Source of the DNA: Candidatus Magasanikiibacteriota bacterium | Lineage (GTDB): Bacteria > Patescibacteriota > Patescibacteriia > Magasanikbacterales > GWA2-37-8 | NCBI GenBank assembly: GCA_963840935.1 | Contig: CAWJAS010000001.1 | Location: 45,902-109,901, forward strand | Reading direction: 5' to 3' | DNA length: 64,000 bases | Shown: one piece after another, positions 1 to 64,000 of the stretch | Layout: the number at the start of each line of letters is the position of its first letter | Numbering within the stretch: the first letter of the stretch is position 1 | The notes under the pieces: generated by a model | Databases searched by the model: none | What the model was told of the DNA's origin: nothing | What the model saw: the letters and a program-made list of their open reading frames with translations, nothing else | Position numbers and translations under genes: made by a program

Positions 1-9359: not shown

Positions 9360-9472
9360 GAATATCAACAAAATACTTTATGAAACAATAATTTTTAAAA
9401 AAAATGGCTAATTTAACCTAAAATACAATATTTTAAATAGAATTTAAGTAATATGTGTACTTTGCGTAAAAA

Positions 9473-9488
9473 TGTTTCACGTGAAACA
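9473..9488. promoter_or_regulatory. second copy of the TGTTTCACGTGAAACA palindrome
   Basis: Exact match to 8796-8811. Confidence 0.5.
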
Positions 9489-9516
9489 TTTCTATTATCT
9501 AATCACCATAGATAAC

Positions 9517-9548
9517 CTCTGTTTGTATACACTTGTGTATACAAACAG
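9517..9548. repeat. palindromic repeat CTCTGTTTGTATACACTTGTGTATACAAACAG (copy 2)
   Basis: Same 20-bp palindrome core as 8571-8590. Confidence 0.8.
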
Positions 9549-9759
9549 GCGTATATAGTTATTATTCTCCGCAACTAATAAGGGCGCAAGCATCTGCCAA
9601 AATCGCGTTAAATTCGACATAATTGTTTCACGCGATAAAAAATTTGTCAAATATATAAAAATAGAAATAATATACCCAAAGACACACAAATCAACCGCCC
9701 TTCAAATTTTGGCAAATATATATATTAATGATACAATGATTTTGAAAATAACATAAATT

Positions 9760-10836
9760 ATGAACACCCAATTACTAACAGGTATAGCTATTCTAATTAT
9801 GGCAGGCGCAATTTTGGCGCTAATTATTATTTTAATATCTAACAGGCGCTCAAAGAATAACGACGGTTCCTTTGTCTTAATACAGAATCAAATTCAAGAA
9901 CTCACAAGGATTGTTGACCAAAAAATTAATGAAAGTAGCAGAGCCATGGCCGAAGCGCAAACAAACATTCATAAAACTATTCAGACTCAATTCGGTCAAA
10001 GTGTGAAAGTCATTACCGAAGTGACGGAAAAATTAACAAAATTGGATGAAACCAACAAACAAGTGATGAACTTTGCCGACCAGCTTCAAAGTTTAGAAAA
10101 CATTTTGCAAAATCCAAAACAACGCGGAATACTTGGGGAGTATTATTTAGAAAATGTTCTCAAAAATGTTCTACCACCGGGCTCATATCAAATGCAATAT
10201 AAATTTACTGATGGGGTGATTGTTGACGCTGTGGTTTTTATTAAAGATAAAATCATACCAATTGACTCCAAATTTAGTTTGGAAAACTACAACCGAGCCA
10301 TCGAAGAGCGCGATCCGGAAAGAAAGGCCGAATATGAAAAGCAATTCAGAAATGATTTAAAAAATAGAATTGATGAAACAAGTAAGTATATTAAACAAAA
10401 GGAAGGAACTATGGATTTTGCTTTTATGTTTATTCCAGCTGAAGGCATATATTATGATTTATTAATTAATCAGGTCGGGTCTATGAAAGTTAACACCCAC
10501 GACTTGATTGAATATGCCTTTAGAGACAAACGGGTAATTATTGTATCGCCCACGTCTTTTTTAGCTTATTTACAAACAGTAATGCAAGGATTAAGGGCTT
10601 TGCAAATAGAAGAAACCGCAAAAGAAATCCGCAAGCGTGTCGAGGATTTAGGCAAACATCTTGCAACCTATGACGACTATTTAAAAAAACTTGGCAATAA
10701 TTTATCTACCACCGTTAATTCATACAATTCGGCCTACAAGGAATTTAATAAGGTTGACAAAGATGTTGTTAAAATTACCGGCAGTGAGAAAACTATAGAA
10801 CCAATGCTTATCGATAAACCAACAATTGATGATTAA
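9760..10836 (+). CDS. rmuC: DNA recombination protein RmuC
   Basis: N-terminal TM, coiled-coil region and conserved RmuC C-terminal block (GILGEYYLENVL...PIDSKFSLENY). Confidence 0.8.
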   Translation: MNTQLLTGIAILIMAGAILALIIILISNRRSKNNDGSFVLIQNQIQELTRIVDQKINESSRAMAEAQTNIHKTIQTQFGQSVKVITEVTEKLTKLDETNKQVMNFADQLQSLENILQNPKQRGILGEYYLENVLKNVLPPGSYQMQYKFTDGVIVDAVVFIKDKIIPIDSKFSLENYNRAIEERDPERKAEYEKQFRNDLKNRIDETSKYIKQKEGTMDFAFMFIPAEGIYYDLLINQVGSMKVNTHDLIEYAFRDKRVIIVSPTSFLAYLQTVMQGLRALQIEETAKEIRKRVEDLGKHLATYDDYLKKLGNNLSTTVNSYNSAYKEFNKVDKDVVKITGSEKTIEPMLIDKPTIDD

Positions 10837-10926
10837 CTTTTATATACTTGACAGATAGCGATAAATAGCGTTATTGTTGTTAGCGAACACTACACTGGCA
10901 ATTAATACCAAGGAGGAGGTATCTCG

Positions 10927-11268
10927 ATGGAAAAAAGGTTTCAGATTGGAGATGTGGTGATGTTCTTTGAGCGCGACGGAGAGATTTTTGCGCCTCCCGG
11001 TTTGGATGAAATTTCGGAAGAGGAACTTCGGTCCGCTCCTTGCGGAACGATTGTATCCAATTGCAACGGTCGTGTTACCATGCGAATGGAGGACAACGGA
11101 CGTTATTTCACTTTCGACGAAGAAAAGGCGGATAAAATCTGGTCCCTCAACGGCCCTTTGCGCGAAACCAAGGAAAAAAAGCGCGCTGATTCCGTGATCT
11201 TCGCTGGGTCATCCCTTCCGATAGACCCGGAGCAGGTTTTCAACATCCGCCCGATCGCCGAAGCCTAG
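10927..11268 (+). CDS. GC-rich orphan small protein (hypothetical)
   Basis: 113-aa ORF with AAGGAGGAGG RBS, upstream TTGACA element and downstream GC hairpin (GACCCCGC...GCGGGGTC); GC clearly above local background. Confidence 0.45.
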   Translation: MEKRFQIGDVVMFFERDGEIFAPPGLDEISEEELRSAPCGTIVSNCNGRVTMRMEDNGRYFTFDEEKADKIWSLNGPLRETKEKKRADSVIFAGSSLPIDPEQVFNIRPIAEA

Positions 11269-11399
11269 TCTCTCCGCACTTTATGACCCCGCTCTGGCGG
11301 GGTCAAATCATTTTTGCCGACCGCGTTCTAACACCTTGACAATTATTGAAAAAACAATTAATATATCAACGCTCTCAATATTTTTTCAAATAATACAAT

Positions 11400-11654
11400 A
11401 TGCCAAATAAACAAAATGCAAAAAAAGCCTTAAGACAAAACATCAAAAGGCAGGCTCGTAATAGCGCAAAAAAGAATGCTTTTAAAGACGCTATCAAAAA
11501 AGCAGTCAAAGCCGAAATAAAAAAAGACGCGAAAGCTCTGGCGATAACCGCTCAAAAAGCCCTTGATAAAGCCGCGAAAATCGGAGTGATCAAAAAAAAG
11601 ACAGCGGCCCGCCGCCTTTCACGATTAATGAAAAAAGTGAATTCAAAAAAATAA
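11400..11654 (+). CDS. rpsT: 30S ribosomal protein S20
   Basis: 84-aa Lys/Ala-rich sequence typical of S20 (MPNKQNAKKALRQN...). Confidence 0.85.
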   Translation: MPNKQNAKKALRQNIKRQARNSAKKNAFKDAIKKAVKAEIKKDAKALAITAQKALDKAAKIGVIKKKTAARRLSRLMKKVNSKK

Positions 11655-11656
11655 AA

Positions 11657-11680
11657 AAAACGCCTTTACGGGCGTTTTTT
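11657..11680 (+). terminator. intrinsic terminator after rpsT
   Basis: AAACGCCTTTACGGGCGTTTTTT. Confidence 0.7.
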
Positions 11681-11706
11681 AATCTATTAAATTTTCCTGC
11701 GCTTAA

Positions 11707-12669
11707 TTACAACTTCCCCACAAAATAATCAATCAAAACCGACTGGTTCGCCAAGCCGGTTTTTGTTTTTATATCAATTTCCAACAAATCGTTGTATATT
11801 TTTTTTAAATCTTGCATGGAATATTTTTTTACTAATGGCAAACTTTTCTTTGCCACATACGGGTGAACAGAAATTCGTTTTGCTATCTGGTCGCTTGTTA
11901 GCGAATCTTCTCGTTCCCACAAATCTCGTATTTGAAGTAATATTTTGAATTGTCGCATTATCATGGCAAATAAATAAGATTCATCTTCTCCGATAGCTCT
12001 TTGGTCACGCATTAATTTGAAAGCTGTTTTTTTATTGCCCCCCACAATCGCATCAACCATATTAAAAATATTATCATCAGTTTTTTCATCAACAAATAAA
12101 TTAACATCAGCTGACCCAATTTCTCCGCCTTTTTTATAGGCTATCAACTGGTCAACCACCGCGCTAATAAGCCACAAATCCGCTCCGGCCAAGCGACTCA
12201 GGTTCCCGGCTGCATTTCTGTCTATCTTTCCGCCTCTCATTACCACTTCCTGAATTATCCAATTCTGCAATTCAGAGTCTTTCATCAATTCAAAGGAATA
12301 AGAAAACTTTTCCTTCGAAAATAAATCAGCTAATTTTTTCGCCTCCGATGTTTTGCCAACCGGCTCTCCTTGCCAAGCAATAAGCACCACGGATTCGAGA
12401 ATCTTATCGTTCTCAATCAAGCTGATAATTTTTGCCAAAAATTCTTTATTTGAATTTGACAAAATATTTTGTAAAACAATCATTCTCTTTTCTGCCAAAA
12501 AAGGCATGGTGGCAATTTCGCCCAAAATTTTATCCGGCGCTTCTTTCTCCACATCAAAAACAAGAGTGTTATATCCTTGCGGGTCTCTTTTCGATTTGAA
12601 TTCAACAATACTTTTCTTCAAAAACTGCCGACTTCTAAAAGTATCTTCTCCGTGGATGTAAATTATCAT
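11707..12669 (-). CDS. holA: DNA polymerase III delta subunit
   Basis: 320 aa; HolA-like N-terminal (MIIYIHGEDTF...) and clamp-loader delta organisation. Confidence 0.6.
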   Translation of the reverse strand: MIIYIHGEDTFRSRQFLKKSIVEFKSKRDPQGYNTLVFDVEKEAPDKILGEIATMPFLAEKRMIVLQNILSNSNKEFLAKIISLIENDKILESVVLIAWQGEPVGKTSEAKKLADLFSKEKFSYSFELMKDSELQNWIIQEVVMRGGKIDRNAAGNLSRLAGADLWLISAVVDQLIAYKKGGEIGSADVNLFVDEKTDDNIFNMVDAIVGGNKKTAFKLMRDQRAIGEDESYLFAMIMRQFKILLQIRDLWEREDSLTSDQIAKRISVHPYVAKKSLPLVKKYSMQDLKKIYNDLLEIDIKTKTGLANQSVLIDYFVGKL

Positions 12670-12759
12670 AATAAGTCTCGTTGGATAATACCATTGACAA
12701 ATATATAAATAATTGCTATATTAAACAATCGTTCTTTAAACTAATAAACGGGTGAAATC

Positions 12760-13071
12760 ATGGAAAACAATTGCCCTGCAAACTGGCAAAGAGAATGCGA
12801 TGAACGAATGATTCATGGTGAGAAAAACTTTGCGGAATTCGCACGCAACCACAACTTCATTATCGAAGACATTTTGGTGCTGTTACCTTGCATACTATCG
12901 GCTTTAAAAAGAGCCAAAATAACAGATTTGAGGCAATTAATTTTAATGAGCGAAAAAGAAATAGCCAATCTTTGGCCATTGAATGATAGGCTATCATATA
13001 TATTGGCAAAGAGATTGCGATGTGTTGGTCTTGATCTTGGTCTTAAAGATATCCCAGATTTTCTGCGATAG
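12760..13071 (+). CDS. hypothetical small protein
   Basis: 103-aa ORF followed by hairpin terminator at about 13088-13115. Confidence 0.35.
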   Translation: MENNCPANWQRECDERMIHGEKNFAEFARNHNFIIEDILVLLPCILSALKRAKITDLRQLILMSEKEIANLWPLNDRLSYILAKRLRCVGLDLGLKDIPDFLR

Positions 13072-13117
13072 ACACCTGTTAAACCTCACAATTAACCGCA
13101 TCCGTGCGGTTAATTTT

Positions 13118-14161
13118 TTATTTTTTCGCGAGTTTTATATTATTATCAATTGCATTTTGCTTTTCTTTTGATAATTTTTCAAATTTGGCCATTAACAACT
13201 CGATTTCTTTTATCGCCCTCTCAGCTCTTTCGCCACGAACTTCTACAAAAATTTTGTCCCTTAATTCACGCAATTGATTTAATATCTGTAATGTATATTC
13301 TAACTGAAGAGGATGTTTACTAAAAATATTATACACTTCTTTTTCTTCATGACCTTTAATATCTTTTTCGCCTATTATTTTGCCAATCCCTCTTATCGCT
13401 ACTTCCGCATCTTCAAAATCAGTAACTAAAATTACCGGAATAATTGGCTGTATTTCACGCTGGTTACCCGAACAATCCGTATAATATCTTACGGTATTCT
13501 GGCGACGAACAAAATCACTGGCTTTAGCGCCATCCCTCAAATAATTTATAAGCGTCTTAAACTTATCTTCTTTTTTTCCTACTCTAATATCACGTTGGCT
13601 ACTTGTGGTTAAATCGATTTTTAATCCAGCGAATATATTATTATCGTTATTATCATTGTCAAAAAACTCCAATACACAATCTGTGCCGGCAAGAATATCG
13701 TCCTCAAGGGCTGTCCTTTGAACCCTAGAATCTTCTCCAAACCATTTAAATTCGTTGCTAATGCCGACAAAAATTGATTCGTACGCACCGGCTAACCTCT
13801 CCCGATACCAACTACCCGGTTCGCTTCTAAGTGCGAAACTACGTATTGGATTTCTTTTAATTTGGCCAACTTTTTGTTTTTCGCTAACACTTCGTGCTAA
13901 CTCCATATCCTTTTCGACTTGCATTTCAGAATATATACCACCCGATTTACAATAGTCCGTCGGATTTATTCTGCCAGTGTGGCCATCTAAACTATTATAA
14001 TATAACTCTACACGTTCTATTGTTTTTTCAAACCCGTCAAACTCACTTTCGGTTAACTGGGATGATATTTCTTTTACAATTCTCCGATAATCGACACTGC
14101 CACTTAATTCGGGTTTTAGCCCACCAGCCTCAGGGCTTGGTCTTCTTCTTATAACTGTCAT
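13118..14161 (-). CDS. hypothetical protein
   Basis: 347-aa ORF with no recognisable motif; sits between polA and a small plus-strand ORF. Confidence 0.45.
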   Translation of the reverse strand: MTVIRRRPSPEAGGLKPELSGSVDYRRIVKEISSQLTESEFDGFEKTIERVELYYNSLDGHTGRINPTDYCKSGGIYSEMQVEKDMELARSVSEKQKVGQIKRNPIRSFALRSEPGSWYRERLAGAYESIFVGISNEFKWFGEDSRVQRTALEDDILAGTDCVLEFFDNDNNDNNIFAGLKIDLTTSSQRDIRVGKKEDKFKTLINYLRDGAKASDFVRRQNTVRYYTDCSGNQREIQPIIPVILVTDFEDAEVAIRGIGKIIGEKDIKGHEEKEVYNIFSKHPLQLEYTLQILNQLRELRDKIFVEVRGERAERAIKEIELLMAKFEKLSKEKQNAIDNNIKLAKK

Positions 14162-14186
14162 ATTATTAATATCATTAATTTAAATA

Positions 14187-16877
14187 TTATTTTATATCGC
14201 CCCAATTTTGGGCTTGATGAATATCAACCATCACCGGCACTCTTAACTTCACAACATTCTCCATGGCTTGTTTTATTATCTTTGAAACATCGTCTGCCAA
14301 TTCAACTTTCACTTCAAAAACCAATTCATCATGAACTTGCAAAAGAATTTTTAAGTCATTTTTGGAATATCCAACAAGTTGTTTGTCGGCTTCTATCATC
14401 GCCATTTTCATCAAGTCCGCCGCCGTGCCTTGCACCGGATGATTAACGGCCATACGCTCGGCCGCGCTACGTAATTGAAAATTTGAAGCGTTTAGCTCGG
14501 GTATATAACGACGTCGGCCAAATAGGGTCTCGCAATATCCTTCTTTTTTGGCAAGCATTATCGTATTTTCCAAATATTTTTTTACCCCTGAAAATTCCGA
14601 AAAATATTTTTCAATAAATTTTTTTGCTTCCGCTTGCGAAATGTCGGTCCTTGAACTCAAGCCATACGAACCCATGCCATACAAAACACCAAAATTCACT
14701 TCTTTGGCCGCACGTCGCATTTCTTTCGTCACTTCTTCCAAGGGCACATTATTTATCGCTGCTGCCGTCGCTCGATGAATATCTTCACCTTTGTTAAAAA
14801 TTTCTATCATTTTCTTGTCTTCGGCGAGCGATGCGACAATGCGCAATTCTATCTGCGAATAATCGGCGCTTAATAATATGTTTCCCGGCCCGGCCACAAA
14901 TGTTTTGCGAATTTTCGCGCCCAATTCCGTTCGGATTGGAATATTTTGCAAATTCGGGTCTGAACTCGACAACCGACCGGTTGCTGTAACCGCCTGATTA
15001 TATGTTGTATGCACTCTACCTGTTTTTGAACTGACTAACTCCGGCAACACATCAACATATGTATTTTGGAGCTTAGTTAACTCGCGCCATTGTTCAATTG
15101 AGTCGATAATCGGGTGGAGTCCGCGCATTTTTTCCAGTTCAGCCGCGGCCGTCGATAAACCGGTTTTTCCTTTTTTAATTCCCAAAACCGGAATATCCAT
15201 CTTATCAAACAAAATATCGCGTAACTGTGCCGGCGAACCGATATTAAACTCTTCGCCGGCCATTTGATAAATACTCTCGGTTATTTTTTTTAATTCTGAT
15301 TTCAAAAAATCAGATAATTTCTTAAGCTCAACCAAATCAACTAAAATTCCGTTTATTTCCATTTTGGCCAAAATCAATGCCACCGGTATTTCAATTTTTT
15401 TTAATAAATCCAAATTATTAGCGCTTTCGAGCTCGCTTTCCAATTTATCCTTAGCGGATAGCAAAATACCCAATTCCTCGCCTGCTTCAGACGCATTAAA
15501 CCCAAACAAACTATTTTGGCCGTTTGAAGATTTTAATTCCTTCCCCGCGTATTTTAATGCCACGCTATTTCTATCATGAGCTCTTGACCCGGGATTAAGC
15601 AAATATGAAGCAAGCATCAAATCAAAGATTTGATTTTTAATTTCAAGTTCAAGAGAAAATAATACTTTAGCTAATTTTTTTATGTCATGCGCGACCAATT
15701 CAAGTTCTTTATTAGCAAAAATTATCGAGATTTTTTCCGCAAATTCCGCCGGAATAAAATAACAATTTTTTTCAAGCGCAAAAATAAAACCGGAAAATTC
15801 AGATGAAGCGTCTTTATCAAATCCGCCCACTGCCTGAACAGCAAAAGTTTTCTCGTTTAATATTACTTTTATAAACTCTTCGACTTCTTTGTTGTTTTGT
15901 ATTTCAACGAATAATTTTTTAATCTGCGCTGACGTTTTTTTATTTTTTACACGTGATTCTTCTTTTACAATCTCATTTTTACTTCCGGGCAAACGATTGA
16001 CCAATGAAATAAATTCAAATTCTTGAAATAATTTTATCGCTTTTTCTCGATCGAATTCTTTAGCTTGGCAATCATCCAATTTAAAATCAATTCCCGGAAC
16101 ATTTTCATCAATAGTCGCAAGCTCAAAACTCATTCTGGCACTATCTTCGCCCTCTTTTAATTTATTGAGCGCGCCGGCTTTAATTTTTTTATCTAACGAT
16201 TTTTTCTTATCGCTTATAGCTTTGTAAATTTCATCAATACCGCCAAAATTTTTAATCAACTCAGTCGCAGTTTTTTCTCCAATCCCGGGAACGCCGGGAA
16301 TATTATCGGACACATCTCCGCGCAAAGCCTTGTAATCGACCATCCTCTCCGGCCCAAAACCAAAACGTTCCTCCACTTTTTTTGCGTCATAAATAATCGT
16401 ATCGCTCATACCCTTTCGCAAGGTAAAAACATTCACTCCCGGACGAATAAGTTGAAGCGTGTCCATGTCGCCGGTAACTATGTATGTTTCCAAATTTTTT
16501 CCTTTTAATTTGTTTACAATCGTCCCGATTACATCGTCAGCTTCGTATCCTTGTTTTTCATAAACCGGAATATTTAAGGCAATCGCCAAATCATGAGCCA
16601 AGGGAATCTGGTCATAAAGCTCTTGATCGGCCTTAACCCGCGTTGCCTTATATTTTTCGTATTTTTTGTGTCTAAAAGTCGGCCCCGCCATGTCAAAAGT
16701 AACGGCAATATAGTCGGGTTTCAAATCACGCCAAACTTTTAAAAGCATGGAAGCAAACCCGTAAACCGCGTTGACCATTTGACCTTTTTTGGTTGTCATT
16801 GGTGGCAAAGCATGATACGCCCTATGCACAATAGCGTTGCCATCAATTATTATTAACTTATTCATATTTATACTCAT
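14187..16877 (-). CDS. polA: DNA polymerase I
   Basis: 896 aa; 5'-3' exonuclease N-terminus, polymerase motifs (DYSQIELR, QVHDE). Confidence 0.93.
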   Translation of the reverse strand: MSINMNKLIIIDGNAIVHRAYHALPPMTTKKGQMVNAVYGFASMLLKVWRDLKPDYIAVTFDMAGPTFRHKKYEKYKATRVKADQELYDQIPLAHDLAIALNIPVYEKQGYEADDVIGTIVNKLKGKNLETYIVTGDMDTLQLIRPGVNVFTLRKGMSDTIIYDAKKVEERFGFGPERMVDYKALRGDVSDNIPGVPGIGEKTATELIKNFGGIDEIYKAISDKKKSLDKKIKAGALNKLKEGEDSARMSFELATIDENVPGIDFKLDDCQAKEFDREKAIKLFQEFEFISLVNRLPGSKNEIVKEESRVKNKKTSAQIKKLFVEIQNNKEVEEFIKVILNEKTFAVQAVGGFDKDASSEFSGFIFALEKNCYFIPAEFAEKISIIFANKELELVAHDIKKLAKVLFSLELEIKNQIFDLMLASYLLNPGSRAHDRNSVALKYAGKELKSSNGQNSLFGFNASEAGEELGILLSAKDKLESELESANNLDLLKKIEIPVALILAKMEINGILVDLVELKKLSDFLKSELKKITESIYQMAGEEFNIGSPAQLRDILFDKMDIPVLGIKKGKTGLSTAAAELEKMRGLHPIIDSIEQWRELTKLQNTYVDVLPELVSSKTGRVHTTYNQAVTATGRLSSSDPNLQNIPIRTELGAKIRKTFVAGPGNILLSADYSQIELRIVASLAEDKKMIEIFNKGEDIHRATAAAINNVPLEEVTKEMRRAAKEVNFGVLYGMGSYGLSSRTDISQAEAKKFIEKYFSEFSGVKKYLENTIMLAKKEGYCETLFGRRRYIPELNASNFQLRSAAERMAVNHPVQGTAADLMKMAMIEADKQLVGYSKNDLKILLQVHDELVFEVKVELADDVSKIIKQAMENVVKLRVPVMVDIHQAQNWGDIK

Positions 16878-16904
16878 TCTACGCTAAATAACCAAAAATC
16901 GCAA

Positions 16905-16935
16905 CAAAAAAACCGTCAGCCAAGGCTGACGGAAT
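16905..16935 (-). terminator. intrinsic terminator (CCGTCAGCCTTGGCTGACGGTTTTTTT on minus strand) between the LAGLIDADG gene and polA
   Basis: Perfect GC stem plus T run. Confidence 0.7.
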
Positions 16936-17010
16936 TGAGGACACGATGGGAGTTGCACCCATGCATAGCGGTTTTGCAGACCGCCGTGTTAACTACTTCA
17001 CCACGTGTCC

Positions 17011-17757
17011 CTATTGCAAATAGGATAATACATTTTCCACCTTTTTGTCTACCCTTGTTGGTCGTTGGTATAAATAATTACAAAATACTGCGGCTTTTCT
17101 TCTCAAATATAGACGGGGGCGATTGCCATACATAAATTTAAACAATTCTATACTATCTCCAGCGCCAAAACGTAATTGACTGGACCGATGGCTATGCAAA
17201 ACCGCCGCGTGTTTAAATACGCATTGATGCGACAAAGTATTCGATAATTGTTTTAAAAAACGGGGACTACCACTTGTAAACACAACAACAACCCTCTTTA
17301 TTATTGCCTGTCCGCGTGATCCCTTGCCATGTTCAAAATATACGCACCCATCACCGTCAAAATAACCACGCACAAAATCTGAAATATAATTCCTGGGCAC
17401 TTTTGGGAATTGCATTGTTAAAGATTTATTTGGTGACAGTCCCAACGCTACCAAACTATCAAATAAACCATGGTCGCCAATACGTATAAAATAGCGAACG
17501 CTTCCACCCACGGTCGTCGGTTGTAATTTTGACACAGTGTGACCTGATCCAAGTTCTCGTTTTATATAGTCAATCATTTCTTTGTCGATACTAGAAGCAC
17601 GAAAATATTTACCTCTTAAATATGAAGCATCCTCCAAACTGCCATCCGCATATATATAACCCAACAAATAGGCCATATTTCTGCTCCATTTTAAAAAATA
17701 TCTATTGTTAATCGAATATTTAACGCCCATACTAAGTAGTAAGGATACATACTGCAA
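17011..17757 (-). CDS. LAGLIDADG homing endonuclease, two-motif single-chain type, free-standing
   Basis: Motif 1 LLGYIYADGSL and motif 2 FVRGYFDGDGCV about 100 aa apart; own start codon; not embedded in a host ORF. Confidence 0.75.
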   Translation of the reverse strand: MQYVSLLLSMGVKYSINNRYFLKWSRNMAYLLGYIYADGSLEDASYLRGKYFRASSIDKEMIDYIKRELGSGHTVSKLQPTTVGGSVRYFIRIGDHGLFDSLVALGLSPNKSLTMQFPKVPRNYISDFVRGYFDGDGCVYFEHGKGSRGQAIIKRVVVVFTSGSPRFLKQLSNTLSHQCVFKHAAVLHSHRSSQLRFGAGDSIELFKFMYGNRPRLYLRRKAAVFCNYLYQRPTRVDKKVENVLSYLQ

Positions 17758-17804
17758 CTATAATAACAAAAAAGAGAAAATCAAACAACTTTCTCTTTTA
17801 TGGA

Positions 17805-19151
17805 TTATTTAACGTATTTGAGAGGGTTAACCTTTGAACCGTTAACCTGAACTTCAAAATGCAAATGAATACCCGTCGGGCCATAGACTTTTCCAGTATT
17901 GCCCATCAAGGAAATTGTTTGACCGGTTGTTACCTGATCGCCTGCGCTAACGAGTAATTGATTATTGTGGCCATACAAAGTTCGCACGCCATTGCCGTGA
18001 TCAATAATAATATAACAACCATACCCGCTATTCCATCCGCATTGCGAAACGACAACTTTGCCGGATCGTGCCGCATAAATGGCGGAATTTTTTGGCCCGG
18101 CAATATCCAAACCATAATGACGCCAGCCAAAATATTGGGTGATAATTTTTGCTGAAGACGGCCAAACATAGCCGGAGACTGTCGGTGATTGAGCCGACGA
18201 CGCAGGAGCGGAACCGGTGTATCTTGTTGAAGCCGCTCCGGTAGTGGTGCGAGCTATGACAGGAGCCGCTTTTTCACCATTGGGAACCATGATACGCTCG
18301 CCGGCAACCAAATCGCTGTTATCTTCTTTTAAACTATTAAACTTAATAATTTCCTCCGCTTCCGCGCCGTAAGTTGAGGCGATTTTTTTAATTGTGTCTC
18401 CTTTTTTAACTGTATGCATCAATCCTGTTGTCGGCAAAATTTTTAATTTATCACCAGGACGAATTATTGAAGAAAGCGATATACTATTTTCCCATAATAA
18501 AGTGGAAACACTAATTCCATATCTATAGGAGATGGAACTCAAAGAATCACCGGGTTCGACCGTATGTTCAATAGTATTTTTCCTTTCCTGACCAATAATA
18601 ATCACGCCGGGAATAATCGAAGGCTTGGTTACCGCGCCTCCGCCAATAGCAATCATGCCTATGTCGGTATCATACACATAATCCACCGATTGAGCGTTTG
18701 AAGTTAAATCTCCCTCCACTGCTCCAACTCGCCAAATCGGAGCATCAACAGAAGAATATGATTGCTCTTCAACTTGAATAACCTCGTAGTCAAAATTTTC
18801 TCCCGGCCCAAACAATCGATAAGCGACTGATTGTTGCCCCGGATGAGAAGTAAGTTCCTCTGAATATAATTTGGTTTGTGGTAAAGCGGAAACAAATAAA
18901 ACAACGAGCAGTACTATTTGCAAATTATCTCTTTTTAACCACCAAACCTGGTCTTTTCCCCAACCAATACGGCGTAAAAAATATTCTATTTTATATGCCC
19001 AAAACGCCAAAAAACGCCAAACAAACGATGTTAATTTGGCTAAAATGCGATAAAATCCAAAACCGGACCACCAAATAAACCTTTTTATCGCAACCAATAA
19101 ACGAAGTAATACCAGAAGAAATTTGTATTTCATACCTTGACGATTTAGCAT
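17805..19151 (-). CDS. LysM-domain M23 family peptidoglycan endopeptidase
   Basis: N-terminal TM, two LysM repeats, C-terminal M23 block (IDHGNGVRTLYGHN...HLHFEV). Confidence 0.85.
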   Translation of the reverse strand: MLNRQGMKYKFLLVLLRLLVAIKRFIWWSGFGFYRILAKLTSFVWRFLAFWAYKIEYFLRRIGWGKDQVWWLKRDNLQIVLLVVLFVSALPQTKLYSEELTSHPGQQSVAYRLFGPGENFDYEVIQVEEQSYSSVDAPIWRVGAVEGDLTSNAQSVDYVYDTDIGMIAIGGGAVTKPSIIPGVIIIGQERKNTIEHTVEPGDSLSSISYRYGISVSTLLWENSISLSSIIRPGDKLKILPTTGLMHTVKKGDTIKKIASTYGAEAEEIIKFNSLKEDNSDLVAGERIMVPNGEKAAPVIARTTTGAASTRYTGSAPASSAQSPTVSGYVWPSSAKIITQYFGWRHYGLDIAGPKNSAIYAARSGKVVVSQCGWNSGYGCYIIIDHGNGVRTLYGHNNQLLVSAGDQVTTGQTISLMGNTGKVYGPTGIHLHFEVQVNGSKVNPLKYVK

Positions 19152-19240
19152 TAAATAGCATATTATATTTATCGTGTTATGTAAATGCTTGAAGCTTAAT
19201 TTGCCAAAACAAAAATATTTTTAACGTATTAATTTATACT

Positions 19241-21238
19241 ATGACACCAAACATTATTATTGCTCTCGGAGCAATTGTGCCGGCCTTAGCCGCTGTTATA
19301 TACGGCGTTATCCTTATTAAATGGATAAACAAACAACCGGCCGGAGATGAACGAATGCAAGCAATCGCACGCGCCATTCAAGACGGGGCCAAAGCCTATC
19401 TTGGAAGACAATACAAAACAATTGCCATATTAGCTATTATTATTTTTGTGATACTTGGCATCGTACTTGATTGGGTTACTGCCTTGGGATTCTTATTTGG
19501 AGCTTTTCTTTCGGGTCTTGCCGGCATAATCGGCATGAACATTTCTGTTCGCGCCAACGTACGAACCGCCGAAGCGGCAAAAAAAGGATTAAAAGAGGCT
19601 TTCAAAATGGCCGTTCGTGGCGGGTCTATTACCGGACTTTTGGTTGCCGGCCTTGCCTTGTTCGCGGTTGCCGGTTTTTATTTGGTCACAAAAGATGTGT
19701 TCGCTTTAATCGGCTTGGGATTCGGAGCCAGTTTAATTTCTGTTTTTGCCAGAATCGGCGGTGGAATTTTTACTAAAGCTGCCGATGTTGGAGCTGATTT
19801 GGTTGGAAAAGTGGAAAAAGGAATTCCCGAAGACGACCCGCGAAACCCGGCGGTAATTGCAGATAACGTGGGAGACAATGTCGGCGATTGCGCCGGCATG
19901 GCCGCTGACTTGTTTGAAACATATGCGGTAACCGCTATCGCCGCCATGGTTTTATCCACTTTAATATTCCCCGGTAATGTCAAAATTCTAATTCTCCCCC
20001 TTATTCTTGGTGGGGCATCAATTATTGCTTCAATTATTGCCACATTTTTTATTCGTATAGGCGAAGACAAAAAAATAATGAAAGCATTGTACAAAGGATT
20101 GGCAGTCGCCGGCATTTTGGCTTTAATCGGTTTTTATCCGATTACCAATTGGCTAGCGAGCGGTTTGGAAAATGTCACAACAATGAATTTGTATTTCTCG
20201 GCAATCATCGGATTGGTGCTAACCGGTCTTATGGTGGTTATTACCGAATACTACACTTCAACAAAATACAAACCGGTTCAAAACATCGCCAAAGCCTCGA
20301 CAACCGGTCATGGCACAAATATTATTTCCGGTTTGGCCTTGTCCATGAAATCAACCGCTTGGCCTGTATTGTTTATTGTGATAGCTATTTTGAGCTCCTT
20401 TTGGCTAGCAGGGCTTTTTGGCATTGCCATCGCCGCTGTTGCCATGCTTTCTTTAACTGGAATAATCGTTACCATTGATGCCTATGGCCCAATTACGGAT
20501 AATGCCGGAGGTATCGCCGAGATGGCCGAATTATCAAAAGAAGTCAGAGATGTGACTGACCCACTTGATGCTGTTGGAAACACCACAAAAGCTGTTACCA
20601 AGGGCTACGCCATTGCTTCAGCAGGTCTTGCCGCGCTTGTACTTTTTGCGGATTTCACGCATAAGCTTCCCGAATCAACGCAATTTCTAATCAACGACCC
20701 GAAAGTGTTGGCCGGGTTATTCATTGGCGGTCTTCTCCCATATTTATTCGGCGCAAAATTAATGGACTCGGTCGGTATTGTCGCCGGAAAAGTCGTTGAA
20801 GAAGTACGCAGACAGTTCAAAGAAATTCCGGGAATTATGGAAGGAACAAATAAGCCGGACTACGGCAAAGCAGCTGATATTGTAACTAGGGGCGCTCTTG
20901 GACAAATGATTTTACCGGCCTTATTACCAATAATTATCCCCATCGTTGTCGGTTTTGGTCTTGGGGCGCAAGCTCTTGGCGGTTTACTCGTCGGCACAAT
21001 TATCACTGGTTTATTTGTGGCAATTTCAATGACTACCGGTGGAGGCGCTTGGGACAATGCCAAAAAATACATTGAGGAAGGCAACTACGGCGGGAAAGGG
21101 TCTTTTGCCCATCAAGCTGCGGTTACAGGCGACACGGTCGGTGATCCATACAAGGATACTGCCGGTCCGGCCATAAACCCAATGATTAAGGTGGCGAATA
21201 TTGTTGCGCTTCTCATTGTCGGATTATTGGTAAAATAA
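19241..21238 (+). CDS. hppA: membrane-bound proton/sodium-translocating pyrophosphatase
   Basis: 665 aa, 15-16 TM; conserved V-PPase motifs ([38 protein letters not shown]). Confidence 0.9.
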
Positions 21239-21382
21239 ACAAAATCACAACAAAACCGCTTCGGTCATCCGGGGCGGTTTTTTGTTTTCCTCGACAATTG
21301 CCATATTCAATGGGGTTGACAAAAATAGCTAAATATGTCATCCTACAGTGTTTTGTTCATTCAAAAAAGGAGAAGCTCCAAA

Positions 21383-21652
21383 ATGAATGTGGGTCAGGAT
21401 AAAATTAACGAAGTCGCTTTCAGTATTTTACGATTTTGTCACACCGCAATTCAGTTGATTCGCAAAGGGTCGCGGTCATACGAGGACGCGCTGGTACTGC
21501 TCGGCACTCTGTCCGAGTTCGTCGAAGACAAATCCACGGCCATCACAATTCCGCCACCCCCGCCGAACCAACCAAAACTGTCCGGACAATTCATTTTGGT
21601 GGAGCCGAGCATTCCTCACGACGGAGAAGACACCGTCTTGCTCAAAGATTGA
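21383..21652 (+). CDS. GC-rich orphan small protein (hypothetical); start chosen at RBS-supported ATG
   Basis: AAAAGGAGAAG RBS before ATG at 21383; TTGACA at about 21317; downstream GC hairpin at about 21680-21712. Confidence 0.4.
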   Translation: MNVGQDKINEVAFSILRFCHTAIQLIRKGSRSYEDALVLLGTLSEFVEDKSTAITIPPPPPNQPKLSGQFILVEPSIPHDGEDTVLLKD

Positions 21653-21779
21653 CACAGGCAATTGTTTCTCTTTTTTGCTCCATCCGCCTCCAAATATATT
21701 GGGGCGGTTTTTTTTATGCGATAATTGACTTTTTTCATTAATTACATTATTATTCGTAATATTTATTAATCATAAAAAT

Positions 21780-23093
21780 ATGCAATACACCACTAAGAAA
21801 TTGGAAAAATCCCAAATAGAACTTGTGATTACCGTGACCCCCGAGGAATACGCCGAACAATTATCAAGCGCGGCCATCCGCTTATCAGAGAAGTCCGCCA
21901 TTAAAGGCTTCAGACCGGGCAAAGCATCGTTTGATATGATTAAATCGCAATTTGGCGAACAAAAAATTCTTGAAGAGGCCTTGCAAGATATTGTCCAAAA
22001 AAGTTTTTTTGAAGCCATAAAAACGGAAAAGCTCAACACCATCGGTTCGCCGGAAATATCGGTTGAAAAACTGGCTCCAAATAATGATATAGTTTTTAAA
22101 GCTGTGGTGGCTCTTTTGCCAAAAATTAAATTAGCTGATATTGAAAAAGTTAAAATTGAAGCCAAAAAAATTGAGATTAGCGAAGACGATATTTCCAAAG
22201 TTCTAAAAGATTTGCAAAAAATGAAGAAAAAAGAAATTCTGAAAAATGGCGTAGCGGAAAAACAAGATAAGATTGTGGTTGACCTCGATATGTTTATTGA
22301 TAAAGTGGCGATCGAGGGCGGGCAGGCAAAAGACCACCAAGTGTATTTGGATGAAGAGCACTACATTCCGGGTTTTGCCGAAAAACTTGTCGGCCTTAAA
22401 AAAGATGAAGAAAAAGAATTTAATTTAAAATTCCCTAAGGAACATTACCAAAAAACATTAGCCGGAAAAAATGTGAATATTAAGGTCAAAGCAAAAGATG
22501 TGTATTCATTGGAGCTTCCGGATATTAACGATGAGTTCGCCCAAAACTTTGGCCAAAAAGATTTGGCAACGTTAAAAAATTTACTTCGTGAAAATCTAAC
22601 CAATGAAGCCGAGCAAAAAGAGGCGCAGAGAATCAAATCAGGCATTTTAGAACAACTGATTGAAAAAAGTGAATTTGATGAAATTCCTGCCGTGCTTATC
22701 AATTCCGAAAAACAAAAAATGTTTCATGAATTAAAACATGATTTGGAACATCGAGGAATTGAGATGGAAAAATATTTGGCTGACATCAAAAAAACAGAGG
22801 ATGAGATATTCAAAGATTTTGAAGATGGAGCGCAAAAACGAGTTAAGGCAGCGCTCATATCAAGACAAGTGGCGATAGATAATGACATCAAAGTAGAAAA
22901 GGAAGATATGGACAAAGAAATCGAACATTTGAAAATCGCCTATGGTAACGATCCGAAAATTGAAGAAAATCTAAAAAAACCGGAAATACTTGATATGGTT
23001 GCGGTAACCGTGCAAAACAGAAAAGTTATAGAATGGTTAAAACATAAAATCCTTGGCACGACCGACCCGCTCCACCACTGCGAACACTGCTAA
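21780..23093 (+). CDS. tig: trigger factor
   Basis: 437 aa with ribosome-binding N-domain, PPIase-like middle and C-terminal arm; GFRPGKAS motif. Confidence 0.85.
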   Translation: MQYTTKKLEKSQIELVITVTPEEYAEQLSSAAIRLSEKSAIKGFRPGKASFDMIKSQFGEQKILEEALQDIVQKSFFEAIKTEKLNTIGSPEISVEKLAPNNDIVFKAVVALLPKIKLADIEKVKIEAKKIEISEDDISKVLKDLQKMKKKEILKNGVAEKQDKIVVDLDMFIDKVAIEGGQAKDHQVYLDEEHYIPGFAEKLVGLKKDEEKEFNLKFPKEHYQKTLAGKNVNIKVKAKDVYSLELPDINDEFAQNFGQKDLATLKNLLRENLTNEAEQKEAQRIKSGILEQLIEKSEFDEIPAVLINSEKQKMFHELKHDLEHRGIEMEKYLADIKKTEDEIFKDFEDGAQKRVKAALISRQVAIDNDIKVEKEDMDKEIEHLKIAYGNDPKIEENLKKPEILDMVAVTVQNRKVIEWLKHKILGTTDPLHHCEHC

Positions 23094-23195
23094 AATATTA
23101 AAACACCCATAAACCCGTCATCCATAACTGACGGGTTTAATTTTACTAAAATACATATTATTTGTTATAATTTACATGCGATAACAAACAATCAT

Positions 23196-24038
23196 ATGCT
23201 TTTTGGAGCTCATGTATCAATTGCCGGCGGCCTGCCTAACGCGCCCTTAAACGCGGCCAAAATTGGCTGTGAAGTTTTTCAATTTTTCACCCGCTCACCC
23301 CAAGGGGGCCATGTGCCGGAATTAAATAAACAAATCGCCACTGAATTTATAACAAACTGCAAAAAAGCAAAACAAAAAGAATGGTATGTACACACTCCAT
23401 ATTTTATTAATTTTGCATCAGCCGAACCGCGCATTAAACACGCTTCAATAACGGTAATCAAGCAAGAACTCGAACGCGCTTCGCTACTCGGCGCCAAATA
23501 TTTAATGACGCATCTTGGCAGTTACTCAACGCTCGGCAAAGAAAAAGGATTCATTCAACTAATTGAATCACTCAAAGAAACTTTAACCGGCTATAAAGGT
23601 CAAACAAAATTTTTAGTAGAAATTTCCGCCGGCGCCGGCGAAATAATCGGCGGAAGTTTTGAAGATATCGCGAGAATTGTCAGTCATCCCAAATTAAAAA
23701 AATTTGATATTGGTGTTTGTTTTGATACTCAGCACGCTTTTGCTTCCGGCTATGATCTGCGCACTGCCAAGGCGGTCAAAAAAACATTCGATGATTTTGA
23801 TAAAATAATCGGACTTGAAAAATTGAAAATGTCACACTGTAATGATTCAAAAACTGAATTCAATTCGCACAGCGACCACCATGCCCATATAGGTCAAGGT
23901 AAAATCGGCATTGATGGATTCAAATCAATAATTTCCGATAAACGTTTAAAAAATATTAATCTTATTTTGGAAACAAAACCCGATGCCGTGACTGATGATT
24001 TAATATTGCTAAAAAAAATACGCTCTAACGCCATTTAA
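23196..24038 (+). CDS. nfo: endonuclease IV (AP endonuclease family 2)
   Basis: 280-aa TIM-barrel AP-endonuclease pattern (MLFGAHVSIAGG..., HxxY, metal-binding His/Asp/Glu). Confidence 0.8.
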   Translation: MLFGAHVSIAGGLPNAPLNAAKIGCEVFQFFTRSPQGGHVPELNKQIATEFITNCKKAKQKEWYVHTPYFINFASAEPRIKHASITVIKQELERASLLGAKYLMTHLGSYSTLGKEKGFIQLIESLKETLTGYKGQTKFLVEISAGAGEIIGGSFEDIARIVSHPKLKKFDIGVCFDTQHAFASGYDLRTAKAVKKTFDDFDKIIGLEKLKMSHCNDSKTEFNSHSDHHAHIGQGKIGIDGFKSIISDKRLKNINLILETKPDAVTDDLILLKKIRSNAI

Positions 24039-24039
24039 T

Positions 24040-24258
24040 ATGATAATAAATGTGAGAGTCAGTCCACGCTCTTCAAAAAATGAAATAATACAAATGGCTC
24101 AAGGCGATTTAAAAATAAAAACAACCGCCGCTCCGGTTGACGGCGAAGCGAACACGGCGCTAATAAAAATTTTAAGCAAACATTTTAATGTGGCAAAAAG
24201 CCACATTAAAATAAAAAAAGGCCTAACCGGCCGAAATAAAATTGTGGAAATTATTTAG
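24040..24258 (+). CDS. DUF167/YggU family protein
   Basis: 72 aa; typical YggU pattern (VRVSPRSSKNEI...). Confidence 0.65.
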   Translation: MIINVRVSPRSSKNEIIQMAQGDLKIKTTAAPVDGEANTALIKILSKHFNVAKSHIKIKKGLTGRNKIVEII

Positions 24259-24518
24259 GGCATGTCCACTCCACCTTTGTTCCAAGGATTACAACGCAAA
24301 ATTCGCCAAATGGTTTTTGGCACTCCCACAAGGAGGCCTCTTTTTTTTATCACCTGATACCCATATTCAGAACAAGATGGATAAAAACGGCAATAGCCAT
24401 GTGTGAACAAACTTTTAAAAAATCCGTGGTCTGGCGACAATGTGCGCTGATATAATCTTATTAACCACAAAAACGGCAATCTAGGCAAAAATAAAATATA
24501 TGAAATGATTTTTGGCAT
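24255..24518 (-). CDS. yidD: membrane protein insertion efficiency factor YidD
   Basis: Conserved YCxxxPSCSEY motif; follows rnpA as expected. Confidence 0.8.
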   Translation of the reverse strand: MPKIISYILFLPRLPFLWLIRLYQRTLSPDHGFFKSLFTHGYCRFYPSCSEYGYQVIKKRGLLVGVPKTIWRILRCNPWNKGGVDMP

Positions 24519-24523
24519 AATAA

Positions 24524-24937
24524 TTATGCTAAAATTCTTGCTTTTTTAAGCAAAAATTCAATTTCATGGCTAATTTCAGCATAATTTTTACTGAGCGAAC
24601 CTGCCCTCGCCACAAATAATAAATAATATCCTTTCGGAATTCTCTTGTTTTTTACCAAAAGACGAACGACTTCACGGATTTGCCTTCGCAATCGGTTCCG
24701 CTTTACGGCGCTTTTACTAATTTTTAAACCTACGGCAAAAGCCACTTTTAATTGGCGTTCAAATTCTTCCGGATCAACCTTTTTGGGGAAAAAATCGCTT
24801 TTCTTAGCCAAAAATAAATAATTAAGGTCAATAAAACCACCCTTAACCCATTGGCCTTGTTTCAATAAAAGGTTAAAATCTCTGATTTTCTTCAATCTAT
24901 TTTCGGGTTTTAACATATTGGCTCTATTATACCACAA
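24524..24937 (-). CDS. rnpA: RNase P protein component
   Basis: Basic RnpA-like sequence in the conserved rpmH-rnpA-yidD order. Confidence 0.8.
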   Translation of the reverse strand: MWYNRANMLKPENRLKKIRDFNLLLKQGQWVKGGFIDLNYLFLAKKSDFFPKKVDPEEFERQLKVAFAVGLKISKSAVKRNRLRRQIREVVRLLVKNKRIPKGYYLLFVARAGSLSKNYAEISHEIEFLLKKARILA

Positions 24938-24966
24938 AGGCCCGCAAGAGCGGACCTTTGTTGATA

Positions 24967-25143
24967 TTAACGTGTTTTTCTTGTTCTTTTACCCTTTTTC
25001 TCATCAGAAACCGTTAGTTTCTTTCTGCCTTTTGCCCGTCTGCGAGATAGAACCGCACGACCACCGGCTGTCGCCATTCTTTTTCTAAAGCCGTGAGATT
25101 TGGCGCGTTTTCTCTTTTTTGGCTGGTAAGTTCTTTTCGGCAT
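24967..25143 (-). CDS. rpmH: 50S ribosomal protein L34 (not in the supplied ORF track because it is under 60 aa)
   Basis: Manual translation [32 protein letters not shown]...; 58 aa. Confidence 0.85.
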
Positions 25144-25230
25144 ATATTATAGTATTGATTTTTTTAATTGAATAATGATAGCATAACTGATATTTGTAAT
25201 CAAGTCAAATTATTTCCATTTTTGGGCGAT

Positions 25231-25239
25231 TTATCCACA
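25231..25239. promoter_or_regulatory. DnaA box TTATCCACA in the rpmH-dnaA intergenic region
   Basis: Exact consensus; a TTTCCACA variant follows. Confidence 0.55.
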
Positions 25240-25320
25240 TTGTTTCCACAATAGAACCACTATCCCAAACTTCCATTTTTAGCTTAACAGTGATAAAATT
25301 CAGTATAAATAAAAAAAATT

Positions 25321-26727
25321 ATGAATAACACTGAAATTTGGCAGGCTGTGCTTTCCGAACTGGAATTATCCATCTCAAAAGCTAATTTTATCACCTGGTT
25401 CAAAAATACCGGCATTGTTTCTGTTGAAGAAGGCCAGGTAATATTATGTGTGCCGAACACTTTTGCCCGAGCCTGGTTCGAAAAAAAGTACCACCACATG
25501 ATAATTAAGTCTCTTGAACGAATTCTCGGTAAACCAATCCGAAAATTAGACTACAAAATTGACAATATAAAGAACCTCATTGAACAAGCGGCCTGTGATT
25601 TGGAAAATTTAACCAATGCTTCTCTTGCAGAATCATACAATCCGCAAGGCGCGTCCTATAACTCCACACCTACACCACCGGCGAACCAAAGCAACGGCTT
25701 TACCTTGAACCCAAAATACGTTTTCGAAACATTTGTTGTTGGTTCTGGTTCCGAGCTTGCTTGCGCGGCTGCCAAAGCTGTCAGCGAAAAACCCGGTGAA
25801 GCATATAACCCTTTATTTATTTACGGAGGAGTCGGACTCGGCAAAACTCATTTAATTCAAGCGATTGGGAACCAAGTCAAAAAAAATAATCCAAACGCTT
25901 CCGTGCTTTATGTTAGCGCGGAAAAATTTTCCAATGATTTTATACACTCTGTAAAAGAAGGAACAGCAAAAGATTTCCAAAATCACTACAGAAATATTGA
26001 TTTACTTTTAATTGATGATATCCAATTTATTGCCGGCAAAGATCGCACGCAAGAATCATTTTTTCATACTTTTAATGAGCTTCATCAGCAAAACAAACAG
26101 ATTATTTTGACTTCCGACCGCCCGCCAAAAGCCATTCCCACGCTTGAAGACAGATTAAAATCACGGTTTGAGTGGGGTATGATAACTGACATTACCATGC
26201 CTGATTTTGAAACTCGTGTGGCAATTTTACAAAAAAAATGCGCGGAAAAGAAATTTAACTTGGAAGAAAAGGTTTTCCACACTATTGCCGCCACAATTCA
26301 ATCTAACATTCGCGAACTAGAAGGGTCTCTTAATAAAATAATCGCCTATCACCAATTAAAAAACATAAATCCCTCGGTAGAGTCCGTTAAATCGTTGCTT
26401 TCGTCAATCGAGGCCGCTTCAATGAAACAGTCATTAACCTCAAAACAAATAATTGAAACCGTTAGTTCTTTTTATAGTGTTCAGATTGATTTTATATTAA
26501 ATAAAAGTAGAGAAAAGAAAATATCTCATCCTCGTCAAATTATCATGTATTTAATGCGCGAGGAGCTCAAAATGTCTTATCCGAATATTGGCGGAGAACT
26601 CGGGGGCAGGGATCACACCACTGCCATGCATGCTTGCGAAAAAATTAATCGTGATGTTGATAATAACCCAAAATTAAAGCAAGAAATTGAATTAATAAAA
26701 CAACGATTGTATATAAATAACATATAA
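25321..26727 (+). CDS. dnaA: chromosomal replication initiator DnaA
   Basis: 468 aa; Walker A GGVGLGKTHL, AAA+ sensor motifs, C-terminal DNA-binding domain. Confidence 0.95.
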   Translation: MNNTEIWQAVLSELELSISKANFITWFKNTGIVSVEEGQVILCVPNTFARAWFEKKYHHMIIKSLERILGKPIRKLDYKIDNIKNLIEQAACDLENLTNASLAESYNPQGASYNSTPTPPANQSNGFTLNPKYVFETFVVGSGSELACAAAKAVSEKPGEAYNPLFIYGGVGLGKTHLIQAIGNQVKKNNPNASVLYVSAEKFSNDFIHSVKEGTAKDFQNHYRNIDLLLIDDIQFIAGKDRTQESFFHTFNELHQQNKQIILTSDRPPKAIPTLEDRLKSRFEWGMITDITMPDFETRVAILQKKCAEKKFNLEEKVFHTIAATIQSNIRELEGSLNKIIAYHQLKNINPSVESVKSLLSSIEAASMKQSLTSKQIIETVSSFYSVQIDFILNKSREKKISHPRQIIMYLMREELKMSYPNIGGELGGRDHTTAMHACEKINRDVDNNPKLKQEIELIKQRLYINNI

Positions 26728-26999
26728 TTTTGTGTATATACTGTGCAAAAAAGGCCTTTCCTTTGTGCACAACACCATTATTAGTACACAGATAAAAAAC
26801 GTTATCCCCAGCCGAATAAAACAATAAAAATTTAATACACTGTTATCCTCCTCTAAAAAATAATTTTATCCACAGTTGCTTAACCAAAAAATAACTACAT
26901 TAAGCCAAAAAAATTAATTATCCCCGCTATTAACACCCCTTATTATTACTATTACTTTTTTTAAATAAAATAATTATATAATAATATCTTTTCAATCAT
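26728..26999. promoter_or_regulatory. candidate oriC (DnaA boxes plus AT-rich unwinding region) between dnaA and dnaN
   Basis: TTATCCACA at 26866-26874, TTATCCCCA at 26802-26810, further TTATCC variants, and an extremely AT-rich tract at 26880-26999. Confidence 0.6.
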
Positions 27000-28124
27000 A
27001 TGAAATTAACATGTACTAAAGAAAATTTATTAAATACCTTATCATTAGTGGCAAATTTGGCTTCAAAGAGCGTAAATTTGCCAATATTATCCAATATATT
27101 AATTAAGGCAGATGAACAAAAAGTCGAAATTATCGCCACAAATTTGGAATTAGCCATTGTGGCGAACCTTCGAGCCAAAGTGGAAGTGGCCGGGTCATTC
27201 ACGGTGCCGGCAAAAACACTAACGGAGTTTATTGGATTATTGAGCGATGAAAAAGTCGAACTTGAACAAATAGAAAATGAAATATTAATTTCTTGTGGCA
27301 AGAGTTCCACAAAAATAAAAGGAATGCCATCGGATGAGTATCCGGTAATCCCTCAAAATAGTGAGGGGCAGGGTTTTTTAATCTCCGCCGAGGATTTACG
27401 CAAAGGTTTAAACCAAGTAAATTTGGCTGCCGCCAGAAATGATATACGGCCGGAATTATCCGGAATTTTATTTTCTTTTAATCAAGACAATAATAAATTA
27501 TTAATAATCGCGGCCACAGACAGTTACAGATTGGCGGAAAAGAAAATAAAATTGATTCAAGGAAATGAAAATTTTCGAGTAATTGTTCCGGGAAGAACGG
27601 CTCATGAAATATCACATATATTGTCTTCGGCCAATGAACTTGAAGCGGAAAAAAATGCGAGAATTATTGTTAGTGAAAATCAAATAACTGTTAATTATAA
27701 TAACGTGCAAATGATTTCCCGTTTGGTTGAAGGTAATTATCCGGACTATACTCAAATTATTCCCACAAATTTTAAAACCGAAGCAAAATTCTCCGCGTCA
27801 AAAATGTCCAAAGAAATAAAAGCGGCCAGTTTGTTCACTACTGTTGGAGTTAACGCTGTCTCGCTTGATTTTGACACAAGCGTCGGAGCAATAAAAGTTT
27901 CATCAAATTCAACACAAACCGGTGAATATAAATCCGAAATTGAAGTATCGGCCAAAGGAGAAAACAATACAATATTATTAAATCATCGTTATTTGTTTGA
28001 TGGGTTGAATAATATTTCTTCAGATGAAGGTATTTTAAAAATTATTAATAGTGATAGTCCTTGTGTTTTGTCCGGCGCCAATGACGATAGTTATTTGTAT
28101 ATTATAATGCCGATCAGACAATAA
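27000..28124 (+). CDS. dnaN: DNA polymerase III beta sliding clamp
   Basis: 374-aa three-domain beta-clamp pattern immediately downstream of dnaA. Confidence 0.9.
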   Translation: MKLTCTKENLLNTLSLVANLASKSVNLPILSNILIKADEQKVEIIATNLELAIVANLRAKVEVAGSFTVPAKTLTEFIGLLSDEKVELEQIENEILISCGKSSTKIKGMPSDEYPVIPQNSEGQGFLISAEDLRKGLNQVNLAAARNDIRPELSGILFSFNQDNNKLLIIAATDSYRLAEKKIKLIQGNENFRVIVPGRTAHEISHILSSANELEAEKNARIIVSENQITVNYNNVQMISRLVEGNYPDYTQIIPTNFKTEAKFSASKMSKEIKAASLFTTVGVNAVSLDFDTSVGAIKVSSNSTQTGEYKSEIEVSAKGENNTILLNHRYLFDGLNNISSDEGILKIINSDSPCVLSGANDDSYLYIIMPIRQ

Positions 28125-28152
28125 AAAAACGGATATAAATCCGCCAATTCAT

Positions 28153-28181
28153 AATCCCGTCGCTTTCTAGTGACGGGATTT
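28153..28181. terminator. intrinsic terminator (AATCCCGTC...GACGGGATT)
   Basis: Hairpin after the dnaN stop. Confidence 0.6.
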
Positions 28182-31038
28182 AGTTTATATTAATTTGAAT
28201 TTCTTTTTGGGATGTATTTCCAAAATTGTCGGTTATTGTACCGGTTAAAATAAAATTGCCTTTTCCAGGGGAAGAGTTCCAAGTAAAATTTAATTTATCA
28301 ATTAATAAATTATCATTATGGTCAAAAGTATAAATCAATTTATTTTGTCCTTCGCCGGTTAAGCGCACTTCGATTTTTTTGATTTCACTCCATCGGAAAG
28401 GTATTATGCTTATTGACCTCGGGAAATCATTTTCGTTTAAGTATAGAGGCGATGAGTCCATCCAATTGAATCCTGGCGGGTCAATATCTGATTGCAAATT
28501 AAATTTAATTTCTTGCATAGTCATATTACCCATATCATCTGATGCGGTCACTGATAATGTGTGGGTGCCTTTTGGCAAATCTTTTAAATAATAAGACAGG
28601 GAAAACGGAGTTTGTCGGCTAACACCAATTACGTTTCCATTGATTCTATACATTACTTCATAAACTCCTCTTGGCGCGGACGCTTCAACTTGGACAGTAA
28701 TGTTTCTGGAACTTATCGTTTCATTATCATAAGGACTCAAAATCACAATTGATGGCGCGAGAGCTGGGTCAGCACTGAATGTGTCGAGTTCAGTCGGCGG
28801 TTCGGAAAAAGAAATATCTCTTCCGGCTTGTTTTTCCCGTTCAACCCAGCTTGCGATTGCCGTTTCCCACGCTTCATATTGCGGGTCTTCAAATGGGTTT
28901 TCCGGTGGCAATCCGCGCGGGTCGTCTTTATTAACATAATGCAAAATACTGTGTGGCGGTAAAAATTCTCTTTCAACCACCAAATCTTCCGGAGTTGATG
29001 ATGTGGCTATTCTTCCGTTCAATCGGTTTACCATAATTTTTATAGAGCCGTCTGAGCCACGCAGAATTGCCTTCTCCGCGTCATTAACCGGGGGTTCCGG
29101 GAATTGTTCCGGCGTGGTCGAAGCCAAAGCTTCTTTCATAAATTTATTCCAAATTTGACCGGCTAACTTATTGCCTCCACCTTTCATTGGCGAAGGAATA
29201 GTATTGCCGACCCAAACCCCAACCGCCAAGGAAGGAACATAGCCCAAGGTCCAAGCATCTTTGTAATCATTAGTGGTGCCGGTTTTTGCCGCCACCGGCC
29301 TATCGGGCAATGTCAAAGTACTGCCCAAGCCAAAAGTAAAAGCGCGCGCCGGGTCATCGGTTAAAACACTTGTTATCAACGCGGAAATTTCCGGCGATAC
29401 CGCTTCGCTTCCTTGCACTTCTTCAAATGAATAAATTTTATTACCCTTGTCGTCCGTAATTTCCAAAATTGAAACCGGAGATTTATGTTTTCCGTTATTG
29501 GCCAAAGTCGCGTATGCGTTAGTGTGTTCCAAAAGATTTACTTCAGCTCCGCCCAACACCAAAGACAAGCCGGATTGTCCATCAGACAAAGTGGTATAAC
29601 CGAATCTTTCGGCAAAGTCGGCCATGTTCTTTTCACCGACCAAGTAAAGCGCTTTTACGGCCGGAATATTCAGAGAACCCTGCAAAGCTTTTCTCATTGT
29701 CACAAGTCCACGTTCCTTGTTGTCATAATTTTGTGGCGAATAATCTCCGCCCGAGCGACTTTCAAAATTTGTCACCACGTCATAAAGCACTGTCTCCGGT
29801 GTAAAGCCTTTTTCAAACGCGGCCGTATAGACAAATGGCTTGAACGATGAACCGGGCTGTCTTTTTCCGAGTGTTGCCACGTTAAATTGGCCATCAATTT
29901 CTTCATTTTTAAAATCTCTTGACCCGACCATGGCAAGAATTTCGGAATTTTGAGGCGAAATGGCGACTAATGCCGCGTTATTCGCATTGGCTTCAGTGGC
30001 GAATTTATCGCCCATTTCCTGAATTATCGCTTCAGCCATTTTCTGTTTATCATAATCAAGAGTAGTCACTACCCTAAGCCCGCTTTGGTCAACCATTTTT
30101 TCACCATATTTTTCGGCCAGTAATTGTTTGATATACATCACAAAATGCGGAGCATCCATTATGCCGGTATTTTTTATTATTTTTAATTCTTCGGCCTGCG
30201 CTTGGTTTTTTTCTTCTTCGGAAATATATTCCTGTTCAAACATCAAACGCAAAACAAGATTGCGCCTTTCTTTGAGCATTTCCGTGTCGTTCAAATATCT
30301 TGTTGGTTGCTTGAGTAGAGCAGCCAATGTCGCCGCTTCATGCAATGCCAAGTCAGTTGCCGATTTTCGAAAATAACTTTGAGAGGCGGATTCAATACCA
30401 TAGTTGGTCGATCCGTATGGCGCTTCGTTCAAATACATTTTTAGTATTTGGTCTTTGGTATATTTTTTTTCCAAACGCATGGCGAGTATTGCTTCTTTAA
30501 TTTTTCTAAAATACGATTTTTCTCCGCCGACTATGGAAAGTTTAATTAATTGTTGCGTTAAAGTGGAAGCACCACCCGAGCCGGTTTTTCTGCCGATTAA
30601 ATTATTAAAGCCGGCACGAATGATAGAAATAAAACGAACGCCTTTGTGTGTATAAAAATTTTTATCTTCAACGGCGACTGTTGCTTTGATTGCATATGGA
30701 GAAATTTTATCCAATTCAACCATGGTTCGTTTTTGATCTTGGTAAACCTCATAAAGCAAGTGTTCGCCGGTGCGGTCATAAATTTTTGTGCTTTGGGCCA
30801 CTTGTCTTTCGGATAATTTTTCCGGGTCCGGCAAATCGCGACTAATAACTGCAATAACCACAGTTGCGGTTATAAAACCAAGAATGCACAAACCCACCGC
30901 GGTAAAAATAAGCGGTTTGAGCCATTTTCTTTTGGATTTGGGTTTTTTTCTGGGATTTTGAGGGGGAATTACCGGTCCTCGCCGTCCCAAATCGCCGTAA
31001 GTAATGCGTCTGCGATTAAATGTCCGGTCATTATTCAT
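28180..31038 (-). CDS. class A penicillin-binding protein (transglycosylase plus transpeptidase) with a long C-terminal extension
   Basis: GT51 motifs (EDKNFYTHKGV, RKTGSGGASTLTQQ), transpeptidase SxxK (GSSFK), SxN and KTG motifs; N-terminal TM. Confidence 0.9.
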   Translation of the reverse strand: MNNDRTFNRRRITYGDLGRRGPVIPPQNPRKKPKSKRKWLKPLIFTAVGLCILGFITATVVIAVISRDLPDPEKLSERQVAQSTKIYDRTGEHLLYEVYQDQKRTMVELDKISPYAIKATVAVEDKNFYTHKGVRFISIIRAGFNNLIGRKTGSGGASTLTQQLIKLSIVGGEKSYFRKIKEAILAMRLEKKYTKDQILKMYLNEAPYGSTNYGIESASQSYFRKSATDLALHEAATLAALLKQPTRYLNDTEMLKERRNLVLRLMFEQEYISEEEKNQAQAEELKIIKNTGIMDAPHFVMYIKQLLAEKYGEKMVDQSGLRVVTTLDYDKQKMAEAIIQEMGDKFATEANANNAALVAISPQNSEILAMVGSRDFKNEEIDGQFNVATLGKRQPGSSFKPFVYTAAFEKGFTPETVLYDVVTNFESRSGGDYSPQNYDNKERGLVTMRKALQGSLNIPAVKALYLVGEKNMADFAERFGYTTLSDGQSGLSLVLGGAEVNLLEHTNAYATLANNGKHKSPVSILEITDDKGNKIYSFEEVQGSEAVSPEISALITSVLTDDPARAFTFGLGSTLTLPDRPVAAKTGTTNDYKDAWTLGYVPSLAVGVWVGNTIPSPMKGGGNKLAGQIWNKFMKEALASTTPEQFPEPPVNDAEKAILRGSDGSIKIMVNRLNGRIATSSTPEDLVVEREFLPPHSILHYVNKDDPRGLPPENPFEDPQYEAWETAIASWVEREKQAGRDISFSEPPTELDTFSADPALAPSIVILSPYDNETISSRNITVQVEASAPRGVYEVMYRINGNVIGVSRQTPFSLSYYLKDLPKGTHTLSVTASDDMGNMTMQEIKFNLQSDIDPPGFNWMDSSPLYLNENDFPRSISIIPFRWSEIKKIEVRLTGEGQNKLIYTFDHNDNLLIDKLNFTWNSSPGKGNFILTGTITDNFGNTSQKEIQININ

Positions 31039-31164
31039 AATTCAGGAAATGTATTTTGAATATACATTAAGCTATATTATATCGCAAGACTGATTTTTTA
31101 TCAAAAGTTGCTTTACGATGTTTAATTTTCAAAATTTGCTTTTTGGGTTACAGGGGTTGGGGGA

Positions 31165-31199
31165 TTGACAAAGACCCTTTTTTATGCTATACTATTCTG
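31165..31199 (+). promoter_or_regulatory. sigma70-like promoter (TTGACA, 17 bp spacer, TATACT) for the 3D-domain gene
   Basis: Consensus hexamers at the correct spacing, about 60 bp upstream of the ATG. Confidence 0.55.
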
Positions 31200-31258
31200 T
31201 TAATATAAAGTCCAAGAAATATCCTGATAGGGTATTTTTTGCTTAAATAAGCCAAATT

Positions 31259-31921
31259 ATGAACAAGTTAATGCAGAAAATCGGGTTATTTGCCATAAAA
31301 ATGAGGATTTTTGCGATTGGTCCGGCAATTGCCCTGGTTATGCTTTTACCAGGCAATGTTTTGGCTATACAAAGCGAAAATATATTCATGGAAGGCCTGG
31401 CTTTTACCAAAGATTTGATGAATTATGCTCAAATTAGCAAAAAAACAGCTAGTATTGATACTAATCACATAATTACTGATAAAAGCTGTGAGGCAGTGGA
31501 TTTGAGTGGTTTAAATAACTTCTTAACGACCAATAAAGCCCCGGAAAGCATTACCGTTGCCGGTAGTGTTCCCGAGGATGAACAACCCAACAAAATCGTT
31601 AAAGCGGTTATTACAGCCTATACCTCAACTCCGGGCCAAACCGACAGTACGCCGTTTATCGGCGCTTCAGGTAAACATGTCTATGATGGCATGATTGCCG
31701 CCAACTGGCTTCCGTTTGGTACCAAAGTCAAAATTCCGGCTCTCTACGGTGACAAAGTGTTCACTGTGGATGATCGCATGAATTCACGCTATGGCTACGG
31801 CCGTATGGATATCTGGCTTGATACCACAAGAACCGAAGCCCTTAAATTCGGCGTAAAAAGAGTGGAAGTACAGATATTTTATGAAGAACCGCCAACCAAG
31901 AAATTGGTTATAGCCAAATAA
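31259..31921 (+). CDS. 3D (Asp-Asp-Asp) domain protein, MltA/YuiC-like cell-wall-binding
   Basis: Signal peptide; C-terminal 3D-domain block (ITAYTSTPGQTDSTPF...DRMNSRYG). Confidence 0.65.
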   Translation: MNKLMQKIGLFAIKMRIFAIGPAIALVMLLPGNVLAIQSENIFMEGLAFTKDLMNYAQISKKTASIDTNHIITDKSCEAVDLSGLNNFLTTNKAPESITVAGSVPEDEQPNKIVKAVITAYTSTPGQTDSTPFIGASGKHVYDGMIAANWLPFGTKVKIPALYGDKVFTVDDRMNSRYGYGRMDIWLDTTRTEALKFGVKRVEVQIFYEEPPTKKLVIAK

Positions 31922-31966
31922 CAAAAAACCCGTCAGTTTACTCTGGCGGGTTTTTTTGTCTATAGC

Positions 31967-32173
31967 TTACTGCAGTTTAAAGTCAACGCCGTTTTCCATC
32001 AAACATTCATAGTAGCCGGCAGTCCAACCTTCATTCACAAAACATTGTTTTTTGATCTGTGACGGCCTCCAGGCAAACCACCAAAAAACGAACAATAGCA
32101 CTATCAGCGAAAATCCGGTTATAATCCAGAAATAGCTGATTCCCCCCTTGCTTTCTTCTTTGTTGATATCCAT
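31967..32173 (-). CDS. small hypothetical membrane protein
   Basis: 68 aa, single TM, four Cys; weak. Confidence 0.3.
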   Translation of the reverse strand: MDINKEESKGGISYFWIITGFSLIVLLFVFWWFAWRPSQIKKQCFVNEGWTAGYYECLMENGVDFKLQ

Positions 32174-32235
32174 AAAAGCAAGTTAAATGATTAATAATGT
32201 TATTTAATCATATCAGAATATATATAGCAAGCCCA

Positions 32236-33753
32236 CTAACTCTCCGCAATCCTATATTGCAACGACTCAGCCACATGTTCGGTTTGGATGGTGTTTTCGT
32301 GGGCCAAATCAGCAATAGTCCGGCTAAGTTTGAGAATTCGGTTATAGGCGCGAGCGGAGAGGTGCATCCGAGTAACCGCTGTTTTTAGCAAATTGACCGC
32401 ATCGCTGTTTATTGAACAGTGATTTTTTATTTCCAAATTTCCCATTTCACTGTTTGAAGATATCGAACTATCCAAAAATCTTTCATTTTGAATTTTACGC
32501 GCTTTCAAAACTCTTTCACGCACAACCGAAGACGGCTCGGCATTCACGGACGAAGACATTTCTTCAAACTTGATTCTGGGCACGCTCACATGCAAATCAA
32601 TTCTATCCAAAATCGGACCACTAATTTTTTTGTTGTAATTATTTATTTGAGATGCCGTGCAAACACATGGCTGGTCTGGGTCATCGCTGTACCCGCAAGG
32701 GCAGGGGTTTTGCGAAGCAACAAGCATAAATCGCGCCGGAAAAGATAAACTGCCTTGAGCCCGTGAAATTGTGACAACGCCGTCTTCAAGCGGTTGACGC
32801 AAAGCTTCCAAAACATTTCTTGGAAACTCCGGGAACTCATCCAAAAACAAAACACCTTTATGCGAAAGCGATATCTCGCCCGGTCTTGGCCATTTGCCAC
32901 CACCGACAAGGGCAACATTAGAGATTGTGTGGTGGGGCGACCGGAAGGGCCGTTCACGGACGATGTTTTGTTTGAGGTGCCCTGCGATTGAATAAATTTT
33001 TGTCACTTCAAGCGATTCGTCTTGGGTCAGGGGCGGTAAAATTGTGGGCAGGGTTCTCGCGAGCAAAGTTTTACCCGAACCGGGCGGACCTTTCATCAGA
33101 ATGTTGTGTCCGCCTGCCGCGGCAATTTCCAAGGCGCGTTTGGCAAAGTTTTGCCCGCGCACAAGCGCCAAATCAATTGTTGGGTTGTCGATATCGGGCG
33201 AAAAAATATTTTCATCAGGCAAAAAAGGCGTGATTTGTTCTTCAGCGAGCAAATGTTTCACCAGTTTTTGAAGCGAGGACACCGGATAAATCAAAGGCCC
33301 ATCTTTGACCAAAGATGCTTCCACAATATCACTTTCGGGAATAAAAATTTTTTTAATTCCGCGTCTTTTGGCGAATAAAATCAAAGGCAAAATACCGGCC
33401 ACATGGCGCACTTGGCCATCAAGCGCCAGTTCCCCAATAATCAAAGCATCAGTCAAATCAAGCGGAAGGTCCATACTCGCCATAATCAGTCCTACCGCCA
33501 TCGGCAAATCATAAAGCGGGCCCTCTTTGGGCAGGTCGGCCGGCGCCATGTTGATTAAAATCCGAAAATTAAACGGATATTCAAAACCCGAATTTTTTAT
33601 GGCGGAATAAATTCGTTCTTTAGCTTCGCGGATAGAGGTGTCGGGCAAGCCGACGATTTGAAAATTTGTTTGGCCTTTGTGGATATCCACTTCAATCTCC
33701 ATTGGTTCGCAGTCAATCCCAACCACCGCGGCCGAGGGCAATTTAAAAAACAT
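32236..33753 (-). CDS. YifB/ComM family Mg-chelatase-like AAA+ ATPase
   Basis: 505 aa; Walker A GPPGSGKT, ChlI-like domain, C-terminal ComM region. Confidence 0.88.
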   Translation of the reverse strand: MFFKLPSAAVVGIDCEPMEIEVDIHKGQTNFQIVGLPDTSIREAKERIYSAIKNSGFEYPFNFRILINMAPADLPKEGPLYDLPMAVGLIMASMDLPLDLTDALIIGELALDGQVRHVAGILPLILFAKRRGIKKIFIPESDIVEASLVKDGPLIYPVSSLQKLVKHLLAEEQITPFLPDENIFSPDIDNPTIDLALVRGQNFAKRALEIAAAGGHNILMKGPPGSGKTLLARTLPTILPPLTQDESLEVTKIYSIAGHLKQNIVRERPFRSPHHTISNVALVGGGKWPRPGEISLSHKGVLFLDEFPEFPRNVLEALRQPLEDGVVTISRAQGSLSFPARFMLVASQNPCPCGYSDDPDQPCVCTASQINNYNKKISGPILDRIDLHVSVPRIKFEEMSSSVNAEPSSVVRERVLKARKIQNERFLDSSISSNSEMGNLEIKNHCSINSDAVNLLKTAVTRMHLSARAYNRILKLSRTIADLAHENTIQTEHVAESLQYRIAES

Positions 33754-33754
33754 T

Positions 33755-34627
33755 TTATTTAATTTTATTCACCGAATTGTTCAAAAAATTTATCACTGCT
33801 TTGTGCGCTTTAATTCTTTTTTTGAGAGGTATGTTCGCGGTTGGAGTTTCTATCACAAAAACTTTTTTTCCATTTGGACCGGGGATTATTTTGTTATTCA
33901 CAATTATTTTTTTCGCGCTGATTAATTCATCAATCGAGCCGTCTTTTTGGCGTCCAATCAATCCGTTGATTATTTGTTCGTTAAAACGAGTTTTGCTATT
34001 TTGTTGCATTGGAATTTTATTTTTTTTCAAAACTTGTAAAATTTTTAAAGCCAGTTCATCTTTCACGCCTTTTGTGCCTTGAGAATAAATATACCCGCCA
34101 CAAGCCAGAGCATCTTCATGAAAATCAAGACTGATTAAAGGTGGATAATTTTTTGCGGTTGTAATAATATATTTGGTTAAAGAAAAACAAGTCGGATTGG
34201 CCGGAGTTTTTTGTCTGGCTTTGTTTTTTGAGCTTATTAGAAGATGGTCGGAATCAGCCACGCTTAAACCCAATTTATTATTTGGATGTCTTTGAAGTTT
34301 TTTGTAGCCGACCGGGTTGCACAGTGGAATTACCACCATTGGTTTCTTTTTTCCCATTTTTATTATGGTTTCAATGCTTTCAGCAATAGCGTTTGGGCCG
34401 GCCGGTTCTTCTCCGTGAATCCCGGAAATAATGTAAATTGCCGAACCGTTAGTTTTTGTGCGAAATCCCCAAATCGGAAAAATTATTTCTTTACCTTGCC
34501 AGAGTGTTTTGCATTCGGCGATTTTATCCGCCTCCCATTTACCGGTTTTTAATAATTTTAAATAGGCGCCGTAAAGCGCCTTTATTGTTTTTCGTCCGTC
34601 ATTTTGACCGGTTTTCACTGTCCGCAT
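33755..34627 (-). CDS. M14-like / AstE-AspA family zinc hydrolase (carboxypeptidase/deacylase-like)
   Basis: GIHGEEPAG zinc-binding HxxE motif plus a downstream His. Confidence 0.5.
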   Translation of the reverse strand: MRTVKTGQNDGRKTIKALYGAYLKLLKTGKWEADKIAECKTLWQGKEIIFPIWGFRTKTNGSAIYIISGIHGEEPAGPNAIAESIETIIKMGKKKPMVVIPLCNPVGYKKLQRHPNNKLGLSVADSDHLLISSKNKARQKTPANPTCFSLTKYIITTAKNYPPLISLDFHEDALACGGYIYSQGTKGVKDELALKILQVLKKNKIPMQQNSKTRFNEQIINGLIGRQKDGSIDELISAKKIIVNNKIIPGPNGKKVFVIETPTANIPLKKRIKAHKAVINFLNNSVNKIK

Positions 34628-34641
34628 ATTCTCACAACTTC

Positions 34642-35169
34642 TTAATCCATGTGTATTAGTTTGCCTGCGTCGAATCTTGGTTTTTTTCCGTAGATGGCAA
34701 TACCGAAATGAAAATATTTTTTGCCTTTCTCATCCATATCGTGCCACCTTTCTTCAAGTTCATAATTATACAAAAAGGTTCGCGGAAAAGTGGCCGGGTC
34801 TTCAAAAATAATTTTATCTTTGGTGTAACCCAAAGCCACGGCATAGTGCCCGTCCGACCAATTTTTTTCCCAATTAACATTAGTTTTTTTTGTCCAAGCC
34901 TGCAAAACCAAAATTACCGGAATTTTTTTATCCAAATATCTTTTGATTTGTTCGATAGTCATTTCTTTTCCTACGGCTTTCAGTCCGAATTTTTTTGCCA
35001 CCCTGATTATGTCTTTGATTGTAGTACCCGATTCGGATGTTTTGGCGTATCTCATTATTTGGTCTTCGCGAGAATCAATTCCGTAATAGGCCAAAATTGT
35101 TTGAAGCGCTTTGGCTCCGCATCCATAGTGGTATGCTTGGCGAAGCAATGGCAATGTTAGTAGTTTCAT
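34642..35169 (-). CDS. papain-like (C39-like) cysteine peptidase domain protein
   Basis: YGCGAKALQTILAYYG catalytic-Cys context; start moved to an internal Met to avoid overlap; weak. Confidence 0.35.
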   Translation of the reverse strand: MKLLTLPLLRQAYHYGCGAKALQTILAYYGIDSREDQIMRYAKTSESGTTIKDIIRVAKKFGLKAVGKEMTIEQIKRYLDKKIPVILVLQAWTKKTNVNWEKNWSDGHYAVALGYTKDKIIFEDPATFPRTFLYNYELEERWHDMDEKGKKYFHFGIAIYGKKPRFDAGKLIHMD

Positions 35170-35188
35170 ATGGCGATAATTAACTTGG

Positions 35189-36676
35189 CTAAATTGTTTT
35201 GCTAATATAGTAATCAACCGGCGCAAAATCATCAGTCAAAATAGGCATATCCTCGGTTATTTTCTCTGTCCATCTGTGCTTCAAATAACTGTCGATGTCG
35301 GGATTTTCGCTTGAGAAAACCTGTTCTTCATCTGATTTCAGGGCGACCAAAATTATGTTTTGCACTTGGTAGCCGTTGGTTGGCGCGGAAACAGGGAATA
35401 AAAAGACCTGGGGGAACACGCTTTTGTATGTGGCGTATTCGGCGCGCAAAAATTTTCCTTTTTCTCCTTTGATTGATGAAATAATGTTTAAAACAACTAT
35501 TCCGTTTTCTTCCAGCGCGTCAAATTTTTTTTGTACCGCCTCTTTTGTGGTTAATTGGTACGGCAGGGAATATTGCGAACTGAAGGCGTCGCCAAAAATA
35601 ACATCATATTTATTTTTTGTTTCGTTCAAATATACTCGACCGTCTTTGTGATAAATTGTTAAGCGCGGATCGTCTTTTAATTTAAAATATTTTTTTGCCA
35701 GTTCGGTAATCATCGGGTCGATTTCAACCACGTCAATTGTCGCTTCCGGGTATTTTAGCAAAAATTCTTTCGGATAAGAATAACCGGCTCCGCCGAGCAT
35801 TAAAGTTTTTTGAAATCCTGGGTTAAAATGTTTTGCCAAATGATAATATTTGGCGTATTCATAAACCATGTTGTTGCTGTTCAAATACATGGCCGAGCTG
35901 TGCTCGCTGTTTATGGAGAATGTGCGGATAGTGTCATTCGCGTTTTTATCAAAAATTTCATAAATCCATACTCGGCTGTATGAAGTATCCACGTCAATAA
36001 ATCCTTTTTGAGCGAGAGCATTGTTTACTCCATCAAAGATAAACCAGCCGGCAAGCATTAAAGCAAAAACCAAAAATTTGATTTTTAATGCTTTTTTTGC
36101 GGAGAGAAACAAAGAAACAGTGATTAAAGTAATTGTTAAGATAATAAGCAGTTTGTTTGTGCCAAATTTGGGAATCAAATAAAAACCGGACAAAAAAGTG
36201 CCGACAATACTACCGGCAGTGGAAATAGCATAAAGATTACCAATGGTCGCGCCGGATATTTCAAGGTTTAATAATTTGAGTTTTGCCGCGTAGGGCGACA
36301 CCATGCCGAGAAGAATGCTTGTTGGAGAAAAAAGAACAATAGTCGCGATTATCGAAGATATTTTGATGTCGGGTATGGTCGCCTTTAAATAAACAAGAAA
36401 AAAATCTTTTATAATAAGTGTTAGTCCTATAAATATGGCCGATAAAAAAATTACAAGCGCAAGCATTTCTATGTTTGGTTTTTTGTCTGCCACTTTTCCG
36501 CCAAGAAAATAACCAAAGCTGAGACTGCCCAAAATTATTCCGATTAAGCTGGTCCAAACAAAAATCGAAGTGCCAAAATAGGGTCCAAGCACTCTGGAAC
36601 CGACCAGTTCAAATACCATGACCACCGCTCCACAAATAAAAACGGCGATTTCTAAAGAGTATTTATTTAACTTCAT
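35189..36676 (-). CDS. membrane-anchored spermidine synthase-like (polyamine aminopropyltransferase) fusion protein
   Basis: About 8 TM helices followed by SpeE-like motifs (LMLGGAGYSYP, VVEIDP, DVIFGDAFSS). Confidence 0.65.
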   Translation of the reverse strand: MKLNKYSLEIAVFICGAVVMVFELVGSRVLGPYFGTSIFVWTSLIGIILGSLSFGYFLGGKVADKKPNIEMLALVIFLSAIFIGLTLIIKDFFLVYLKATIPDIKISSIIATIVLFSPTSILLGMVSPYAAKLKLLNLEISGATIGNLYAISTAGSIVGTFLSGFYLIPKFGTNKLLIILTITLITVSLFLSAKKALKIKFLVFALMLAGWFIFDGVNNALAQKGFIDVDTSYSRVWIYEIFDKNANDTIRTFSINSEHSSAMYLNSNNMVYEYAKYYHLAKHFNPGFQKTLMLGGAGYSYPKEFLLKYPEATIDVVEIDPMITELAKKYFKLKDDPRLTIYHKDGRVYLNETKNKYDVIFGDAFSSQYSLPYQLTTKEAVQKKFDALEENGIVVLNIISSIKGEKGKFLRAEYATYKSVFPQVFLFPVSAPTNGYQVQNIILVALKSDEEQVFSSENPDIDSYLKHRWTEKITEDMPILTDDFAPVDYYISKTI

Positions 36677-36854
36677 GCGGAATGAATTAATTATTATCAG
36701 CCTATTTTACCGCTTTTTACGCATAATTTCAAGAGCGGGATAGTTTGCCGATAATTCAGTCGAGGTAATCCGAAAGGTTTTGCGTCGGTTATCATTTATG
36801 CTTATACAAAATATTATTATAGTGTAAATGCTTTTAGTCAAACGATAATGCGCG

Positions 36855-37265
36855 CTAGTAATCTTCTAGAGTTTTGTATGCTTTTATCCAATCTTGTGGG
36901 AATGAATGTTTTTTAATAAAAGCAGAAATCATTTTTTTATCGAAGCGAAGTGTCTTGAGATGAGGACAAAATCTTTTGTCTAATTTTACATTAGGTGTTT
37001 TTTTTGAAAAATCAAGCAAAAAAGGATAAAGTTGACATTCCAAAGGTCTTTTACGGTAAATAGTGCATTTTGCATTTTTGTCATCTAAAAAAATGCAGTT
37101 GCCGTTATCTTTTTTTGCCAATACCCTCATTTGCCTGTAAGCCGTTTTAACATTGCGTGAATATTTTTTGAACCTTTCTTCTTCAGAGGGCAATAACACA
37201 GGAGTTAAATTAGGATTTCTGCCACAACAATGATTCGCGCATTCATTACAATCTATTTGTATCAT
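36855..37265 (-). CDS. YkgJ family Cys-cluster (zinc/iron-chelating domain) protein
   Basis: CNECANHCC...C pattern of UPF0153. Confidence 0.5.
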   Translation of the reverse strand: MIQIDCNECANHCCGRNPNLTPVLLPSEEERFKKYSRNVKTAYRQMRVLAKKDNGNCIFLDDKNAKCTIYRKRPLECQLYPFLLDFSKKTPNVKLDKRFCPHLKTLRFDKKMISAFIKKHSFPQDWIKAYKTLEDY

Positions 37266-37288
37266 AATAATTGAACAAGAATATTAAT

Positions 37289-38194
37289 TTATTCGAATTT
37301 AAAGCTATTAACCATTTCTTGGTCATAGATATTTTGATAGTTTTCGTCTGCAACGAAAGTAGATGCTTGCCCGAGGTCCCATGAAATTGCCTTATTTTTT
37401 GCTGGGTAATATTTTAGAACCGTCATATAGTTTAATGGACATTCTGTATCTTCCAAATCTTTCCCGTCTCCCAGAATAGATACATCAAAAACACCAGATT
37501 GGTCCGAGGAATTTTTTTCGCCCAATTTGCATCCACTGCCGTAACGTTCCTTTATAAAATTTTCCAACTGCGTGTCATTATCGATGTCTCTAATAACAAA
37601 CTTCCAACTTTGTTGCTGAAAATATTTGTCATCCTTAAGACGGGCAAGTGAGTTCGCGACTTTTTCACATCCAGAATAATAATGAATATTATCTCTTATT
37701 GTTTCTCCGGTAAGTTCATAGAAATATTCACTGGAAATATAGATATTTTCATCTTCAAAAATTTTTACCGGGACAATTCCGTTTTTTGGGCGGTAGGAGT
37801 CGGTTTTCCATTCACACGCGGACCCATATCCATGGTACATTTTTTTAGGAACTTTAATTGAAAAGCCATATTTATGATTGGTGTATTTATTCCATGTTTG
37901 ATCGACTGAATTAATGGTCGAAGCAGTATCGGTTGTAGTTGGCTCAGTGTTAGTTGCGGGAGAATTTGGTTCATTTTTTGGGGTTTCTGATTGTTCCAGT
38001 AATGTAATTTGGTTTTCTAATGAAGTGATTTGTTTTTGTAAAATTTGTTCCGCAGATTTTCGATTTGAATTTTGCCATGCATATGCTCCACCACCCACAA
38101 TTAAGGCAGTTAAAACAATGGCAATAATAATGACCCAAATATTTTTCGAGTGTTGAGTTTGCGCATTTGGTTGTGGAAAATTTTGTTCGCTCAT
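37289..38194 (-). CDS. hypothetical membrane-anchored protein with coiled-coil
   Basis: 301 aa; N-terminal TM; no recognisable motif. Confidence 0.45.
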   Translation of the reverse strand: MSEQNFPQPNAQTQHSKNIWVIIIAIVLTALIVGGGAYAWQNSNRKSAEQILQKQITSLENQITLLEQSETPKNEPNSPATNTEPTTTDTASTINSVDQTWNKYTNHKYGFSIKVPKKMYHGYGSACEWKTDSYRPKNGIVPVKIFEDENIYISSEYFYELTGETIRDNIHYYSGCEKVANSLARLKDDKYFQQQSWKFVIRDIDNDTQLENFIKERYGSGCKLGEKNSSDQSGVFDVSILGDGKDLEDTECPLNYMTVLKYYPAKNKAISWDLGQASTFVADENYQNIYDQEMVNSFKFE

Positions 38195-38388
38195 ATTTAT
38201 TTTTAGTTAATAAAATTATTTTGAAATTTTTCGCTGTCTCATTCTATTTTTAATGTATCGTTCAACGGCCTCTTTTGTAGTCAGCCAGTCCCTACCTTCT
38301 TTGTGTGCTTCCAGTTTTCCTTGTCGGGCAAGTAAGTTTAGATATTTTGCGGAGTGGGCGCGTGTATGAGAAGTTTCGCCAACTTTCT

Positions 38389-38763
38389 TTATTGATCAAT
38401 CACTTTGTCTGTTTTCAAAATATCTCGCTTATCTTCACCCGTCGTCACCTGCTTGATGACTATAAATTTCACAATTTTGTCAGTATGATTAATAAAGGTG
38501 TGCGGTGTGTTTTCTGTTTCAATCAAATCACCAGCTTTGACAATCTGACTTTCGATTTTATCGCCGACTTTCCATTCAGCAGTCAGTTCGCCTTCAATAA
38601 TGTACAAACTTTCCAAAATCTTTTCATGATGATGCCAAGTTTGGGTTGTACCCCCTACTTGTTCATTATAGTGTAGCTCATATTCATCACGAAGATAATA
38701 GCGAACGTTTAACCCTTCCGGTTTTGAAACAGACAAAGATTCTTCACGTTTAACTATTTTCAT
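38389..38763 (-). CDS. cupin domain protein
   Basis: HHHEKILESLYIIEGEL...PHTFIN two-His cupin motifs. Confidence 0.65.
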   Translation of the reverse strand: MKIVKREESLSVSKPEGLNVRYYLRDEYELHYNEQVGGTTQTWHHHEKILESLYIIEGELTAEWKVGDKIESQIVKAGDLIETENTPHTFINHTDKIVKFIVIKQVTTGEDKRDILKTDKVIDQ

Positions 38764-38851
38764 AGTATTAATCTTATTTTTTAGAATAGCTTTTTGGCAA
38801 TTTTACATAAGGGGCGCGCTTATCCAAATTATTTTTTGCGGTTGTAACCTT

Positions 38852-38886
38852 GACAGAATAGCCGTTATTTGCTATATTGAAATGTC
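38852..38886 (+). promoter_or_regulatory. sigma70-like promoter (TTGACA, 17 bp spacer, TATATT)
   Basis: Consensus hexamers upstream of the 38975 ORF; GAAGGAGG RBS at about 38955. Confidence 0.5.
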
Positions 38887-38974
38887 AATAGTTGAGAAAT
38901 CGTCAAACCAAAAGAGTGGTTTTTCGCTGTTGCGAGGGTCTGCTCTTTTACAAATTTTGAAGGAGGAACATAAG

Positions 38975-39223
38975 ATGGGGAACAAAAGTATTTGCCGATC
39001 AGTAATGTTTGGCGCTATCATAGGATTATCGCTAGGGCTATTTCATTTCTGGCCATTCACACTGGTATTTATGCTCCTCGGAGGGATTGTTGCCGTGGTG
39101 ATCAGTGTAATAACTGGTCATGCAATAAACTTTCTACTTGTGCTAGTTATCGAGTATCTGCTCATGGTGTCGATCATGTTCATTGCGTTGTATGTACACG
39201 GCCGACGAAATGATAAAGGATGA
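38975..39223 (+). CDS. small hypothetical membrane protein (three TM helices)
   Basis: RBS-supported ATG; hydrophobic 82-aa product. Confidence 0.4.
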   Translation: MGNKSICRSVMFGAIIGLSLGLFHFWPFTLVFMLLGGIVAVVISVITGHAINFLLVLVIEYLLMVSIMFIALYVHGRRNDKG

Positions 39224-39309
39224 AAAGAGCAGATCCGGTTCAAACGCAAGGCGTTGGCTATATAGCTGACGCTTTTTTCTTATGGGCAAAATATAATTTG
39301 AAAGAAAAT

Positions 39310-39410
39310 GTCGCCTAACGTCAGGGATGTGAGAAGTTGCGACCAACGGGAGCAATTTGGGTGAAGAAGTCTGCAAGACTTCGTAACCTCATATCCCTTG
39401 TTATATCCCC
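39310..39410. repeat. attC-like imperfect-palindrome element E0
   Basis: Left arm GCCTAACGTCAGGGATGTGAGAAGTT; right arm CTCATATCCCTTGTTATAT; same family as E1-E5. Confidence 0.5.
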
Positions 39411-39504
39411 CATGGGGCTAAAATTTAGTGCAACGTCCCGAAGGGAAATTTCAGAGTTTGAGTCGTGACATTTATTTGTTAAGGGCAAAACTTCTACATT
39501 ACTA

Positions 39505-40050
39505 TTATTTCGATTCTAAATATTTTTTCAGTTTAGCAAATGGTTTGATTGCTAAGTATGTTTTTTGGTCATCATCTTCATCAAGTGACGCTCTGGTAAT
39601 AGCATAACCTTCCGGAATAAAAATCTTATCCCACCCATAACCATTATTTCCTGAAGGTTTCTCTGCAATTTCACCGCCTAAACTACCTTCAAACAATTCT
39701 AAATCTTTACCATCATAATAACCAAAAACACATCTTGCCGTTGCTTTTCTTGTTAATCCATTGCCAATCATTGAGCAGATTACCTCAAACGGAATCTTTT
39801 CTGCAAAGAATTTTATGAAAGGACCAGGCAATCCACCAAGAGCGTCAAATTCTAAAGCAACATCTTCAACAATAACCGGTTTCTTTATTAGCTCGTAAGC
39901 TTGTTTTACTTTATGTTCCGCAATTTCGTTCAAATCGGTAGATTGGATTTCATCTAAGTTCAGTTTGACATGATTTACAGTATAACCAAGATACTTGGAT
40001 AGATAATCCGCTTTATTTTGATTACCTGTGATAAAAGTTACATTTGCCAT
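39505..40050 (-). CDS. non-canonical purine NTP pyrophosphatase (Ham1/RdgB family)
   Basis: MANVTFITGNQNK... and conserved Ham1 blocks. Confidence 0.8.
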   Translation of the reverse strand: MANVTFITGNQNKADYLSKYLGYTVNHVKLNLDEIQSTDLNEIAEHKVKQAYELIKKPVIVEDVALEFDALGGLPGPFIKFFAEKIPFEVICSMIGNGLTRKATARCVFGYYDGKDLELFEGSLGGEIAEKPSGNNGYGWDKIFIPEGYAITRASLDEDDDQKTYLAIKPFAKLKKYLESK

Positions 40051-40074
40051 AATAAATGAATGAAAAAAAGCATA

Positions 40075-40210
40075 GTTTTAAAAAGTTCTGCCCATCCTTT
40101 TTGCCACGATTCAAATTTGGGTGAAGAAAATTTGCATTCTTTAGATTTATTTTTAGTGCAAAATTTCTGAACCGGATATGCCGTGTTAGGCGATGTAAAA
40201 AATAACCCCC
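40075..40210. repeat. attC-like element E1
   Basis: Right end GAACCGGATATGCCGTGTTAGGCGATGTAAAAAATAACCCCC abuts the GNAT stop codon; GTTAGGC matches the GTTRRRY core. Confidence 0.5.
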
Positions 40211-40701
40211 TAAATTTTTAATTCTAAATGTATGGCGTTGTATTTTGTGTCCGTTTCTGATTGTTCAATGTTAGTTATTTGGTAACCTCTTGTCAAAAGC
40301 ACCCTAAGCATTTCTGTCGAAACATTATAGACTTTTACGGTTACGGATTTATACTCATTAGCTCGAGCAAATTGTTCATTATTTTCAAAAAGCTTTGTGG
40401 CGATTCCTTTATTTCGGTGTTCTTTTAAAACACCCATAACCCAAATATATAAAGAGCCGTCTCTATTATAAGAAATTGAATCGCCAACAACTTGGCCATC
40501 AACCTTCGCTATGAAAATTTTTGGTACTAATACTTTTAATTTTTCTTGATAATGTTCTAATGAATAAGGATCCTGTTCATACATCCCTTTGAAAATTTTC
40601 AAGTTTGCGAGAACAATTTGCTCGAGTTGATCGTTATTTCCTTCAGATATTTCAAATTGGTTGGGTTGTTCCATATTCGGACGCGGTAATACGTTTTTCA
40701 T
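40210..40701 (-). CDS. GNAT family N-acetyltransferase
   Basis: Acetyl-CoA-binding motif (VLKEHRNKGIATKLF). Confidence 0.7.
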   Translation of the reverse strand: MKNVLPRPNMEQPNQFEISEGNNDQLEQIVLANLKIFKGMYEQDPYSLEHYQEKLKVLVPKIFIAKVDGQVVGDSISYNRDGSLYIWVMGVLKEHRNKGIATKLFENNEQFARANEYKSVTVKVYNVSTEMLRVLLTRGYQITNIEQSETDTKYNAIHLELKI

Positions 40702-40859
40702 AAAAATTTAGGGGGTTATTTTTTTATTTTGCATAACGTTTACGAGTATCCGAAGTTTTTCTGAAGCGGAGCGAAAAAAAATTTTGGGTGAAGGCTTTTG
40801 TATAAAAGCCGTAACCGGATACTCGTTGTTAGCTGATGTATTTTGATGACTTTTATTTA
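40702..40859. repeat. attC-like element E2
   Basis: Arms AACGTTTACGAGTATCCGAAG and CCGGATACTCGTTGTTAGC; centre TTCTGAAGCGGAGCG...TTTTGGGTGAAGG shared with E5. Confidence 0.55.
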
Positions 40860-41942
40860 TTATAATAATTTTTGAGCAAAAACAAAAACCATTCCATCAT
40901 ATCCAACTTTTTCTTTATCACTTCCTTCTAAAACAGACATTTCAATAACTTTAAATTTATTTTGTTCAAGATATTGAGCAATATCTTCTTCATTAATTTT
41001 TGTGGCTGGCATTTTTTCTTCTCCTACTTGATACCACTCAGCATTTCTTATCGCGGATAGTGAAAGATATCCGCTGGGTTTAATCATATCAGTTATATTT
41101 TTCATTCCTTGTTCCCATGTCGCTCGATCTGACGTTGCTGATTCAATTGTAAAATTTGAAGTTAGTAATTCCGTGCTTGCTTCTCTGCCTGAAGCTGTAA
41201 CTGCGTCATATTGTTCATCGGTAGGCAATTCGAGACCTTCTACAAAAACATTGCCATGGGTTACTGATCCAACCACGGCCCTAAGGTGCTTTTTCATATC
41301 TTCTATATCTTCGCTTTCAAGTAGTTTTAAAACATTCTGCGCATGTGTTTTTGTTTTTTCATCATCTAATTCGGTTTGTTTTTTAAGAATAGACATGTAT
41401 TTCTCATCATTTTTTAAAGTACGTTGCATTAATGAAAAATATGCATCCCAATTATAGCTATCTTCATCTTGGTCAAGCCAGCGTTTTACCTCTTCCCGAT
41501 TTTGTTCTAAGAATTCTGAATGGGTTATACTTCCAGCCTCTAGCGATACTGGTATATGCTGGTATATTGTTGGTCCACCACCGACATCTAATACTTTTAT
41601 ATTGTCTTGGGGAAAAGCTTCAAGCAAATTGCGAGCCACTTTTTTTTGAAAATCAAAAATTACTATATTTTCAACTGTTTCATGAGGTAAATTTGTTTTT
41701 TCTACAATATCCTCAATATTTACATGTCCGTCATTTTTATCTAACTCCTTTTTAACTTCCTCCATGGCCCAAGAGAATTTTTCTAAATCAATCCGATCAG
41801 GATAGTATGTTGCAATATAATCTTTAGCACCAAATTTTTCCTTAAAAATGGCGGATTCTTCTTCTTTTATTGATGGTTGAGGTTGCTCCGCACCTTTTGA
41901 AGATTCTGATTTATTAAATTGTTTTATTTTTTCTAAATTCAT
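40860..41942 (-). CDS. putative class I SAM-dependent methyltransferase
   Basis: Motif I VLDVGGGPTIY; otherwise unassigned. Confidence 0.45.
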   Translation of the reverse strand: MNLEKIKQFNKSESSKGAEQPQPSIKEEESAIFKEKFGAKDYIATYYPDRIDLEKFSWAMEEVKKELDKNDGHVNIEDIVEKTNLPHETVENIVIFDFQKKVARNLLEAFPQDNIKVLDVGGGPTIYQHIPVSLEAGSITHSEFLEQNREEVKRWLDQDEDSYNWDAYFSLMQRTLKNDEKYMSILKKQTELDDEKTKTHAQNVLKLLESEDIEDMKKHLRAVVGSVTHGNVFVEGLELPTDEQYDAVTASGREASTELLTSNFTIESATSDRATWEQGMKNITDMIKPSGYLSLSAIRNAEWYQVGEEKMPATKINEEDIAQYLEQNKFKVIEMSVLEGSDKEKVGYDGMVFVFAQKLL

Positions 41943-42121
41943 AAAGTCACCAAAATATTTCAGCTAACGTATCCGAATATGAGAAGTTTTTGCCCGCTTC
42001 CTTATCATATTTCAAAAGAAGAAAAGGGCAAAAATTTGGGTAAAAAATGAAATTCAAGTCCATTGTATTATAAAGAGAATTTCATTTTTTCCTCATATTC
42101 GGTGTTGTGCGATGTAAATTT
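41943..42121. repeat. attC-like element E3
   Basis: Arms CTAACGTATCCGAATATGAG and CTCATATTCGGTGTTGTGCGATGTAAA; inner inverted repeat TTTTTGCCC / GGGCAAAAA. Confidence 0.55.
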
Positions 42122-42430
42122 TTATTTTTCTTTGTTAATCCACTTTTTATCAATCGCTTCTTCTAAATCAATACCAAGTAAATGCGCATTAACTATGGCC
42201 ATTCCAACAACATCAGCTAGCTCCTTCGCCAATTCCTTTTTCGAAACTTCTTCGGGAACGTGTTTTTCTGGACGACTCTTTTTTCGGTGAATTAAAACAG
42301 CTTGAGTAAGTTCACCAACTTCCTCATATAATTTTAACAAAGCAAAATCTTCATCAATTTTGACATTGTATTTTTGGCCATAGTTAATCGCATTTTCTAC
42401 GACCCTTTTTTGTAGTTCTTTGAAATCCAT
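42122..42430 (-). CDS. MazG-like nucleotide pyrophosphohydrolase domain protein
   Basis: EExGE motif (EEVGELTQAV) and AIVNAHLLGIDLEEAI; start trimmed to MDFKEL so the ORF does not overlap E4. Confidence 0.55.
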   Translation of the reverse strand: MDFKELQKRVVENAINYGQKYNVKIDEDFALLKLYEEVGELTQAVLIHRKKSRPEKHVPEEVSKKELAKELADVVGMAIVNAHLLGIDLEEAIDKKWINKEK

Positions 42431-42625
42431 AAAAGAAAAATTAAAATTTATTTCGCACAACGTTTGTGTATAGCAGAAGTTTTTGCCCGCTTCCTTATTA
42501 TATTTTTTAAAGATAGAAAAGGGCAAAAATTTGGATGAAGGAAATTGCGCTACCTTATTTTATTGTAAAAATGCGCAATTTCTTGAATCTGCTATACGCT
42601 GTTGTACGATGTTGGCTTTCCATTT
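42431..42625. repeat. attC-like element E4
   Basis: Arms ACAACGTTTGTGTATAGCAGAAG and CTGCTATACGCTGTTGTACGATGTTGGC; same TTTTTGCCCGCTTCCTTAT centre as E3. Confidence 0.55.
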
Positions 42626-42726
42626 TATTCCATTATTTGGGCAGTTTTTGATCGCAATCATTGACAGGTGGGGCGCGATCGTGTTAGATTAGTCTGTCGC
42701 CCATAACACAAAGGAGGTAGCGGCAC

Positions 42727-43020
42727 ATGACACACGAAGAAGTCGAACAGCTGGTAGAACGTGTGAAAAGCAGCGGATCAGCGGTTATCGAAGCCATGAC
42801 CGAGGAGGAGCTTGCGGAGCTGGAGGCACATCTTCAGACATGTGATGAGGAAAGGTGCATGAAGGTTCGGGAGGACGAAGCGCAGACTCGAGGGGGATTC
42901 GGTGCGTACCTTCGGGGAGAACACTCCTACGGTGGTACGTCCCACAGGGACTTGGGGGTGCACTTCCCTCGAGTCTGGGGTGAGGTAGGTTTCGTCAACT
43001 CTGTCGTCTCTGGCAAGTAG
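42727..43020 (+). CDS. GC-rich orphan small protein, in inverted orientation relative to neighbouring cassettes, with its own promoter
   Basis: TTGACA, 17 bp spacer, TTAGAT promoter at about 42660-42694; AAAGGAGG RBS; flanked by a 26-bp inverted repeat (42601-42626 / 43122-43150). Confidence 0.45.
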   Translation: MTHEEVEQLVERVKSSGSAVIEAMTEEELAELEAHLQTCDEERCMKVREDEAQTRGGFGAYLRGEHSYGGTSHRDLGVHFPRVWGEVGFVNSVVSGK

Positions 43021-43117
43021 AGCGCCCCGCCGCCCCTCGCTCACACGACCCGCTTGGCTATATGCCTCGTGGGTCGCTTTCATTTCAGGAGAGAAAACTG
43101 CCCAAATAATTGAATTG

Positions 43118-43280
43118 AAAAAGAAAAATGGAAAGCCAATTTCGTACAACGTTAGGCATATCCGAAGTTTTTCTGAAGCGTAGCGGAGGAAAAATTTGGG
43201 AGAGAAAATTTTGCTTTCCTTAATTTATTATAAAGTGCAAAATTTTTGAACCGGATATGCCTTGTTATGTGATGTAAAAT
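43118..43280. repeat. attC-like element E5
   Basis: Arms ACAACGTTAGGCATATCCGAAG and GAACCGGATATGCCTTGTTATGTGATGTAAAA; 10-bp perfect arm complementarity (GGCATATCCG / CGGATATGCC). Confidence 0.55.
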
Positions 43281-43329
43281 TCTTTCTTTTTTCTTTTTTT
43301 AAATTTGCTTTTATTCTAAATGATAAATA

Positions 43330-43385
43330 AGTTTTTTGTTTTTGATTTTGGGCAGAGGGGTAAGGGGTGAATGCCCAAAATCAAA
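43330..43385. terminator. strong bidirectional hairpin (TTTGATTTTGGGCA...TGCCCAAAATCAAA)
   Basis: 14-bp perfect stem. Confidence 0.55.
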
Positions 43386-43396
43386 AACTCCTTATT

Positions 43397-44206
43397 TTAA
43401 ATATTTATTTGGTTATTTTTAACAATAATAGCTCCTGATTTTTCAATTATTGATTTTACAGCGAGAATCTTATCTTTAAATTCTTCAGAATTTTTAGTCA
43501 AACAATTATTACAGTCCGCACTCCATTTAATAATCATTAATTTTGCAGCTCCTTTGATAATGTCGTATAAATCTTCAGGTGAAACAAATTTAGCTTTAAA
43601 TTTTGTTGCTTTTTCTAGTTTTCTTGATTTTTCATCAAGCGCTGAATATGATAGTCCTAATCCTTGAGCTACGGAAAAAAAGTGCGTTAAAGAATTTCTT
43701 AATTTTCTAAGATCGTCAGCCGTAATATGTTTTAATCTCTCTTGATTATTTTTGCACCACCCGTTTTCTGAATTTAAACAAAATTCTTTTATAAATTTTT
43801 TCACATTTTCTTGATTCATCGCTTTTTTGATAATTTCTTTTTCATCGGAAGTCTTATTTTCGTAAGCTATGTTCAGGCAAAATAGAGTTTCTAGATTGGC
43901 AAACAAAACTATCATTTCTGAGCGAATAGGTCTATCTATTTTTAATTTATCGGCAATAGTGGCAGGCGGTTCTGAAAAAGTAAATTTAAAATCAATTGAA
44001 TTTTCTTTAAGTTTACCAGCAAGCACTTCAACAAGTTCTATCGTCTCCAGATGCTGTTTTCTAATTGATTCTAATTTTTTATCGAAATTTATTAAATCTT
44101 CAATTTCTTTTTCGATTTCCTGTAAAAAAAATATGACTTCTCGTAAATTTGGAGAAATTAAAACTTTATCGCCATCAAAAATAAAATGTGTGCTTTGATT
44201 TTGCAT
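43397..44206 (-). CDS. hypothetical protein with Rx4H (HEPN-like) motif
   Basis: RKLRNSLTHFF fits the HEPN Rx4-6H signature; adjacent to the R-M module; weak. Confidence 0.35.
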   Translation of the reverse strand: MQNQSTHFIFDGDKVLISPNLREVIFFLQEIEKEIEDLINFDKKLESIRKQHLETIELVEVLAGKLKENSIDFKFTFSEPPATIADKLKIDRPIRSEMIVLFANLETLFCLNIAYENKTSDEKEIIKKAMNQENVKKFIKEFCLNSENGWCKNNQERLKHITADDLRKLRNSLTHFFSVAQGLGLSYSALDEKSRKLEKATKFKAKFVSPEDLYDIIKGAAKLMIIKWSADCNNCLTKNSEEFKDKILAVKSIIEKSGAIIVKNNQINI

Positions 44207-44218
44207 ATTTCAATATTA

Positions 44219-44983
44219 TTATTTCAATCTACGGATAGCCAAGTCAACATATCTTTTTTCTTTTTCAATCCCAATCCAATTTCTGCCAAGTGCTTTTGCA
44301 ACAAAAGCGGTTGTACCGCTTCCCAAAAAAGGATCTAGAACAATGTCGTCTTTTTTGCTTGCTGCTAATATCACTTGCTGAATTAGTTTAAGTGGTTTTT
44401 GAGTTGGGTGTGCTTTTATGCCATTTTCATCTTTTAGTCTTTCATTTCCTCTGCATAAACCAAAGACCCAATCCGTATCTTTCATTTGCTTTCCGCCGTT
44501 CATTATTTTCATTTGCTCATAGTTAAAAGTATAGCCCTTGCATGTTTTATCTTTCACTGCCCAAACCAGTGTTTCGTGATTATTTGTAAATCTTCGCCCG
44601 TTAAGATTTGGCAGAGCGTCAGTTTTAACCCAAATCACATCATTCAAAAACCAAATTCCTAGATCCTGCATAATTGTCCCGACACGAAAAATATTGTGAT
44701 ACATTCCAATAACCCACATTGTTCCTGTTGGTTTTAATATCCTTTGGCTTTCTTTGAGCCAGTTTTTTGTAAAATTATCATAGTCCTCGTAGCTTTCAAA
44801 TTTATCCCATTCATCATCAACTGGAATAACCTCAGTGCCATTAGCTCTTTTTAATCTTTTGCCTTTTGGGAGTTGTAAAAAATATGGCGGATCTGCAAAA
44901 ATCAAATCAATAGAGTTGTCTGGAAATTCTTTTAATATTTCTAGACAATCGCCATGAATTACTTTGTTTATATATTTTTGCAT
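44219..44983 (-). CDS. beta-class N6-adenine/N4-cytosine DNA methyltransferase (DpnA-like)
   Basis: N-terminal IHGDCLEILKEFPDNSIDLIFADPPY (motif IV DPPY near the N-terminus). Confidence 0.8.
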   Translation of the reverse strand: MQKYINKVIHGDCLEILKEFPDNSIDLIFADPPYFLQLPKGKRLKRANGTEVIPVDDEWDKFESYEDYDNFTKNWLKESQRILKPTGTMWVIGMYHNIFRVGTIMQDLGIWFLNDVIWVKTDALPNLNGRRFTNNHETLVWAVKDKTCKGYTFNYEQMKIMNGGKQMKDTDWVFGLCRGNERLKDENGIKAHPTQKPLKLIQQVILAASKKDDIVLDPFLGSGTTAFVAKALGRNWIGIEKEKRYVDLAIRRLK

Positions 44984-44987
44984 CTAA

Positions 44988-46109
44988 CTAAAAATTATAA
45001 ATAACAAGATGTTCAACTTCTCTATCATTTCTGCCTTTCATATTGTAGAGATATGTTTTTTCAAAACTGTCCACTTTTATTCCTTTTTTATTTTTATACA
45101 AATCATAAATAAAAGCAGTTTTTTTGATAATTAAAATGAAGTTAGCCTTGGTGTTATATAAACATTTAGCCAATCTTTCTTGATCGTTTTTATCAAAAAC
45201 TGCTTTTTCATAATCACTAAAATCAGTATCATAGGGAGGATCAAGAAAAATAAAATCATTTTTATTTAAATCTTTTTGAGAAAGTATTTTTTCAAAATCA
45301 GTATTTAAAATTTTTTTATCTTTAAAAACTTTTTCAACTTCTTCACTAAGTATATAATTTACTTTACTTCTAAAATCTTTGTTGTTGTATGCAATACCGC
45401 CATAGGGAATGTTGAAATCACCATTGGCATTAAATCTAAACATTGAGGCATAGCAAAACTCTCTTATAAAATAATAATTTGATATTTTTTTTGCTAAAGA
45501 TGTTTTGTATTTTGAACCATTTTTATTCATTACATCTCGAAAGTGCATATAAAAACCGCTCCTAAAAGCTGTTTCAATGTTTTTGTGCAAATCGCCGTCT
45601 GGCAATTTGCCACGATCCTTTTCAATTTTTTTAGTTCTGCTAATTTTTGAAATTAAATTTTTAATTACTTCTTCAAGTAAATTATTTGGGTCAAGGGCAA
45701 AATTTTTCGAAAACAAACCATTAAATTGATCCTCTTTTGCTTTGAGTTTTTTAGTTATTATTTCCTTAACTTCTTTTTCTGTTTTTTTATCGTCCTTATA
45801 TTCTTCGTAAAGTTTAATAAAATCATTTTCAAAAATACTTATATACTTTGGAATTTTTTCCCAGTTATCGACATAATCATATAGACATTTTTTAAATTCC
45901 TTTTTATCATTTTCACCTTTGATAAAGCGATAAAATTCAACCAACTCTGCACAAATATCATTTATTATCGCTTTTTTTGGTTGAAGTTTAAAAAATATTG
46001 CTCCGCCACCAAAAAACGGCTCGATATATCGAGTGTGTTTTGGTATGAGATTTTTAATCTGCTCATACTCCTTAGATTTTCCACCAGGCCATTTAATAAG
46101 TGAATTCAT
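44988..46109 (-). CDS. Dam-family (D12 class) N6-adenine DNA methyltransferase
   Basis: KWPGGK, EPFFGGGAIF motif I and DPPY motif IV in the alpha-class order. Confidence 0.8.
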   Translation of the reverse strand: MNSLIKWPGGKSKEYEQIKNLIPKHTRYIEPFFGGGAIFFKLQPKKAIINDICAELVEFYRFIKGENDKKEFKKCLYDYVDNWEKIPKYISIFENDFIKLYEEYKDDKKTEKEVKEIITKKLKAKEDQFNGLFSKNFALDPNNLLEEVIKNLISKISRTKKIEKDRGKLPDGDLHKNIETAFRSGFYMHFRDVMNKNGSKYKTSLAKKISNYYFIREFCYASMFRFNANGDFNIPYGGIAYNNKDFRSKVNYILSEEVEKVFKDKKILNTDFEKILSQKDLNKNDFIFLDPPYDTDFSDYEKAVFDKNDQERLAKCLYNTKANFILIIKKTAFIYDLYKNKKGIKVDSFEKTYLYNMKGRNDREVEHLVIYNF

Positions 46110-46112
46110 AAA

Positions 46113-46931
46113 TTATCCGAGATAAGTTTTTTTGATTGAATCTAGCGATTTTTTAATTAGATCGGCTTTTTCTTTGTACGCATCAAGCACAATTTTATAT
46201 CCTTCATCTGATTTGCATACAAAATCCCAAAAGTCTTTTCCGATTAAAAGCTCATCGTCTGAAAAAAATTGTCTGACCCGTTCTTGTTTCCATGGTTTTC
46301 CCTCGCCGAAACGATTATATGCAGTTGCAAAAAACATTTGTATTTTTGTATCTTGTGGCAATGTATTTGATAAAATTGCAAATTGCTCTAGCAGAGCTTC
46401 CTTTTCTGATCTAGCTTTCTTATTGTCTAGATCGCCACCAATTTTTAACTCAATCAAAAAATTATCGCCCGTTTCTTTATCAATCAAGTAGTAATCACTA
46501 TCATGCCTTTTTGTTACGAGTGATTGATCTTCGGGCTTAACACGCAAAAACTGATAATCTTCCGCCGTCGGCGGAGCTATTTCTCTGCGTTTATATTTTT
46601 CTAACAATTCCGCCATGTCTTGGGTTTGTTTCAGACTAAGTGGCCCCTCAACGTTTTGCTTAACTTCGTATGTTAATTTTGCAATGTTGATAGCCATTTT
46701 TTCCAGCATATTACCCAAAGAGCTATCAAGTGATCGCACTAAAGCAGTGTAATATTGTATTTCTGGACCAAGAACCGCAATAAAAACATTATGAATTTTC
46801 ATGTTTAGCGTTCCTGACGGATCTTCTAGCTCGCCCTCGTGTCTTCCTTGGAATCCAACTGCGAAAGATTCAACTGACGCGTGAACAATAGATCTTATAG
46901 CTTCTTTTTTGCTTAAAATATCTTGTGTCAT
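46113..46931 (-). CDS. putative type II restriction endonuclease partner of the two methyltransferases
   Basis: 272-aa ORF translationally coupled upstream of the methyltransferase genes; the endonuclease assignment rests on gene context only. Confidence 0.4.
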   Translation of the reverse strand: MTQDILSKKEAIRSIVHASVESFAVGFQGRHEGELEDPSGTLNMKIHNVFIAVLGPEIQYYTALVRSLDSSLGNMLEKMAINIAKLTYEVKQNVEGPLSLKQTQDMAELLEKYKRREIAPPTAEDYQFLRVKPEDQSLVTKRHDSDYYLIDKETGDNFLIELKIGGDLDNKKARSEKEALLEQFAILSNTLPQDTKIQMFFATAYNRFGEGKPWKQERVRQFFSDDELLIGKDFWDFVCKSDEGYKIVLDAYKEKADLIKKSLDSIKKTYLG

Positions 46932-47004
46932 ATTTTGTAAGTTATATTTTTAAAAGTTTCCTCTATTATACCTCAAAAAAATCTAAAATAGAAATCGTTT
47001 TTTG

Positions 47005-47035
47005 CTGCCCCTTTGTGGGCAGAAAAAACACCTTA
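47005..47035. terminator. bidirectional terminator hairpin (GCTGCCCCTTTGTGGGCAGAAAAAA)
   Basis: GC stem with flanking T and A runs. Confidence 0.55.
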
Positions 47036-47290
47036 TACCCCTATATAAATAGATAAAAAAACTTATCTTTCCTTATTATAAAAAAGCAAATTTAAAAAAA
47101 GAAAAAAGAAAGAATTTTATTTCACATAACTACCTTTATCATGACTAGTGGTAAAAACCGCTAAAATATGATAAAATTTTTGAGAAATTGGGGTTATAGG
47201 CGACGAAGGTGAGAGAAAAGTAAATTTATTTGCTTTTCCGAGCCAAGGAGCTTATATACTGTGTATATAGCCCCTGGGGGTATGGCCATC

Positions 47291-47785
47291 TTATTCTACC
47301 AAACATTTCTTATTTTTTACAAATTCAAAAAACAAAATCAAGCCGGTTCCGGCCACAATCAAAACATCTGCTAAATTGAACATACTAATGGTGACAAGAA
47401 AATAGTCTATGGCGTGGCCGTATAAAATGCGGTCGGCAAAATTAGATAAAGCTCCGAGCGCCACAAAAATCAAACCAATAATAATAAATTCATTTTTTGC
47501 TTGGAAATAAAAATATGCCAAAACGCCAAGAAAAATAATTGAAGCAATAATAATGATTATCTTCGGAATAATAATTCCAAAAGCGATTCCCGGATTGTGA
47601 TGGGGCATCCAGCCAAGCCACGGAAATAACAGTTTAGGTTGGTTCAAAAAAGAATCAGCCAAAATTTTAAAAATACGATCTAAAATAAATAAAAAACCGC
47701 CCGCAAAAATCATGCTCGGGCGGAGTTTAAATTTCATATTTACCAAACCTTTATAATTCCTGAGTAATCGCTTTTTTGCATTCAA
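47291..47785 (-). CDS. lspA: lipoprotein signal peptidase II
   Basis: Four TM helices; conserved NxxDR (FADRILYG) and AIDYF motifs. Confidence 0.7.
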   Translation of the reverse strand: MNAKKRLLRNYKGLVNMKFKLRPSMIFAGGFLFILDRIFKILADSFLNQPKLLFPWLGWMPHHNPGIAFGIIIPKIIIIIASIIFLGVLAYFYFQAKNEFIIIGLIFVALGALSNFADRILYGHAIDYFLVTISMFNLADVLIVAGTGLILFFEFVKNKKCLVE

Positions 47786-48146
47786 CGCAGGCGCTAGATG
47801 TCGGTCGAGCTAAAAGTCGTTTTTCTTCAATTGGTTTTGAACAGTATTTGCAAATTCCGTATGTGCCTTTTTTTATTCTTTCGAGCGCTTTATTTGCGTC
47901 GCGCAATGTTTTTTCCAATCCTTCTTCAACAGGCAGGTTATTGATGTATTCCGCCACTTCAGCGGCGTTTTCATCGTCTTTATCACCGTATTCCGGGAAT
48001 TGAGTATCAAAATCATCAGCCACGTTTTGGCTTTTTTTTGTGAATTTTAATAGTTCTTTTTCAAGTTTAGTTTTTTGAGCCGAGAGCATGCTCTCTATTT
48101 GTTCCAAAAAATCTTTGGAAAAGGCTGTTTTTTGAGCCATATTCAA
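47751..48146 (-). CDS. DksA/TraR family C4-type zinc-finger protein
   Basis: Coiled-coil N-terminus and CxxC...CxxC C-terminus (CKYCSKPIEEKRLLARPTSSACVEC). Confidence 0.65.
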   Translation of the reverse strand: MNMAQKTAFSKDFLEQIESMLSAQKTKLEKELLKFTKKSQNVADDFDTQFPEYGDKDDENAAEVAEYINNLPVEEGLEKTLRDANKALERIKKGTYGICKYCSKPIEEKRLLARPTSSACVECKKAITQEL

Positions 48147-48595
48147 TAGTTAGACCGTGTCATTGTTTAGGCCTATATTATATATTTTTTGGCAATACCA
48201 GTCAAGCGGAATTTAAAAAGGCCGAACGCCCGTATTACAATGTTGTTTTTAGGCATCGGCCCTTCATTGTTCTACGTGCAAGCTTTATGACCCCTTTCAG
48301 GGAAAATCGGCATTACGCCGTAGAAACTATTTATTCCAACCGCGTTAGGGCAGTACCTCGGGCTGACCGCGCGATGTACGCTACGATAAGCAATATTTGA
48401 GGATGCCTGTTAGAAGTCGGAATGCTTCGTATTTATTATATTGATACTAAAGTATTCTGATTTCTGTAAAGCAGTGTGGAATATTGTGAAAAGAGCAATA
48501 TACATTCTTATTTAATCACAATATGTATTATAGCATATTTTTACGGTTTTGTCAAGGGTAGGGGTTTTTAGCGTTCTTTTGTTTAATTTTAGCCA

Positions 48596-48818
48596 TAATT
48601 TGCCTGTTTTAGCTAAAAAATTTGTATACACAAGTGTATACAAACAGCTTTGAAGCTAATATTAGCGAAATTAACCCCGAAAGTACAAGTTTTTGGTTTG
48701 GGTTATCCACAGATTTATCCACATTTGTATACACAAGTGTATACAAACAGCGATTTATTTCGTCTGGTTGTTGGAATGTGAATTCGGGTGGGTTATTTGA
48801 TAGTATAATTTGCCTGTT
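48596..48818. repeat. composite segment bounded by 14-bp direct repeats (ATAATTTGCCTGTT) enclosing two copies of the 20-bp palindrome and two DnaA boxes
   Basis: Palindromes at 48623-48642 and 48726-48745; TTATCCACA at 48703-48711 and 48715-48723. Confidence 0.6.
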
Positions 48819-48874
48819 ATTTGCCTTTTGCCTTCATATCCGGATTGCTTTTTTAGTGATTTGCTGGTATACTG

Positions 48875-50002
48875 GTGCCAAGTATGCACAATATTGTATC
48901 GGTTATTTTGATTATTCTTGCCGCGGCAACGGTTCTGTTTGCCAGCCATTTTTTTGTATATTGGTCTTTAATCGAATTTTTTAAAATCGTTGACCCTGGT
49001 CAGAGCACTGCTTTGGCGGTTGTGATTTTTGTTTTGGCAGCCAGTTTTATTTTGGCCTCAATTCTCGCTCACTGGCGTGAAAACTTGTTTACTCGCGGTT
49101 TATATTTTTCTTCCGGTATTTGGCTCGGTCTCGTGACCAATCTTCTGGTTTCTTTTTTTGTTGCCTGGGTTTTAATCGTTGTCGCTAATTTGGTTGGTGT
49201 TAATATCAATCAGGCAGTGGTCGCAATTTTTGCGATTTGTTTTTCCGTATTATTAACTTTTTGGGGTGTTCACAATGCTTTTAATCCCCGAGTAAAAGAA
49301 ATATCGGTTAATATCAAAGGCTTGCCTGAATCATGGAAAGGCAAAAAAGTGGCGCAAATATCTGATGTTCATTTGGGGCATGTATTCAAAAAAAAGCACT
49401 TGGCAAAAATTGTTGGACTGATAAACAAACAATCGGTTGAAGCGGTATTTATTACCGGCGATTTGTTTGATGGCATGGATGGGAAATTGGAAGTCCATAT
49501 AGAGCCTTTGAATGATATTAACGCGCCAGCTGGAACTTTTTTTGTGACCGGAAATCATGAAACTTATTTTGGGCTGTCACGCGCCACTGATTTGCTCGCC
49601 CAAACAAAAGTTAAAACTCTTTCTGACGAGAATATTGAATTGAACGGATTGAATATTATTGGTATGAATTATAATTCTGGGAATGAACACAATAATCTGG
49701 CCGATATTATTTCAAAAAAATTTGGCGATTTATCGCAAAAACCGACAATACTTTTGTATCATAGTCCGGACCAGATAGACGAGATGAAAGAAATTGGAAT
49801 TGATTTACAATTGTCCGGTCATACTCACAAGGGTCAATTATTTCCGTTTAATCTTATTACCAAAATGATTTTTCGCGGTTATGATTACGGGTTACATATT
49901 CATGGCGATTATACGCTTTATGTTTCGAGTGGAGTGGGGGCGTGGGGCCCAACAGTCAGAACCGGCAACCGGCCGGAAGTAGTGGTGATAAATTTGCAAT
50001 AA
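48875..50002 (+). CDS. membrane-anchored calcineurin-like metallophosphoesterase
   Basis: About six N-terminal TM helices followed by MPE motifs (DVHLG, GDLFDG, GNHE, GHTH). Confidence 0.75.
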   Translation: MPSMHNIVSVILIILAAATVLFASHFFVYWSLIEFFKIVDPGQSTALAVVIFVLAASFILASILAHWRENLFTRGLYFSSGIWLGLVTNLLVSFFVAWVLIVVANLVGVNINQAVVAIFAICFSVLLTFWGVHNAFNPRVKEISVNIKGLPESWKGKKVAQISDVHLGHVFKKKHLAKIVGLINKQSVEAVFITGDLFDGMDGKLEVHIEPLNDINAPAGTFFVTGNHETYFGLSRATDLLAQTKVKTLSDENIELNGLNIIGMNYNSGNEHNNLADIISKKFGDLSQKPTILLYHSPDQIDEMKEIGIDLQLSGHTHKGQLFPFNLITKMIFRGYDYGLHIHGDYTLYVSSGVGAWGPTVRTGNRPEVVVINLQ

Positions 50003-50083
50003 TTTTTTTGGCTATTACCGCCCGCTTGTGGCGGTTTTTATTTTTTGTTATAATTAACGGAATAATTTTTTATTTTTTAAAAT

Positions 50084-53047
50084 ATGGGGAGGGAGAAATT
50101 ATTTATTTCGGCCGTTATTTTAATTACGGGCGTTTTTTTATTTTACGCGGACGCGCGGGCAGAAGAAGTGTGCGTCACATCAACCGGTTGGGGCAGTGTT
50201 CGGCTCAATGAAATCAGTTCTTATTCATCAAGTAATGATTGGGTTGAGCTGTACAATATTTTGGATGTCTGCGTTAATTTGGATGGTTTGAAATTGTGGG
50301 ACAGCGGAGTGTCGTCTGCCATGCGAGTGCTCACGGGTGATATTTTTGCCCACGGGTTTTTGAATGTTAGCGTGAGTAATCGACTGGGTCGTGATGCTGA
50401 TAGTGTTGTTTTGAAAAATGAGGATAATGAATTGGATCGTTTTGATTATGGCACTTCGGAATTTCCGGCTCCGGAAGAAAATGAAGTTTGGGCGCGTGAA
50501 ATTGATGGACTAGGAGATTGGAAAATTACTATTGAATCCACCGAAGGGTCGGCGAATTCGATCGTGACCCCGATTATTGATCCGACTTCTACTCCACCCA
50601 TCGACCCACCAACAACTACTCCTCCGGTCGATCCGCCGACTTCCACTCCGCCTACGAGTACGCCCCCTATTGACCCTCCCACTACCACGCCGACTTCAAC
50701 ACCACCTGTCGACCCGCCAACAACCACTCCAACATCTTCGCTGGTGATTGATTGGGCGATGATTAAAATAAATGAATTTGTATCAAATCCGACATCGGAC
50801 AATGAGTGGGTGGAATTATATAATTTATCTAGTGACGATACTGATTTGACAGGCGCCGTAATTTGCGACAATCGCGAAACCGGATGCAAAAGCATTGCCG
50901 GAACGATTCTGGCAAACAGCTGGTTTTATTTTGACTTGCTTTCAACGAGTTTTTTGAATAATGACGGCGATAGTGTGATTTTAAAAAATTCAGAGTACGA
51001 AATAATAGACCGCGTTGATTATGATTCAGTTGGCGCGCCAAAAAAAGGGGAATCATTGGCAAGAACAGTTGATGGTATCGGTGAATTTGCCCGGACCACG
51101 CAATTAACGCAAGGCACGGCCAATGTGATTGTGCCACCGGTGGTTGTGGGTTCCGGCGGTTCTTCAAATCAATCGGTAATAAATATTCCTGAAGACGAAA
51201 CGGCAACAACCACCTGTGAATCGCAAAAAGTATATATAAACGAACTTTATCCGAACCCATTCGGGTCTGATTCGAATGACGAGTTTATTGAAATAATAAA
51301 TTTATCTTCCTCAACAATTAATTTGGACGGATGGAAGCTGGCCGACACGGCGCAAAGTTTTGTTTTATCCGGTGTAATTAATCCCGGTCAAATTTTATTT
51401 TGGAAAAGAGCGGAAACAAAAATCGCTCTGAATAACACGGCCAAAGAAACAATTAAATTATTTGATTCAAAAAAATGCGAAATTGATTCTGTTTCATATG
51501 ATAAGGCGGATGAGGGCGAAAGTTTATTGCGCGACGAGGCGGGGGAGTATTTTTGGACAAATCGACCAACACCGGGTGAAGAAAATGTTTATATTCAAAA
51601 AGATAACGGAATTGTTTGGAAAGTAAGATACCCGTTGAATGGCATAGTCGGGGAAAATGTTGTTTTTGACACCGAAGACAGCGCCGACGACCGTGGAGGC
51701 GAAATAATTTTTGATTGGGATTTTGGAGATAACTCCACTTCAAGTGGGGCGATTGTTTCACATGTTTTTTCTCGCTCCGGCGAATACCAAATATTGTTGT
51801 TTGCTTCAAGCACAAATGGCAGTCGTGGCTCAAAAACAATGAGCATAAATATCAGCGCACCGATGGTTGGTGTTAATAATATTATTATTAACGAAATTTT
51901 TGCCAATCCTTTGGGTACTGACGAAAAGGAGTTTATTGAAATTTTTAATTCAGGTGAAAACGATGAGGATTTGAGCGGATGGATAATTCGATCTGGCAGT
52001 GGCGCGCCTTTTGCTTTGCCCGAAGGCGCCATGATTGGAGCGAAAAATTATTTAGTTTTTTACAAAACCGCGACAAAAATTTCCATTAATAACACTTCAG
52101 ACACTATTTCTTTGATAAATGGAGATAACCAAATAGTTGATATGGTTCGAATAGGCAAGAGTGCGACTGATGAAAGCTACGCGTTTGTGAACGGAGAGTG
52201 GAAATGGAGCAGTCCGACACCGGGTGGCGAGAACATTATTGAAAATTTGATAGTTGCGAATGTACCAATTTCAAGCGCGAAAAAAATCACCACTTATCCG
52301 TTTGTGAATATAATAACAGCTCGTCAAATGGATAAAGACGACGGAGTAAAAACAAAGGGCGTGGTTACGGTTTTACCGCAAATGTTTGGTAAACAATATT
52401 TTTACATTTTTGATGGGATAAGTGGTATTCAAATTTATCAATATCAAGGCAAATTTCCAGCGTTAAAGATTGGCGATTTGGTGGAAGTCAAAGGAATTTT
52501 ATCTGAAGCGAGTGGGATAAAAAGAATAAAGTTAAAAAATGAAAAAGAAGTTGATATATTGGAGATAGAAATGAATTTGCCGCCGATAAATCTTCAGAGT
52601 GGAGAAATAAGTGAAGAGTATTTGGGCGCGCTCGTAAAAGTTGAGGGCGAGATTACGTCCAAAAAAACGAATTTTATTTATATTGATGACGGACAGGGTG
52701 AAGTAAAAATATATTTTAAACAAAACGCCAAAATTGATAAAAGTGTTTTGAAAGAAGGCGGACGTGCCAGTGTGGTTGGTATTTTGGAAATTAACGCCGG
52801 TGAAATAACGATTTTACCGCGTTTGCCTGAAGATGTGGTTGTGGCCGTAGATAATGAATTAATGATGCCAATTGAAAATAATGGTGCGGAAGAAATAAGT
52901 TCAGGCAAAGAAACCGCGGAAAAATATTTAACTGCCACCGCCGGTGGTTTGACCGCTTTGATTTTGGGTTTTTTGAGTAGGGCGCGAGGGATGGCTCTGC
53001 TTGGGTTAATAAAAAAAGTTGCCGTTAAATTAATTACTCGAGTATAA
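50084..53047 (+). CDS. large secreted protein with repeated lamin-tail-domain (LTD) modules, Pro/Thr linker, PKD-like domain and C-terminal membrane anchor
   Basis: Four modules with the NE(I/L)xxNP...EWVELYN...LxGWKL pattern; TPPxDPPTTTP linker; C-terminal hydrophobic helix. Confidence 0.65.
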   Translation: MGREKLFISAVILITGVFLFYADARAEEVCVTSTGWGSVRLNEISSYSSSNDWVELYNILDVCVNLDGLKLWDSGVSSAMRVLTGDIFAHGFLNVSVSNRLGRDADSVVLKNEDNELDRFDYGTSEFPAPEENEVWAREIDGLGDWKITIESTEGSANSIVTPIIDPTSTPPIDPPTTTPPVDPPTSTPPTSTPPIDPPTTTPTSTPPVDPPTTTPTSSLVIDWAMIKINEFVSNPTSDNEWVELYNLSSDDTDLTGAVICDNRETGCKSIAGTILANSWFYFDLLSTSFLNNDGDSVILKNSEYEIIDRVDYDSVGAPKKGESLARTVDGIGEFARTTQLTQGTANVIVPPVVVGSGGSSNQSVINIPEDETATTTCESQKVYINELYPNPFGSDSNDEFIEIINLSSSTINLDGWKLADTAQSFVLSGVINPGQILFWKRAETKIALNNTAKETIKLFDSKKCEIDSVSYDKADEGESLLRDEAGEYFWTNRPTPGEENVYIQKDNGIVWKVRYPLNGIVGENVVFDTEDSADDRGGEIIFDWDFGDNSTSSGAIVSHVFSRSGEYQILLFASSTNGSRGSKTMSINISAPMVGVNNIIINEIFANPLGTDEKEFIEIFNSGENDEDLSGWIIRSGSGAPFALPEGAMIGAKNYLVFYKTATKISINNTSDTISLINGDNQIVDMVRIGKSATDESYAFVNGEWKWSSPTPGGENIIENLIVANVPISSAKKITTYPFVNIITARQMDKDDGVKTKGVVTVLPQMFGKQYFYIFDGISGIQIYQYQGKFPALKIGDLVEVKGILSEASGIKRIKLKNEKEVDILEIEMNLPPINLQSGEISEEYLGALVKVEGEITSKKTNFIYIDDGQGEVKIYFKQNAKIDKSVLKEGGRASVVGILEINAGEITILPRLPEDVVVAVDNELMMPIENNGAEEISSGKETAEKYLTATAGGLTALILGFLSRARGMALLGLIKKVAVKLITRV

Positions 53048-53085
53048 AAAAGCCGCCGATTCGGAAAACGGCGGCAATACTCAAC
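53040..53085. terminator. bidirectional terminator (GCCGCCGATTCGGAAAACGGCGGC)
   Basis: Serves the convergent 50084 gene and the 53109-53534 gene. Confidence 0.6.
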
Positions 53086-53108
53086 AAACAAAAAGGACTG
53101 TCGGCTAG

Positions 53109-53534
53109 CTAGCTCGCGGAAGCGAAACGGGCGCGCTCGTCGGCGCCGCAGATGCGCATGCGCAGGGGGCTGTCGTCCGGAATCCGGTCGAGCAGGCAGG
53201 TGAGCACGTTCACGGGTGCCTTGTGAACGAACTGGCGGAAGCTGAGCTTCCAGCGGATTCCGCGGGTGCCCTTGTACTCGACGAGGCCCGGGATGAGGTT
53301 GGCGGCCTTCTTCTTGTCCGCCTTCTTGGCGGCGCCCGTCATGGTGACCGGGTACACGAAGTCCCGGAAGAATGCCGTTTCCGACACCACGATTTCCACG
53401 CCCACATCGTCGATGACGATTTTGGGCTCGCTCGTGGGCAGAAGCATCTTCGTGAAGGCGCACGTCATCCGTGGGTTGGCCGTCGGCCCCTGTCTGCGGC
53501 TTTTCTGTTCGGGCCCGTTTGCTCGGTGCTTCAT
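53109..53534 (-). CDS. GC-rich orphan protein (hypothetical)
   Basis: AAAGGAGAGACGA RBS before ATG; promoter TTGACA, 17 bp spacer, TATTAT inside a palindromic region; other frames give low-complexity Arg/Gly/Pro products. Confidence 0.45.
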   Translation of the reverse strand: MKHRANGPEQKSRRQGPTANPRMTCAFTKMLLPTSEPKIVIDDVGVEIVVSETAFFRDFVYPVTMTGAAKKADKKKAANLIPGLVEYKGTRGIRWKLSFRQFVHKAPVNVLTCLLDRIPDDSPLRMRICGADERARFASAS

Positions 53535-53567
53535 TCGTCTCTCCTTTGTTGAGGTTTGAACCAAAAA

Positions 53568-53640
53568 GAACGCTGTCAAACTGACAACAAATAATATCAT
53601 ATTTAATACTATTTGTCAATTGATGACAGCGTTCTTATGT
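53568..53640 (-). promoter_or_regulatory. promoter embedded between perfect 11-bp inverted repeats GAACGCTGTCA / TGACAGCGTTC
   Basis: TTGACA and TATTAT hexamers lie inside the 48-bp segment between the inverted repeats; candidate operator. Confidence 0.45.
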
Positions 53641-53672
53641 TTTTATTACTTCGCCACTCCTTACTTCATTCG

Positions 53673-53689
53673 TCGGGGCGACAGGACTT
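53673..53689 (-). other. duplicated 3' fragment of tRNA-Pro (T-loop nt ~58 to discriminator)
   Basis: Minus-strand AAGTCCTGTCGCCCCGA matches the end of the tRNA at 53861-53934. Confidence 0.7.
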
Positions 53690-53860
53690 GGTCTCGGCTC
53701 TCGTCGGCTTCCGCCTCCTCGGCTCCCAAAGGGATCCCTTTGGGACTGACCACCGCCTCGCGGTTTGGTTAGCTCGCAAGCTCACCAAACATCGCTCCGG
53801 CGTTCAAATCCTGGCGCGAGCAAAACTATTTGCTCGCTTCGCCATTCCTCACTTCGTTCG
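53690..53860 (-). repeat. TAR element, Pro locus copy
   Basis: 5' box CGAACGAAGTGAGGAATGGCGAAGCGAGC, hairpin GCGAGCAAATAGTTTTGCTCGC, core GGATTTGAACGCCGGAGCGATGTTTGGTGAGCTTGCGAGCTAACCAAACCGCGAGGCGGTGG, hairpin, 3' box. Confidence 0.7.
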
Positions 53861-53934
53861 TCGGGGCGACAGGACTTGAACCTGCGACCTTCTGCTCCCA
53901 AAGCAGACGCTCTAGCCAACTGAGCTACGCCCCG
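53861..53934 (-). tRNA. tRNA-Pro(TGG)
   Basis: Cloverleaf by eye; anticodon loop TTTGGGA; acceptor CGGGGCG/CGCCCCG. Confidence 0.85.
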
Positions 53935-54026
53935 GGACTTCGTGTTGTCTGTTAACAACACTACGCCCCGTAAACTAAAGTTGTTTACAGGGCGTAGTCC
54001 CAACCAATGGTTGGGACAAAGACCTG

Positions 54027-54098
54027 TGCCGAGGGCGAGGATTGAACTCGCGACGCAAGGATTTTCAGTCCTTCGCTCTACCACTGAGCTACCTCGGC
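54027..54098 (-). tRNA. tRNA-Phe(GAA)
   Basis: GCCGAGGTAGCTCAGTGGTAGAGC...; anticodon loop CTGAAAA; T-arm GAGTTCAATCCTC. Confidence 0.88.
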
Positions 54099-54258
54099 TT
54101 CGCTACGCTACGCCGAGTAAACCTCGGCTTTTCCATACATTACGCCGAGTAAACCTCGGCTTTTCCATACATTACGCCGAGTAAACCTCGGCTTTTCCAT
54201 ACATTACGCCGAGTAAACCTCGGCTTTTCCATACACTACGCCGAGTAAACCTCGGCTT
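54099..54258 (-). repeat. five tandem 32-bp direct repeats each retaining the first 8 nt of tRNA-Phe (GCCGAGGT) plus a hairpin
   Basis: Minus-strand unit GCCGAGGTTTACTCGGCGTAATGTATGGAAAA, head-to-tail with no spacers, directly 5' of the tRNA. Confidence 0.8.
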
Positions 54259-54265
54259 TTTCGTT

Positions 54266-54514
54266 TTACAACGAAAAAATTAAATGTTTATTTCGGAACG
54301 CTCGACCAGAATTGGATTTTAGATATTGTTCAAAATTAGCAGCTAATTTTTTATTTGGAAAACAGGCGTAAAAAATTAATTTTAAAGGCCTGAGATGTTT
54401 TGTGCATATATTTTTTCCAGCGATGTGCTCGCAAATCCTTCTTCGAATGTTAGTTGTAAATCCTGTATAGTATTGTTGGTTATTGCATTTTAAAATATAT
54501 GTATAATATAGCAT
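54266..54514 (-). CDS. GIY-YIG domain-only protein (YhbQ/UPF0213-like)
   Basis: MLYYTYILKC...YYTGFTTNIRRRICEH matches the GIY-(10 aa)-YIG-Arg-Glu/His pattern; 82 aa. Confidence 0.7.
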   Translation of the reverse strand: MLYYTYILKCNNQQYYTGFTTNIRRRICEHIAGKNICTKHLRPLKLIFYACFPNKKLAANFEQYLKSNSGRAFRNKHLIFSL

Positions 54515-54593
54515 GTATAAGATAGTAAACTAAGGTAAAACAATTAAACAATCAAGTTTACAGGGCGTATCCGCCTTTGGCGGAGAAGCCCTG

Positions 54594-54666
54594 TGGACCG
54601 ACGGGGATTCGAACCCCGGACCTCCGCGTTGCAAACGCGGCGCTCTACCAACTAAGCTATCGGCCC
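54594..54666 (-). tRNA. tRNA-Ala(TGC)
   Basis: G3:U70; anticodon loop TTTGCAA; T-arm GGGGTTCGAATCCCC. Confidence 0.88.
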
Positions 54667-54697
54667 GTTTAATAGGTTTTTGAATCCGACATCTAGT

Positions 54698-54730
54698 TCA
54701 CAAAAAGTAAAAAAATTATACCACAATTAA
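54698..54730 (-). promoter_or_regulatory. extended -10 promoter (TTGACT...TGGTATAAT) for tRNA-Ala(TGC), overlapping a divergent plus-strand promoter
   Basis: Consensus hexamers on the minus strand about 30 bp upstream of the tRNA 5' end. Confidence 0.5.
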
Positions 54731-54799
54731 CAAAAAAGTCAATAAATGGTATAATCACAAATATTAACCGTGCGTTGCGCGGGATAATTAATTATTTAT

Positions 54800-55759
54800 A
54801 TGGTTAACAATGTCGGGGCGGGTGAGAAAGCTTCGCCAAAACATGTTTTTCTGCATTTATTCGTCATAATAATGCTGTATTTTAGCGCGGTTAATTTTTT
54901 GATATTGCTTTTTCAATATATCAATTATTTTATCACCGACGAGCTGTATAAAACCGATTATTATCAAATGATGTTTAGTTTCGGCTTGATAAGGTTCGCC
55001 TTGGCTTCATTAATTATCGTTTTTCCCATTTTTATTTTTACTTCCCGTTATTTAAACAAAAGTTACACAAAAAGCCCGGCCATTCGTGAAATGAGAACAA
55101 GAAAATGGCTTATTTACTTCACTCTTTTTGTGGCATCGCTCATAATGGTCGGCGACCTTGTCAGAATAATTCTTACTTTCCTTGAAGGTGAGATGACAGT
55201 TCGTTTTATTCTTAAAGCTCTGTCAATTTTATTCGTAACCGGCTTGGTTTTTTACTATTATTTGTGTGATTTAAAAAAAGAAGAAAAAGCTCATCCAGAA
55301 ATCAAATATTTTGTTTGGGGTATTATCGTGGTGGTTTTAGCCACAATTATTGCCGGCTTTTTTATTGTCGGTTCGCCAAAAAATGAACGACTTCGCCGAT
55401 TTGACTATGAGCGATTAGGCCGTTTGCAAGAGATACAAGGCCAAGTTATTAATTATTGGCGCAGTAAAGAATATTTGCCGGTTACATTAACAGATTTAAA
55501 TGATGAAATTAGCGGTTTTGTGGCGCCTGTTGACCCGGAAACAAATGAGCCGTTTGAATATCGCATAATTGAACCGGATAAATTTGAATTGTGCGCGAAG
55601 TTTAATTTACCAAGTGAAGAAGACGAAGTGAAATATTATTCGGAACCGATGTATTACGGAAAACCCAATTCTGAAAACTGGAAACATGAAGCAGGCAGAG
55701 TTTGTTTTGAAAGAAAAATCGATAAGGAACTTTATCCCCCTTATCCGGAAAAAAATTAA
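54800..55759 (+). CDS. hypothetical integral membrane protein
   Basis: 319 aa; about six TM helices followed by a soluble C-terminal domain. Confidence 0.5.
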   Translation: MVNNVGAGEKASPKHVFLHLFVIIMLYFSAVNFLILLFQYINYFITDELYKTDYYQMMFSFGLIRFALASLIIVFPIFIFTSRYLNKSYTKSPAIREMRTRKWLIYFTLFVASLIMVGDLVRIILTFLEGEMTVRFILKALSILFVTGLVFYYYLCDLKKEEKAHPEIKYFVWGIIVVVLATIIAGFFIVGSPKNERLRRFDYERLGRLQEIQGQVINYWRSKEYLPVTLTDLNDEISGFVAPVDPETNEPFEYRIIEPDKFELCAKFNLPSEEDEVKYYSEPMYYGKPNSENWKHEAGRVCFERKIDKELYPPYPEKN

Positions 55760-55771
55760 TATTTTATTATT

Positions 55772-56239
55772 ATGTCAAATACAACTTGGGTGGGTATAGT
55801 TTCGCAAATATTTTTTATCGGTCAGGTATTGCTTGCTATCGGACTTGGGGCTTTGATTGGCTGGCAAAGAGAGGTTATTGGTAAGGCTGCGGGAGCGAGA
55901 ACCTATGCTTTGGTCAGTGGTGGTTCGGCGCTTTTTACCATCTTATCAATGCATGCTTTTTTGGGCGCTGACACTTCTCGAGTCGCCGGACAGGTGATCG
56001 TTGGTATTGGTTTTTTGGGTGCCGGCCTCATAATGCACCGTGAGAGCGAAGTGCATGGTTTGACCACTGCCGCCGGTTTGTGGGTTAGTGCCGCGATCGG
56101 TATGGCGGTCGGAACTGGCTATTATTTGCTTGCGATTGTCGGCTCATTAATAATGTTGGCCGTATTAATGGTTGACGAAAAAAAGATAATTACCGGAAAG
56201 CCAACAAAACAAGAACCGCCGGATTTATTCAGGCGGTAG
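55772..56239 (+). CDS. MgtC/SapB family membrane protein
   Basis: Conserved MgtC N-domain pattern (GLGALIGWQRE...GLWVSAAIGMAVG). Confidence 0.7.
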   Translation: MSNTTWVGIVSQIFFIGQVLLAIGLGALIGWQREVIGKAAGARTYALVSGGSALFTILSMHAFLGADTSRVAGQVIVGIGFLGAGLIMHRESEVHGLTTAAGLWVSAAIGMAVGTGYYLLAIVGSLIMLAVLMVDEKKIITGKPTKQEPPDLFRR

Positions 56240-56270
56240 GTAATAAGAATAAATTAAAAAATTGCCCGTT

Positions 56271-64000: not shown

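Follow-up and report, generated by a model that had tools for sequence, protein, structure and literature searches.

GC-Rich Small Protein Genes with Moron-Like Anatomy in an AT-Rich Magasanikiibacteriota-Like Chromosome

Introduction

Four small open reading frames (ORFs), here called A to D, stand out as GC-rich islands in a 64,000-nt stretch of DNA (the window), which has a GC content of 0.386 as a whole. What kind of genes are these, and how did they come to differ so strongly from their surroundings? The nearest PolA sequence belongs to a Candidatus Magasanikiibacteriota MAG (71% identical), and the further close matches are from Patescibacteria. Patescibacteria are ultra-small episymbionts, and a role in host interaction or conflict is most readily suspected for their small lineage-specific proteins. 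In a first-pass annotation, the four ORFs were taken for orphan, compositionally foreign protein genes, perhaps cassette-borne, each with its own transcription and translation signals.

Known kinds of genes offer several models. According to the model of Lawrence and Ochman, ORFans of atypical composition are reportedly horizontally acquired genes undergoing amelioration. Acquired bacterial ORFans are usually more AT-rich than the host. Gene cassettes are found in integrons and also in CALINs, which are clusters of attC sites without an integrase. Gene 15 of HK97 is an example of a prophage moron. A phage moron is an independent add-on unit with its own promoter and terminator and a deviant GC content, found as additional DNA where related genomes have two genes side by side (PMC3594210).

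Results

The four ORFs are GC-rich at synonymous sites

All four ORFs were present (Table 1); D lies on the minus strand, which the first-pass annotation had left unstated, and the four proteins are encoded on one contig of 770,905 bp. For the background, 35 genes of at least 200 aa were taken from a greedy gene map of the window, with a GC content of 0.379 ± 0.043 and a GC3 of 0.346 ± 0.070. The GC3 of A to D is about 3 to 7 standard deviations over the mean of these long genes, in agreement with the GC3-rich codons noted earlier. The estimate by eye had been 50 to 58% GC against about 35%, and the outliers are real. Small genes elsewhere are not shifted, with GC3 values of 0.38 for rpsT (S20), 0.378 for the 103-aa ORF at 12760-13071, and 0.383 for the ORF at 24255-24518.

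Synonymous sites are the seat of the GC shift in all four ORFs. The C fraction at two-fold pyrimidine codons is 0.62 in A, 0.71 in B, 0.81 in C, and 0.96 in D, compared with a background value of 0.28 and a value of 0.30 for rpsT. The G fraction at two-fold purine codons is 0.33 to 0.76, compared with 0.17. Since synonymous sites are shifted and rpsT has background usage, neither amino-acid content nor high-expression codon bias explains the composition, and both amino-acid composition and translational selection for C-ending codons were ruled out as its source. As had been stated, protein and DNA comparison detected no mutual similarity among A, B, C, and D.

Table 1. Positions in the window of the four ORFs and their associated signals
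Feature	Position	Strand	Details
Promoter-like site of A	10848..10877	+	TTGACA-18-TATTGT; score 10/12
Shine-Dalgarno (SD) of A	10910..10919	+	AAGGAGGAGG; 7 nt ahead of ATG; AAGGAGG invariant in L001 and L002
ORF A	10927-11268	+	113 aa; GC 0.509; GC3 0.58
Intrinsic terminator of A	11284..11305	+	9-bp stem, then T run; conserved in L001 and L002
Probable promoter of B	21316..21344	+	TTGACA-17-CATCCT; TG upstream; weak -10; read by eye, not reported by scan
SD of B	21366-21374	+	AAAGGAGAA
ORF B	21383-21652	+	89 aa; GC 0.504; GC3 0.58
Intrinsic terminator of B	21684..21716	+	Scan gives 21688-21704; L073 has hairpin and T run at equivalent place
Left arm of long inverted repeat bounding C cassette	42601..42648	.	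Starts GTTGTACGATG
Promoter-like site of C	42661..42690	+	TTGACA-18-TAGATT; TG; score 10/12
SD of C	42710-42718	+	AAAGGAGGT
ORF C	42727-43020	+	97 aa; GC 0.565; GC3 0.61
Weak hairpin 3' of C	43047-43076	+	Loop too long for terminator scanner
Right arm of cassette inverted repeat	43094..43150	.	Ends CGTACAAC; then attC-like palindrome to about 43270
Terminator hairpin of D	53046..53075	-	GCCGCCG-loop-CGGCGGC and T run; shared with convergent LTD/PKD gene
ORF D	53109-53534	-	141 aa; GC 0.638; GC3 0.87
5' control region of D	53540..53636	-	SD, promoter, and inverted repeat
Promoter of D	53619-53591	-	TTGACA-17-TATTAT; 11/12; upstream TG
Perfect 13-nt inverted repeat bracketing D promoter	53566-53578 / 53624-53636		AAGAACGCTGTCA

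The signals claimed for each ORF were largely present. The SD is strong in all four, and consensus-like promoters precede A, C, and D. For B, the promoter scan found only a 9/12 site, and the TTGACA at 21316 is paired with a poor -10 hexamer; TTGACAAAAATAGC.AAATATGTCAT of this promoter is conserved in the L073 orthologous locus. Canonical terminators follow A and B. The hairpin after C is weak, and that of D, whose loop is likewise too long for the scanner, keeps its pairing through compensatory changes in L003 and L004.

The GC-rich ORFs encode proteins

GC-rich RNA islands are known in AT-rich genomes, and on this model the ORFs could belong to structured noncoding or dual-function RNA genes that happen to contain reading frames. 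RNAs account for the remaining GC peaks of the window, namely nine tRNAs and one structured repeat linked to a tRNA; the transcripts of D and C are more stably folded than shuffled sequences (z-scores, -3.0 and -2.4); and synonymous sites are unusually conserved across the 5' two-thirds of D. However, the fold z-scores of A and B are near 0 (-0.8 and +0.5), and RNAalifold on three D sequences supported the terminator only, with no covariation support beyond it (covariation term, +1.8). At gathering thresholds, Rfam detected nine tRNAs in the whole window and nothing else; RNase P, tmRNA, SRP, 6S, and all other Rfam 15 families were absent from the four regions. Even permissive scans (E up to 1) of these regions gave no match, with nothing below E = 0.1. 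The first-pass annotation had judged that RNase P, tmRNA, and SRP RNA do not fit, and for annotation this stands: the four GC islands are not overlooked genes of these kinds, and no known GC-rich noncoding RNA was assigned to them.

The pattern of change between orthologues is that of coding sequence. Differences at codon positions 1, 2, and 3 number 23, 10, and 43 in A and 22, 17, and 36 in D, the dN/dS ratios of A, B, and D are 0.13 to 0.35, well below 1, and the indels are in frame. The strong SD is correctly spaced from the ATG, both are kept in relatives, and the ORFs have GC1>GC2<GC3 periodicity. A, B, C, and D are unrelated, real protein-coding genes, and it is highly improbable that they are RNA genes.

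As claimed, the proteins match no recognisable family. Pfam, NCBIfam, PHROGs, and PADLOC gave no family above threshold for A to D, and PDB sequence-profile searches gave no match. No relatives were found in viral scans for all four proteins or in metagenome scans with A and D; tblastn of D against phages and plasmids and a profile search of genome contigs with the A profile also returned nothing. The literature searched on integrons or GC-rich genes in Patescibacteria yielded nothing relevant.

Genes A and B occupy conserved slots

The four ORFs had been called orphans. This holds for C, whereas A, B, and D have positional orthologues, found only in close relatives and always at the same position. 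A and B are flanked by rmuC, rpsT, holA, polA, hppA, and tig. Gene A has four homologues (66 to 73% identical), always between rmuC and rpsT. Gene B has one orthologue (76% identical), in the same slot between the H+-pyrophosphatase gene hppA and tig; three further full-HMMER matches to B were repetitive junk proteins and were discarded as spurious. The dS of A and B equals that of the neighbours, about 0.8 to 1.5, whereas their dN/dS (0.16 to 0.27 for A; 0.13, at a dS of 1.08, for B) is 3 to 10 times the neighbours'. Neighbouring proteins are 88 to 97% identical where A is 68 to 73% and B about 75% identical. The 90 nt upstream of A are 82% conserved in L001 and L002, although the neighbours' synonymous sites are near saturation. 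The first-pass annotation had set foreign genes against ordinary conserved genes of unusual local composition; A, B, and D proved to be conserved genes restricted to a clade.

Other genes occupy the same slots in the relatives L005, L006, and L012, whose PolA proteins are 66 to 71% identical; the slots are occupied in closer relatives and empty in more distant ones. Between rmuC and rpsT, L005 carries an 88-aa gene (GC3, 0.75, versus 0.465 for its long genes) and L006 a 94-aa gene (0.56 versus 0.33), each with an SD and a terminator hairpin of its own. In L012, the gene in this slot is 63 aa long and not unusual in GC, and in L010, L011, L013, and L014 the slot is a gap of only 71 to 118 nt. 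The L005 and L006 proteins are homologous to each other (E = 3e-7). The A profile aligned with the L005+L006 profile at E = 1.1e-3 (hhalign probability, 20%), and pairwise BLAST did not rise above shuffles; thus, homology of the A family to these slot genes is only suggestive, and independent insertions into the slot are a possible alternative. Between hppA and tig, L005 and L012 carry GC-rich genes of 160 and 162 aa, the L006 gene (146 aa) has an ordinary GC content, and L007, L010, L011, and L014 have no gene. B matched the L006 slot protein at E = 2e-4, a score reached by 0 of 100 shuffles. The L005 and L012 proteins were tied to B by chaining through similarity (L005 versus L012, E = 1e-3; L005 versus L006, E = 3e-3). 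The simplest reading of these comparisons is that A and B each go back to one gain, close to the root of the clade in which PolA is at least 66% identical, and then descended vertically while diverging rapidly.

The orthologues are GC-rich as well: those of A have 47% GC in loci of 36 to 37%, and that of B has 49% in a locus of 37.5%. With the relatives included, slot genes lie 10 to 29 points above their own genomes' GC3 in 5 of 6 lineages for the A slot and 4 of 5 for the B slot. The GC3 of A is 0.48 to 0.58 in three lineages that are about 0.8 to 1.0 apart in dS, and the third-position flux is balanced (20 W->S and 24 S->W changes). A and B are not visibly decaying; at the divergence of L005 and L006, nothing of a passive remnant would be expected to survive. 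The persistence may be due to selection, to biased conversion, or to repeated replacement by genes drawn from a GC-rich pool. For old imports, amelioration would be expected at the divergence observed, and the account preferred below does not explain why A and B have escaped it.

The predicted product of A is a small acidic SH3/KOW/Tudor-like barrel, joined through a variable linker to a conserved peptide at the C-terminus (PIDPExVxNIRPIAEA). In the AF2 model, which is of low confidence overall (pLDDT, 62), a five-stranded small barrel spans residues ~10 to 73, and the pLDDT is 70 to 82 in the barrel and over residues 1 to 70; residues 79 to 105 are disordered. The likeness to SH3/KOW/Tudor/PWWP-like small beta-barrels lies in this predicted fold and an N-terminal F-x-[IV]-G-D-V-V strand motif. 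There is no sequence-family match, and the top Foldseek matches are KOW, PWWP, SH3, and Tudor domains, which are generic small barrels (best E, 0.02, none significant). Unlike ribosomal KOW proteins, A is acidic. We infer a binding or adaptor protein.

The disordered tail is also the variable part of A. Compared with a close strain (dS ~0.04), A has 7 replacements and 1 synonymous change, the corresponding counts for its neighbours being 4 and 19 (Fisher p = 0.0009); 6 of the 7 replacements fall within residues 79 to 105, and a third strain differs once more at positions 79, 80, 83, and 86. The pattern reflects either a constraint far below that on the neighbours or diversifying selection, and with 8 changes it is also compatible with neutrality of the tail. 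A diversity-generating retroelement target was considered and rejected: the DNA of A occurs only once in the window, and its substitutions are not specific to adenine. In the B protein, the N-terminal half looks helical by eye; a PPPPP tract comes next, and a short tail ends the protein.

Gene D is losing GC

Gene D has three homologues, 79 to 81% identical, and in relatives it is likewise convergent with the gene of a large LTD/PKD protein. Its dN/dS is 0.22 to 0.35, and 0.07 against a close strain. Its dS of 0.42 to 0.57 is lower than that of its neighbours (1.2 to 1.7). The ratio of W->S to S->W changes at third positions is 8:30 in three genomes and 1:6 against the close strain, and the per-site rates in both directions are similar to the neighbours'. 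Since D is losing GC at the genome's normal rates, it looks like a GC-rich gene imported later than A and B and still in the course of amelioration.

The promoter, the 5'UTR, and the first 37 nt of the D ORF are almost invariant in three genomes, and similarity of the locus to relatives stops at about 53636-53642. Either recent exchange among relatives or constraint at the nucleotide level may lie behind the low dS and the conserved 5' part. The core of the palindrome bracketing the promoter, GAACGC/GCGTTC, is conserved. AAGAACGCTGTCA has no second perfect copy in the window, and one match with 2 mismatches is within chance expectation; this copy search ruled out, within the window, a regulon sharing the palindrome. 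The D protein is basic and has a disordered N-terminus followed by a low-confidence alpha/beta domain (AF2 pLDDT, 59), for which a fold search gave no usable match. As a guess, the protein may bind the palindrome around its promoter and thereby regulate its own gene.

Gene C lies in a probable cassette array

The first-pass annotation had placed one ORF in a cassette array, and C indeed lies among units bounded by attC-like sites. The criterion for a cassette was a 3' attC site, that is, an imperfect palindrome of the form R''-L''...L'-R' with RYYYAAC / GTTRRRY ends. In the array (~38-47 kb), the units are separated by attC-like palindromes with ...AAC/GTT... ends, and each unit is flanked by inverted repeats of 24 to 49 nt. 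The palindromes at C and neighbouring units end in ...CACAAC/GTTGTAC..., one position off RYYYAAC/GTTRRRY. The cargo comprises cupin, Ham1, GNAT, methyltransferase, and MazG-like genes, and C is the sole GC-rich unit. A Pfam scan of ten array and flanking ORFs within the window found no tyrosine recombinase or intI. The sole recombinase in the window is a large serine recombinase 17 kb away, itself a GC-rich mobile gene.

C resembles the cassettes of integrons and CALINs in its position between attC-like imperfect palindromes with ...AAC / GTT... ends and in the typical cassette cargo of the neighbouring units. It differs in having its own promoter-like site, the inverted repeats reach 26 to 49 nt into the cassette, and intI was not seen among the scanned ORFs of the window. 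The C protein is acidic and contains an HxxxCxxxxC stretch. It scored 16.6 bits against zf-HC2 (Pfam PF13490), below the cut-off of 22.2, and its motif is not the HxxxCxxC form. No homologue was found among 5.8 billion proteins. C is a true orphan, probably inside an attC-type cassette.

The other three genes differ from integron cassettes in having no attC-like sites. For A, inverted GTTGTTAGCGAAC / GTTCTAAC motifs resembling the array's boxes had been described. No inverted repeat was detected there, the motifs are not conserved in orthologous loci, and no attC palindrome was found at A; the idea of A as an integron cassette was rejected.

Discussion

The account we prefer, at a probability of roughly 60%, is that A to D are moron-like add-on genes of different ages. 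Each gene would be a self-contained transcription unit with a sigma-70-type promoter, a strong SD, and an intrinsic terminator. The insertions would lie between conserved genes of a Magasanikiibacteriota-like chromosome, except that C would have come to lie within an attC-type cassette. A and B would each go back to a single gain, close to the root of a family-level clade, and would since have been inherited vertically under purifying selection, with proteins evolving 3 to 10 times faster than those of the neighbours. D would be a later GC-rich import that is ameliorating now, and C an orphan brought in by its cassette. For none of the four did the searches reveal a donor lineage, so the suggestion of a foreign origin is drawn from composition.

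In anatomy, A to D can be regarded as a chromosomal equivalent of phage morons. The likeness consists of a promoter and terminator of their own, a GC content unlike that of the neighbours, and presence as extra DNA between syntenic genes, and A and B fit all three. However, the genes are not in a phage or prophage, A and B are flanked by housekeeping genes, and no viral, phage, or PHROG relatives were found; A and B are also kept and vertically inherited across a family-level clade. With ameliorating ORFans, the genes have in common that they are narrowly distributed, lack a family, evolve fast, and use codons atypically. The directional GC decay that amelioration predicts is seen in D but not in A and B, and all four differ from usual acquired ORFans in being more GC-rich than the host. 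A to D belong with known compositionally atypical, lineage-specific add-on genes, and the unusual feature is the lasting GC-richness of A and B.

This lasting GC-richness is the main argument for an alternative in which selection or GC-biased gene conversion actively holds the genes GC-rich, so that their codon usage is functional rather than historical. Overall, we consider it unlikely. Under AT-biased mutation, the highest AT content would be expected in genes that evolve fast under weak constraint, and the opposite is seen. The steady GC3 and balanced flux of A point the same way, as do the slot genes of L005, L006, and L012, most of which are still GC-rich at PolA identities of 66 to 71%, and the genome keeps tRNAs with CNN/GNN anticodons (Ala-CGC, Ala-GGC, Arg-CCT, and Ser-CGA). 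But D shows no such maintenance, its per-site rates being equal to the neighbours', and neither the L012 gene of the A slot nor the L006 gene of the B slot is GC-rich. The highly expressed rpsT has background codon usage, the A and B mRNAs are no more structured than shuffles, and the balance of 20:24 comes from parsimony polarisation near saturation, which is biased towards 50:50. It is similarly doubtful that a set of clade-restricted, fast-evolving small proteins is held 10 to 25 GC points above the genome in lineages long saturated at synonymous sites, with composition as a selected feature or the mark of recombination hot spots under GC-biased conversion instead of the fading mark of import. 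If it were so, a GC-rich, rare-codon composition could help to control translation or mRNA stability for accessory or host-interaction proteins. Possible roles are rare-codon translation control, mRNA stability, and avoidance of AU-specific cleavage in an AT-rich cell.

The reading of the first-pass annotation, in which all four are recently acquired foreign genes and perhaps integron cassettes, is improbable as a whole and already refuted for A and B. Foreign-like codon usage is common to the four, C sits in a cassette with attC-like bounds among typical cargo, the low dS and falling GC of D (S->W versus W->S, 30:8 and 6:1) are import-like, and the large serine recombinase is a second GC-rich mobile gene in the genome. 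Against it, A and B are syntenic with a dS like that of their neighbours, the flux of A is even, and GC-rich genes sit in the corresponding slots of L005, L006, and L012. No attC-like palindrome surrounds A, no integrase was found among the scanned array ORFs, and no donor homologues turned up in any collection searched. Thus, protein genes and compositional outliers were borne out, and probably a cassette-borne gene in the case of C, but fresh foreign DNA was not for A, B, and D.

In annotation, A, B, and D should be entered as small conserved proteins specific to the clade, and C as cargo of a cassette. A combines a conserved barrel and a conserved C-terminal peptide with a variable linker and is a concrete candidate for a host-interaction or conflict function. 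In this AT-rich reduced genome, the genes under the weakest constraint are the most GC-rich, and they are so across a deep divergence. The GC-richness of A and B runs against the prediction from mutation pressure, and the two genes offer a tractable case, small in scale, in which to test whether selection or biased conversion acts on base composition. GC-rich outlier genes were also seen elsewhere in related loci.

Apparent recurrence of GC-rich add-on genes and the array around gene C

Strongly GC-rich outlier genes, both small and large, were also present in other related Patescibacteria MAGs (Table), where they had a GC content of 0.54 to 0.62 and a GC3 of up to 0.80 in genomes of 41 to 43% GC. 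Therefore, GC-rich add-on genes seem to be recurrent in this group.

An integron-like array was observed in this Patescibacteria genome at window positions ~38000 to 47200, around the GC-rich orphan ORF C. Its units were set apart by attC-like palindromes of ~110 to 140 nt, and each unit was also flanked by unusually long inverted repeats (24 to 49 nt) starting with GTTRYRYGATG. The cargo included cupin, Ham1, GNAT, methyltransferase, and MazG genes, and no integrase was found among the array ORFs scanned.

Upstream edge of gene D and the tRNA-linked repeats

Synteny with four related contigs (L078, L003, L077, and L004) stopped at about 53636 to 53642, the upstream edge of the unit of the GC-rich small gene D. 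In the two contigs characterized there (L078 and L003), a ~146-aa gene with ordinary GC content and a hydrophobic N-terminus lay upstream of the D unit; in the source genome, a tRNA-linked repeat and a tRNA cluster occupied its place. About five copies of a ~34-nt tandem repeat (TACGCCGAGTAAACCTCGGCTTTTCCATACAT) were located between tRNA-Phe and an AT-rich spacer.

The tRNA-linked repeat belongs to a GC-rich family with a unit of 130 to 190 nt, found directly 3' of tRNA genes. In four of the five copies, the repeat was followed by a 17- to 22-nt duplicate of the 3' end of its own tRNA, which was absent from the distal Arg-CCT copy. The conserved core was GGATTYGAACGCCGGARCGATGTTTGGCGAGCTTG..GGCGAG.CAAACCGCGA..GGCGGTGGC, with an upstream hairpin (GCGA-NNNN...NNNN-TCGC) showing compensatory changes from copy to copy. 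An Rfam search returned no match to the repeat, and the related loci contained no exact 17-nt match to its core. The family may consist of miniature tRNA-targeting mobile elements or of att-site remnants.

Coordinates of features in the window and in related loci
Feature	Position	Strand	Remark
GC-rich outlier genes, L010	13707-13997; 17278-18183
GC-rich outlier genes, L014	13718-14002; 17306-18205
GC-rich outlier genes, L019	6315-7040; 14858-16138
attC-like palindromes (examples)	42455-42607; 43143-43270
Four-gene array unit	43264-47130
tRNA-linked repeats (n=5)	405-589; 8930-9287 (two copies); 53668-53859; 60402-60548		tRNA genes: Ala-GGC; Arg-CCT (two copies); Pro-TGG; Ser-TGA
~34-nt tandem repeat	54095-54260
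Serine recombinase gene	60699-62087	minus	Resolvase + Recombinase + Zn_ribbon_recom
80-nt inverted repeat	60649-60728; 62141-62220
dnaA	25321-26727		synteny with DnaA-annotated gene in L073
ORF after dnaA	27000-28124		dnaN position of L073

Serine recombinase segment and probable replication origin region

A large serine recombinase gene (GC content of about 0.49, GC3 of 0.55) adjoined two tRNA-Ser genes in the segment 60649 to 62410. The 80-nt inverted repeat on both sides of this gene was perfect, as were three further inverted segments in the neighborhood, two of which paired pieces of the recombinase region with 62337 to 62386 while the remaining one was internal to 62101 to 62410. The segment could be invertible or mobile, or else an assembly artifact.

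The dnaA gene and the next ORF lie at 25321 to 28124, and the replication origin region probably falls within the window.

Follow-up and report, generated by a model that had tools for sequence, protein, structure and literature searches.

A free-standing LAGLIDADG gene abutting tRNA-Cys in Patescibacteria: a candidate homing endonuclease gene in a pre-tRNA leader

The chromosome of a Candidatus Magasanikiibacteriota bacterium carries a free-standing LAGLIDADG gene that is contained in no intron, intein or split host gene and that directly abuts the gene for tRNA-Cys(GCA). The reading that we favour, and hold to be somewhat likely, is that of a homing endonuclease gene that has settled in the 5' leader of the tRNA, a position that would replace the niche otherwise provided by an intron or intein. 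To our knowledge, homing endonuclease genes are thought to survive in essential genes only by means of self-splicing introns or inteins, or else to reside between genes in phages. The locus reported here suggests another solution in cellular genomes, which is to lodge where a tRNA precursor is trimmed by the cell anyway. The DNA analysed is a stretch of 64,000 nucleotides from contig CAWJAS010000001.1 (assembly GCA_963840935.1), referred to below as the window, and all coordinates are positions within it. The setting is a cellular genome, in which polA, an H+-PPase and trigger factor are encoded.

Genomic organisation of the locus

The intergenic slot between polA (14187..16877, minus strand) and a LysM/M23 peptidase gene (17805..19151, minus strand), both of which are full length, comprises the whole of 16878..17804 and contains a single long ORF, likewise on the minus strand. 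Its longest open frame covers 17011..17757 (minus strand) and would encode 248 aa from the farthest TTG (17757); since the homologues open with the near-invariant family consensus MGIKY, the ATG at 17730 is most likely the true start. The resulting 239-aa ORF (17011..17730, minus strand) ends with a TAG stop codon at 17013..17011 and is defined by Pfam, family alignment and a structural model. The very next base is the +1 of a tRNA-Cys(GCA) gene (16937..17010, minus strand), for which ARAGORN calls a cloverleaf with the anticodon gca and which Rfam RF00005 matches with 62.2 bits against a threshold of 29 (E 4e-11); the base past its acceptor stem reads U. An intrinsic terminator consisting of CCGTCAGCCTTGGCTGACGG and a T run follows at 16903..16932 (minus strand; terminator scan, which places it at 16932..16913, and sequence) and, as predicted from these letters, closes the ORF–tRNA transcription unit ahead of polA. 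The order along transcription is a promoter with a family-conserved motif, the 239-aa ORF, tRNA-Cys with zero spacer, the terminator and polA.

The original prediction had described a stand-alone double-motif LAGLIDADG gene with its own start in the slot between the M23 peptidase gene and polA, and had seen no interrupted host gene. Both points are upheld, the former by the ORF list, the Pfam match and the two motifs, the latter by the integrity of polA, the M23 peptidase gene and the tRNA and by the lack of any intein or intron. The extended GC stem that it placed at about 16940-17010 proves to be the acceptor stem of the complete tRNA-Cys(GCA) identified by ARAGORN and Rfam and not a free hairpin, so that its interpretation as a residual intron gives way to an intact tRNA gene; a separate intrinsic terminator follows tRNA-Cys. 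The Rfam search of the flanks for introns that it had suggested returned the tRNA alone: no intron family was matched at gathering thresholds over the whole window or, even at E<=10, over 16700-18000, and no missed intron within a split gene was found at 16878..17804.

The LAGLIDADG protein

The sole Pfam match of the 17011..17757 ORF is LAGLIDADG_3 (PF14528; E 9e-10, 39.1 bits against a cut-off of 22.5); a Hint/intein domain is absent, HTH_WhiA and WhiA_N give no Pfam match, and there is no added domain. No NCBIfam model matches the ORF and PADLOC makes no defence-system assignment for it. The family alignment locates the first LAGLIDADG motif, LLGYIYADGS, at aa 22-31 (17638..17667, minus strand) with the catalytic residue Asp29, and the second, VRGYFDGDGC, at aa 120-129 (17344..17373, minus strand) with the catalytic residue Asp127. 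Asp29, Gly24, Ala28 and Gly30 of the first motif, and Gly122, Tyr123, Asp125, Gly126, Asp127 and Gly128 of the second, do not vary in any of the 89 full-length members of the family, and the same is true of Lys102.

An AlphaFold (AF2) model built from 27 homologues (pLDDT 90.5, pTM 0.89) displays the helix and strand order expected of the tandem alpha-beta-beta-alpha-beta-beta-alpha LAGLIDADG fold, with its saddle. All of the top Foldseek matches in the PDB are LAGLIDADG proteins, I-Tsp061I (2dch) being the best and the bI3 maturase the second, together with I-OnuI, I-AniI and I-SceI; the Foldseek probability is 1.00 for I-Tsp061I, I-OnuI, I-AniI and I-SceI. A sequence search of the PDB found I-Tsp061I only marginally (E 0.066), and beta-lactamase matches in this search were dismissed as spurious. 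Judged from its motifs and its predicted structure, the ORF product is a two-motif monomeric LAGLIDADG protein with both catalytic Asp residues intact and a confidently modelled LAGLIDADG fold.

A protein family tied to tRNA-Cys

A protein search recovered 580 homologues, most of them about 50% identical, around 240 aa in length and labelled Patescibacteria or Parcubacteria. In the first four genomic contexts a tRNA-Cys(GCA) gene comes directly after the homologue, though the protein genes on either side are not the same. When species were scanned with one genome each, 416 loci encoding a relative emerged; among the best 80 of the 416, which were inspected, a same-strand tRNA-Cys(GCA) lies right after the ORF in 79, and in the remaining one the contig ends too early. 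The ORF is thus directly 5' of a same-strand tRNA-Cys in 83 of 83 homologous loci with the 3' flank on the contig (4 + 79). By label, the lineages include Morani-, Yanofsky-, Nomura-, Magasanik-, Andersen-, Doudna-, Taylor-, Kaiser- and Levybacteria, amongst others, and in two genomes labelled Omnitrophota the ORF precedes their own normal-type tRNA-Cys.

Since all relatives examined show the link between ORF and tRNA-Cys, the tRNA-Cys gene and its leader are the likely anchor or target, rather than polA, recA or rRNA. The original prediction had come nearer to the truth where it considered the 3' flank a possible target fragment, but the grounds for saying so are different and lie in this family-wide linkage. 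The recurrent pairing of ORF and tRNA-Cys in many genome sequences of the ultra-small CPR/Patescibacteria suggests a selfish nuclease gene that resides in a tRNA leader and not in an intron. A viral origin was considered and rejected: the relatives on IMG/VR contigs are only 25-40% identical, and pairing with tRNA-Cys was seen in 0 of 80 of them.

Within the family pairwise dN/dS ranges from 0.04 to 0.17 (about 0.1), the dS of the pairs being near or past saturation, and by this measure purifying selection on the LAGLIDADG protein is strong; more than 80 species have an intact reading frame. Within lineages the divergence of the ORF roughly matches that of the neighbouring genes. Loci L051 and L056, for example, share 73% identity in the ORF and 65-72% in the neighbours, and the Omnitrophota locus L083 shares with L046 63% in the ORF and 48-63% in the neighbours. 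A rough NJ tree of the family largely follows the taxon labels, and no near-identical ORF copies in unrelated backgrounds were seen among the loci compared, so that recent horizontal movement is not visible. The co-divergence, the taxon-following tree and the lack of near-identical copies together point to a long-term, mostly vertical resident with scattered losses. This pattern of residence fits homing that is confined to populations, and it fits a domesticated protein too.

The junction between ORF and tRNA

The stop codon of the ORF was located in 84 loci relative to the tRNA +1, whereby negative positions lie inside the tRNA. The mode is -18 (31 loci), where the D-loop TAG of the tRNA is used and tails such as GHVVK arise; stops fall at -21 or -22 in 14 loci, at 0 in four, the window among them, and at +2 to +24 in 23. 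The overall range is -108 to +24 nt with the single exception of a read-through ORF at -340. A few of the ORFs read through the whole tRNA, and about 60% of the family end inside it. In the window the first 18 nt of the tRNA, GGA CAC GTG GTG AAG TAG, are in frame with the ORF and would encode the GHVVK-stop tail of the 31 homologues. As the frames differ between loci there is no conserved fused peptide, and the shared trait is the missing spacer. The tRNA-Cys itself is uninterrupted in 84 of 84 loci.

The window's tRNA-Cys has an unusual A18/G55 pair. The notion that the D-loop TAG evolved as a stop codon for the ORF was rejected as a general rule, since A18/G55 tRNAs (with TAG, CAG or AAG) also occur in ORF-less loci.

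Expression signals

A promoter scan places the putative promoter region of the ORF at 17736..17784 (minus strand), with the -35 box TTGATT at 17784..17779 and the -10 box TATAGT at 17762..17757; family comparison adds the conserved motif TTGCAGTATGTATCCTTACTAC at 17757..17736 (minus strand), 5' of the ATG. In the family at large the conserved motif upstream of the ORF start reads TTGCAGTATATAT..TTACCACYTATAAT, and 57 of the 82 family loci have TGCAG no farther than 45 nt from the start, as against 2.8% of random 45-mers. The motif occurs in two settings. In 'class A' loci it reads as a -35 and a -10 box 17 nt apart, and the start codon, which is often GTG, follows after 6 nt, an arrangement that suggests a leaderless mRNA; in 'class B' loci, the window included, TGCAG directly adjoins a TATAAT-like box and the motif forms a 5' UTR of about 26 nt.

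The 3' end of the ORF contains a further promoter-like element (TAGACA, 18 nt, TATCCT; 17022..17051, minus strand; promoter scan). Its -10 box ends 11 nt ahead of the tRNA +1 in the window, and it is a candidate internal promoter of tRNA-Cys. Within the final ~45 nt of the ORF, sites that match at least 9 of 12 positions and whose -10 box ends 8-22 nt ahead of the tRNA +1 are present in 34% of ORF-bearing loci versus 3.4% at control positions in the same ORFs, a tenfold difference; in ORF-less tRNA-Cys loci the figure is 32%, level with that of the carriers. The enrichment over the controls within the ORF makes it appear that the ORF tail doubles as a tRNA promoter. The anatomy further implies that any transcript of the ORF runs on into tRNA-Cys, in which case the endonuclease mRNA would be a long 5' leader of the pre-tRNA.

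Filled, empty and decayed loci

A metagenome search by a tRNA-only pattern, blind to the ORF, returned 120 tRNA-Cys loci, of which about 93 had enough upstream sequence to be usable. About 85 of these ~93 are without the ORF and six have a full-length family member; locus L204 retains a decayed copy, the last 56 aa only, beside tRNA-Cys. The empty locus L193 is syntenic to the window and consists of an M23 peptidase gene, a promoter-bearing spacer of 85 nt, tRNA-Cys and finally polA, which is 91% identical to that of the window over the 66 residues present on the short L193 contig. Filled and empty loci with conserved flanks can be paired in several lineages (window/L193, L043/L167, L018/L171 and L257/L259, as well as L077/L261, L027/L274, L053/L224 and L217/L241). 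ORF-less loci are moreover nested among carriers: the flank of L167 is closer to that of L043 than are those of the carriers L036, L012 and L050.

The tRNA-Cys of ORF-bearing and ORF-less loci can be as much as 99-100% identical. A recognition site wholly inside the tRNA would therefore not explain immunity, and a site that is split by the insertion is favoured. The sequence upstream of ORF-less tRNA-Cys genes is poorly conserved, so that half of such a junction-spanning target would be variable. The flanks of window/L193 and of the other pairs are too diverged for the exact insertion borders to be recovered, and the left border is placed only in the vicinity of the TTGCAGTATA motif, a sequence similar to the -10 region in the promoters of ORF-less tRNA-Cys genes. 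As for co-conversion, a comparison of tRNA-Cys with tRNA-Leu(UAA) identity in syntenic filled/empty pairs gave a mixed result and no clear signal.

Sister families at other tRNA junctions

The same contigs encode more distant LAGLIDADG ORFs that score 100-168 bits to the family profile and are here termed sister ORFs. They are located in the spacer between tRNA-Cys and tRNA-Leu(UAA) in L218, L220 and L223, directly 5' of tRNA-Leu(GAG) in L183 and L238, and directly 5' of tRNA-Val(GAC) in L195. The sister family of the Cys–Leu spacer is large (719 matches), and three further genomes have tRNA-Cys, a sister ORF and tRNA-Leu(UAA) in that order. In L218 the sister ORF begins 4 nt past tRNA-Cys and stops 5 nt short of tRNA-Leu, filling the spacer almost to the base. 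The empty tRNA-Cys/tRNA-Leu(UAA) spacer has a median length of only 27 nt, and a site of ~20 bp within it would consequently be made up largely of two conserved tRNA ends. An internally deleted sister copy persists in the Cys–Leu spacer of L239, the only hidden remnant that came to light in 17 long Cys–Leu spacers (~170-1100 nt). L048 and L223 are 76% identical over a 1.5-kb downstream flank and have the endonuclease gene at different sites.

Two loci show other arrangements. In an Amesbacteria locus the sister ORF is divergent from tRNA-Cys, and in L209 it lies after tRNA-Leu and has no tRNA behind it according to Rfam.

A proposed mechanism and its alternatives

We propose that the ORF encodes an active site-specific DNA endonuclease, which would cut ORF-less tRNA-Cys loci at or near the junction of the promoter or leader with the tRNA 5' end, and that repair off an ORF-bearing copy would then install the gene, in other words homing. 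RNase P removes 5' leaders of any sequence. The insertion would be harmless, as the mature tRNA is left untouched, the leader would be removed by RNase P and the last ~45 nt of the ORF carry a promoter-like element from which the tRNA could still be expressed; tRNA processing would thereby serve a leader-borne gene as self-splicing serves an endonuclease gene inside an intron. In the roughly 60% of the family whose ORF stops within the tRNA, RNase P cleavage would take off the stop codon and limit nuclease output, and tRNA maturation and nuclease synthesis would hence compete on one transcript. Related subfamilies may exploit other tRNA junctions likewise.

A wider reading, put forward tentatively and with slightly less than an even chance in our estimation, is that a LAGLIDADG superfamily of the CPR and some Omnitrophota occupies an undescribed homing niche in pre-tRNA leaders and tRNA–tRNA spacers. 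Its subfamilies would be tuned to distinct junctions (Cys, Cys/Leu-UAA, Leu-GAG and Val-GAC), and processing by RNase P and RNase Z, not self-splicing, would keep the genes harmless. Such genes would overlap the tRNA and encode its promoter, with tRNA maturation set against nuclease expression on one transcript, and would persist via continuing homing in populations that hold both filled and empty alleles.

Homing is favoured by the two motifs, the Pfam match and the confident model nearest to characterised LAGLIDADG endonucleases, by the invariance of both catalytic Asp residues and Lys102 (89/89) at a dN/dS of 0.04-0.17, and by the linkage to tRNA-Cys in 83/83 loci compared with 0/80 in the distant viral relatives. 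It is also consistent with the filled/empty syntenic pairs, the nested ORF-less loci and the decayed copies in L204 and L239, and with the sister families at other tRNA sites, the alternative sites of L048 and L223 and the two Omnitrophota carriers; the harmlessness that it requires agrees with the tenfold excess of embedded promoter-like elements over controls and with an outcome of no intron found. Set against this, cleavage, target site and transfer are predictions from sequence comparison, the upstream regions of ORF-less loci are poorly conserved and co-conversion gives no clear signal. The ORF also co-diverges with its neighbours and the NJ tree follows the taxa, which vertical residence with losses fits equally well, and an endonuclease gene that is purely selfish and has become fixed would not usually stay under strong purifying selection for long. 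A domesticated LAGLIDADG protein, that is an old insertion turned into a vertically inherited host gene with the ORF-less loci as losses, would agree with such dN/dS values (0.04-0.17 across pairs with dS near or past saturation), co-divergence with neighbours and a broadly taxon-following tree. It might act, for example, as a DNA-binding regulator or maintenance factor of the tRNA-Cys/tRNA-Leu locus or as a pre-tRNA-Cys factor; the overlap of ORF tail and tRNA promoter implies long co-adaptation, and the motif of ~22-29 nt upstream of the ORF, kept in promoter spacer and 5' UTR alike, could be an operator. We nonetheless regard domestication as unlikely, if far from negligible. The catalytic Asp residues and Lys102 are invariant, unlike those of most known domesticated LAGLIDADG proteins, and no HTH or other domain has been added; most same-type tRNA-Cys loci do without the ORF, among them those of close relatives in synteny that fall between carriers, copies with truncations or internal deletions persist, and the sister families in parallel positions and the alternative sites look like the target diversification of a mobile nuclease and less like a single function for the host.

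The enrichment of promoter-like elements in the ORF tail, and the fact that the remnant in L204 keeps exactly the C-terminal 56 codons adjoining the tRNA, would also suit an inert passenger, namely a decaying former endonuclease gene with a functionless protein that is retained only as its 3' end supplies the tRNA-Cys promoter. This is highly improbable in view of selection on the whole protein (dN/dS ~0.1), active-site residues conserved in 89/89 members and intact frames in more than 80 species. The CPR are rich in rRNA and tRNA introns and have LAGLIDADG genes in rRNA insertions (PMC11270868, PMC13011429), which lends some background to the notion, the fallback of the original prediction, that this is an ordinary endonuclease of an intron or intein, that its host gene or ribozyme had been missed and that the stem-loop is an intron remnant. 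That explanation is effectively refuted: no Rfam intron family is matched at E<=10 and the only RNA in the slot is a complete tRNA, tRNA-Cys is unbroken in 84/84 loci, polA and the M23 peptidase gene are full length, and the ORF has its own start and predicted promoter and no Hint/intein domain.

Relation to known systems

Neither the enzyme family nor free-standing homing as a concept is new. The closest functional analogue, as far as the comparison carries, is SegB of phage T4, a free-standing GIY-YIG endonuclease gene within a tRNA cluster that drives the inheritance of the surrounding tRNA genes and whose 27-bp site contains an 11-bp conserved tRNA T-psi-C motif (PMC2330249). The present gene shares with SegB and other free-standing phage endonucleases ('intronless homing') a stand-alone gene, an own promoter, here a predicted one, a place beside a conserved tRNA and the dispensability of an intron. 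SegB is a GIY-YIG enzyme (the Seg/Mob type being GIY-YIG or HNH) of a phage genome, whereas here a LAGLIDADG protein is encoded on a cellular CPR chromosome; unlike SegB, the ORF adjoins or overlaps the tRNA, for which it contains a promoter-like element, and its cleavage and homing activities are presumed from the DNA sequence.

The closest enzymatic relatives, going by the modelled structure, are LAGLIDADG endonucleases encoded in the rRNA introns and insertions of archaea and the CPR. LAGLIDADG enzymes are encoded by CPR rRNA insertions (PMC11270868), and a published survey of Patescibacteria tRNA introns describes HNH enzymes for those of tRNA-Asn, with no LAGLIDADG gene listed at tRNA-Cys (PMC13011429). 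The enzymes of CPR rRNA insertions and group I introns and the archaeal enzymes of the I-Tsp061I/I-DmoI type belong to the same enzyme family as the ORF product and have the same two-domain monomer fold; those of the CPR introns and insertions, in addition, come from the same host group. All of them target highly conserved structural-RNA genes, as the present one presumably does. Their genes, both archaeal and CPR, lie inside the RNA gene and are spliced or excised, whereas the gene described here is outside the mature tRNA, in the leader, and has no ribozyme.

Mitochondrial genomes exhibit 'tRNA punctuation', in which coding sequences butt against tRNA genes and cuts by RNase P and RNase Z set the mRNA ends. 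This arrangement, and the free-standing LAGLIDADG ORFs of fungal and algal organelles, offer a possible parallel in that ORFs are butted to tRNAs; unlike mitochondrial punctuation, the present case concerns a bacterial chromosome and an ORF that often overlaps the tRNA, and the processing envisaged follows from the anatomy and from general knowledge of RNase P. WhiA is a LAGLIDADG-derived bacterial transcription factor with a C-terminal HTH that has lost the catalytic acidic residues, and known domesticated LAGLIDADG proteins (WhiA and the maturases) have generally lost theirs. WhiA and LAGLIDADG maturases such as bI3, the second-best fold match here, are kept by their hosts in non-nuclease roles; unlike WhiA, the present family retains both catalytic Asp residues in 89/89 members and has no extra domain.

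We found no published description of this arrangement, and recent surveys of CPR rRNA insertions and Patescibacteria tRNA introns make no mention of a LAGLIDADG gene ahead of tRNA-Cys. The niche, with its combination of cellular chromosome, pre-tRNA leader or spacer, ORF/tRNA overlap and embedded promoter, is apparently undescribed. If homing is the true explanation, the locus would add to the niches of mobile elements and would explain the recurrent unannotated 'hypothetical/LAGLIDADG' gene beside tRNA-Cys in CPR genomes. It would also be an example from nature in which the coding of protein, promoter and tRNA overlaps, and would yield new meganuclease scaffolds, the tRNA junctions offering a guess at their targets. 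A point for genome annotation is that ORF and tRNA overlap in most members of the family.

tRNA-Cys variation and sequences upstream of the ORF

The tRNA-Cys genes exist in two forms distinguished by their D- and T-loops. Nucleotide 18 of the D-loop and nucleotide 55 of the T-loop covary perfectly across the tRNA-Cys genes of the window and of the comparison loci L001–L284; a D-loop ‘NAG’ is without exception accompanied by the T-loop GGTGCRA (G55), and ‘NGG’, equally without exception, by GGTTCRA (U55). This covariation implies that an A18:G55 combination replaces the near-universal G18:U55 tertiary pair. Within the window the exchange is confined to tRNA-Cys (16937–17010, minus strand), the other eight tRNAs being normal, and the non-Cys isotypes of the fetched loci nearly always carry U55. 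The TAG that serves many ORFs of the family as a stop codon is a product of the A18 form of the tRNA.

Upstream of the ORF lies a conserved DNA motif of approximately 22–29 nt (TTGCAGTATATAT..TTACCAC; window 17736–17757, minus strand); about 57 of the 82 family loci carry it at the corresponding place. It is retained in either of two settings, as the spacer that separates the −35 box from the −10 box or as part of the 5′ UTR, and its conservation exceeds the needs of a promoter. The motif is similar to the −10 region of the tRNA-Cys promoters that have no ORF in front, and its length approximates that of a LAGLIDADG binding site. It could serve as an operator for autoregulation, or else make up the left half of the nuclease target. 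Directly past the stop codon of the upstream M23 peptidase gene, an AT-rich hairpin is followed by a T run (17768–17800, minus strand; AAAAGAGAAAGTTGTTTGATTTTCTCTTTTTT). It looks like the terminator of the peptidase gene and shares sequence with the −35 box of the promoter that precedes the ORF. Because its stem contains few G–C pairs, it was not picked up by the terminator scan.

Decayed copies and sister families at other tRNA junctions

Two decayed copies were identified. In L204 (8427–8697) the C-terminal 56 codons of a family member alone are left in front of tRNA-Cys, and it is this stretch of the gene with which the tRNA promoter overlaps. A sister-gene copy in L239 (1288–1594) joins residues 1–32 to residues 164–209 in front of tRNA-Leu(UAA).

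Sister LAGLIDADG families (L218, L220/L223, L285–L289, L183, L238 and L195) fill the spacer between tRNA-Cys and tRNA-Leu(UAA), as in L218, where only 4 nt separate tRNA-Cys from the start of the ORF (2561–3289) and 5 nt separate its end from tRNA-Leu, or are located directly 5′ of tRNA-Leu(GAG) and of tRNA-Val(GAC). The Cys|Leu sister family has more than 700 database homologues. An exception to the rule of a position 5′ of a tRNA is L209, in which the sister ORF (275–1175) resides downstream of tRNA-Cys and tRNA-Leu(UAA), and neither ARAGORN nor Rfam detected a tRNA on its 3′ side.

Occurrence in other genomes

Two genomes that their record titles, the sole basis for the phylum, assign to Omnitrophota (PVC group) also have the pairing of ORF and tRNA-Cys: a Candidatus Kappaea frigidicola MAG (L046) and the Omnitrophota SAG AM-311-K22 (L083). 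The tRNA-Cys behind both ORFs is of the normal type (G18/U55) and encodes CCA, and both ORF copies co-diverge with their neighbours. The MAG DATDVS01 (SMAG_U8090) contains the ORF, tRNA-Cys, tRNA-Leu and tRNA-Lys twice, on separate contigs (L025 and L061), which could reflect either a bin that mixes strains or a genuine duplication. A distant LAGLIDADG relative (28% identity) is present within a phage tRNA gene cluster on the viral contig IMGVR_UViG_3300028920_000001 (L097, 5001–5660); it ends 60 nt ahead of a tRNA-Trp gene, and phages may thus have a version of the tRNA-adjacent strategy of their own.

Follow-up and report, generated by a model that had tools for sequence, protein, structure and literature searches.

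Unrelated genes separated by palindromic elements with variable arms raise the question of whether this stretch of chromosome carries an integron-like cassette array and, if so, which enzyme could move the cassettes. Analysis of the window, by which we mean the whole stretch of 64 kb, supports the proposal of an earlier, sequence-only reading that an integron-like array without an integrase lies here: the cassette-boundary signature, the co-orientation of the sites, junction swaps, the recombinase linked to such sites elsewhere and the lack of any recombinase in the window all point in this direction. The array is integron-like, integrase-less and CALIN-type, a variant that is new within the known integron kind. 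'Integron-like' is the right wording because the sites are devoid of extrahelical bases and the linked recombinase is devoid of the IntI additional domain.

The sites were located with a covariance model (R1) trained on 86 elements, all from other genomes, and run unfiltered on all 64 kb. The model returned six matches, all on the + strand between 39.3 and 43.3 kb, five of them complete and one a half site; the next match had E = 0.08.

43144-43270, + strand (the folding 'bottom' strand): E5, attC-like site; R1 93.5 bits, E = 7e-25; fold computed
42455-42607, + strand: E4, attC-like site; R1 72.3 bits, E = 1e-18
41962-42110, + strand: E3, attC-like site; R1 68.0 bits, E = 3e-17
40731-40834, + strand: E2, attC-like site; R1 93.1 bits, E = 9e-25
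40078-40191, + strand: E1, truncated attC; R1 23.5 bits, E = 4e-4
39313-39406, + strand: E0, attC-like, last complete site; R1 65.3 bits, E = 2e-16

The motifs, boxes and arm complementarity described from the sequence alone were all found. Read on the - strand, the elements start with (T/A)ACATC followed by an NNNNAAC box (ACATAAC in E5, GTACAAC in E4, GCACAAC in E3, AGCTAAC in E2 and GCCTAAC in E1) and end with AAC-GTTNNNN (GTTGTAC in E5, GTTGTGC in E4, GTTAGCT in E3, GTTATGC in E2 and GTTAGGC in E0). All five complete elements combine the R''/R' palindrome (NNNNAAC ... GTTRNNY boxes) with inner arms of 10-12 nt that are complementary within each element and different between elements. The gapped element motif has three matches, versus zero expected, and all 86 related elements keep AAC and GTT unchanged. 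Two details of the earlier description had to be corrected: the lengths, given as up to 195 bp, are actually 94-153 nt, and only five of the six elements are complete, E1 being half an element. Its recognisable part (40113-40191) comprises hairpin 2, L'' and R'' and lacks L', hairpin 1 and R'; nhmmer gave a local match at 40113-40190 covering model positions 50-103 only (E = 5e-8). Weaker remnants suggested at about 36770, 38330-38365 and 38800 found no support: R1 gave nothing there, nhmmer gave only E = 6 near 38361-38376, and the remnant motif TTTTACATAAGG lies on the wrong strand. If the elements are counted as attC sites, this is a CALIN, a class defined by at least two neighbouring attC sites and the lack of an adjacent integrase: five sites here are complete, one is a half site, and no recombinase is present within the 64 kb.

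In the computed folds, the bottom strand of the sites, which is the + strand of the window, forms a Y-shaped hairpin. At its base, a short AACG/TGTT stem with the crossover triplet is followed by a bulge of 2-3 nt; above the bulge rises an uninterrupted stem of 10-11 bp, variable in sequence with the pairing kept; and at the top two inner hairpins are framed by the conserved GAAGTTTTT and AAAAATTTGGG. Overall, 97.3% of the structure cells are paired, and both partners of a pair have changed in 10/10 pairs of the L stem and 7/8 of hairpin 2. The 97.8% pairing of the L stem is partly circular, because the 86 training elements were extracted with L-stem pairing as a selection criterion. Hairpin 2 and the elements of the window itself are free of this circularity, and so is the diversity among the arm sequences. 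The bottom strand has two G.T pairs that never vary, and its fold is more stable than that of the top strand in 234 of 254 elements and in all five complete elements of the window. Folding of the bottom strand, a check named in the sequence-only reading, yields a hairpin with a bulge near its base and none of the extrahelical L-stem bases: the 10-bp L helix aligns free of indels in 86/86 sequences. The 5-6 nt unpaired spacer is absent as well, the sole unpaired bases being the 2-3 nt bulge beside AACG. By contrast, classical attC sites have both the extrahelical L-stem base and the spacer, and in our class 1 controls L'' has an additional G and the spacers measure 6/5 nt.

The array consists of the following parts (arrow, presumed crossover point).

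47131-47185, - strand: attI-like remnant abutting cassette 1; first-cassette junction ...CACATAAC↓TACCTTTATCATGACTAGTGG...CCGCTAAAATATGATAAAAT
43150-47129, - strand: cassette 1, a 3.9 kb restriction-modification cassette; ends with E5
43397-44206, in cassette 1: ORF of no assigned family (Pfam, PADLOC)
44219-44983, in cassette 1: N4/N6 DNA methylase (Pfam, PADLOC)
44988-46109, in cassette 1: D12 N6-adenine methylase (Pfam, PADLOC)
46113-46931, in cassette 1: TdeIII-type restriction enzyme (Pfam, PADLOC)
42461-43149, - strand: cassette 2; ends with E4
42727-43020, + strand (opposite), in cassette 2: G+C-rich ORF of 97 aa with its own promoter-like and terminator-like sequences
41968-42460, - strand: cassette 3, with a MazG-like nucleotide pyrophosphohydrolase at 42122-42430 (Pfam); ends with E3
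40737-41967, - strand: cassette 4, with an NNMT/PNMT/TEMT-family methyltransferase at 40860-41942 (Pfam); ends with E2
39319-40736, - strand: cassette 5, with a GNAT acetyltransferase at 40210-40701, the half element E1 and a Ham1/ITPase at 39505-40050; ends with E0
38825-39318, - strand: cassette 6, truncated, distal arm cut and attC missing
38882-39223, + strand, in cassette 6: membrane-protein ORF of 113 aa with its own promoter and terminator

The ends of the cassettes pair with each other as terminal inverted repeats, of 47-49 nt in cassette 1 (43264-43312 with 47082-47130), 30 nt in cassette 3 (42104-42133 with 42432-42461) and 26 nt in cassette 4 (40828-40853 with 41943-41968), and between 42601-42648 and 43094-43150 in cassette 2. 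Such complementarity runs to 20-30 nt in this family (up to 48); four class 1 cassettes reach 10-12 nt. Within cassette 5, the GNAT gene has its own perfect repeat of 24 nt (40197-40220 with 40701-40724), and cassette 5 is two former cassettes fused. The restriction-modification proteins of cassette 1 are 92-98% identical to those of another locus (L074). In cassette 6, 38825-38839 alone is left of the distal arm, and both ends are 86-88% identical to those of a cassette bounded by two attC sites (L036). As the distal arm is cut and the attC missing, the array ends there. Of the four genes that the earlier reading had tentatively added as cassettes next to its weak remnants, the small membrane-protein gene is retained on the evidence of the matching L036 ends, and for the YkgJ, hypothetical and cupin genes the weak remnants give no support to a cassette assignment.

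At the junctions between cassettes, the four variable nucleotides of R' can base-pair with R'' in the element that follows, with 7/7 agreement at E5/E4, E4/E3 and E3/E2 and 6/7 at E2/E1; a fourth 7/7 junction of the window is the attI junction, where CACATAAC pairs with GTTATGT of E5. Over 151 neighbouring pairs from all loci, this boundary signature is present in 50%, versus 6% in mismatched controls. Outer-box variable bases that match the next cassette and not their own are the signature of a crossover at G↓TT. We infer that a tyrosine recombinase would cut at AAC↓GTT and move the cassettes, so that the bases outside the cut would belong to the neighbouring cassette; the bottom strand, single and folded in vivo, would be the substrate form of the attC-like site, and which strand is cut is likewise deduced. 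The 5' end of cassette 1, with the same AAC↓, is joined to three different attC sites in other loci (L015, L039 and L103), to attI sequences in L089, L116 and the window, and to unclassified sequence in L084. Comparison of such junctions suggests that the cassettes are mobile.

The attI-like remnant at 47131-47185 aligns with the attI/P_int regions beside recombinase genes in three related loci (L032, L077 and L084). An attI with its first cassette inserted at G↓TT occurs in 11 related loci, with the common core AAC↓T.GTTtaTATGCGAA, and the attI core here, AAC↓TCGTTTATATG, resembles that of attI1, AAC↓TTTGTTTTAGG. Beyond the remnant, no integrase gene is found in the 64 kb window; indeed, the window holds neither a recombinase nor a recombinase fragment, tblastn searches for remnants included, which confirms what had been stated from the sequence. 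Read on the - strand, 38825-47185 is very probably a chromosomal integron-type platform minus its integrase gene, with the attI-like remnant followed by six cassettes. The six span 38.8-47.1 kb, more than first reported: the limits of 36700-43300 given initially were wrong, as the array reaches 47130 on one side and is cut at about 38825 on the other. Its cassettes would presumably be movable only if another part of the genome, or the community, provided a recombinase.

Outside the window, at least 119 genome loci, the majority from CPR bacteria and DPANN archaea, carry the element family in co-oriented arrays; the host labels rest partly on short MAG contigs and may be wrong. R1 gave 261 matches in 114 loci, 75 of which have at least two; all loci with multiple matches are co-oriented except one with two convergent arrays. 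The median site spacing in related loci is 756 nt, and of the longest ORFs per cassette 116 are on the top strand and 8 on the bottom strand. Clustering, co-orientation, spacing and ORF strand are thereby those of classical integrons, whose sites follow one another at about 0.5-1 kb.

IntI1-like recombinases are encoded in 19 of these loci, in every case (19/19) on the expected side and strand, the classical divergent position, and in a reciprocal search 15/15 R1 matches shared their strand with the closest relatives of these recombinases and lay upstream of them. More distant relatives (<44% identity) have no such arrays. The linked recombinase is about 275 aa long (about 255-290 aa) and a close relative of integron integrases: its best solved relative is VchIntIA (2a3v, E = 2e-51), followed by XerA (5hxy), and a C-terminal IKSPLD motif is common to the linked recombinases and IntI. 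The alignment with VchIntIA falls into two stretches that skip IntI4 residues 187-241, and the same gap appears against IntI1. The NCBIfam integron-integrase model TIGR02249 is likewise matched in two stretches, with 196-243 bits and thus below its cut-off of 265, and the XerA-type NCBIfam model NF040815 is matched with 218-253 bits versus a cut-off of 220, which was counted as passed. The IntI additional domain, of about 45-55 aa in classical integrases, is absent from all 19 array-linked recombinases and their closest metagenomic relatives, and among the loci examined none has a recombinase with the insert beside this site family. An adjacent IntI with the additional domain is accordingly found neither in the window nor in its relatives.

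Could this still be an ordinary integron cassette cluster, with standard attC sites served by a classical IntI encoded elsewhere and short neighbouring recombinases that are incidental? Much of the anatomy is classical, including the R'/R'' boxes, the boundary signature at G↓TT, the co-orientation, the spacing and the attI geometry. As in class 1 and sedentary integrons such as the Vibrio superintegron, a divergent recombinase gene adjoins attI; an imperfect palindrome with RYYYAAC/GTTRRRY-like boxes comes after each of the co-oriented, mostly promoterless ORFs; the last R' bases are those of the next cassette; the bottom strand folds better than the top; and there are reverse-oriented cassettes with their own promoters as well as a defence (restriction-modification) cassette. 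Site sequences are similar within one array, as in sedentary integrons. Moreover, Ghaly et al. (2022, PMC9668308) described attC clusters, mostly IntI-less, in groundwater and sediment MAGs of Woesearchaeales and Pacearchaeales and argued that attC sites are shared across domains; only IntIs with the additional domain, six in all, were accepted there, and missing integrases were ascribed to MAG fragmentation. Compared with the archaeal CALINs as that paper describes them, the arrays here differ in adjoining a recombinase without the additional domain. We consider the ordinary integron unlikely, given that the insert is consistently lacking, that the recombinase sits at attI in 19/19 loci and that bulged bases, present in the class 1 controls, are missing from the L stem. 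R1 does not recognise class 1 attC sites (best match E = 0.046), and the two site types are therefore at least far apart. Further departures from classical integrons are the site interior, where a conserved three-way junction carrying the invariant GAAGTTTTT and AAAAATTTGGG replaces a free variable loop, the conserved GATGT/GAAAT motif outside the R boxes, and the CPR and DPANN hosts.

Xer-dependent modules resembling the pdif modules of Acinetobacter plasmids, on which a XerA/XerCD-type enzyme would act at double-stranded dif-like sites, are very unlikely. The linked recombinase does share size and domain layout with XerA and XerC-XerD, without the IntI insert, and passes the XerA-type model, and on either side of the crossover point lies a conserved motif (ATTTC-NNNN-AAC / GTT-NNNN-GATGT; about 12 bp). 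However, the sites are structured palindromes of 94-153 nt with covarying stems, as opposed to a 28-bp dif, and are co-oriented, not alternating, so that by element size and orientation the arrangement of pdif modules, with dif-like sites of about 28 bp in alternating orientation, is not found here. Strand asymmetry is strong, with the invariant G.T pairs on one strand only, and the enzymes, closest by sequence to VchIntIA, lie beside a dedicated attI and a cassette array rather than a chromosomal dif.

That the elements are a dispersed REP/BIME or MITE-type repeat, or an intrinsic-terminator or 3'-UTR RNA family, with no role in gene mobility is scarcely credible, even though they are intergenic palindromes directly after stop codons with an inner sequence unusually conserved for attC sites: the six matches lie co-oriented within 4 kb with none elsewhere in the 64 kb, not dispersed as the earlier reading had allowed for nor scattered in both orientations with ends of their own, the outer box changes along with the gene next to it, one and the same cassette end has different partners in different loci, a scan for terminators across the attI junction region (46850-47320) came back empty and by eye no T-run follows the element hairpins, and no element matches Rfam, which contains no attC family.

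A recombinase without the IntI additional domain fits sites without extrahelical L-stem bases. On a bolder reading, about as likely as not, the site family would be a distinct, undescribed integron class common to CPR bacteria and DPANN archaea, whose integrase never acquired, or lost, the additional domain. Because of this lack, the integrase would recognise attC sites devoid of extrahelical bases, and its cues would instead be the conserved three-way junction, the bulge adjoining the triplet that is cleaved, and the R arm of 12 bp, in which a T.T/G.T mismatch is fixed. If this distinct class is real, many metagenomic 'integron-type' recombinases and IntI-less attC clusters would be complete, active platforms, and the system could be what links classical integron integrases to Xer-type recombinases.

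Between 39.3 and 43.3 kb, the genes of the − strand are separated by palindromic elements of a common design. Read on that strand, each element passes from (T/A)ACATC through the 7-nt outer box NNNNAAC (R''), a single A and an inner arm of 10–12 nt (L'') to two inner hairpins, the complementary arm L', a further 3–4 nt (AAC, AAAC, ATAC or GAC) and the outer box GTTNNNN (R'), after which comes GAAAT. To test whether the elements exceed chance, we trained a covariance model, R1, on 86 elements taken from other genomes only. Run unfiltered over the whole window, R1 gave six matches, all on the + strand, which is the bottom (folding) strand of the sites; the next match had E = 0.08.

attC-like elements of the window, with R1 scores
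43144–43270, +, E5, 93.5 bits
42455–42607, +, E4, 72.3 bits
41962–42110, +, E3, 68.0 bits
40731–40834, +, E2, 93.1 bits
40078–40191, +, E1, 23.5 bits; half element with hairpin 2, L'' and R'' only (nhmmer)
39313–39406, +, E0, 65.3 bits

The nhmmer searches were concordant with R1, and a 22-base gapped motif of the bottom strand matched three times in the window against zero expected. The palindromes described by the sequence-only reading are thus borne out, every string that it cited being present. The 'weak remnants' that it placed near 36770, 38330–38365 and 38800 are not: the covariance model and nhmmer gave E = 6 or no match there, and the one near 38800 lies on the wrong strand. No Rfam family matched the elements at gathering thresholds or at E ≤ 1.

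In every complete element of the window the + strand folds more stably than the − strand, and the bottom strand is the more stable one in 234 of 254 elements of the family. The consensus structure, from a MAFFT alignment of the 86 relatives, is a three-way junction (GAAGTTTTT/AAAAATTTGGG in the sites) composed of a 4-bp AACG/TGTT stem, a bulge of 2–3 nt, a 10-bp L stem, hairpin 1 (closed by AAGTTTTT/AAAAATTT) and hairpin 2. Paired cells amount to 97.3% in these relatives, versus 80% in shuffles and 34–53% with partners slid, and both-sided changes occur at 10 of 10 L-stem pairs and 7 of 8 hairpin-2 pairs; the L-stem pairing rate is partly circular because such pairing was a selection criterion for the R1 training set, a criterion that has no bearing on hairpin 2, on the elements of the window itself or on how diverse the arm sequences are. 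Two G·T pairs are invariant on the bottom strand and would become C·A mismatches if the opposite strand folded. The extrahelical bases for which folding had been proposed as a check are absent from these sites, and so is an unpaired spacer.

The four variable bases of R' complement the R'' of the next downstream element rather than that of their own: GTTGTAC of E5 pairs with GTACAAC of E4, GTTGTGC of E4 with GCACAAC of E3, GTTAGCT of E3 with AGCTAAC of E2 and, with one mismatch, GTTATGC of E2 with GCCTAAC of E1. This is the expected product of crossover at G|TT in integrons. Of 151 neighbouring pairs drawn from all loci, 50% show full complementarity of the four bases, versus 6% of mismatched pairs. 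The complementarity of cassette ends extends outward over 24–48 nt in the window and ends at 12–39 nt (median near 22) in 47 non-redundant cassettes, with a fixed mismatch at positions 10–11 (GATGT versus GAAAT; T·T or G·T in GATGT/ATTTC). A constant length of 26 nt was also considered, and dissolved into that range once redundancy was removed. Nor are the inverted repeats a unique feature: four class 1 control cassettes share the same complementarity over 10–12 nt, a difference of degree.

The flank of E5 at 43264–43312 has an inverted partner at 47082–47130, which therefore sets the limits of cassette 1; there is no attC beyond 47130.

Other parts of the platform (cassettes read on the − strand)
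47131–47185, remnant of attI; sequence TACCTTTATCATGACTAGTGG...CCGCTAAAATATGATAAAAT
43150–47129, cassette 1: unknown ORF, two DNA methylases and a TdeIII-type restriction enzyme
to about 38825, cassette after E0 (the sixth): membrane-protein ORF in reverse orientation, with a promoter and a terminator of its own

The methylases and the TdeIII-type enzyme of cassette 1 together form a type II restriction-modification system. In three loci of other genomes (L032, L077 and L084) an attI/promoter region separates the recombinase gene from the first cassette, and the stretch 47131–47185 aligns with these regions. In the window this stretch is followed by lspA and a DksA/TraR-type gene, with no recombinase gene. 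At the opposite end, both ends of the cassette after E0 are homologous to a cassette flanked by two attCs in locus L036; in the window its distal arm breaks off at about 38825 and the attC is lost. Because E1 has lost its distal half, the GNAT and Ham1 genes are fused into one unit. The platform is an attI remnant followed by six cassettes down to 38825, and it is most simply read as a chromosomal integron remnant, that is, an attC cluster without integrase (CALIN), from which the integrase gene was deleted. The sequence-only reading had likewise called a CALIN-type array with no integrase in the window, and neither phmmer nor tblastn found an integrase, or even a fragment of one, in the 64 kb. 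Between the attI remnant and lspA (47186–47290) lies AAATTGGGGTTATAGGCGACGAAGGTGAGAG, which resembles a AAATTTGGG...GTTNNNN site end with a G+C-rich module, and after it a GGCTATATAC...GTATATAAGC palindrome; this stretch may be debris of the deletion that removed the integrase gene.

A Moraniibacteriota contig (L041, 69–1640) carries an orthologue, at 66% protein identity, of the spermidine-synthase-domain membrane protein encoded at 35189–36676 of the window. That orthologue directly abuts a truncated attC, so the chromosomal location of the platform seems to be shared by two lineages. The window genes at 36.7–38.8 kb seem to sit where the array would be expected, and we do not call them cassettes; the YkgJ and cupin proteins, considered as cassette genes, were found by tblastn in no cassette of the fetched loci, and the remnants beside them are unsupported.

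The gapped motif occurs in at least 119 stretches of one-genome-per-species contigs. Among the matches listed, the record titles are mostly those of Patescibacteria (Moran-, Kerfeld-, Falkow-, Magasanik-, Uhr-, Sacchari- and Parcubacteria), together with DPANN archaea (Woese-, Pace- and Nanoarchaeota), some of these archaea on contigs of 84–457 kb, and a few MAGs labelled as other phyla, labels that we treat with caution. R1 found, among the matches listed, 261 sites in 114 loci. Two or more sites are present in 75 of these 114 loci and are co-oriented in all but one (L104, 524–6952), where two convergent arrays lie on opposite strands within 7 kb. In these listed loci the sites have a median spacing of 756 nt, and 116 of 124 scorable cassettes have their longest ORF on the top strand. 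A viral origin was rejected, only 2 IMG/VR contigs matching. A 100-nt site subtype, AACGT(T/C)AGGGATATACGAAGTTTTTCTGGAACGAAGTGGAAGAAAAATTTGGGTGAAGCCCGAGCCGAGGGCTGAACCGTATATCCCTTGTTATAC, recurs in L016, L046, L012, L021, L104 and about 35 other loci; it is nearly identical on long contigs labelled Kerfeldbacteria (822 kb) or Woesearchaeota (103 kb) and on numerous short contigs assigned to other phyla, a spread that would fit either a recent bacterial–archaeal exchange or mis-binned short contigs.

One cassette 5' end, ...AAAGAAAAAAGAAAGAATTTTATTTCACATAAC|, is joined at exactly that point to different partners, namely three different attCs (L015, L039 and L103), attI sequences (L089, L116 and the window) and, in L084, another, unclassified sequence. 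At the level of sequence, these junctions show apparent site-specific exchange at AAC|, both attC × attC and attI × attC. The restriction-modification genes of cassette 1 recur in L074 at 92–98% protein identity.

Nineteen loci among the matches listed encode a protein similar to the integron integrase IntI1 (E from 1e-21 to 1e-51; the query was 100% identical to annotated IntI1). In 19 of 19 the gene flanks the array at its 5' end in outward orientation, and no sites occur beyond the gene, which is the classical integron geometry seen in the class 1 control. Reciprocally, among 80 metagenome loci fetched from an alignment of the linked recombinases, R1 sites were found beside 8 of the 13 closest relatives (44% identity or more), with 15 of 15 matches upstream of the recombinase gene on the same strand, and beside none of the more distant relatives (<44% identity), which restricts the link between recombinase and site to one subclade. 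The linked recombinases measure about 275 aa and, when aligned with IntI1, lack some 45 of its residues. Their closest solved structure is VchIntIA (2a3v, E = 2e-51), in a match that skips residues 187–241, followed by XerA (5hxy, 3e-46). The integron integrase model TIGR02249 matches in two pieces at 196–243 bits, below its cut-off of 265, and NF040815 ('XerA-type / integron integrase') scores 218–253 bits against a cut-off of 220. Positions aligned with the active-site R, K, H, R, H and Y of IntI1 are conserved, as is a C-terminal IKSPLD. The IntI additional domain reportedly contacts the extrahelical bases of attC (Messier and Roy 2001; structure of MacDonald et al. 2006), and the missing segment is that domain; its absence fits sites that have no such bases. 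In L089 (about 6761–8000), an attI with two TTATGCGAA repeats precedes a ATGAATCTTCAAGAA... start that resembles the recombinase N-terminus, and no long ORF follows, which may mark a disrupted integrase gene.

Several small motifs accompany the cassettes. Several unrelated cassettes from different genomes (window 43336–43389, L068, L107, L031, L100 and L041 1680–1735) carry, between stop codon and R'' arm, a conserved hairpin, GTTTTTGATTTTGGGCA-GAGGGGTAAGGGGTGAA-TGCCCAAAATCAAAAAC, with a variable stem, a constant G-rich loop and no Rfam match. Short G+C-rich modules, for example GCCCCGACGACTGAAAGGAGGAGAGCGCAGCGTGGC, stand directly outside R'' (window 39407–39458 beside E0, L004 and L036 3606–3650), and many loci have them right behind the GTTNNNN of the 100-nt subtype; comparison of L036 with the window shows one such module as an insertion within one arm of a cassette's terminal inverted repeat. 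Motifs of the GAGCG/GCAGCG type are common to these modules, the hairpin 1 loop (GAAGCGnAGCGG) and small hairpins just outside R'. Each of the two reverse-oriented cassettes (38840–39290 and 42650–43090) has a promoter-like site, TTGACA...TATATT/TTAGAT, as well as a terminator-like hairpin, and GGCTATAT(A)GC is common to the two hairpin loops. The G+C content of the second cassette rises above 50%, against 35% for the genome, an indication of foreign origin.

The system is integron-like in its working and architecture, and R1 does not recognise class 1 attCs. In integrons, the additional domain of IntI and the extrahelical bases of attC count as defining and essential, and integron detection tools require the domain. 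Here the domain is absent together with extrahelical bases and the unpaired spacer, while every other integron hallmark is present, including junctions as direct evidence of cassette movement between attC and attI sites. In a literature search that was incomplete, we found no published account of integrons in the CPR (Patescibacteria) or of domain-less IntI-like enzymes beside arrays. Archaeal attC clusters mostly lack a detectable IntI in a study that accepted only domain-bearing IntIs (PMC9668308), and 97% of contigs with an 'integron-type' recombinase lack detectable attC sites (PMC13323075). A domain-less enzyme acting with sites that have no extrahelical bases would explain part of this puzzle of recombinases without attC and attCs without IntI. 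The finding also means that a gene-capture system exists in the CPR and DPANN, lineages with small genomes, and it provides a concrete pair of enzyme and site for asking what sets the choice of strand and orientation where extrahelical bases are lacking.

Follow-up and report, generated by a model that had tools for sequence, protein, structure and literature searches.

The closest described counterparts of the locus analysed here are the gene cassettes of integrons, in particular of sedentary chromosomal integrons, whose arrays are termed CALIN if no integrase is nearby. In those arrays and in the present one, the genes are short, tightly packed, functionally unrelated and for the most part without promoters, and behind each of them lies an imperfect palindrome (attC) with ...AAC and GTT... 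cores, a covarying L box and one strand that folds better than the other. Shuffled cassette contexts in other genomes are also common to both, as is a divergently transcribed tyrosine recombinase, which is observed here beside related arrays. There are differences as well. Cassette ends are complementary here over 20–75 nt, compared with 7–12 nt in a class 1 integron control, and the associated recombinases, none of which is situated in the window (the whole stretch of 64,000 nt analysed, from a Candidatus Magasanikiibacteriota bacterium), are 270–280 aa in length and lack the IntI-specific insertion. To our knowledge, how integron cassettes form and how a gene joins its attC site are still unknown.

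Toxin–antitoxin cassettes 'containing their own promoter' have been described as a distinct type in chromosomal integrons (PMC13108822). Those of the Vibrio cholerae superintegron, with their own promoter and expression independent of the array promoter, are similar in this respect to the cassette under study. The latter, however, contains a single small ORF and no gene pair, and that ORF has no toxin, antitoxin or defence match. It also differs from own-promoter cassettes in that ORFs are exchanged within a conserved promoter–terminator frame, an arrangement of which no description was found. Among the archaea, Ghaly et al. 2022 (PMC9668308) reported attC sites in Nanoarchaeota, as well as attC sites that are nearly identical between domains; CPR/Patescibacteria and inverted repeats have zero occurrences in the text of that paper. 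The attC motif of the present array is likewise found in DPANN archaea, but the bulk of its matches are from the CPR.

The object described here is a gene cassette with its own promoter, which is a known kind, in a variant integron lineage and with an unusual cassette architecture. In a literature whose coverage was incomplete, nothing was found on CPR integrons, on frames that stay conserved while their ORFs are exchanged, or on cassette ends with long, cassette-specific complementarity, so that the absence of such descriptions is weak evidence.

The array and its attC sites

The coordinates of the features discussed below are listed in Table 1. In the array, minus-strand genes of unrelated function are separated by imperfect palindromes of 94–153 nt with ...AAC and GTT... 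cores. Alignment of five of these attC sites yielded a consensus fold with compensatory changes in 15 of the 31 predicted pairs, and the L-box pairs covary. A covariance model constructed from the five-site alignment gave five strong matches and one weak match (40072–40196, 35.4 bits), all of them on the plus strand. None of the sites was found by a strict attC scan, in which RYYYAAC/GTTRRRY cores or a near-perfect L box were required; relaxed criteria found them.

Pairing within the attC sites includes G–T pairs on the plus strand. It is apparent from this that the plus strand is the better-folding bottom strand, the array being read on the minus strand, and the G–T pairs would favour the plus strand in folded bottom-strand recombination. 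The sequence-only reading of this DNA, made before the present analysis, had described the segment under study as bounded by two oppositely oriented attC-like ends. This is contradicted by the covariance model, which places both flanking sites (a5 and a6 in Table 1) on the plus strand.

The inner attC motif was observed in at least 119 stretches in species-representative genomes. Among the matches listed, the hosts are mostly CPR/Patescibacteria and DPANN archaea (Woesearchaeota, Pacearchaeota, Nanoarchaeota and Aenigmatarchaeota), with some Bdellovibrionales, Gammaproteobacteria, Chlorobi and cyanobacteria. For the window itself, gene content and a chromosomal gene with a 71.5% match in a Moraniibacteriota genome (L045) point to a CPR host.

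Two observations concern the left part of the array. Its end (38290–38390) looks decayed, since what adjoins the stop codon of the cupin gene is just half of an attC-like site, the R''/L'' part (GCGTGTATGAGAAGTTTCGCCAAC). Arms of the kind described below are absent from the Ham1 cassette (39400–40075), whose upstream attC is the weak match, of 35 bits, mentioned above.

Table 1. Positions of the features of the array and of the cassette under study, in window coordinates
Feature	Position	Strand	Details
Cassette array	38300–47200	− (cassette genes)	Cupin, Ham1, GNAT, NNMT-like methyltransferase, MazG-like and four-gene restriction–modification (R-M) genes; Pfam and attC
attC a5, the cassette's own	42455–42607	+	R'' GCACAAC to R' GTTGTAC; covariance match 42450–42612, 129 bits
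Left arm of the cassette-end inverted repeat	42601–42648		Repeat search and gapped alignment; kept in six other copies
Promoter of the reverse-facing unit	42661–42690	+	TTGACA, 18-nt spacer, TAGATT ending at 42690, TG upstream
Shine–Dalgarno sequence	42711–42717	+	AAGGAGG, 9 nt before ATG
ORF97, variable cargo gene	42727–43020	+	97 aa, no homologue
Branched hairpin within the 3' half of ORF97	42883–42977		Folding z −4.4 (plus strand), −4.8 (minus strand)
3' flank and terminator	43021–43085	+	GAGCGCCCCGCCGCC from 43022, hairpin 43046–43076, then CTTTCATTT
Right arm of the inverted repeat	43094–43150		Includes R'' core GTACAAC of the neighbouring attC and the extra bases 43116–43124
attC a6	43144–43270	+	Belongs to the upstream four-gene R-M cassette and supplies this cassette's start; covariance match 43139–43275, 140 bits

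The cassette and its backward-facing unit

The feature under study is one complete integron-type gene cassette of 689 bp, extending in array orientation from 43149 to 42461 and ending in its own attC; the best explanation as a whole, to which this statement belongs, is considered probable. The cassette is situated between two co-oriented attC sites and its neighbours are of unrelated function. It ends in an imperfect palindrome that folds as a hairpin, with R'' and R' cores and paired L boxes, and its first bases are complementary to the R'' of its own attC (GTTGTAC/GTACAAC, with the crossover at G|TT). The same frame and attC were found beside different neighbours on five other contigs (L121, L122 and L124–L126). 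A promoterless ORF co-oriented with the array, which is a typical and not an obligatory trait of cassettes, is not present; the ORF is reversed and has its own promoter and terminator.

The cargo unit, opposed to the array, comprises in order a sigma-70-type promoter, a Shine–Dalgarno sequence, a small ORF and an intrinsic terminator, the hairpin of which has a folding z of −3.2 and is followed by a T-rich run. The promoter and the ORF had been recognized in the sequence-only reading. The GC-rich character of the region was confirmed (57.1% G+C for the core, 42649–43093, compared with 33.9% for the array and 38.6% for the window), and so were the plus-strand ORF, which is preceded by a ribosome-binding sequence, and the promoter, which together with the Shine–Dalgarno sequence and the terminator is conserved in six other copies. 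The description of a cassette with its gene against the direction of the array also stands, as regards both the cassette in an attC array and the gene opposed to the other cassette genes, but the inversion that had been supposed is not supported. Nor is the gene the only one on the opposite strand of the array, as had been claimed. A second plus-strand ORF (38975–39223), with its own promoter (TTGACA-17-TATATT, 38850–38878) and terminator (39248–39275), is situated in the same array.

Relatives of the cassette were obtained as three contigs from a metagenome scan with the arm pattern and three more from a look-up of one cargo protein (L120–L122 and L124–L126 in total). The order of the parts is the same in all six: the attC type, the left arm, the TTGACAGG promoter, a Shine–Dalgarno sequence with ATG, the 3' flank, the terminator and the right arm. 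Frame and arms are 80–89% identical from copy to copy, whereas the ORFs that extend from ATG to stop are unrelated (97, 73 or 114 aa). The attC type of a5 adjoins the left arm in each of these contigs. In the promoter, TTGACAGG is kept in the relatives, whose −10 hexamers are TAAAAG, TATGAT and TATCAT. A conserved ACATG is preceded by AAAGGAGGT in three of four aligned copies and by AAAGGGAGG in L120. The 3' flank (GAGCGCC...) starts at the stop codon, or no more than a few bases from it, in the six copies, and the terminator hairpin is kept, with compensatory changes in its stem, in L120–L122 and L124. The cores covary on both sides, being GTTGTAC/GTACAAC here and GTTATAC/GTATAAC in L121 and L122. 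As in the window, the ORF is opposed to the neighbouring cassette genes in L122 and L125. The gene arrangement of the window itself was reproduced on an independent Logan contig (run ERR12035938). To judge from these copies, the frame is a conserved mobile cassette type of other CPR (Patescibacteria) genomes and metagenomes, in which the gene between start and stop differs.

At the position of ORF97, a 73-aa membrane-like peptide is encoded in L121, and a 114-aa ORF with no similarity to ORF97 is present in L120, L122 and L124–L126. In each of the three cargo types, the reading frame stays open from the conserved ATG up to the conserved 3' flank, give or take a few bases, which makes translation of ORF97 likely; the chance of an open frame of 97 codons, as estimated from base composition, is approximately 0.03. 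Activity of the promoter is presumed, as is translation of ORF97. The product could nevertheless be shorter than predicted, or non-functional, since its C-terminal third, for which disorder is predicted, is encoded across a DNA/RNA hairpin, and since no homologue was found. The hairpin has a perfect outer stem of 11 bp (AGACTCGAGGG/CCCTCGAGTCT) and coincides with that disordered part. A single-sequence AlphaFold2 model, in which residues 1–62 are helical and 66–97 disordered, has a pLDDT of 59, which is too low for a fold search.

Searches for relatives of ORF97 returned only the protein itself, both in a word-indexed search of 5.8 billion protein clusters and in a full phmmer search of 1.84 billion representatives; comparison with PDB sequences gave only noise. 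PADLOC reported nothing, PHROGs gave one weak sub-threshold match, and there was no significant Pfam, toxin, antitoxin or defence family. No DNA relatives of the core were found in plasmids, in phages or in the 119 related loci. It may be guessed that ORF97 is an independently expressed small accessory protein, the mRNA of which is antisense to read-through of the array.

Several other identities were considered for the core and set aside. A zinc-binding anti-sigma factor of the zf-HC2 family was suggested by a Pfam score of 16.6 bits (E=0.0086), which is below the cut-off of 22.2, and the required H-x3-C-x2-C motif is broken, the sequence reading H35-x3-C39-x4-C44. A toxin–antitoxin cassette is not indicated, as there is a single ORF and no significant Pfam, PADLOC or PHROG family. 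The minus-strand ORF at 42778–43149 (123 aa) has no Pfam match and a weaker codon-position signal than ORF97. As to a non-coding RNA, the GC-rich core has no Rfam match, and as a whole it folds no better than shuffled sequences (z of −0.9 and −0.2).

The composition of the cassette raises the question of its origin. The arms are AT-rich (30–35% G+C), the core is 57% G+C and the boundaries between them are sharp, as might be expected had GC-rich foreign DNA entered the tip of an empty palindromic cassette, an ORF-less ancestor consisting of arm, GGGCAG loop and arm. The inner arm ends (TTTGGGCAG/CTGCCCAAA) do resemble short GGGCAG hairpins at 43338–43388 and at about 47000 of the R-M frame, and distant homologues of the 114-aa cargo occur outside any frame (L123 and L127). 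If true, such an insertion would afford a glimpse of how cassettes acquire cargo. It is considered unlikely, however, because no empty version of the cassette was found in the metagenome arm-pattern scan, there is no target-site duplication, and the GC-rich promoter and terminator are conserved with the arms, which makes the GC-rich frame old and not a recent arrival here.

The terminal inverted repeats and compositionally foreign interior could also suggest a miniature transposable element with a passenger gene, or a chimera of assembly. Both are hardly credible. The arms begin exactly at attC cores, every copy lies between attC sites with the same attC of its own, and there is no transposase and no target-site duplication (the flanks being ...ACGCT|GTTGTAC and GTACAAC|GTTAG); as to a chimera, the junctions are reproduced in the independent assembly and in six other contigs. 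An integron-type cassette with a reversed, self-contained unit is retained as the best explanation of these features.

Complementary cassette ends

A repeat search identified outer arms at 42601–42626 and 43125–43150 (26 nt, 92% identity) and, directly within them, an inner pair at 42627–42648 and 43094–43115 (22 nt, 95%). The two pairs are merged by gapped alignment into a left arm of 48 nt and a right arm of 57 nt, with nine extra bases on the right. The 26-bp inverted repeats described in the sequence-only reading are thus present, and longer than claimed, but the right arm had been placed 3 nt off, at 43122–43150. From the core GTTGTAC inwards, the left arm consists of GATGT, TGGCTTTCCATTTT and ATTCCATTATTTGGGCAGTTTT. 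The surplus of the right arm amounts to 8–10 nt in all copies and is always in the arm beside the terminator. The outer 7 nt of either arm are the ordinary R' and R'' core sites, as at the boundaries of every cassette. Beyond the first 12 nt, the local repeat score is 26.5, compared with 13.5 for the 99th percentile of mismatched cassette ends, and the complementarity is accordingly above chance.

Complementary ends are not restricted to this cassette. Among the forward-gene cassettes of the array, each with its own sequence, they were found in the R-M cassette (49 nt at 96%, extending to approximately 75 nt) and in the MazG (30 nt), NNMT (26 nt) and GNAT (24 nt, perfect) cassettes; the Ham1 cassette is the sole one in the array with none. 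When all left ends were compared with all right ends in a matrix, the diagonal was well above the off-diagonal values, which indicates that the complementarity is cassette-specific. In the window and related loci together, 57 cassettes with two attC sites could be scored, and 22 of these exceeded the 99th, and 33 the 95th, percentile of the mismatched-pair control. Approximately 40% of the scored family cassettes lack long arms, so arms are not obligatory. In L097, the same 6-nt deletion is present in both arms of an R-M-type frame, from which it is apparent that arms co-evolve. The class 1 integron control, of four cassettes only, gave null scores beyond the 12 nt noted above.

The repeats had been taken in the sequence-only reading as the mark of an inversion, the core having been flipped by recombination of the inverted arms with each other or of two attC-like ends in opposite orientation. 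The long repeats do surround a gene opposed to its neighbours, as in invertible switches of the fim type, the Hin/Gin type and the shufflons, where inverted repeats likewise surround a short expressed segment, and repeats of 26–48 nt could in principle support rare homologous inversion. Here, however, the repeats are cassette boundaries, the flanking attC sites are co-oriented, and arms of equal length occur around forward-facing genes. The orientation of the ORF relative to the arms and attC is identical in all seven copies (the window, L120–L122 and L124–L126), with the surplus bases constantly on the terminator side. No tyrosine recombinase was found in the window, the neighbouring ORFs having other Pfam assignments, and no flip is needed for expression, as the unit has its own promoter and terminator. 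That reading had proposed a comparison with relatives for the alternative orientation; a single orientation was found in the seven copies sampled and on the independent Logan contig, and this is the outcome that it had named in advance as speaking against inversion. Inversion is considered very unlikely on these grounds. The reading had also allowed for repeats explained by likeness within an element family. The architecture is indeed common to the family, but the arm sequences are cassette-specific and are not similar between members, so that the repeats reflect a shared family architecture and not sequence similarity among members. For annotation, long inverted repeats around a cassette are not to be taken as an inversion switch.

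The 48- and 57-nt repeats are the two ends of the cassette, each consisting of a core site followed inwards by cassette-specific complementary sequence, as in most cassettes of this attC family. When the cassette ends were joined at the cores in a circular-junction permutation, the sequence folded as one continuous hairpin (−70.8 kcal/mol, z of −14); in the linear sequence, the paired arms stand between the hairpins of the two attC sites. Upon excision at the cores and circularization, the arms would thus come to flank the attC and might lengthen its hairpin by approximately 47 bp, while in single-stranded DNA of the array, pairing of the arms could place the two flanking attC hairpins side by side. 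Extension of the cassette's own attC hairpin after excision is, on these folding models, most likely what the arms provide. We infer that they act at the level of DNA, by favouring folding or synapsis.

The signature in the arms would be no different if they had a role in RNA, or if gene conversion had made them evolve in concert. In the former case, transcripts that read through the array would contain a long stem formed by the arms, which would either be cleaved by RNase III or insulate the cassette, and here that stem would enclose an RNA antisense to ORF97. The forward cassettes are compatible with this, in that their arms fill the entire 5' and 3' untranslated regions and end at the start codon, and in that these cassettes lack a Shine–Dalgarno sequence. 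An RNA-level role is nonetheless improbable, given that the arms are outside ORF97's own transcript, and that the conserved GATGT/ATTTC asymmetry amounts to G–T pairing on the plus (non-coding, bottom) strand, whereas the sense strand receives A–C and A–A mismatches.

Recombinases and exchange frames

No integrase was detected in the 64-kb window by an IntI-like tblastn search and a scan of ten further large ORFs; an IntI with the additional domain beside the array, as in a complete integron, is thus lacking in the window, and mobility here would be historical or provided in trans. In 15 of the fetched loci, IntI-like recombinases adjoin arrays of this attC family, and in L124 the gene is 430 nt from the present cassette type. 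The recombinases beside related arrays are 270–280 aa in length, with NF040815 (XerA/integron integrase) as their best match. Their scores against TIGR02249 are 187–243 bits, compared with a cut-off of 265, and the match is in two stretches. They lack the IntI-specific domain, the region corresponding to roughly residues 180–248 of IntI1, which is thought to read the extrahelical bases of attC. As they are below the cut-off and without this domain, the chemistry of recombination is assumed by analogy. Annotation programs for which the IntI-specific domain is obligatory will report arrays of this kind as lacking an integrase. Tyrosine recombinases of this length, approximately 30% identical to IntI1, were observed in CPR and Woesearchaeota at L064, L075, L051, L033, L109, L124 and other loci.

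Directly beside the R' core of many cassettes, a recurrent GC-rich module (GTTATAC GCCCCGACGACTGAAAGGAGGAGAGCGCAGCG...) was observed, namely at cassette ends in L040, L078, L003, L034, L091, L067, L108 and L028. It resembles the sequence just 3' of tRNA-Pro in the window (53840–53870) and the stretch (47194–47240) after the last attC-like site (47124–47200), and in L124 a similar sequence separates the integrase from the first cassette. The module may belong to an accessory site or to one resembling attI.

A second reverse-facing, self-promoted frame, to which the plus-strand ORF at 38975–39223 belongs, was observed in the window at 38825–39321, and also in L040 (3590–4100), L020 (1500–2080), L025 (240–800, reverse strand) and L002 (5540–6004). 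It comprises a conserved promoter (TTGACAGA...TATACT), a structured leader of approximately 90 nt that has no Rfam match, AGGAGG and a conserved terminator, and the variable ORF is enclosed by an inverted repeat made up of GGATCTGCTCTTT and AAAGAGCAGATCC. The cargo consists of unrelated small ORFs of 49–82 aa, one of which has DnaJ-type zinc fingers.

The ends of the R-M cassette (window 43264–43396 and 46978–47130), which consist of arms, hairpins and a possible promoter or TATA-like stretch, are 84–98% conserved in L015, L043, L082, L097, L047 and L092. The cargo between them differs, other type II restriction–modification sets and a Nudix-like gene being found; only L082 has the same R-M genes (91% identity).

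Exchange of ORFs from start to stop codon is observed in the GC-rich frame of the present cassette and in the frame at 38825–39321, and differing cargo in the frame at 43264–47130. On a broader and more tentative level, these arrays possibly represent a distinct integron lineage of the CPR and DPANN, with short IntI/XerA-like recombinases that lack the IntI-specific domain and a crossover deep within a long hairpin. Coupled with this proposal, and doubtful to the same degree since the two are judged jointly, is the idea that the conserved promoter/leader and terminator frames form a second tier, at which entire ORFs are replaced precisely between start codon and stop codon. In such a lineage, complementary ends of 20–75 nt may aid folding or bring the flanking sites together, and the second tier, if true, would show how cassettes gain new cargo. 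Co-evolving complementary ends, frames with different genes and recombinases without the IntI-specific domain all bear on the formation and recognition of cassettes, and are testable in the CPR and DPANN.

Outside the array, a second GC-rich island is situated at 53050–53650 (approximately 64% G+C, GC3 of 0.86). It contains a minus-strand ORF (53109–53531, 140 aa) with no Pfam match, and its own promoter region is bracketed by an inverted repeat at about 53555–53645. The island adjoins tRNA-Pro (53860–53934), with a partial tRNA-like duplicate at about 53650–53700, and looks like a small integrated element. Immediately beside tRNA-Phe (54026–54098), approximately five tandem copies of a unit of about 30 nt (CATACATTACGCCGAGTAAACCTCGGCTTTTC) are found at 54100–54260.

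Follow-up and report, generated by a model that had tools for sequence, protein, structure and literature searches.

A tandem hairpin array beside a tRNA-Phe gene as the probable amplified end of a small GIY-YIG cassette

Introduction

Small stand-alone GIY-YIG proteins are very common, have hitherto been treated as housekeeping proteins without an assigned role. Slx1 is a nuclease of branched and stem-loop DNA that depends on a RING domain and on Slx4. The bacterial UPF0213-type members are regarded as minimal, vertically inherited housekeeping proteins, and no link to tRNA boundaries, flanking modules or mobility was reported in the survey that described them (PMC1564403). A close counterpart among tRNA genes is SegB of phage T4, a GIY-YIG homing endonuclease whose free-standing gene lies in the T4 tRNA gene cluster and is inherited with the flanking tRNA region by nuclease-initiated repair (PMC2330249). 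The locus described here, part of a 64 kb window (the whole stretch of DNA that was analysed), resembles SegB in that a GIY-YIG gene stands between tRNA genes and is present or absent among relatives. It differs in that SegB is an I-TevI-like phage protein with a DNA-binding part and no hairpin modules, whereas the window's protein is a bare SLX1/UPF0213 domain of 82 aa, encoded on a chromosome and almost absent from phage records.

Hairpins that are read as folded DNA are known from REP/RAYT systems, the ends of IS200/IS605 elements and integron attC sites, where the enzymes are HUH or tyrosine recombinases and not GIY-YIG nucleases. The modules at our locus share with them short imperfect hairpins with few conserved unpaired bases and covarying stems, a place next to a presumed enzyme gene, and the occurrence of gene-less copies and clusters. 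Those elements are, however, not anchored to tRNA gene ends, and recognition of the present modules is putative. MITEs are brought to mind by pairs of terminal modules that enclose no ORF (the pair that separates tRNA-Phe from tRNA-Pro in the window fills 91 nt, that in locus L076 93 nt), but the cassette has neither a fixed target-site duplication nor a transposase, and it ends in hairpins, not in simple inverted repeats. As with integrative elements that target tRNA and tmRNA genes, 3' tRNA pieces of 17-20 nt are duplicated on the far side of the cassette, yet the insert measures only ~330 nt, with the GIY-YIG nuclease as its sole gene and no integrase. A non-exhaustive literature search returned T4 SegB and the 2006 superfamily survey only, and neither tRNA-linked bacterial cassettes nor the module were found in it; the cassette is apparently undescribed.

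Results

Along the minus strand of the window, tRNA-Ala is followed by a GIY-YIG ORF of 82 aa, then by the five tandem units, tRNA-Phe and tRNA-Pro. The original prediction had placed the ORF, a hairpin, five units and tRNA-Phe in this order, and both reading of the sequence and Tandem Repeats Finder bear it out. Upstream of tRNA-Ala(tgc) (54593..54666, minus strand, 73.7 bits) lies a sigma-70-like promoter site with 11/12 matches (TTGACT-16-TATAAT with TG; 54715..54742, minus strand), which judging from its sequence likely promotes the whole unit of tRNA-Ala, GIY-YIG gene, tRNA-Phe and tRNA-Pro; TTGACT and -10-like hexamers were also seen by eye upstream of tRNA-Ala in L007, L008, L102 and L103. 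Right after the discriminator base of tRNA-Ala begins a 5' terminal hairpin module, oriented opposite to the tRNAs (54556..54592, plus strand), followed by the GIY-YIG ORF (54266..54514, minus strand). An A/T-rich hairpin read in the sequence, TTTTTCGTTGTAAAACGAAAAA (54262..54285, minus strand), spans the stop codon of the ORF and is also present in L008 and L009. Five 3' terminal hairpin modules in tandem (54099..54260, minus strand), recognized by Tandem Repeats Finder, by a covariance model of the module (R1) and by their single-stranded DNA fold, separate the ORF from tRNA-Phe(gaa) (54026..54098, minus strand, 72.5 bits), and a spacer (53935..54025) separates the latter from tRNA-Pro(tgg), located by tRNA search (53860..53934, minus strand). 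A neighbouring DUF5671 protein was found on two Logan contigs, both of which end ~170 nt upstream of the DUF5671 gene, that is, at the tRNA-Ala gene.

Tandem Repeats Finder reported the array at 54109-54260, with a period of 32, 4.8 copies, 99% matches and a score of 297; the count of five units for this 152-bp array is that of the assembled sequence and could be affected by assembly. Counting both strands of the window, the 8-mer GCCGAGGT occurs six times and no more: every unit has one copy, and the sixth lies at the start of tRNA-Phe, whose first bases are GCCGAGGTAGCTCAG. Unit 1 (54256-54225) reads GCCGAGGTTTACTCGGCGTAGTGTATGGAAAA, units 2-4 (54224-54193, 54192-54161 and 54160-54129) are identical and end in ...GTAATGTATGGAAAA, and unit 5 (54128-54099, ...GTAGCGTAGCGAA), which adjoins the tRNA, is 30 nt long. 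The earlier description of five 32-bp repeats that each carry the tRNA's first 8 nt holds for the 8-mer, but the first and last units differ and the last is shorter. Because the three inner units are identical, the expansion appears to be recent.

Every unit consists of GCCGAG, GTTTA, CTCGGC and then a loop GTA..(G)AA. The hairpin GCCGAG/CTCGGC that had been assigned to each repeat is present, but it is better parsed as GTTTA followed by CTCGGC, loop and GCCGAG. With this parse the last module of the array closes its stem on nt 1-6 of tRNA-Phe, the GCCGAG of the tRNA being the 3' arm and CTCGGC the 5' arm, and it is because the module's 3' arm coincides with tRNA-Phe nt 1-6 in this lineage that the units share an 8-mer with the tRNA. 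Since a second GCCGAGGT stands upstream, the 30-32-nt module is framed by an 8-bp direct repeat. The array folds as single-stranded DNA with -37.3 kcal/mol (z = -5.4 against shuffles). R1 scored 27 bits (E 8e-6) for the tRNA-proximal unit and 16.1 bits for an inner unit, the inner units having degenerate loops that depart from the module consensus. Head-to-tail near-identical units, a unit number that varies among relatives and a short framing direct repeat give the array a minisatellite-like character. A CRISPR-like array was considered and rejected: the units are contiguous, the period equals the unit length and there are no spacers.

The module comprises an outer stem of 6-9 bp with variable sequence, an internal loop with G(T/A)A on the 5' side opposite GAA on the 3' side, and an inner hairpin closed by GC pairs; on the side that faces the ORF it carries the motif GCTTG or GTTTA. 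When R1 was used to scan the window, four of the five best matches fell within 53928-54598, and the remaining one is a palindrome at 62121-62144. The second-best match (16.9 bits, E 0.011) is the 5' terminal module, which in its own orientation reads GTTTAC-AGGGC-GTA-TCCGCC-TTT-GGCGGA-GAA-GCCCT and folds into an outer stem, a 3x3 internal loop and an inner hairpin (z -3.4 to -4.2). The 91-nt spacer between tRNA-Phe and tRNA-Pro (minus strand) is itself a pair of modules without an ORF, a miniature cassette: an inverted module CAGGTC..GCCCTG is followed by TAAAC-AACTTTA-GTTTAC and by CGGGGC-GTA-GTGTTGTTAACAGACAACAC-GAA-GTCCCG, a forward module whose final 2 nt are nt 1-2 of tRNA-Pro. This spacer gave 13 bits with R1 (53928-53975) and folds with z of -3.7 to -5.5, and the ORF-less pair in L076 is comparable. 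Searches with Rfam 15 passed gathering thresholds for the tRNAs alone, with nothing credible at E up to 5 in 53400-54800.

Covariation in the stems was assessed in 56 module instances chosen by their loop pattern alone. Stem cells pair in 90.4% of cases, compared with 72.3% after shuffling (reached in 0/500 shuffles) and 32-51% when partners were slid; both sides have changed in 89 cells, against 25.7 in shuffles, and the covariation score is 0.468 against 0.151. The same module adjoins tRNA-Thr, Gly, Met, Ile, Gln, Ser and tmRNA with very different, covarying stems, and the same loop is held by CCTGGC/GTCAGG before tRNA-Thr (L002), GCACTGC/GCAGTGC (L023), CTCTCC/GGAGAG before tRNA-Phe (L035) and ACCCGCC/GGCGGGT after tRNA-Ser (L015). 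With its outer end each module abuts the end of the tRNA gene next to it, modules lying 0-4 nt from tRNA ends. At nine sites ARAGORN coordinates give an overlap of 1-2 nt between the 7-nt 3' arm of the forward module and the downstream tRNA; reading of the sequences gives 2-3 nt. This overlap is 1-3 nt in most loci and 6 nt in L025 and the window's group, the 5' arm that matches tRNA-Phe representing a change of ~6 bases from the usual register. Inverted modules begin 0-3 nt within the 3' end of the upstream tRNA (12 loci). Genes of this GIY-YIG subfamily are enclosed by inverted copies of the module in many genomes; such a pair flanks the ORF in the window and in L008, L026, L083, L015, L081, L082 and L088, which provides terminal inverted repeats of the kind expected of a transposon or MITE. 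As a side observation, the module loop may resemble a shortened tRNA D-arm when GTAGCTCGTAGAGCGAAG of L013 is compared by sequence with GTAGCTCAGTGGTAGAGCGAAG of tRNA-Phe.

The ORF product matches PF01541 with 62.8 bits (cut-off 22.6; E 3.8e-17), and its putative catalytic residues Y6, Y16, R26, H30 and E62 are invariant in 11 aligned homologues. Profile comparison with the PDB gave 1zg2 (E 2.4e-17), 1ywl (7e-10) and SLX1 (1e-4), while Foldseek searches with the predicted fold gave 1zg2 (9e-6), Slx1 (2e-3 to 3e-2) and I-TevI (1.4). The sequence profile, the predicted fold and its modelled beta-beta-alpha-beta-alpha core resemble UPF0213, 1zg2, 1ywl and Slx1 more closely than I-TevI or UvrC, and on these grounds the protein is assigned to the SLX1/UPF0213 branch as a predicted single domain without accessory domains. 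An I-TevI-type architecture, with catalytic and DNA-binding parts, is not what this 82-aa protein has, and it did not match the NCBIfam model of group I intron endonucleases. An exact look-up of the protein gave no match, and phage records gave eight weak matches only (<40% identity). The ORF is under purifying selection, with dN/dS of 0.09-0.13 against L007, L008 and L009 and of 0.09-0.28 overall; pairs that involve L025 are not valid, being offset by one codon in the ungapped comparison. A profile of stand-alone GIY-YIG proteins covers 20,505 clusters at 50% identity, and the subfamily that comes with the cassette was seen in Patescibacteria, Bacteroidota and MAGs labelled Gammaproteobacteria.

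A tRNA or tmRNA gene lies within 250 nt in 54/80 homologous loci, on the opposite strand for one such gene only, so that for this subfamily the proposed link of GIY-YIG genes to tRNAs is strong elsewhere too. Three spacers occur in filled and empty states. The Ile-Met spacer has 14, 39 or 119 nt when empty (no module pair was noted) and 309-343 nt with the ORF, and an ORF-less pair was not seen there. The Met-Phe spacer has 14 or 49 nt when empty, 93 nt with an ORF-less pair and 312-361 nt with the ORF, and the Phe-Pro spacer 12-20 nt, 91 nt (in the window) and 312 nt, respectively. The gene is therefore present or absent at the same tRNA spacer across species, as expected of a homing endonuclease, and these spacers, which carry the insert in some genomes and lack it in others, favour the mobile function raised in the original prediction. 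Several cassettes share one cluster in L038, L054 and L058, and L019 holds a decayed remnant. Partial copies of tRNA 5' ends flank some cassettes (tRNA-Val, 8 + 26 nt, in L002; tRNA-Pro, 17 nt, in L008; tRNA-Ser, 15 nt, in L019), and beyond the far end of the cassette L015, L042, L074, L081, L082, L088, L093, L050 and L101 carry copies of the final 17-20 nt, from the T-loop on, of tRNA-Ser, tRNA-Glu or tmRNA. A target-site duplication of fixed length is absent: the flanking tRNA pieces measure 8, 10, 15, 17, 26 and 71 nt for 5' ends and 17-20 nt for 3' ends, and many cassettes have none. A transposase of a known family was not found either, the GIY-YIG domain being the sole cassette ORF.

Repeat number was compared among relatives at species level, as the original prediction had suggested, and ranges from 1 to 5 units. 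The loci compared were all chosen for encoding the nuclease, and all comparisons are between species, with protein identity of 76% or less. Syntenic tRNA-Ala/GIY-YIG/tRNA-Phe loci have one unit (L007, L011, L025), about two (L009, L102), three (L008) or five (the window). The units of relatives keep the hairpin and GTAG while their loops vary, and GTAGC..AGCGAA is retained in the tRNA-proximal unit throughout. Arrays of similar period also stand beside other tRNAs, and about a dozen of 93 loci have a module array at a cassette end, for example with periods of 27 nt in L042 (7-8.5 copies), 35 nt in L026 (4 copies), 31 nt in L072 (4.5 copies), 36 nt in L029 (3.3 copies) and 30 nt in L023 (2.8 copies).

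Discussion

We consider it probable that the array is the terminal hairpin module of a small mobile GIY-YIG cassette between tRNA genes, amplified by slippage. The cassette would have lodged in the spacer between tRNA-Ala and tRNA-Phe, bounded by two inverted copies of the module. The 8-bp direct repeat that frames a tight hairpin could then have favoured replication slippage or unequal recombination, multiplying the module to five units. Spread of the cassette might proceed by nuclease-initiated repair, with the conserved tRNA genes as homology arms, and the structure-specific nuclease may recognize the modules in the form of DNA hairpins or cruciforms. We would ascribe no separate function to the array. 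Food for caution here is that predicted competition with the acceptor stem makes a neutral array at an essential tRNA gene not self-evident: in equilibrium folds the pairing probability of the tRNA-Phe acceptor stem falls from 1.0 to 0.02-0.08 with the module or array.

A broader proposal is that such cassettes form an undescribed class of bacterial mobile elements. In this class a bare SLX1-like GIY-YIG gene would be combined with modules read as folded DNA, inserted exactly at tRNA or tmRNA ends across phyla, with those genes as landing pads or homology arms. The acceptor-like stem and TAGC..GCGAA would resemble a collapsed acceptor and D-arm, and gene-less copies, tRNA fragments and arrays would be by-products. 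We put this forward tentatively, leaning towards doubt.

Rather unlikely, in our judgement, is that the modules act as RNA in the transcript of the tRNA operon. Hairpins at the tRNA ends could let RNase P and RNase Z release the nuclease mRNA and protect its ends, or could tune the maturation of tRNA-Phe through competition for the acceptor stem, with the array adjusting it. Several observations would fit: ORF and tRNA neighbours are co-oriented in nearly all loci, the modules abut the tRNA ends closely, the folds above interact strongly with the acceptor strand, and in Bacteroidota a T run follows the forward module after tRNA-Ser or tmRNA, which looks like a terminator. Forward modules also tolerate G.U-type pairs, G.T outnumbering A.C by 19 to 2 in the module's own orientation. 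The same bias appears, however, in the orientation of the inverted modules (10 to 3, among only 13 mismatched pairs), and the loop is conserved in its own orientation even where it is antisense to the transcript, in which the RNA would read UUC..UAC and not GUA..GAA. Furthermore, unit number is variable, the loops of inner units are degenerate, and more units do not restore acceptor pairing in the folds. Shielding of the tRNA by upstream GCCGAGG copies that trap the anti-acceptor arm CUCGGC found no support in equilibrium folds, where the pairing probability of the acceptor is 0.08 when only the arm is present and 0.02-0.05 for one unit or the full array.

We find it improbable that the repeated modules are iteron-like sites, selected for their number, on which the GIY-YIG nuclease or else a protein of the host docks. 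The recurrence of arrays at cassette ends would agree with this, and a conserved internal loop suggests a specific ligand. Copy numbers, however, run from 1 to 8.5 without a preferred value, and within the window's array the identical inner trio speaks for recent expansion, its loops being off consensus (16 versus 27 bits).

Highly improbable is the reading in which the 5' end of tRNA-Phe was abortively duplicated time after time, with every copy turning into a hairpin. It takes its appeal from the tRNA's first 8 nt at the start of each unit and from the true partial tRNA copies that flank such cassettes (71 nt of tRNA-Ser in the window, and those in L002, L008 and L019). Iterated duplication at the boundary of the GIY-YIG element is the part of this earlier idea that stands. 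Only 6-8 nt coincide with the tRNA, however; the other 22-24 nt of each unit are the conserved module, which has unrelated stems at other tRNAs, and in L083 a module in the ordinary register precedes the same tRNA-Phe 5' sequence.

Finally, we give almost no credence to reiterated tRNA-Phe promoters or leaders on the tRNA strand, or to tandem terminators on the opposite one: TAATGT is present in units 2-4 and a scan flags five plus-strand hairpins (GCCGAGTAAACCTCGGC then TTTTCC), but the array has no sigma-70-like site on the tRNA strand while a strong one lies upstream of tRNA-Ala, neither TAATGT nor the T run is conserved in the units of L008 and L009 (...CGGCATTTCCC), and there is no plus-strand gene just upstream to terminate, the nearest ending at 53047.

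If the cassette reading is right, one GIY-YIG subfamily behaves like a selfish cassette that colonizes spacers within tRNA operons as well as the 3' flank of tmRNA and tRNA-Ser genes, and the GIY-YIG family gains a testable function. The reading would also account for odd fragments of tRNAs, for long spacers between tRNA genes and for tandem repeats, which also break short-read assemblies at tRNA clusters, and it would supply a compact nuclease whose structured partner, DNA or RNA, is defined. It follows from the module reading that annotation of such arrays as promoters, pseudo-tRNAs or CRISPR-like repeats is unwarranted.

The window holds a second GIY-YIG ORF (60069..60350, plus strand; PF01541 E 2.3e-17), which ends inside tRNA-Ser(tga) (60314-60401). 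Its product is 41% identical to the 82-aa protein and belongs to a different subfamily, and no hairpin module was found near it, R1 reaching just 7.7 bits at 60029-60061. Upstream of this ORF the first 71 nt of tRNA-Ser(tga) are repeated without a mismatch (59944..60014, plus strand); the copy breaks off in the T-loop after GGGTTCG and is followed by two hairpins.

Layout of the locus

On the minus strand of the window, a promoter-like site (54742-54715) stands upstream of tRNA-Ala(tgc) (54666-54593), followed by an ORF of 82 amino acids (54514-54266; GIY-YIG domain, E 3.8e-17) with an A/T-rich hairpin across its stop codon, a tandem array of five units (54109-54260; Tandem Repeats Finder: period 32, 4.8 copies, 99% matches), tRNA-Phe(gaa) (54098-54026), a spacer of 91 nt and tRNA-Pro(tgg) (53934-53860). 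The order of GIY-YIG ORF, repeats and tRNA-Phe described in the original prediction is thus borne out by coordinates, repeat calls and domain match. Unit 1 ends GTAGTGTATGGAAAA, units 2-4 are mutually identical and end GTAATGTATGGAAAA, and the tRNA-adjacent unit 5 has 30 nt and ends GTAGCGTAGCGAA; GCCGAGGT occurs six times in the entire window, in the five units and at the start of tRNA-Phe. The window is bacterial chromosome, with genes for PolA, H+-PPase and a class A PBP, and its nearest cassette relatives are Patescibacteria. Between an LTD-domain gene and the tRNA cluster, a G+C-rich stretch (53109-53600; 0.47 vs ~0.38 around) holds overlapping ORFs on both strands and has its own promoter-like and terminator-like sites (53619-53571, minus).

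The array unit as a hairpin module

Through homologues of the 82-aa protein we reached syntenic loci with the same tRNA-Ala, ORF, units and tRNA-Phe. The unit count is one in L007, L011 and L025, one plus a decayed one in L102, two in L009, three in L008 and five in the window; L103 has at least one before its contig ends. The proposal of a GIY-YIG element linked to tRNAs, with a repeat iterated at its boundary in varying number (1-5 units), is right. Common to all syntenic units are GCCGAG, CTCGGC after a short linker, and GTAG, and the tRNA-adjacent one ends with GTAGC..AGCGAA in every locus. The nature given to the unit, a copy of the tRNA 5' end, was mistaken, since the same loop is found elsewhere with other stems. 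It recurs before tRNA-Thr in a Magasanikbacteria genome (CCTGGC-GTAGCTTTAGCGAA-GTCAGG), and its reverse complement lies directly 3' of tRNA-Ala in L008 and L009 (CAGGGC-TTCGCTAAAGCTAC-GCCCTG). Because of these recurrences, the unit is better read from its sequence as a hairpin module, in which GTTTA is followed by CTCGGC as 5' arm, the loop GTA..GAA and GCCGAG as 3' arm; for the last unit, tRNA-Phe itself supplies the 3' arm.

Scans of metagenome and genome collections gave ~100 loci, in which a pattern search found ~100 distinct modules. The outer stem has 5-9 bp and many different sequences, the internal loop places G(T/A)A opposite GAA, and the inner stem, of variable length, has GC at its start and end and a small loop. 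GCTTG often precedes the 5' arm (GTTTA in the window). The module is a real, structured element. For 56 instances picked by a 14-nt loop pattern alone, with pairing counted over seven flanking positions, 90.4% of stem cells were paired, against 72.3% after shuffling (none of 500 shuffles reached the observed value) and 32-51% when partners were slid; cells changed on both sides numbered 89 (25.7 shuffled, 9-32 slid), and the covariation score was 0.468 (0.151 shuffled, 0.08-0.12 slid). Elsewhere in the window the loop pattern has two chance matches, and neither has stems. The predicted folds of the window's modules have this same shape (z -3.4 to -5.5), and an Rfam search of the window returned no family matching the module. 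With filters off, a covariance model built on the module placed four of its five best matches in the window within 53928-54598, namely the tRNA-Phe-adjacent unit (27 bits, E 8e-6), the inverted module behind tRNA-Ala (16.9 bits), one of the inner units of the array (16.1 bits) and the module before tRNA-Pro (13 bits); the other was a palindrome at 62121-62144 (15.6 bits).

As to ancestry, the module may descend from the 5' part of a tRNA, judging by likeness of sequence. In two loci (L013 109-139 and L100 1073-1103) the module loops, GTAGCTCGTAGAGCGAAG and GTAGCTCGGAGAGCGAA, resemble a tRNA D-arm whose loop is shortened (compare GTAGCTCAGTGGTAGAGCGAAG of tRNA-Phe, window 54092-54071), and in the module preceding tRNA-Pro the 5' arm together with GTAG equals nucleotides 1-10 of that tRNA.

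A putatively mobile cassette between tRNA genes

The cassette, a small GIY-YIG ORF bracketed by inverted modules, behaves as a mobile element in the sequence comparisons, which are between species and use loci all chosen through the nuclease. A tRNA or tmRNA lies within 250 nt of the ORF in 54 of the 80 best genome loci, with only one on the opposite strand. The Ile-Met spacer is 14, 39 or 119 nt when empty, with no module pair noted, and 309-343 nt with the ORF; a module pair lacking the ORF was not seen there. Met-Phe spacers measure 14 or 49 nt empty, 93 nt with an ORF-less module pair (L076) and 312-361 nt with the ORF, and Phe-Pro spacers 12-20 nt empty, 91 nt with an ORF-less pair (the window) and 312 nt with the ORF (L054). 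Two or three cassettes share one cluster in L038, L054 and L058, and cassette borders carry partial tRNA copies whose break points fall in the T-loop or just past the D-arm. Of more interest than the array are the family of cassettes and the covarying module; we found no description of them in the literature searched, the coverage of which was incomplete.

Some loci hold several nuclease genes or their remains: three different GIY-YIG ORFs in and beside one tRNA cluster (L038 724-1879), tandem near-identical ORFs after tmRNA (L063 1201-1754, L065 1201-1848) and a decayed C-terminal remnant after tRNA-Ser (L019 1256-1366).

Within tRNA clusters, the inverted module reaches 0-3 nt into the upstream tRNA at its 3' end (12 loci), and the forward module 1-3 nt into the downstream tRNA at its 5' end (9 sites). 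In L025 and the window's group the latter overlap amounts to 6 nt, so that the module arm equals nucleotides 1-6 of tRNA-Phe; this register is a derived state, because L083 has the ordinary one at an identical tRNA-Phe 5' sequence. In Bacteroidota the forward module begins 4-5 nt past tmRNA, tRNA-Ser or tRNA-Ala (15 loci), often followed by a T run, then the ORF and the inverted module, beyond which, in nine loci, the final 17 nt of the tRNA or tmRNA appear a second time.

Origin and role of the array

Amplification of a terminal hairpin module can explain the array. The direct repeat GCCGAGGT frames the module, with the tRNA-Phe start as one of its copies, and each unit can fold into a tight hairpin (GCCGAG-GTTTA-CTCGGC, predicted -12 kcal/mol), a combination that favours slippage. 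Slippage or unequal recombination would have multiplied the module, and the array itself would have no function. The identity of the three inner units points to a recent expansion. Arrays with units of module size recur at other cassette ends: after tRNA-Ser in L042 (860-1099; period 27 nt, 7-8.5 copies), after tRNA-Phe in L026 (1608-1747; 35 nt, 4 copies, 100% identical), upstream of tmRNA in L072 (111-249; 31 nt, 4.5 copies), upstream of tRNA-Lys in L029 (8-125; 36 nt, 3.3 copies) and between tRNA-Tyr and the ORF in L023 (30 nt, 2.8 copies), and L007 and L009 have repeated 5' modules as well. The window's array is thus one case of a general tendency, independent of tRNA-Phe.

It is conceivable that the modules instead play an RNA role in the tRNA transcript, as tRNAs and ORF are co-oriented and modules sit flush with processing sites. 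The loop sequence, however, is kept in the module's own orientation whichever strand it is on, and mismatched stem positions, read in that orientation, are G.T rather than A.C by 19 to 2 in forward modules and, in small numbers, by 10 to 3 in inverted ones, which points to recognition of the modules at the DNA level and not within the tRNA transcript. Equilibrium folding predicts that acceptor-stem pairing of tRNA-Phe drops from 1.0 to 0.08 in the presence of the anti-acceptor arm, and that upstream GCCGAGG copies do not restore it (0.02-0.05); the array may therefore be costly, or harmless only if folding is co-transcriptional. We rejected plus-strand terminators, although a scan flagged the array hairpins as terminator-like, since the T run is unconserved and no gene lies upstream of the hairpins. 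Promoters for tRNA-Phe, suggested earlier from the TAATGT in each unit, were dismissed because the array has no promoter-like site on the tRNA strand, a strong one precedes tRNA-Ala, and relatives' units lack TAATGT.

The GIY-YIG protein

The ORF is under purifying selection (dN/dS 0.13 against L007 and 0.10 against L008; 0.11 at dS 0.19 between L008 and L009). Among proteins of solved structure, its profile matches the UPF0213 members 1zg2 (E 2.4e-17) and 1ywl, then SLX1, and its predicted structure (pLDDT 81) matches 1zg2 and several Slx1-Slx4 entries. Judging by profile and modelled fold, the protein belongs, as a bare domain, to the structure-specific SLX1 branch; a place among the classical homing endonucleases was rejected, as the I-TevI catalytic domain matches only at E 1.4. 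A 2006 survey of the superfamily regarded bacterial proteins of the UPF0213 kind as minimal, vertically inherited members, with a tRNA methyltransferase fusion as its sole remark on them (PMC1564403). The family comprises 20,505 clusters at E <=1e-3 (3,178 at 1e-10) and is nearly missing from phage records.

In L011 and L025 the GIY-YIG frame continues across the module and terminates at a TAG that tRNA positions 8-10 form, which yields tails like ..AEPARRSEVKPR. The window's other GIY-YIG ORF (60069-60350; 41% identity to the 82-aa ORF) likewise overruns into tRNA-Ser(tga) and stops inside it (60314-60350).

Other tRNA-linked elements

Upstream of that second ORF, nucleotides 1-71 of tRNA-Ser(tga) are present as an exact copy (59944-60014), broken after GGGTTCG and followed (60015-60068) by the hairpins CCACGGG..CCCGTGG and CGCCCCGAG-TTTAT-CTCGGGGCG, then AATCAATG; L011 has this same layout at tRNA-Ala, with no intervening ORF. 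In L008 (1871-2105) and L009 (1848-2082) a group I intron (RF00028, 72 bits), absent from the window's tRNA-Phe, occupies the anticodon loop of tRNA-Phe, which is why ARAGORN missed that gene in both.

A second repeated element of ~140-190 nt, with no Rfam match, has five copies in the window (400-600, minus; two in 8890-9290, minus; 53640-53862, minus; 60400-60600, plus), each directly downstream of a tRNA gene (Ala-ggc, Arg-cct twice, Pro and Ser-tga). It has a short hairpin at its start and a core GAACGCCGGAGCGATGTTTGGCGAGCTTG, and four of the five copies end with the last 17-19 nt of their own tRNA, starting in the T-loop; by sequence it resembles a miniature element with the T-loop of the tRNA as its insertion site. 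Finally, a large serine recombinase (~60700-62087, minus; Resolvase, Recombinase and Zn_ribbon_recom domains) adjoins tRNA-Ser(cga), and its flanking sequence is repeated on both sides (near 60655-60720 and 62100-62200), suggesting an integrated element beside this tRNA.
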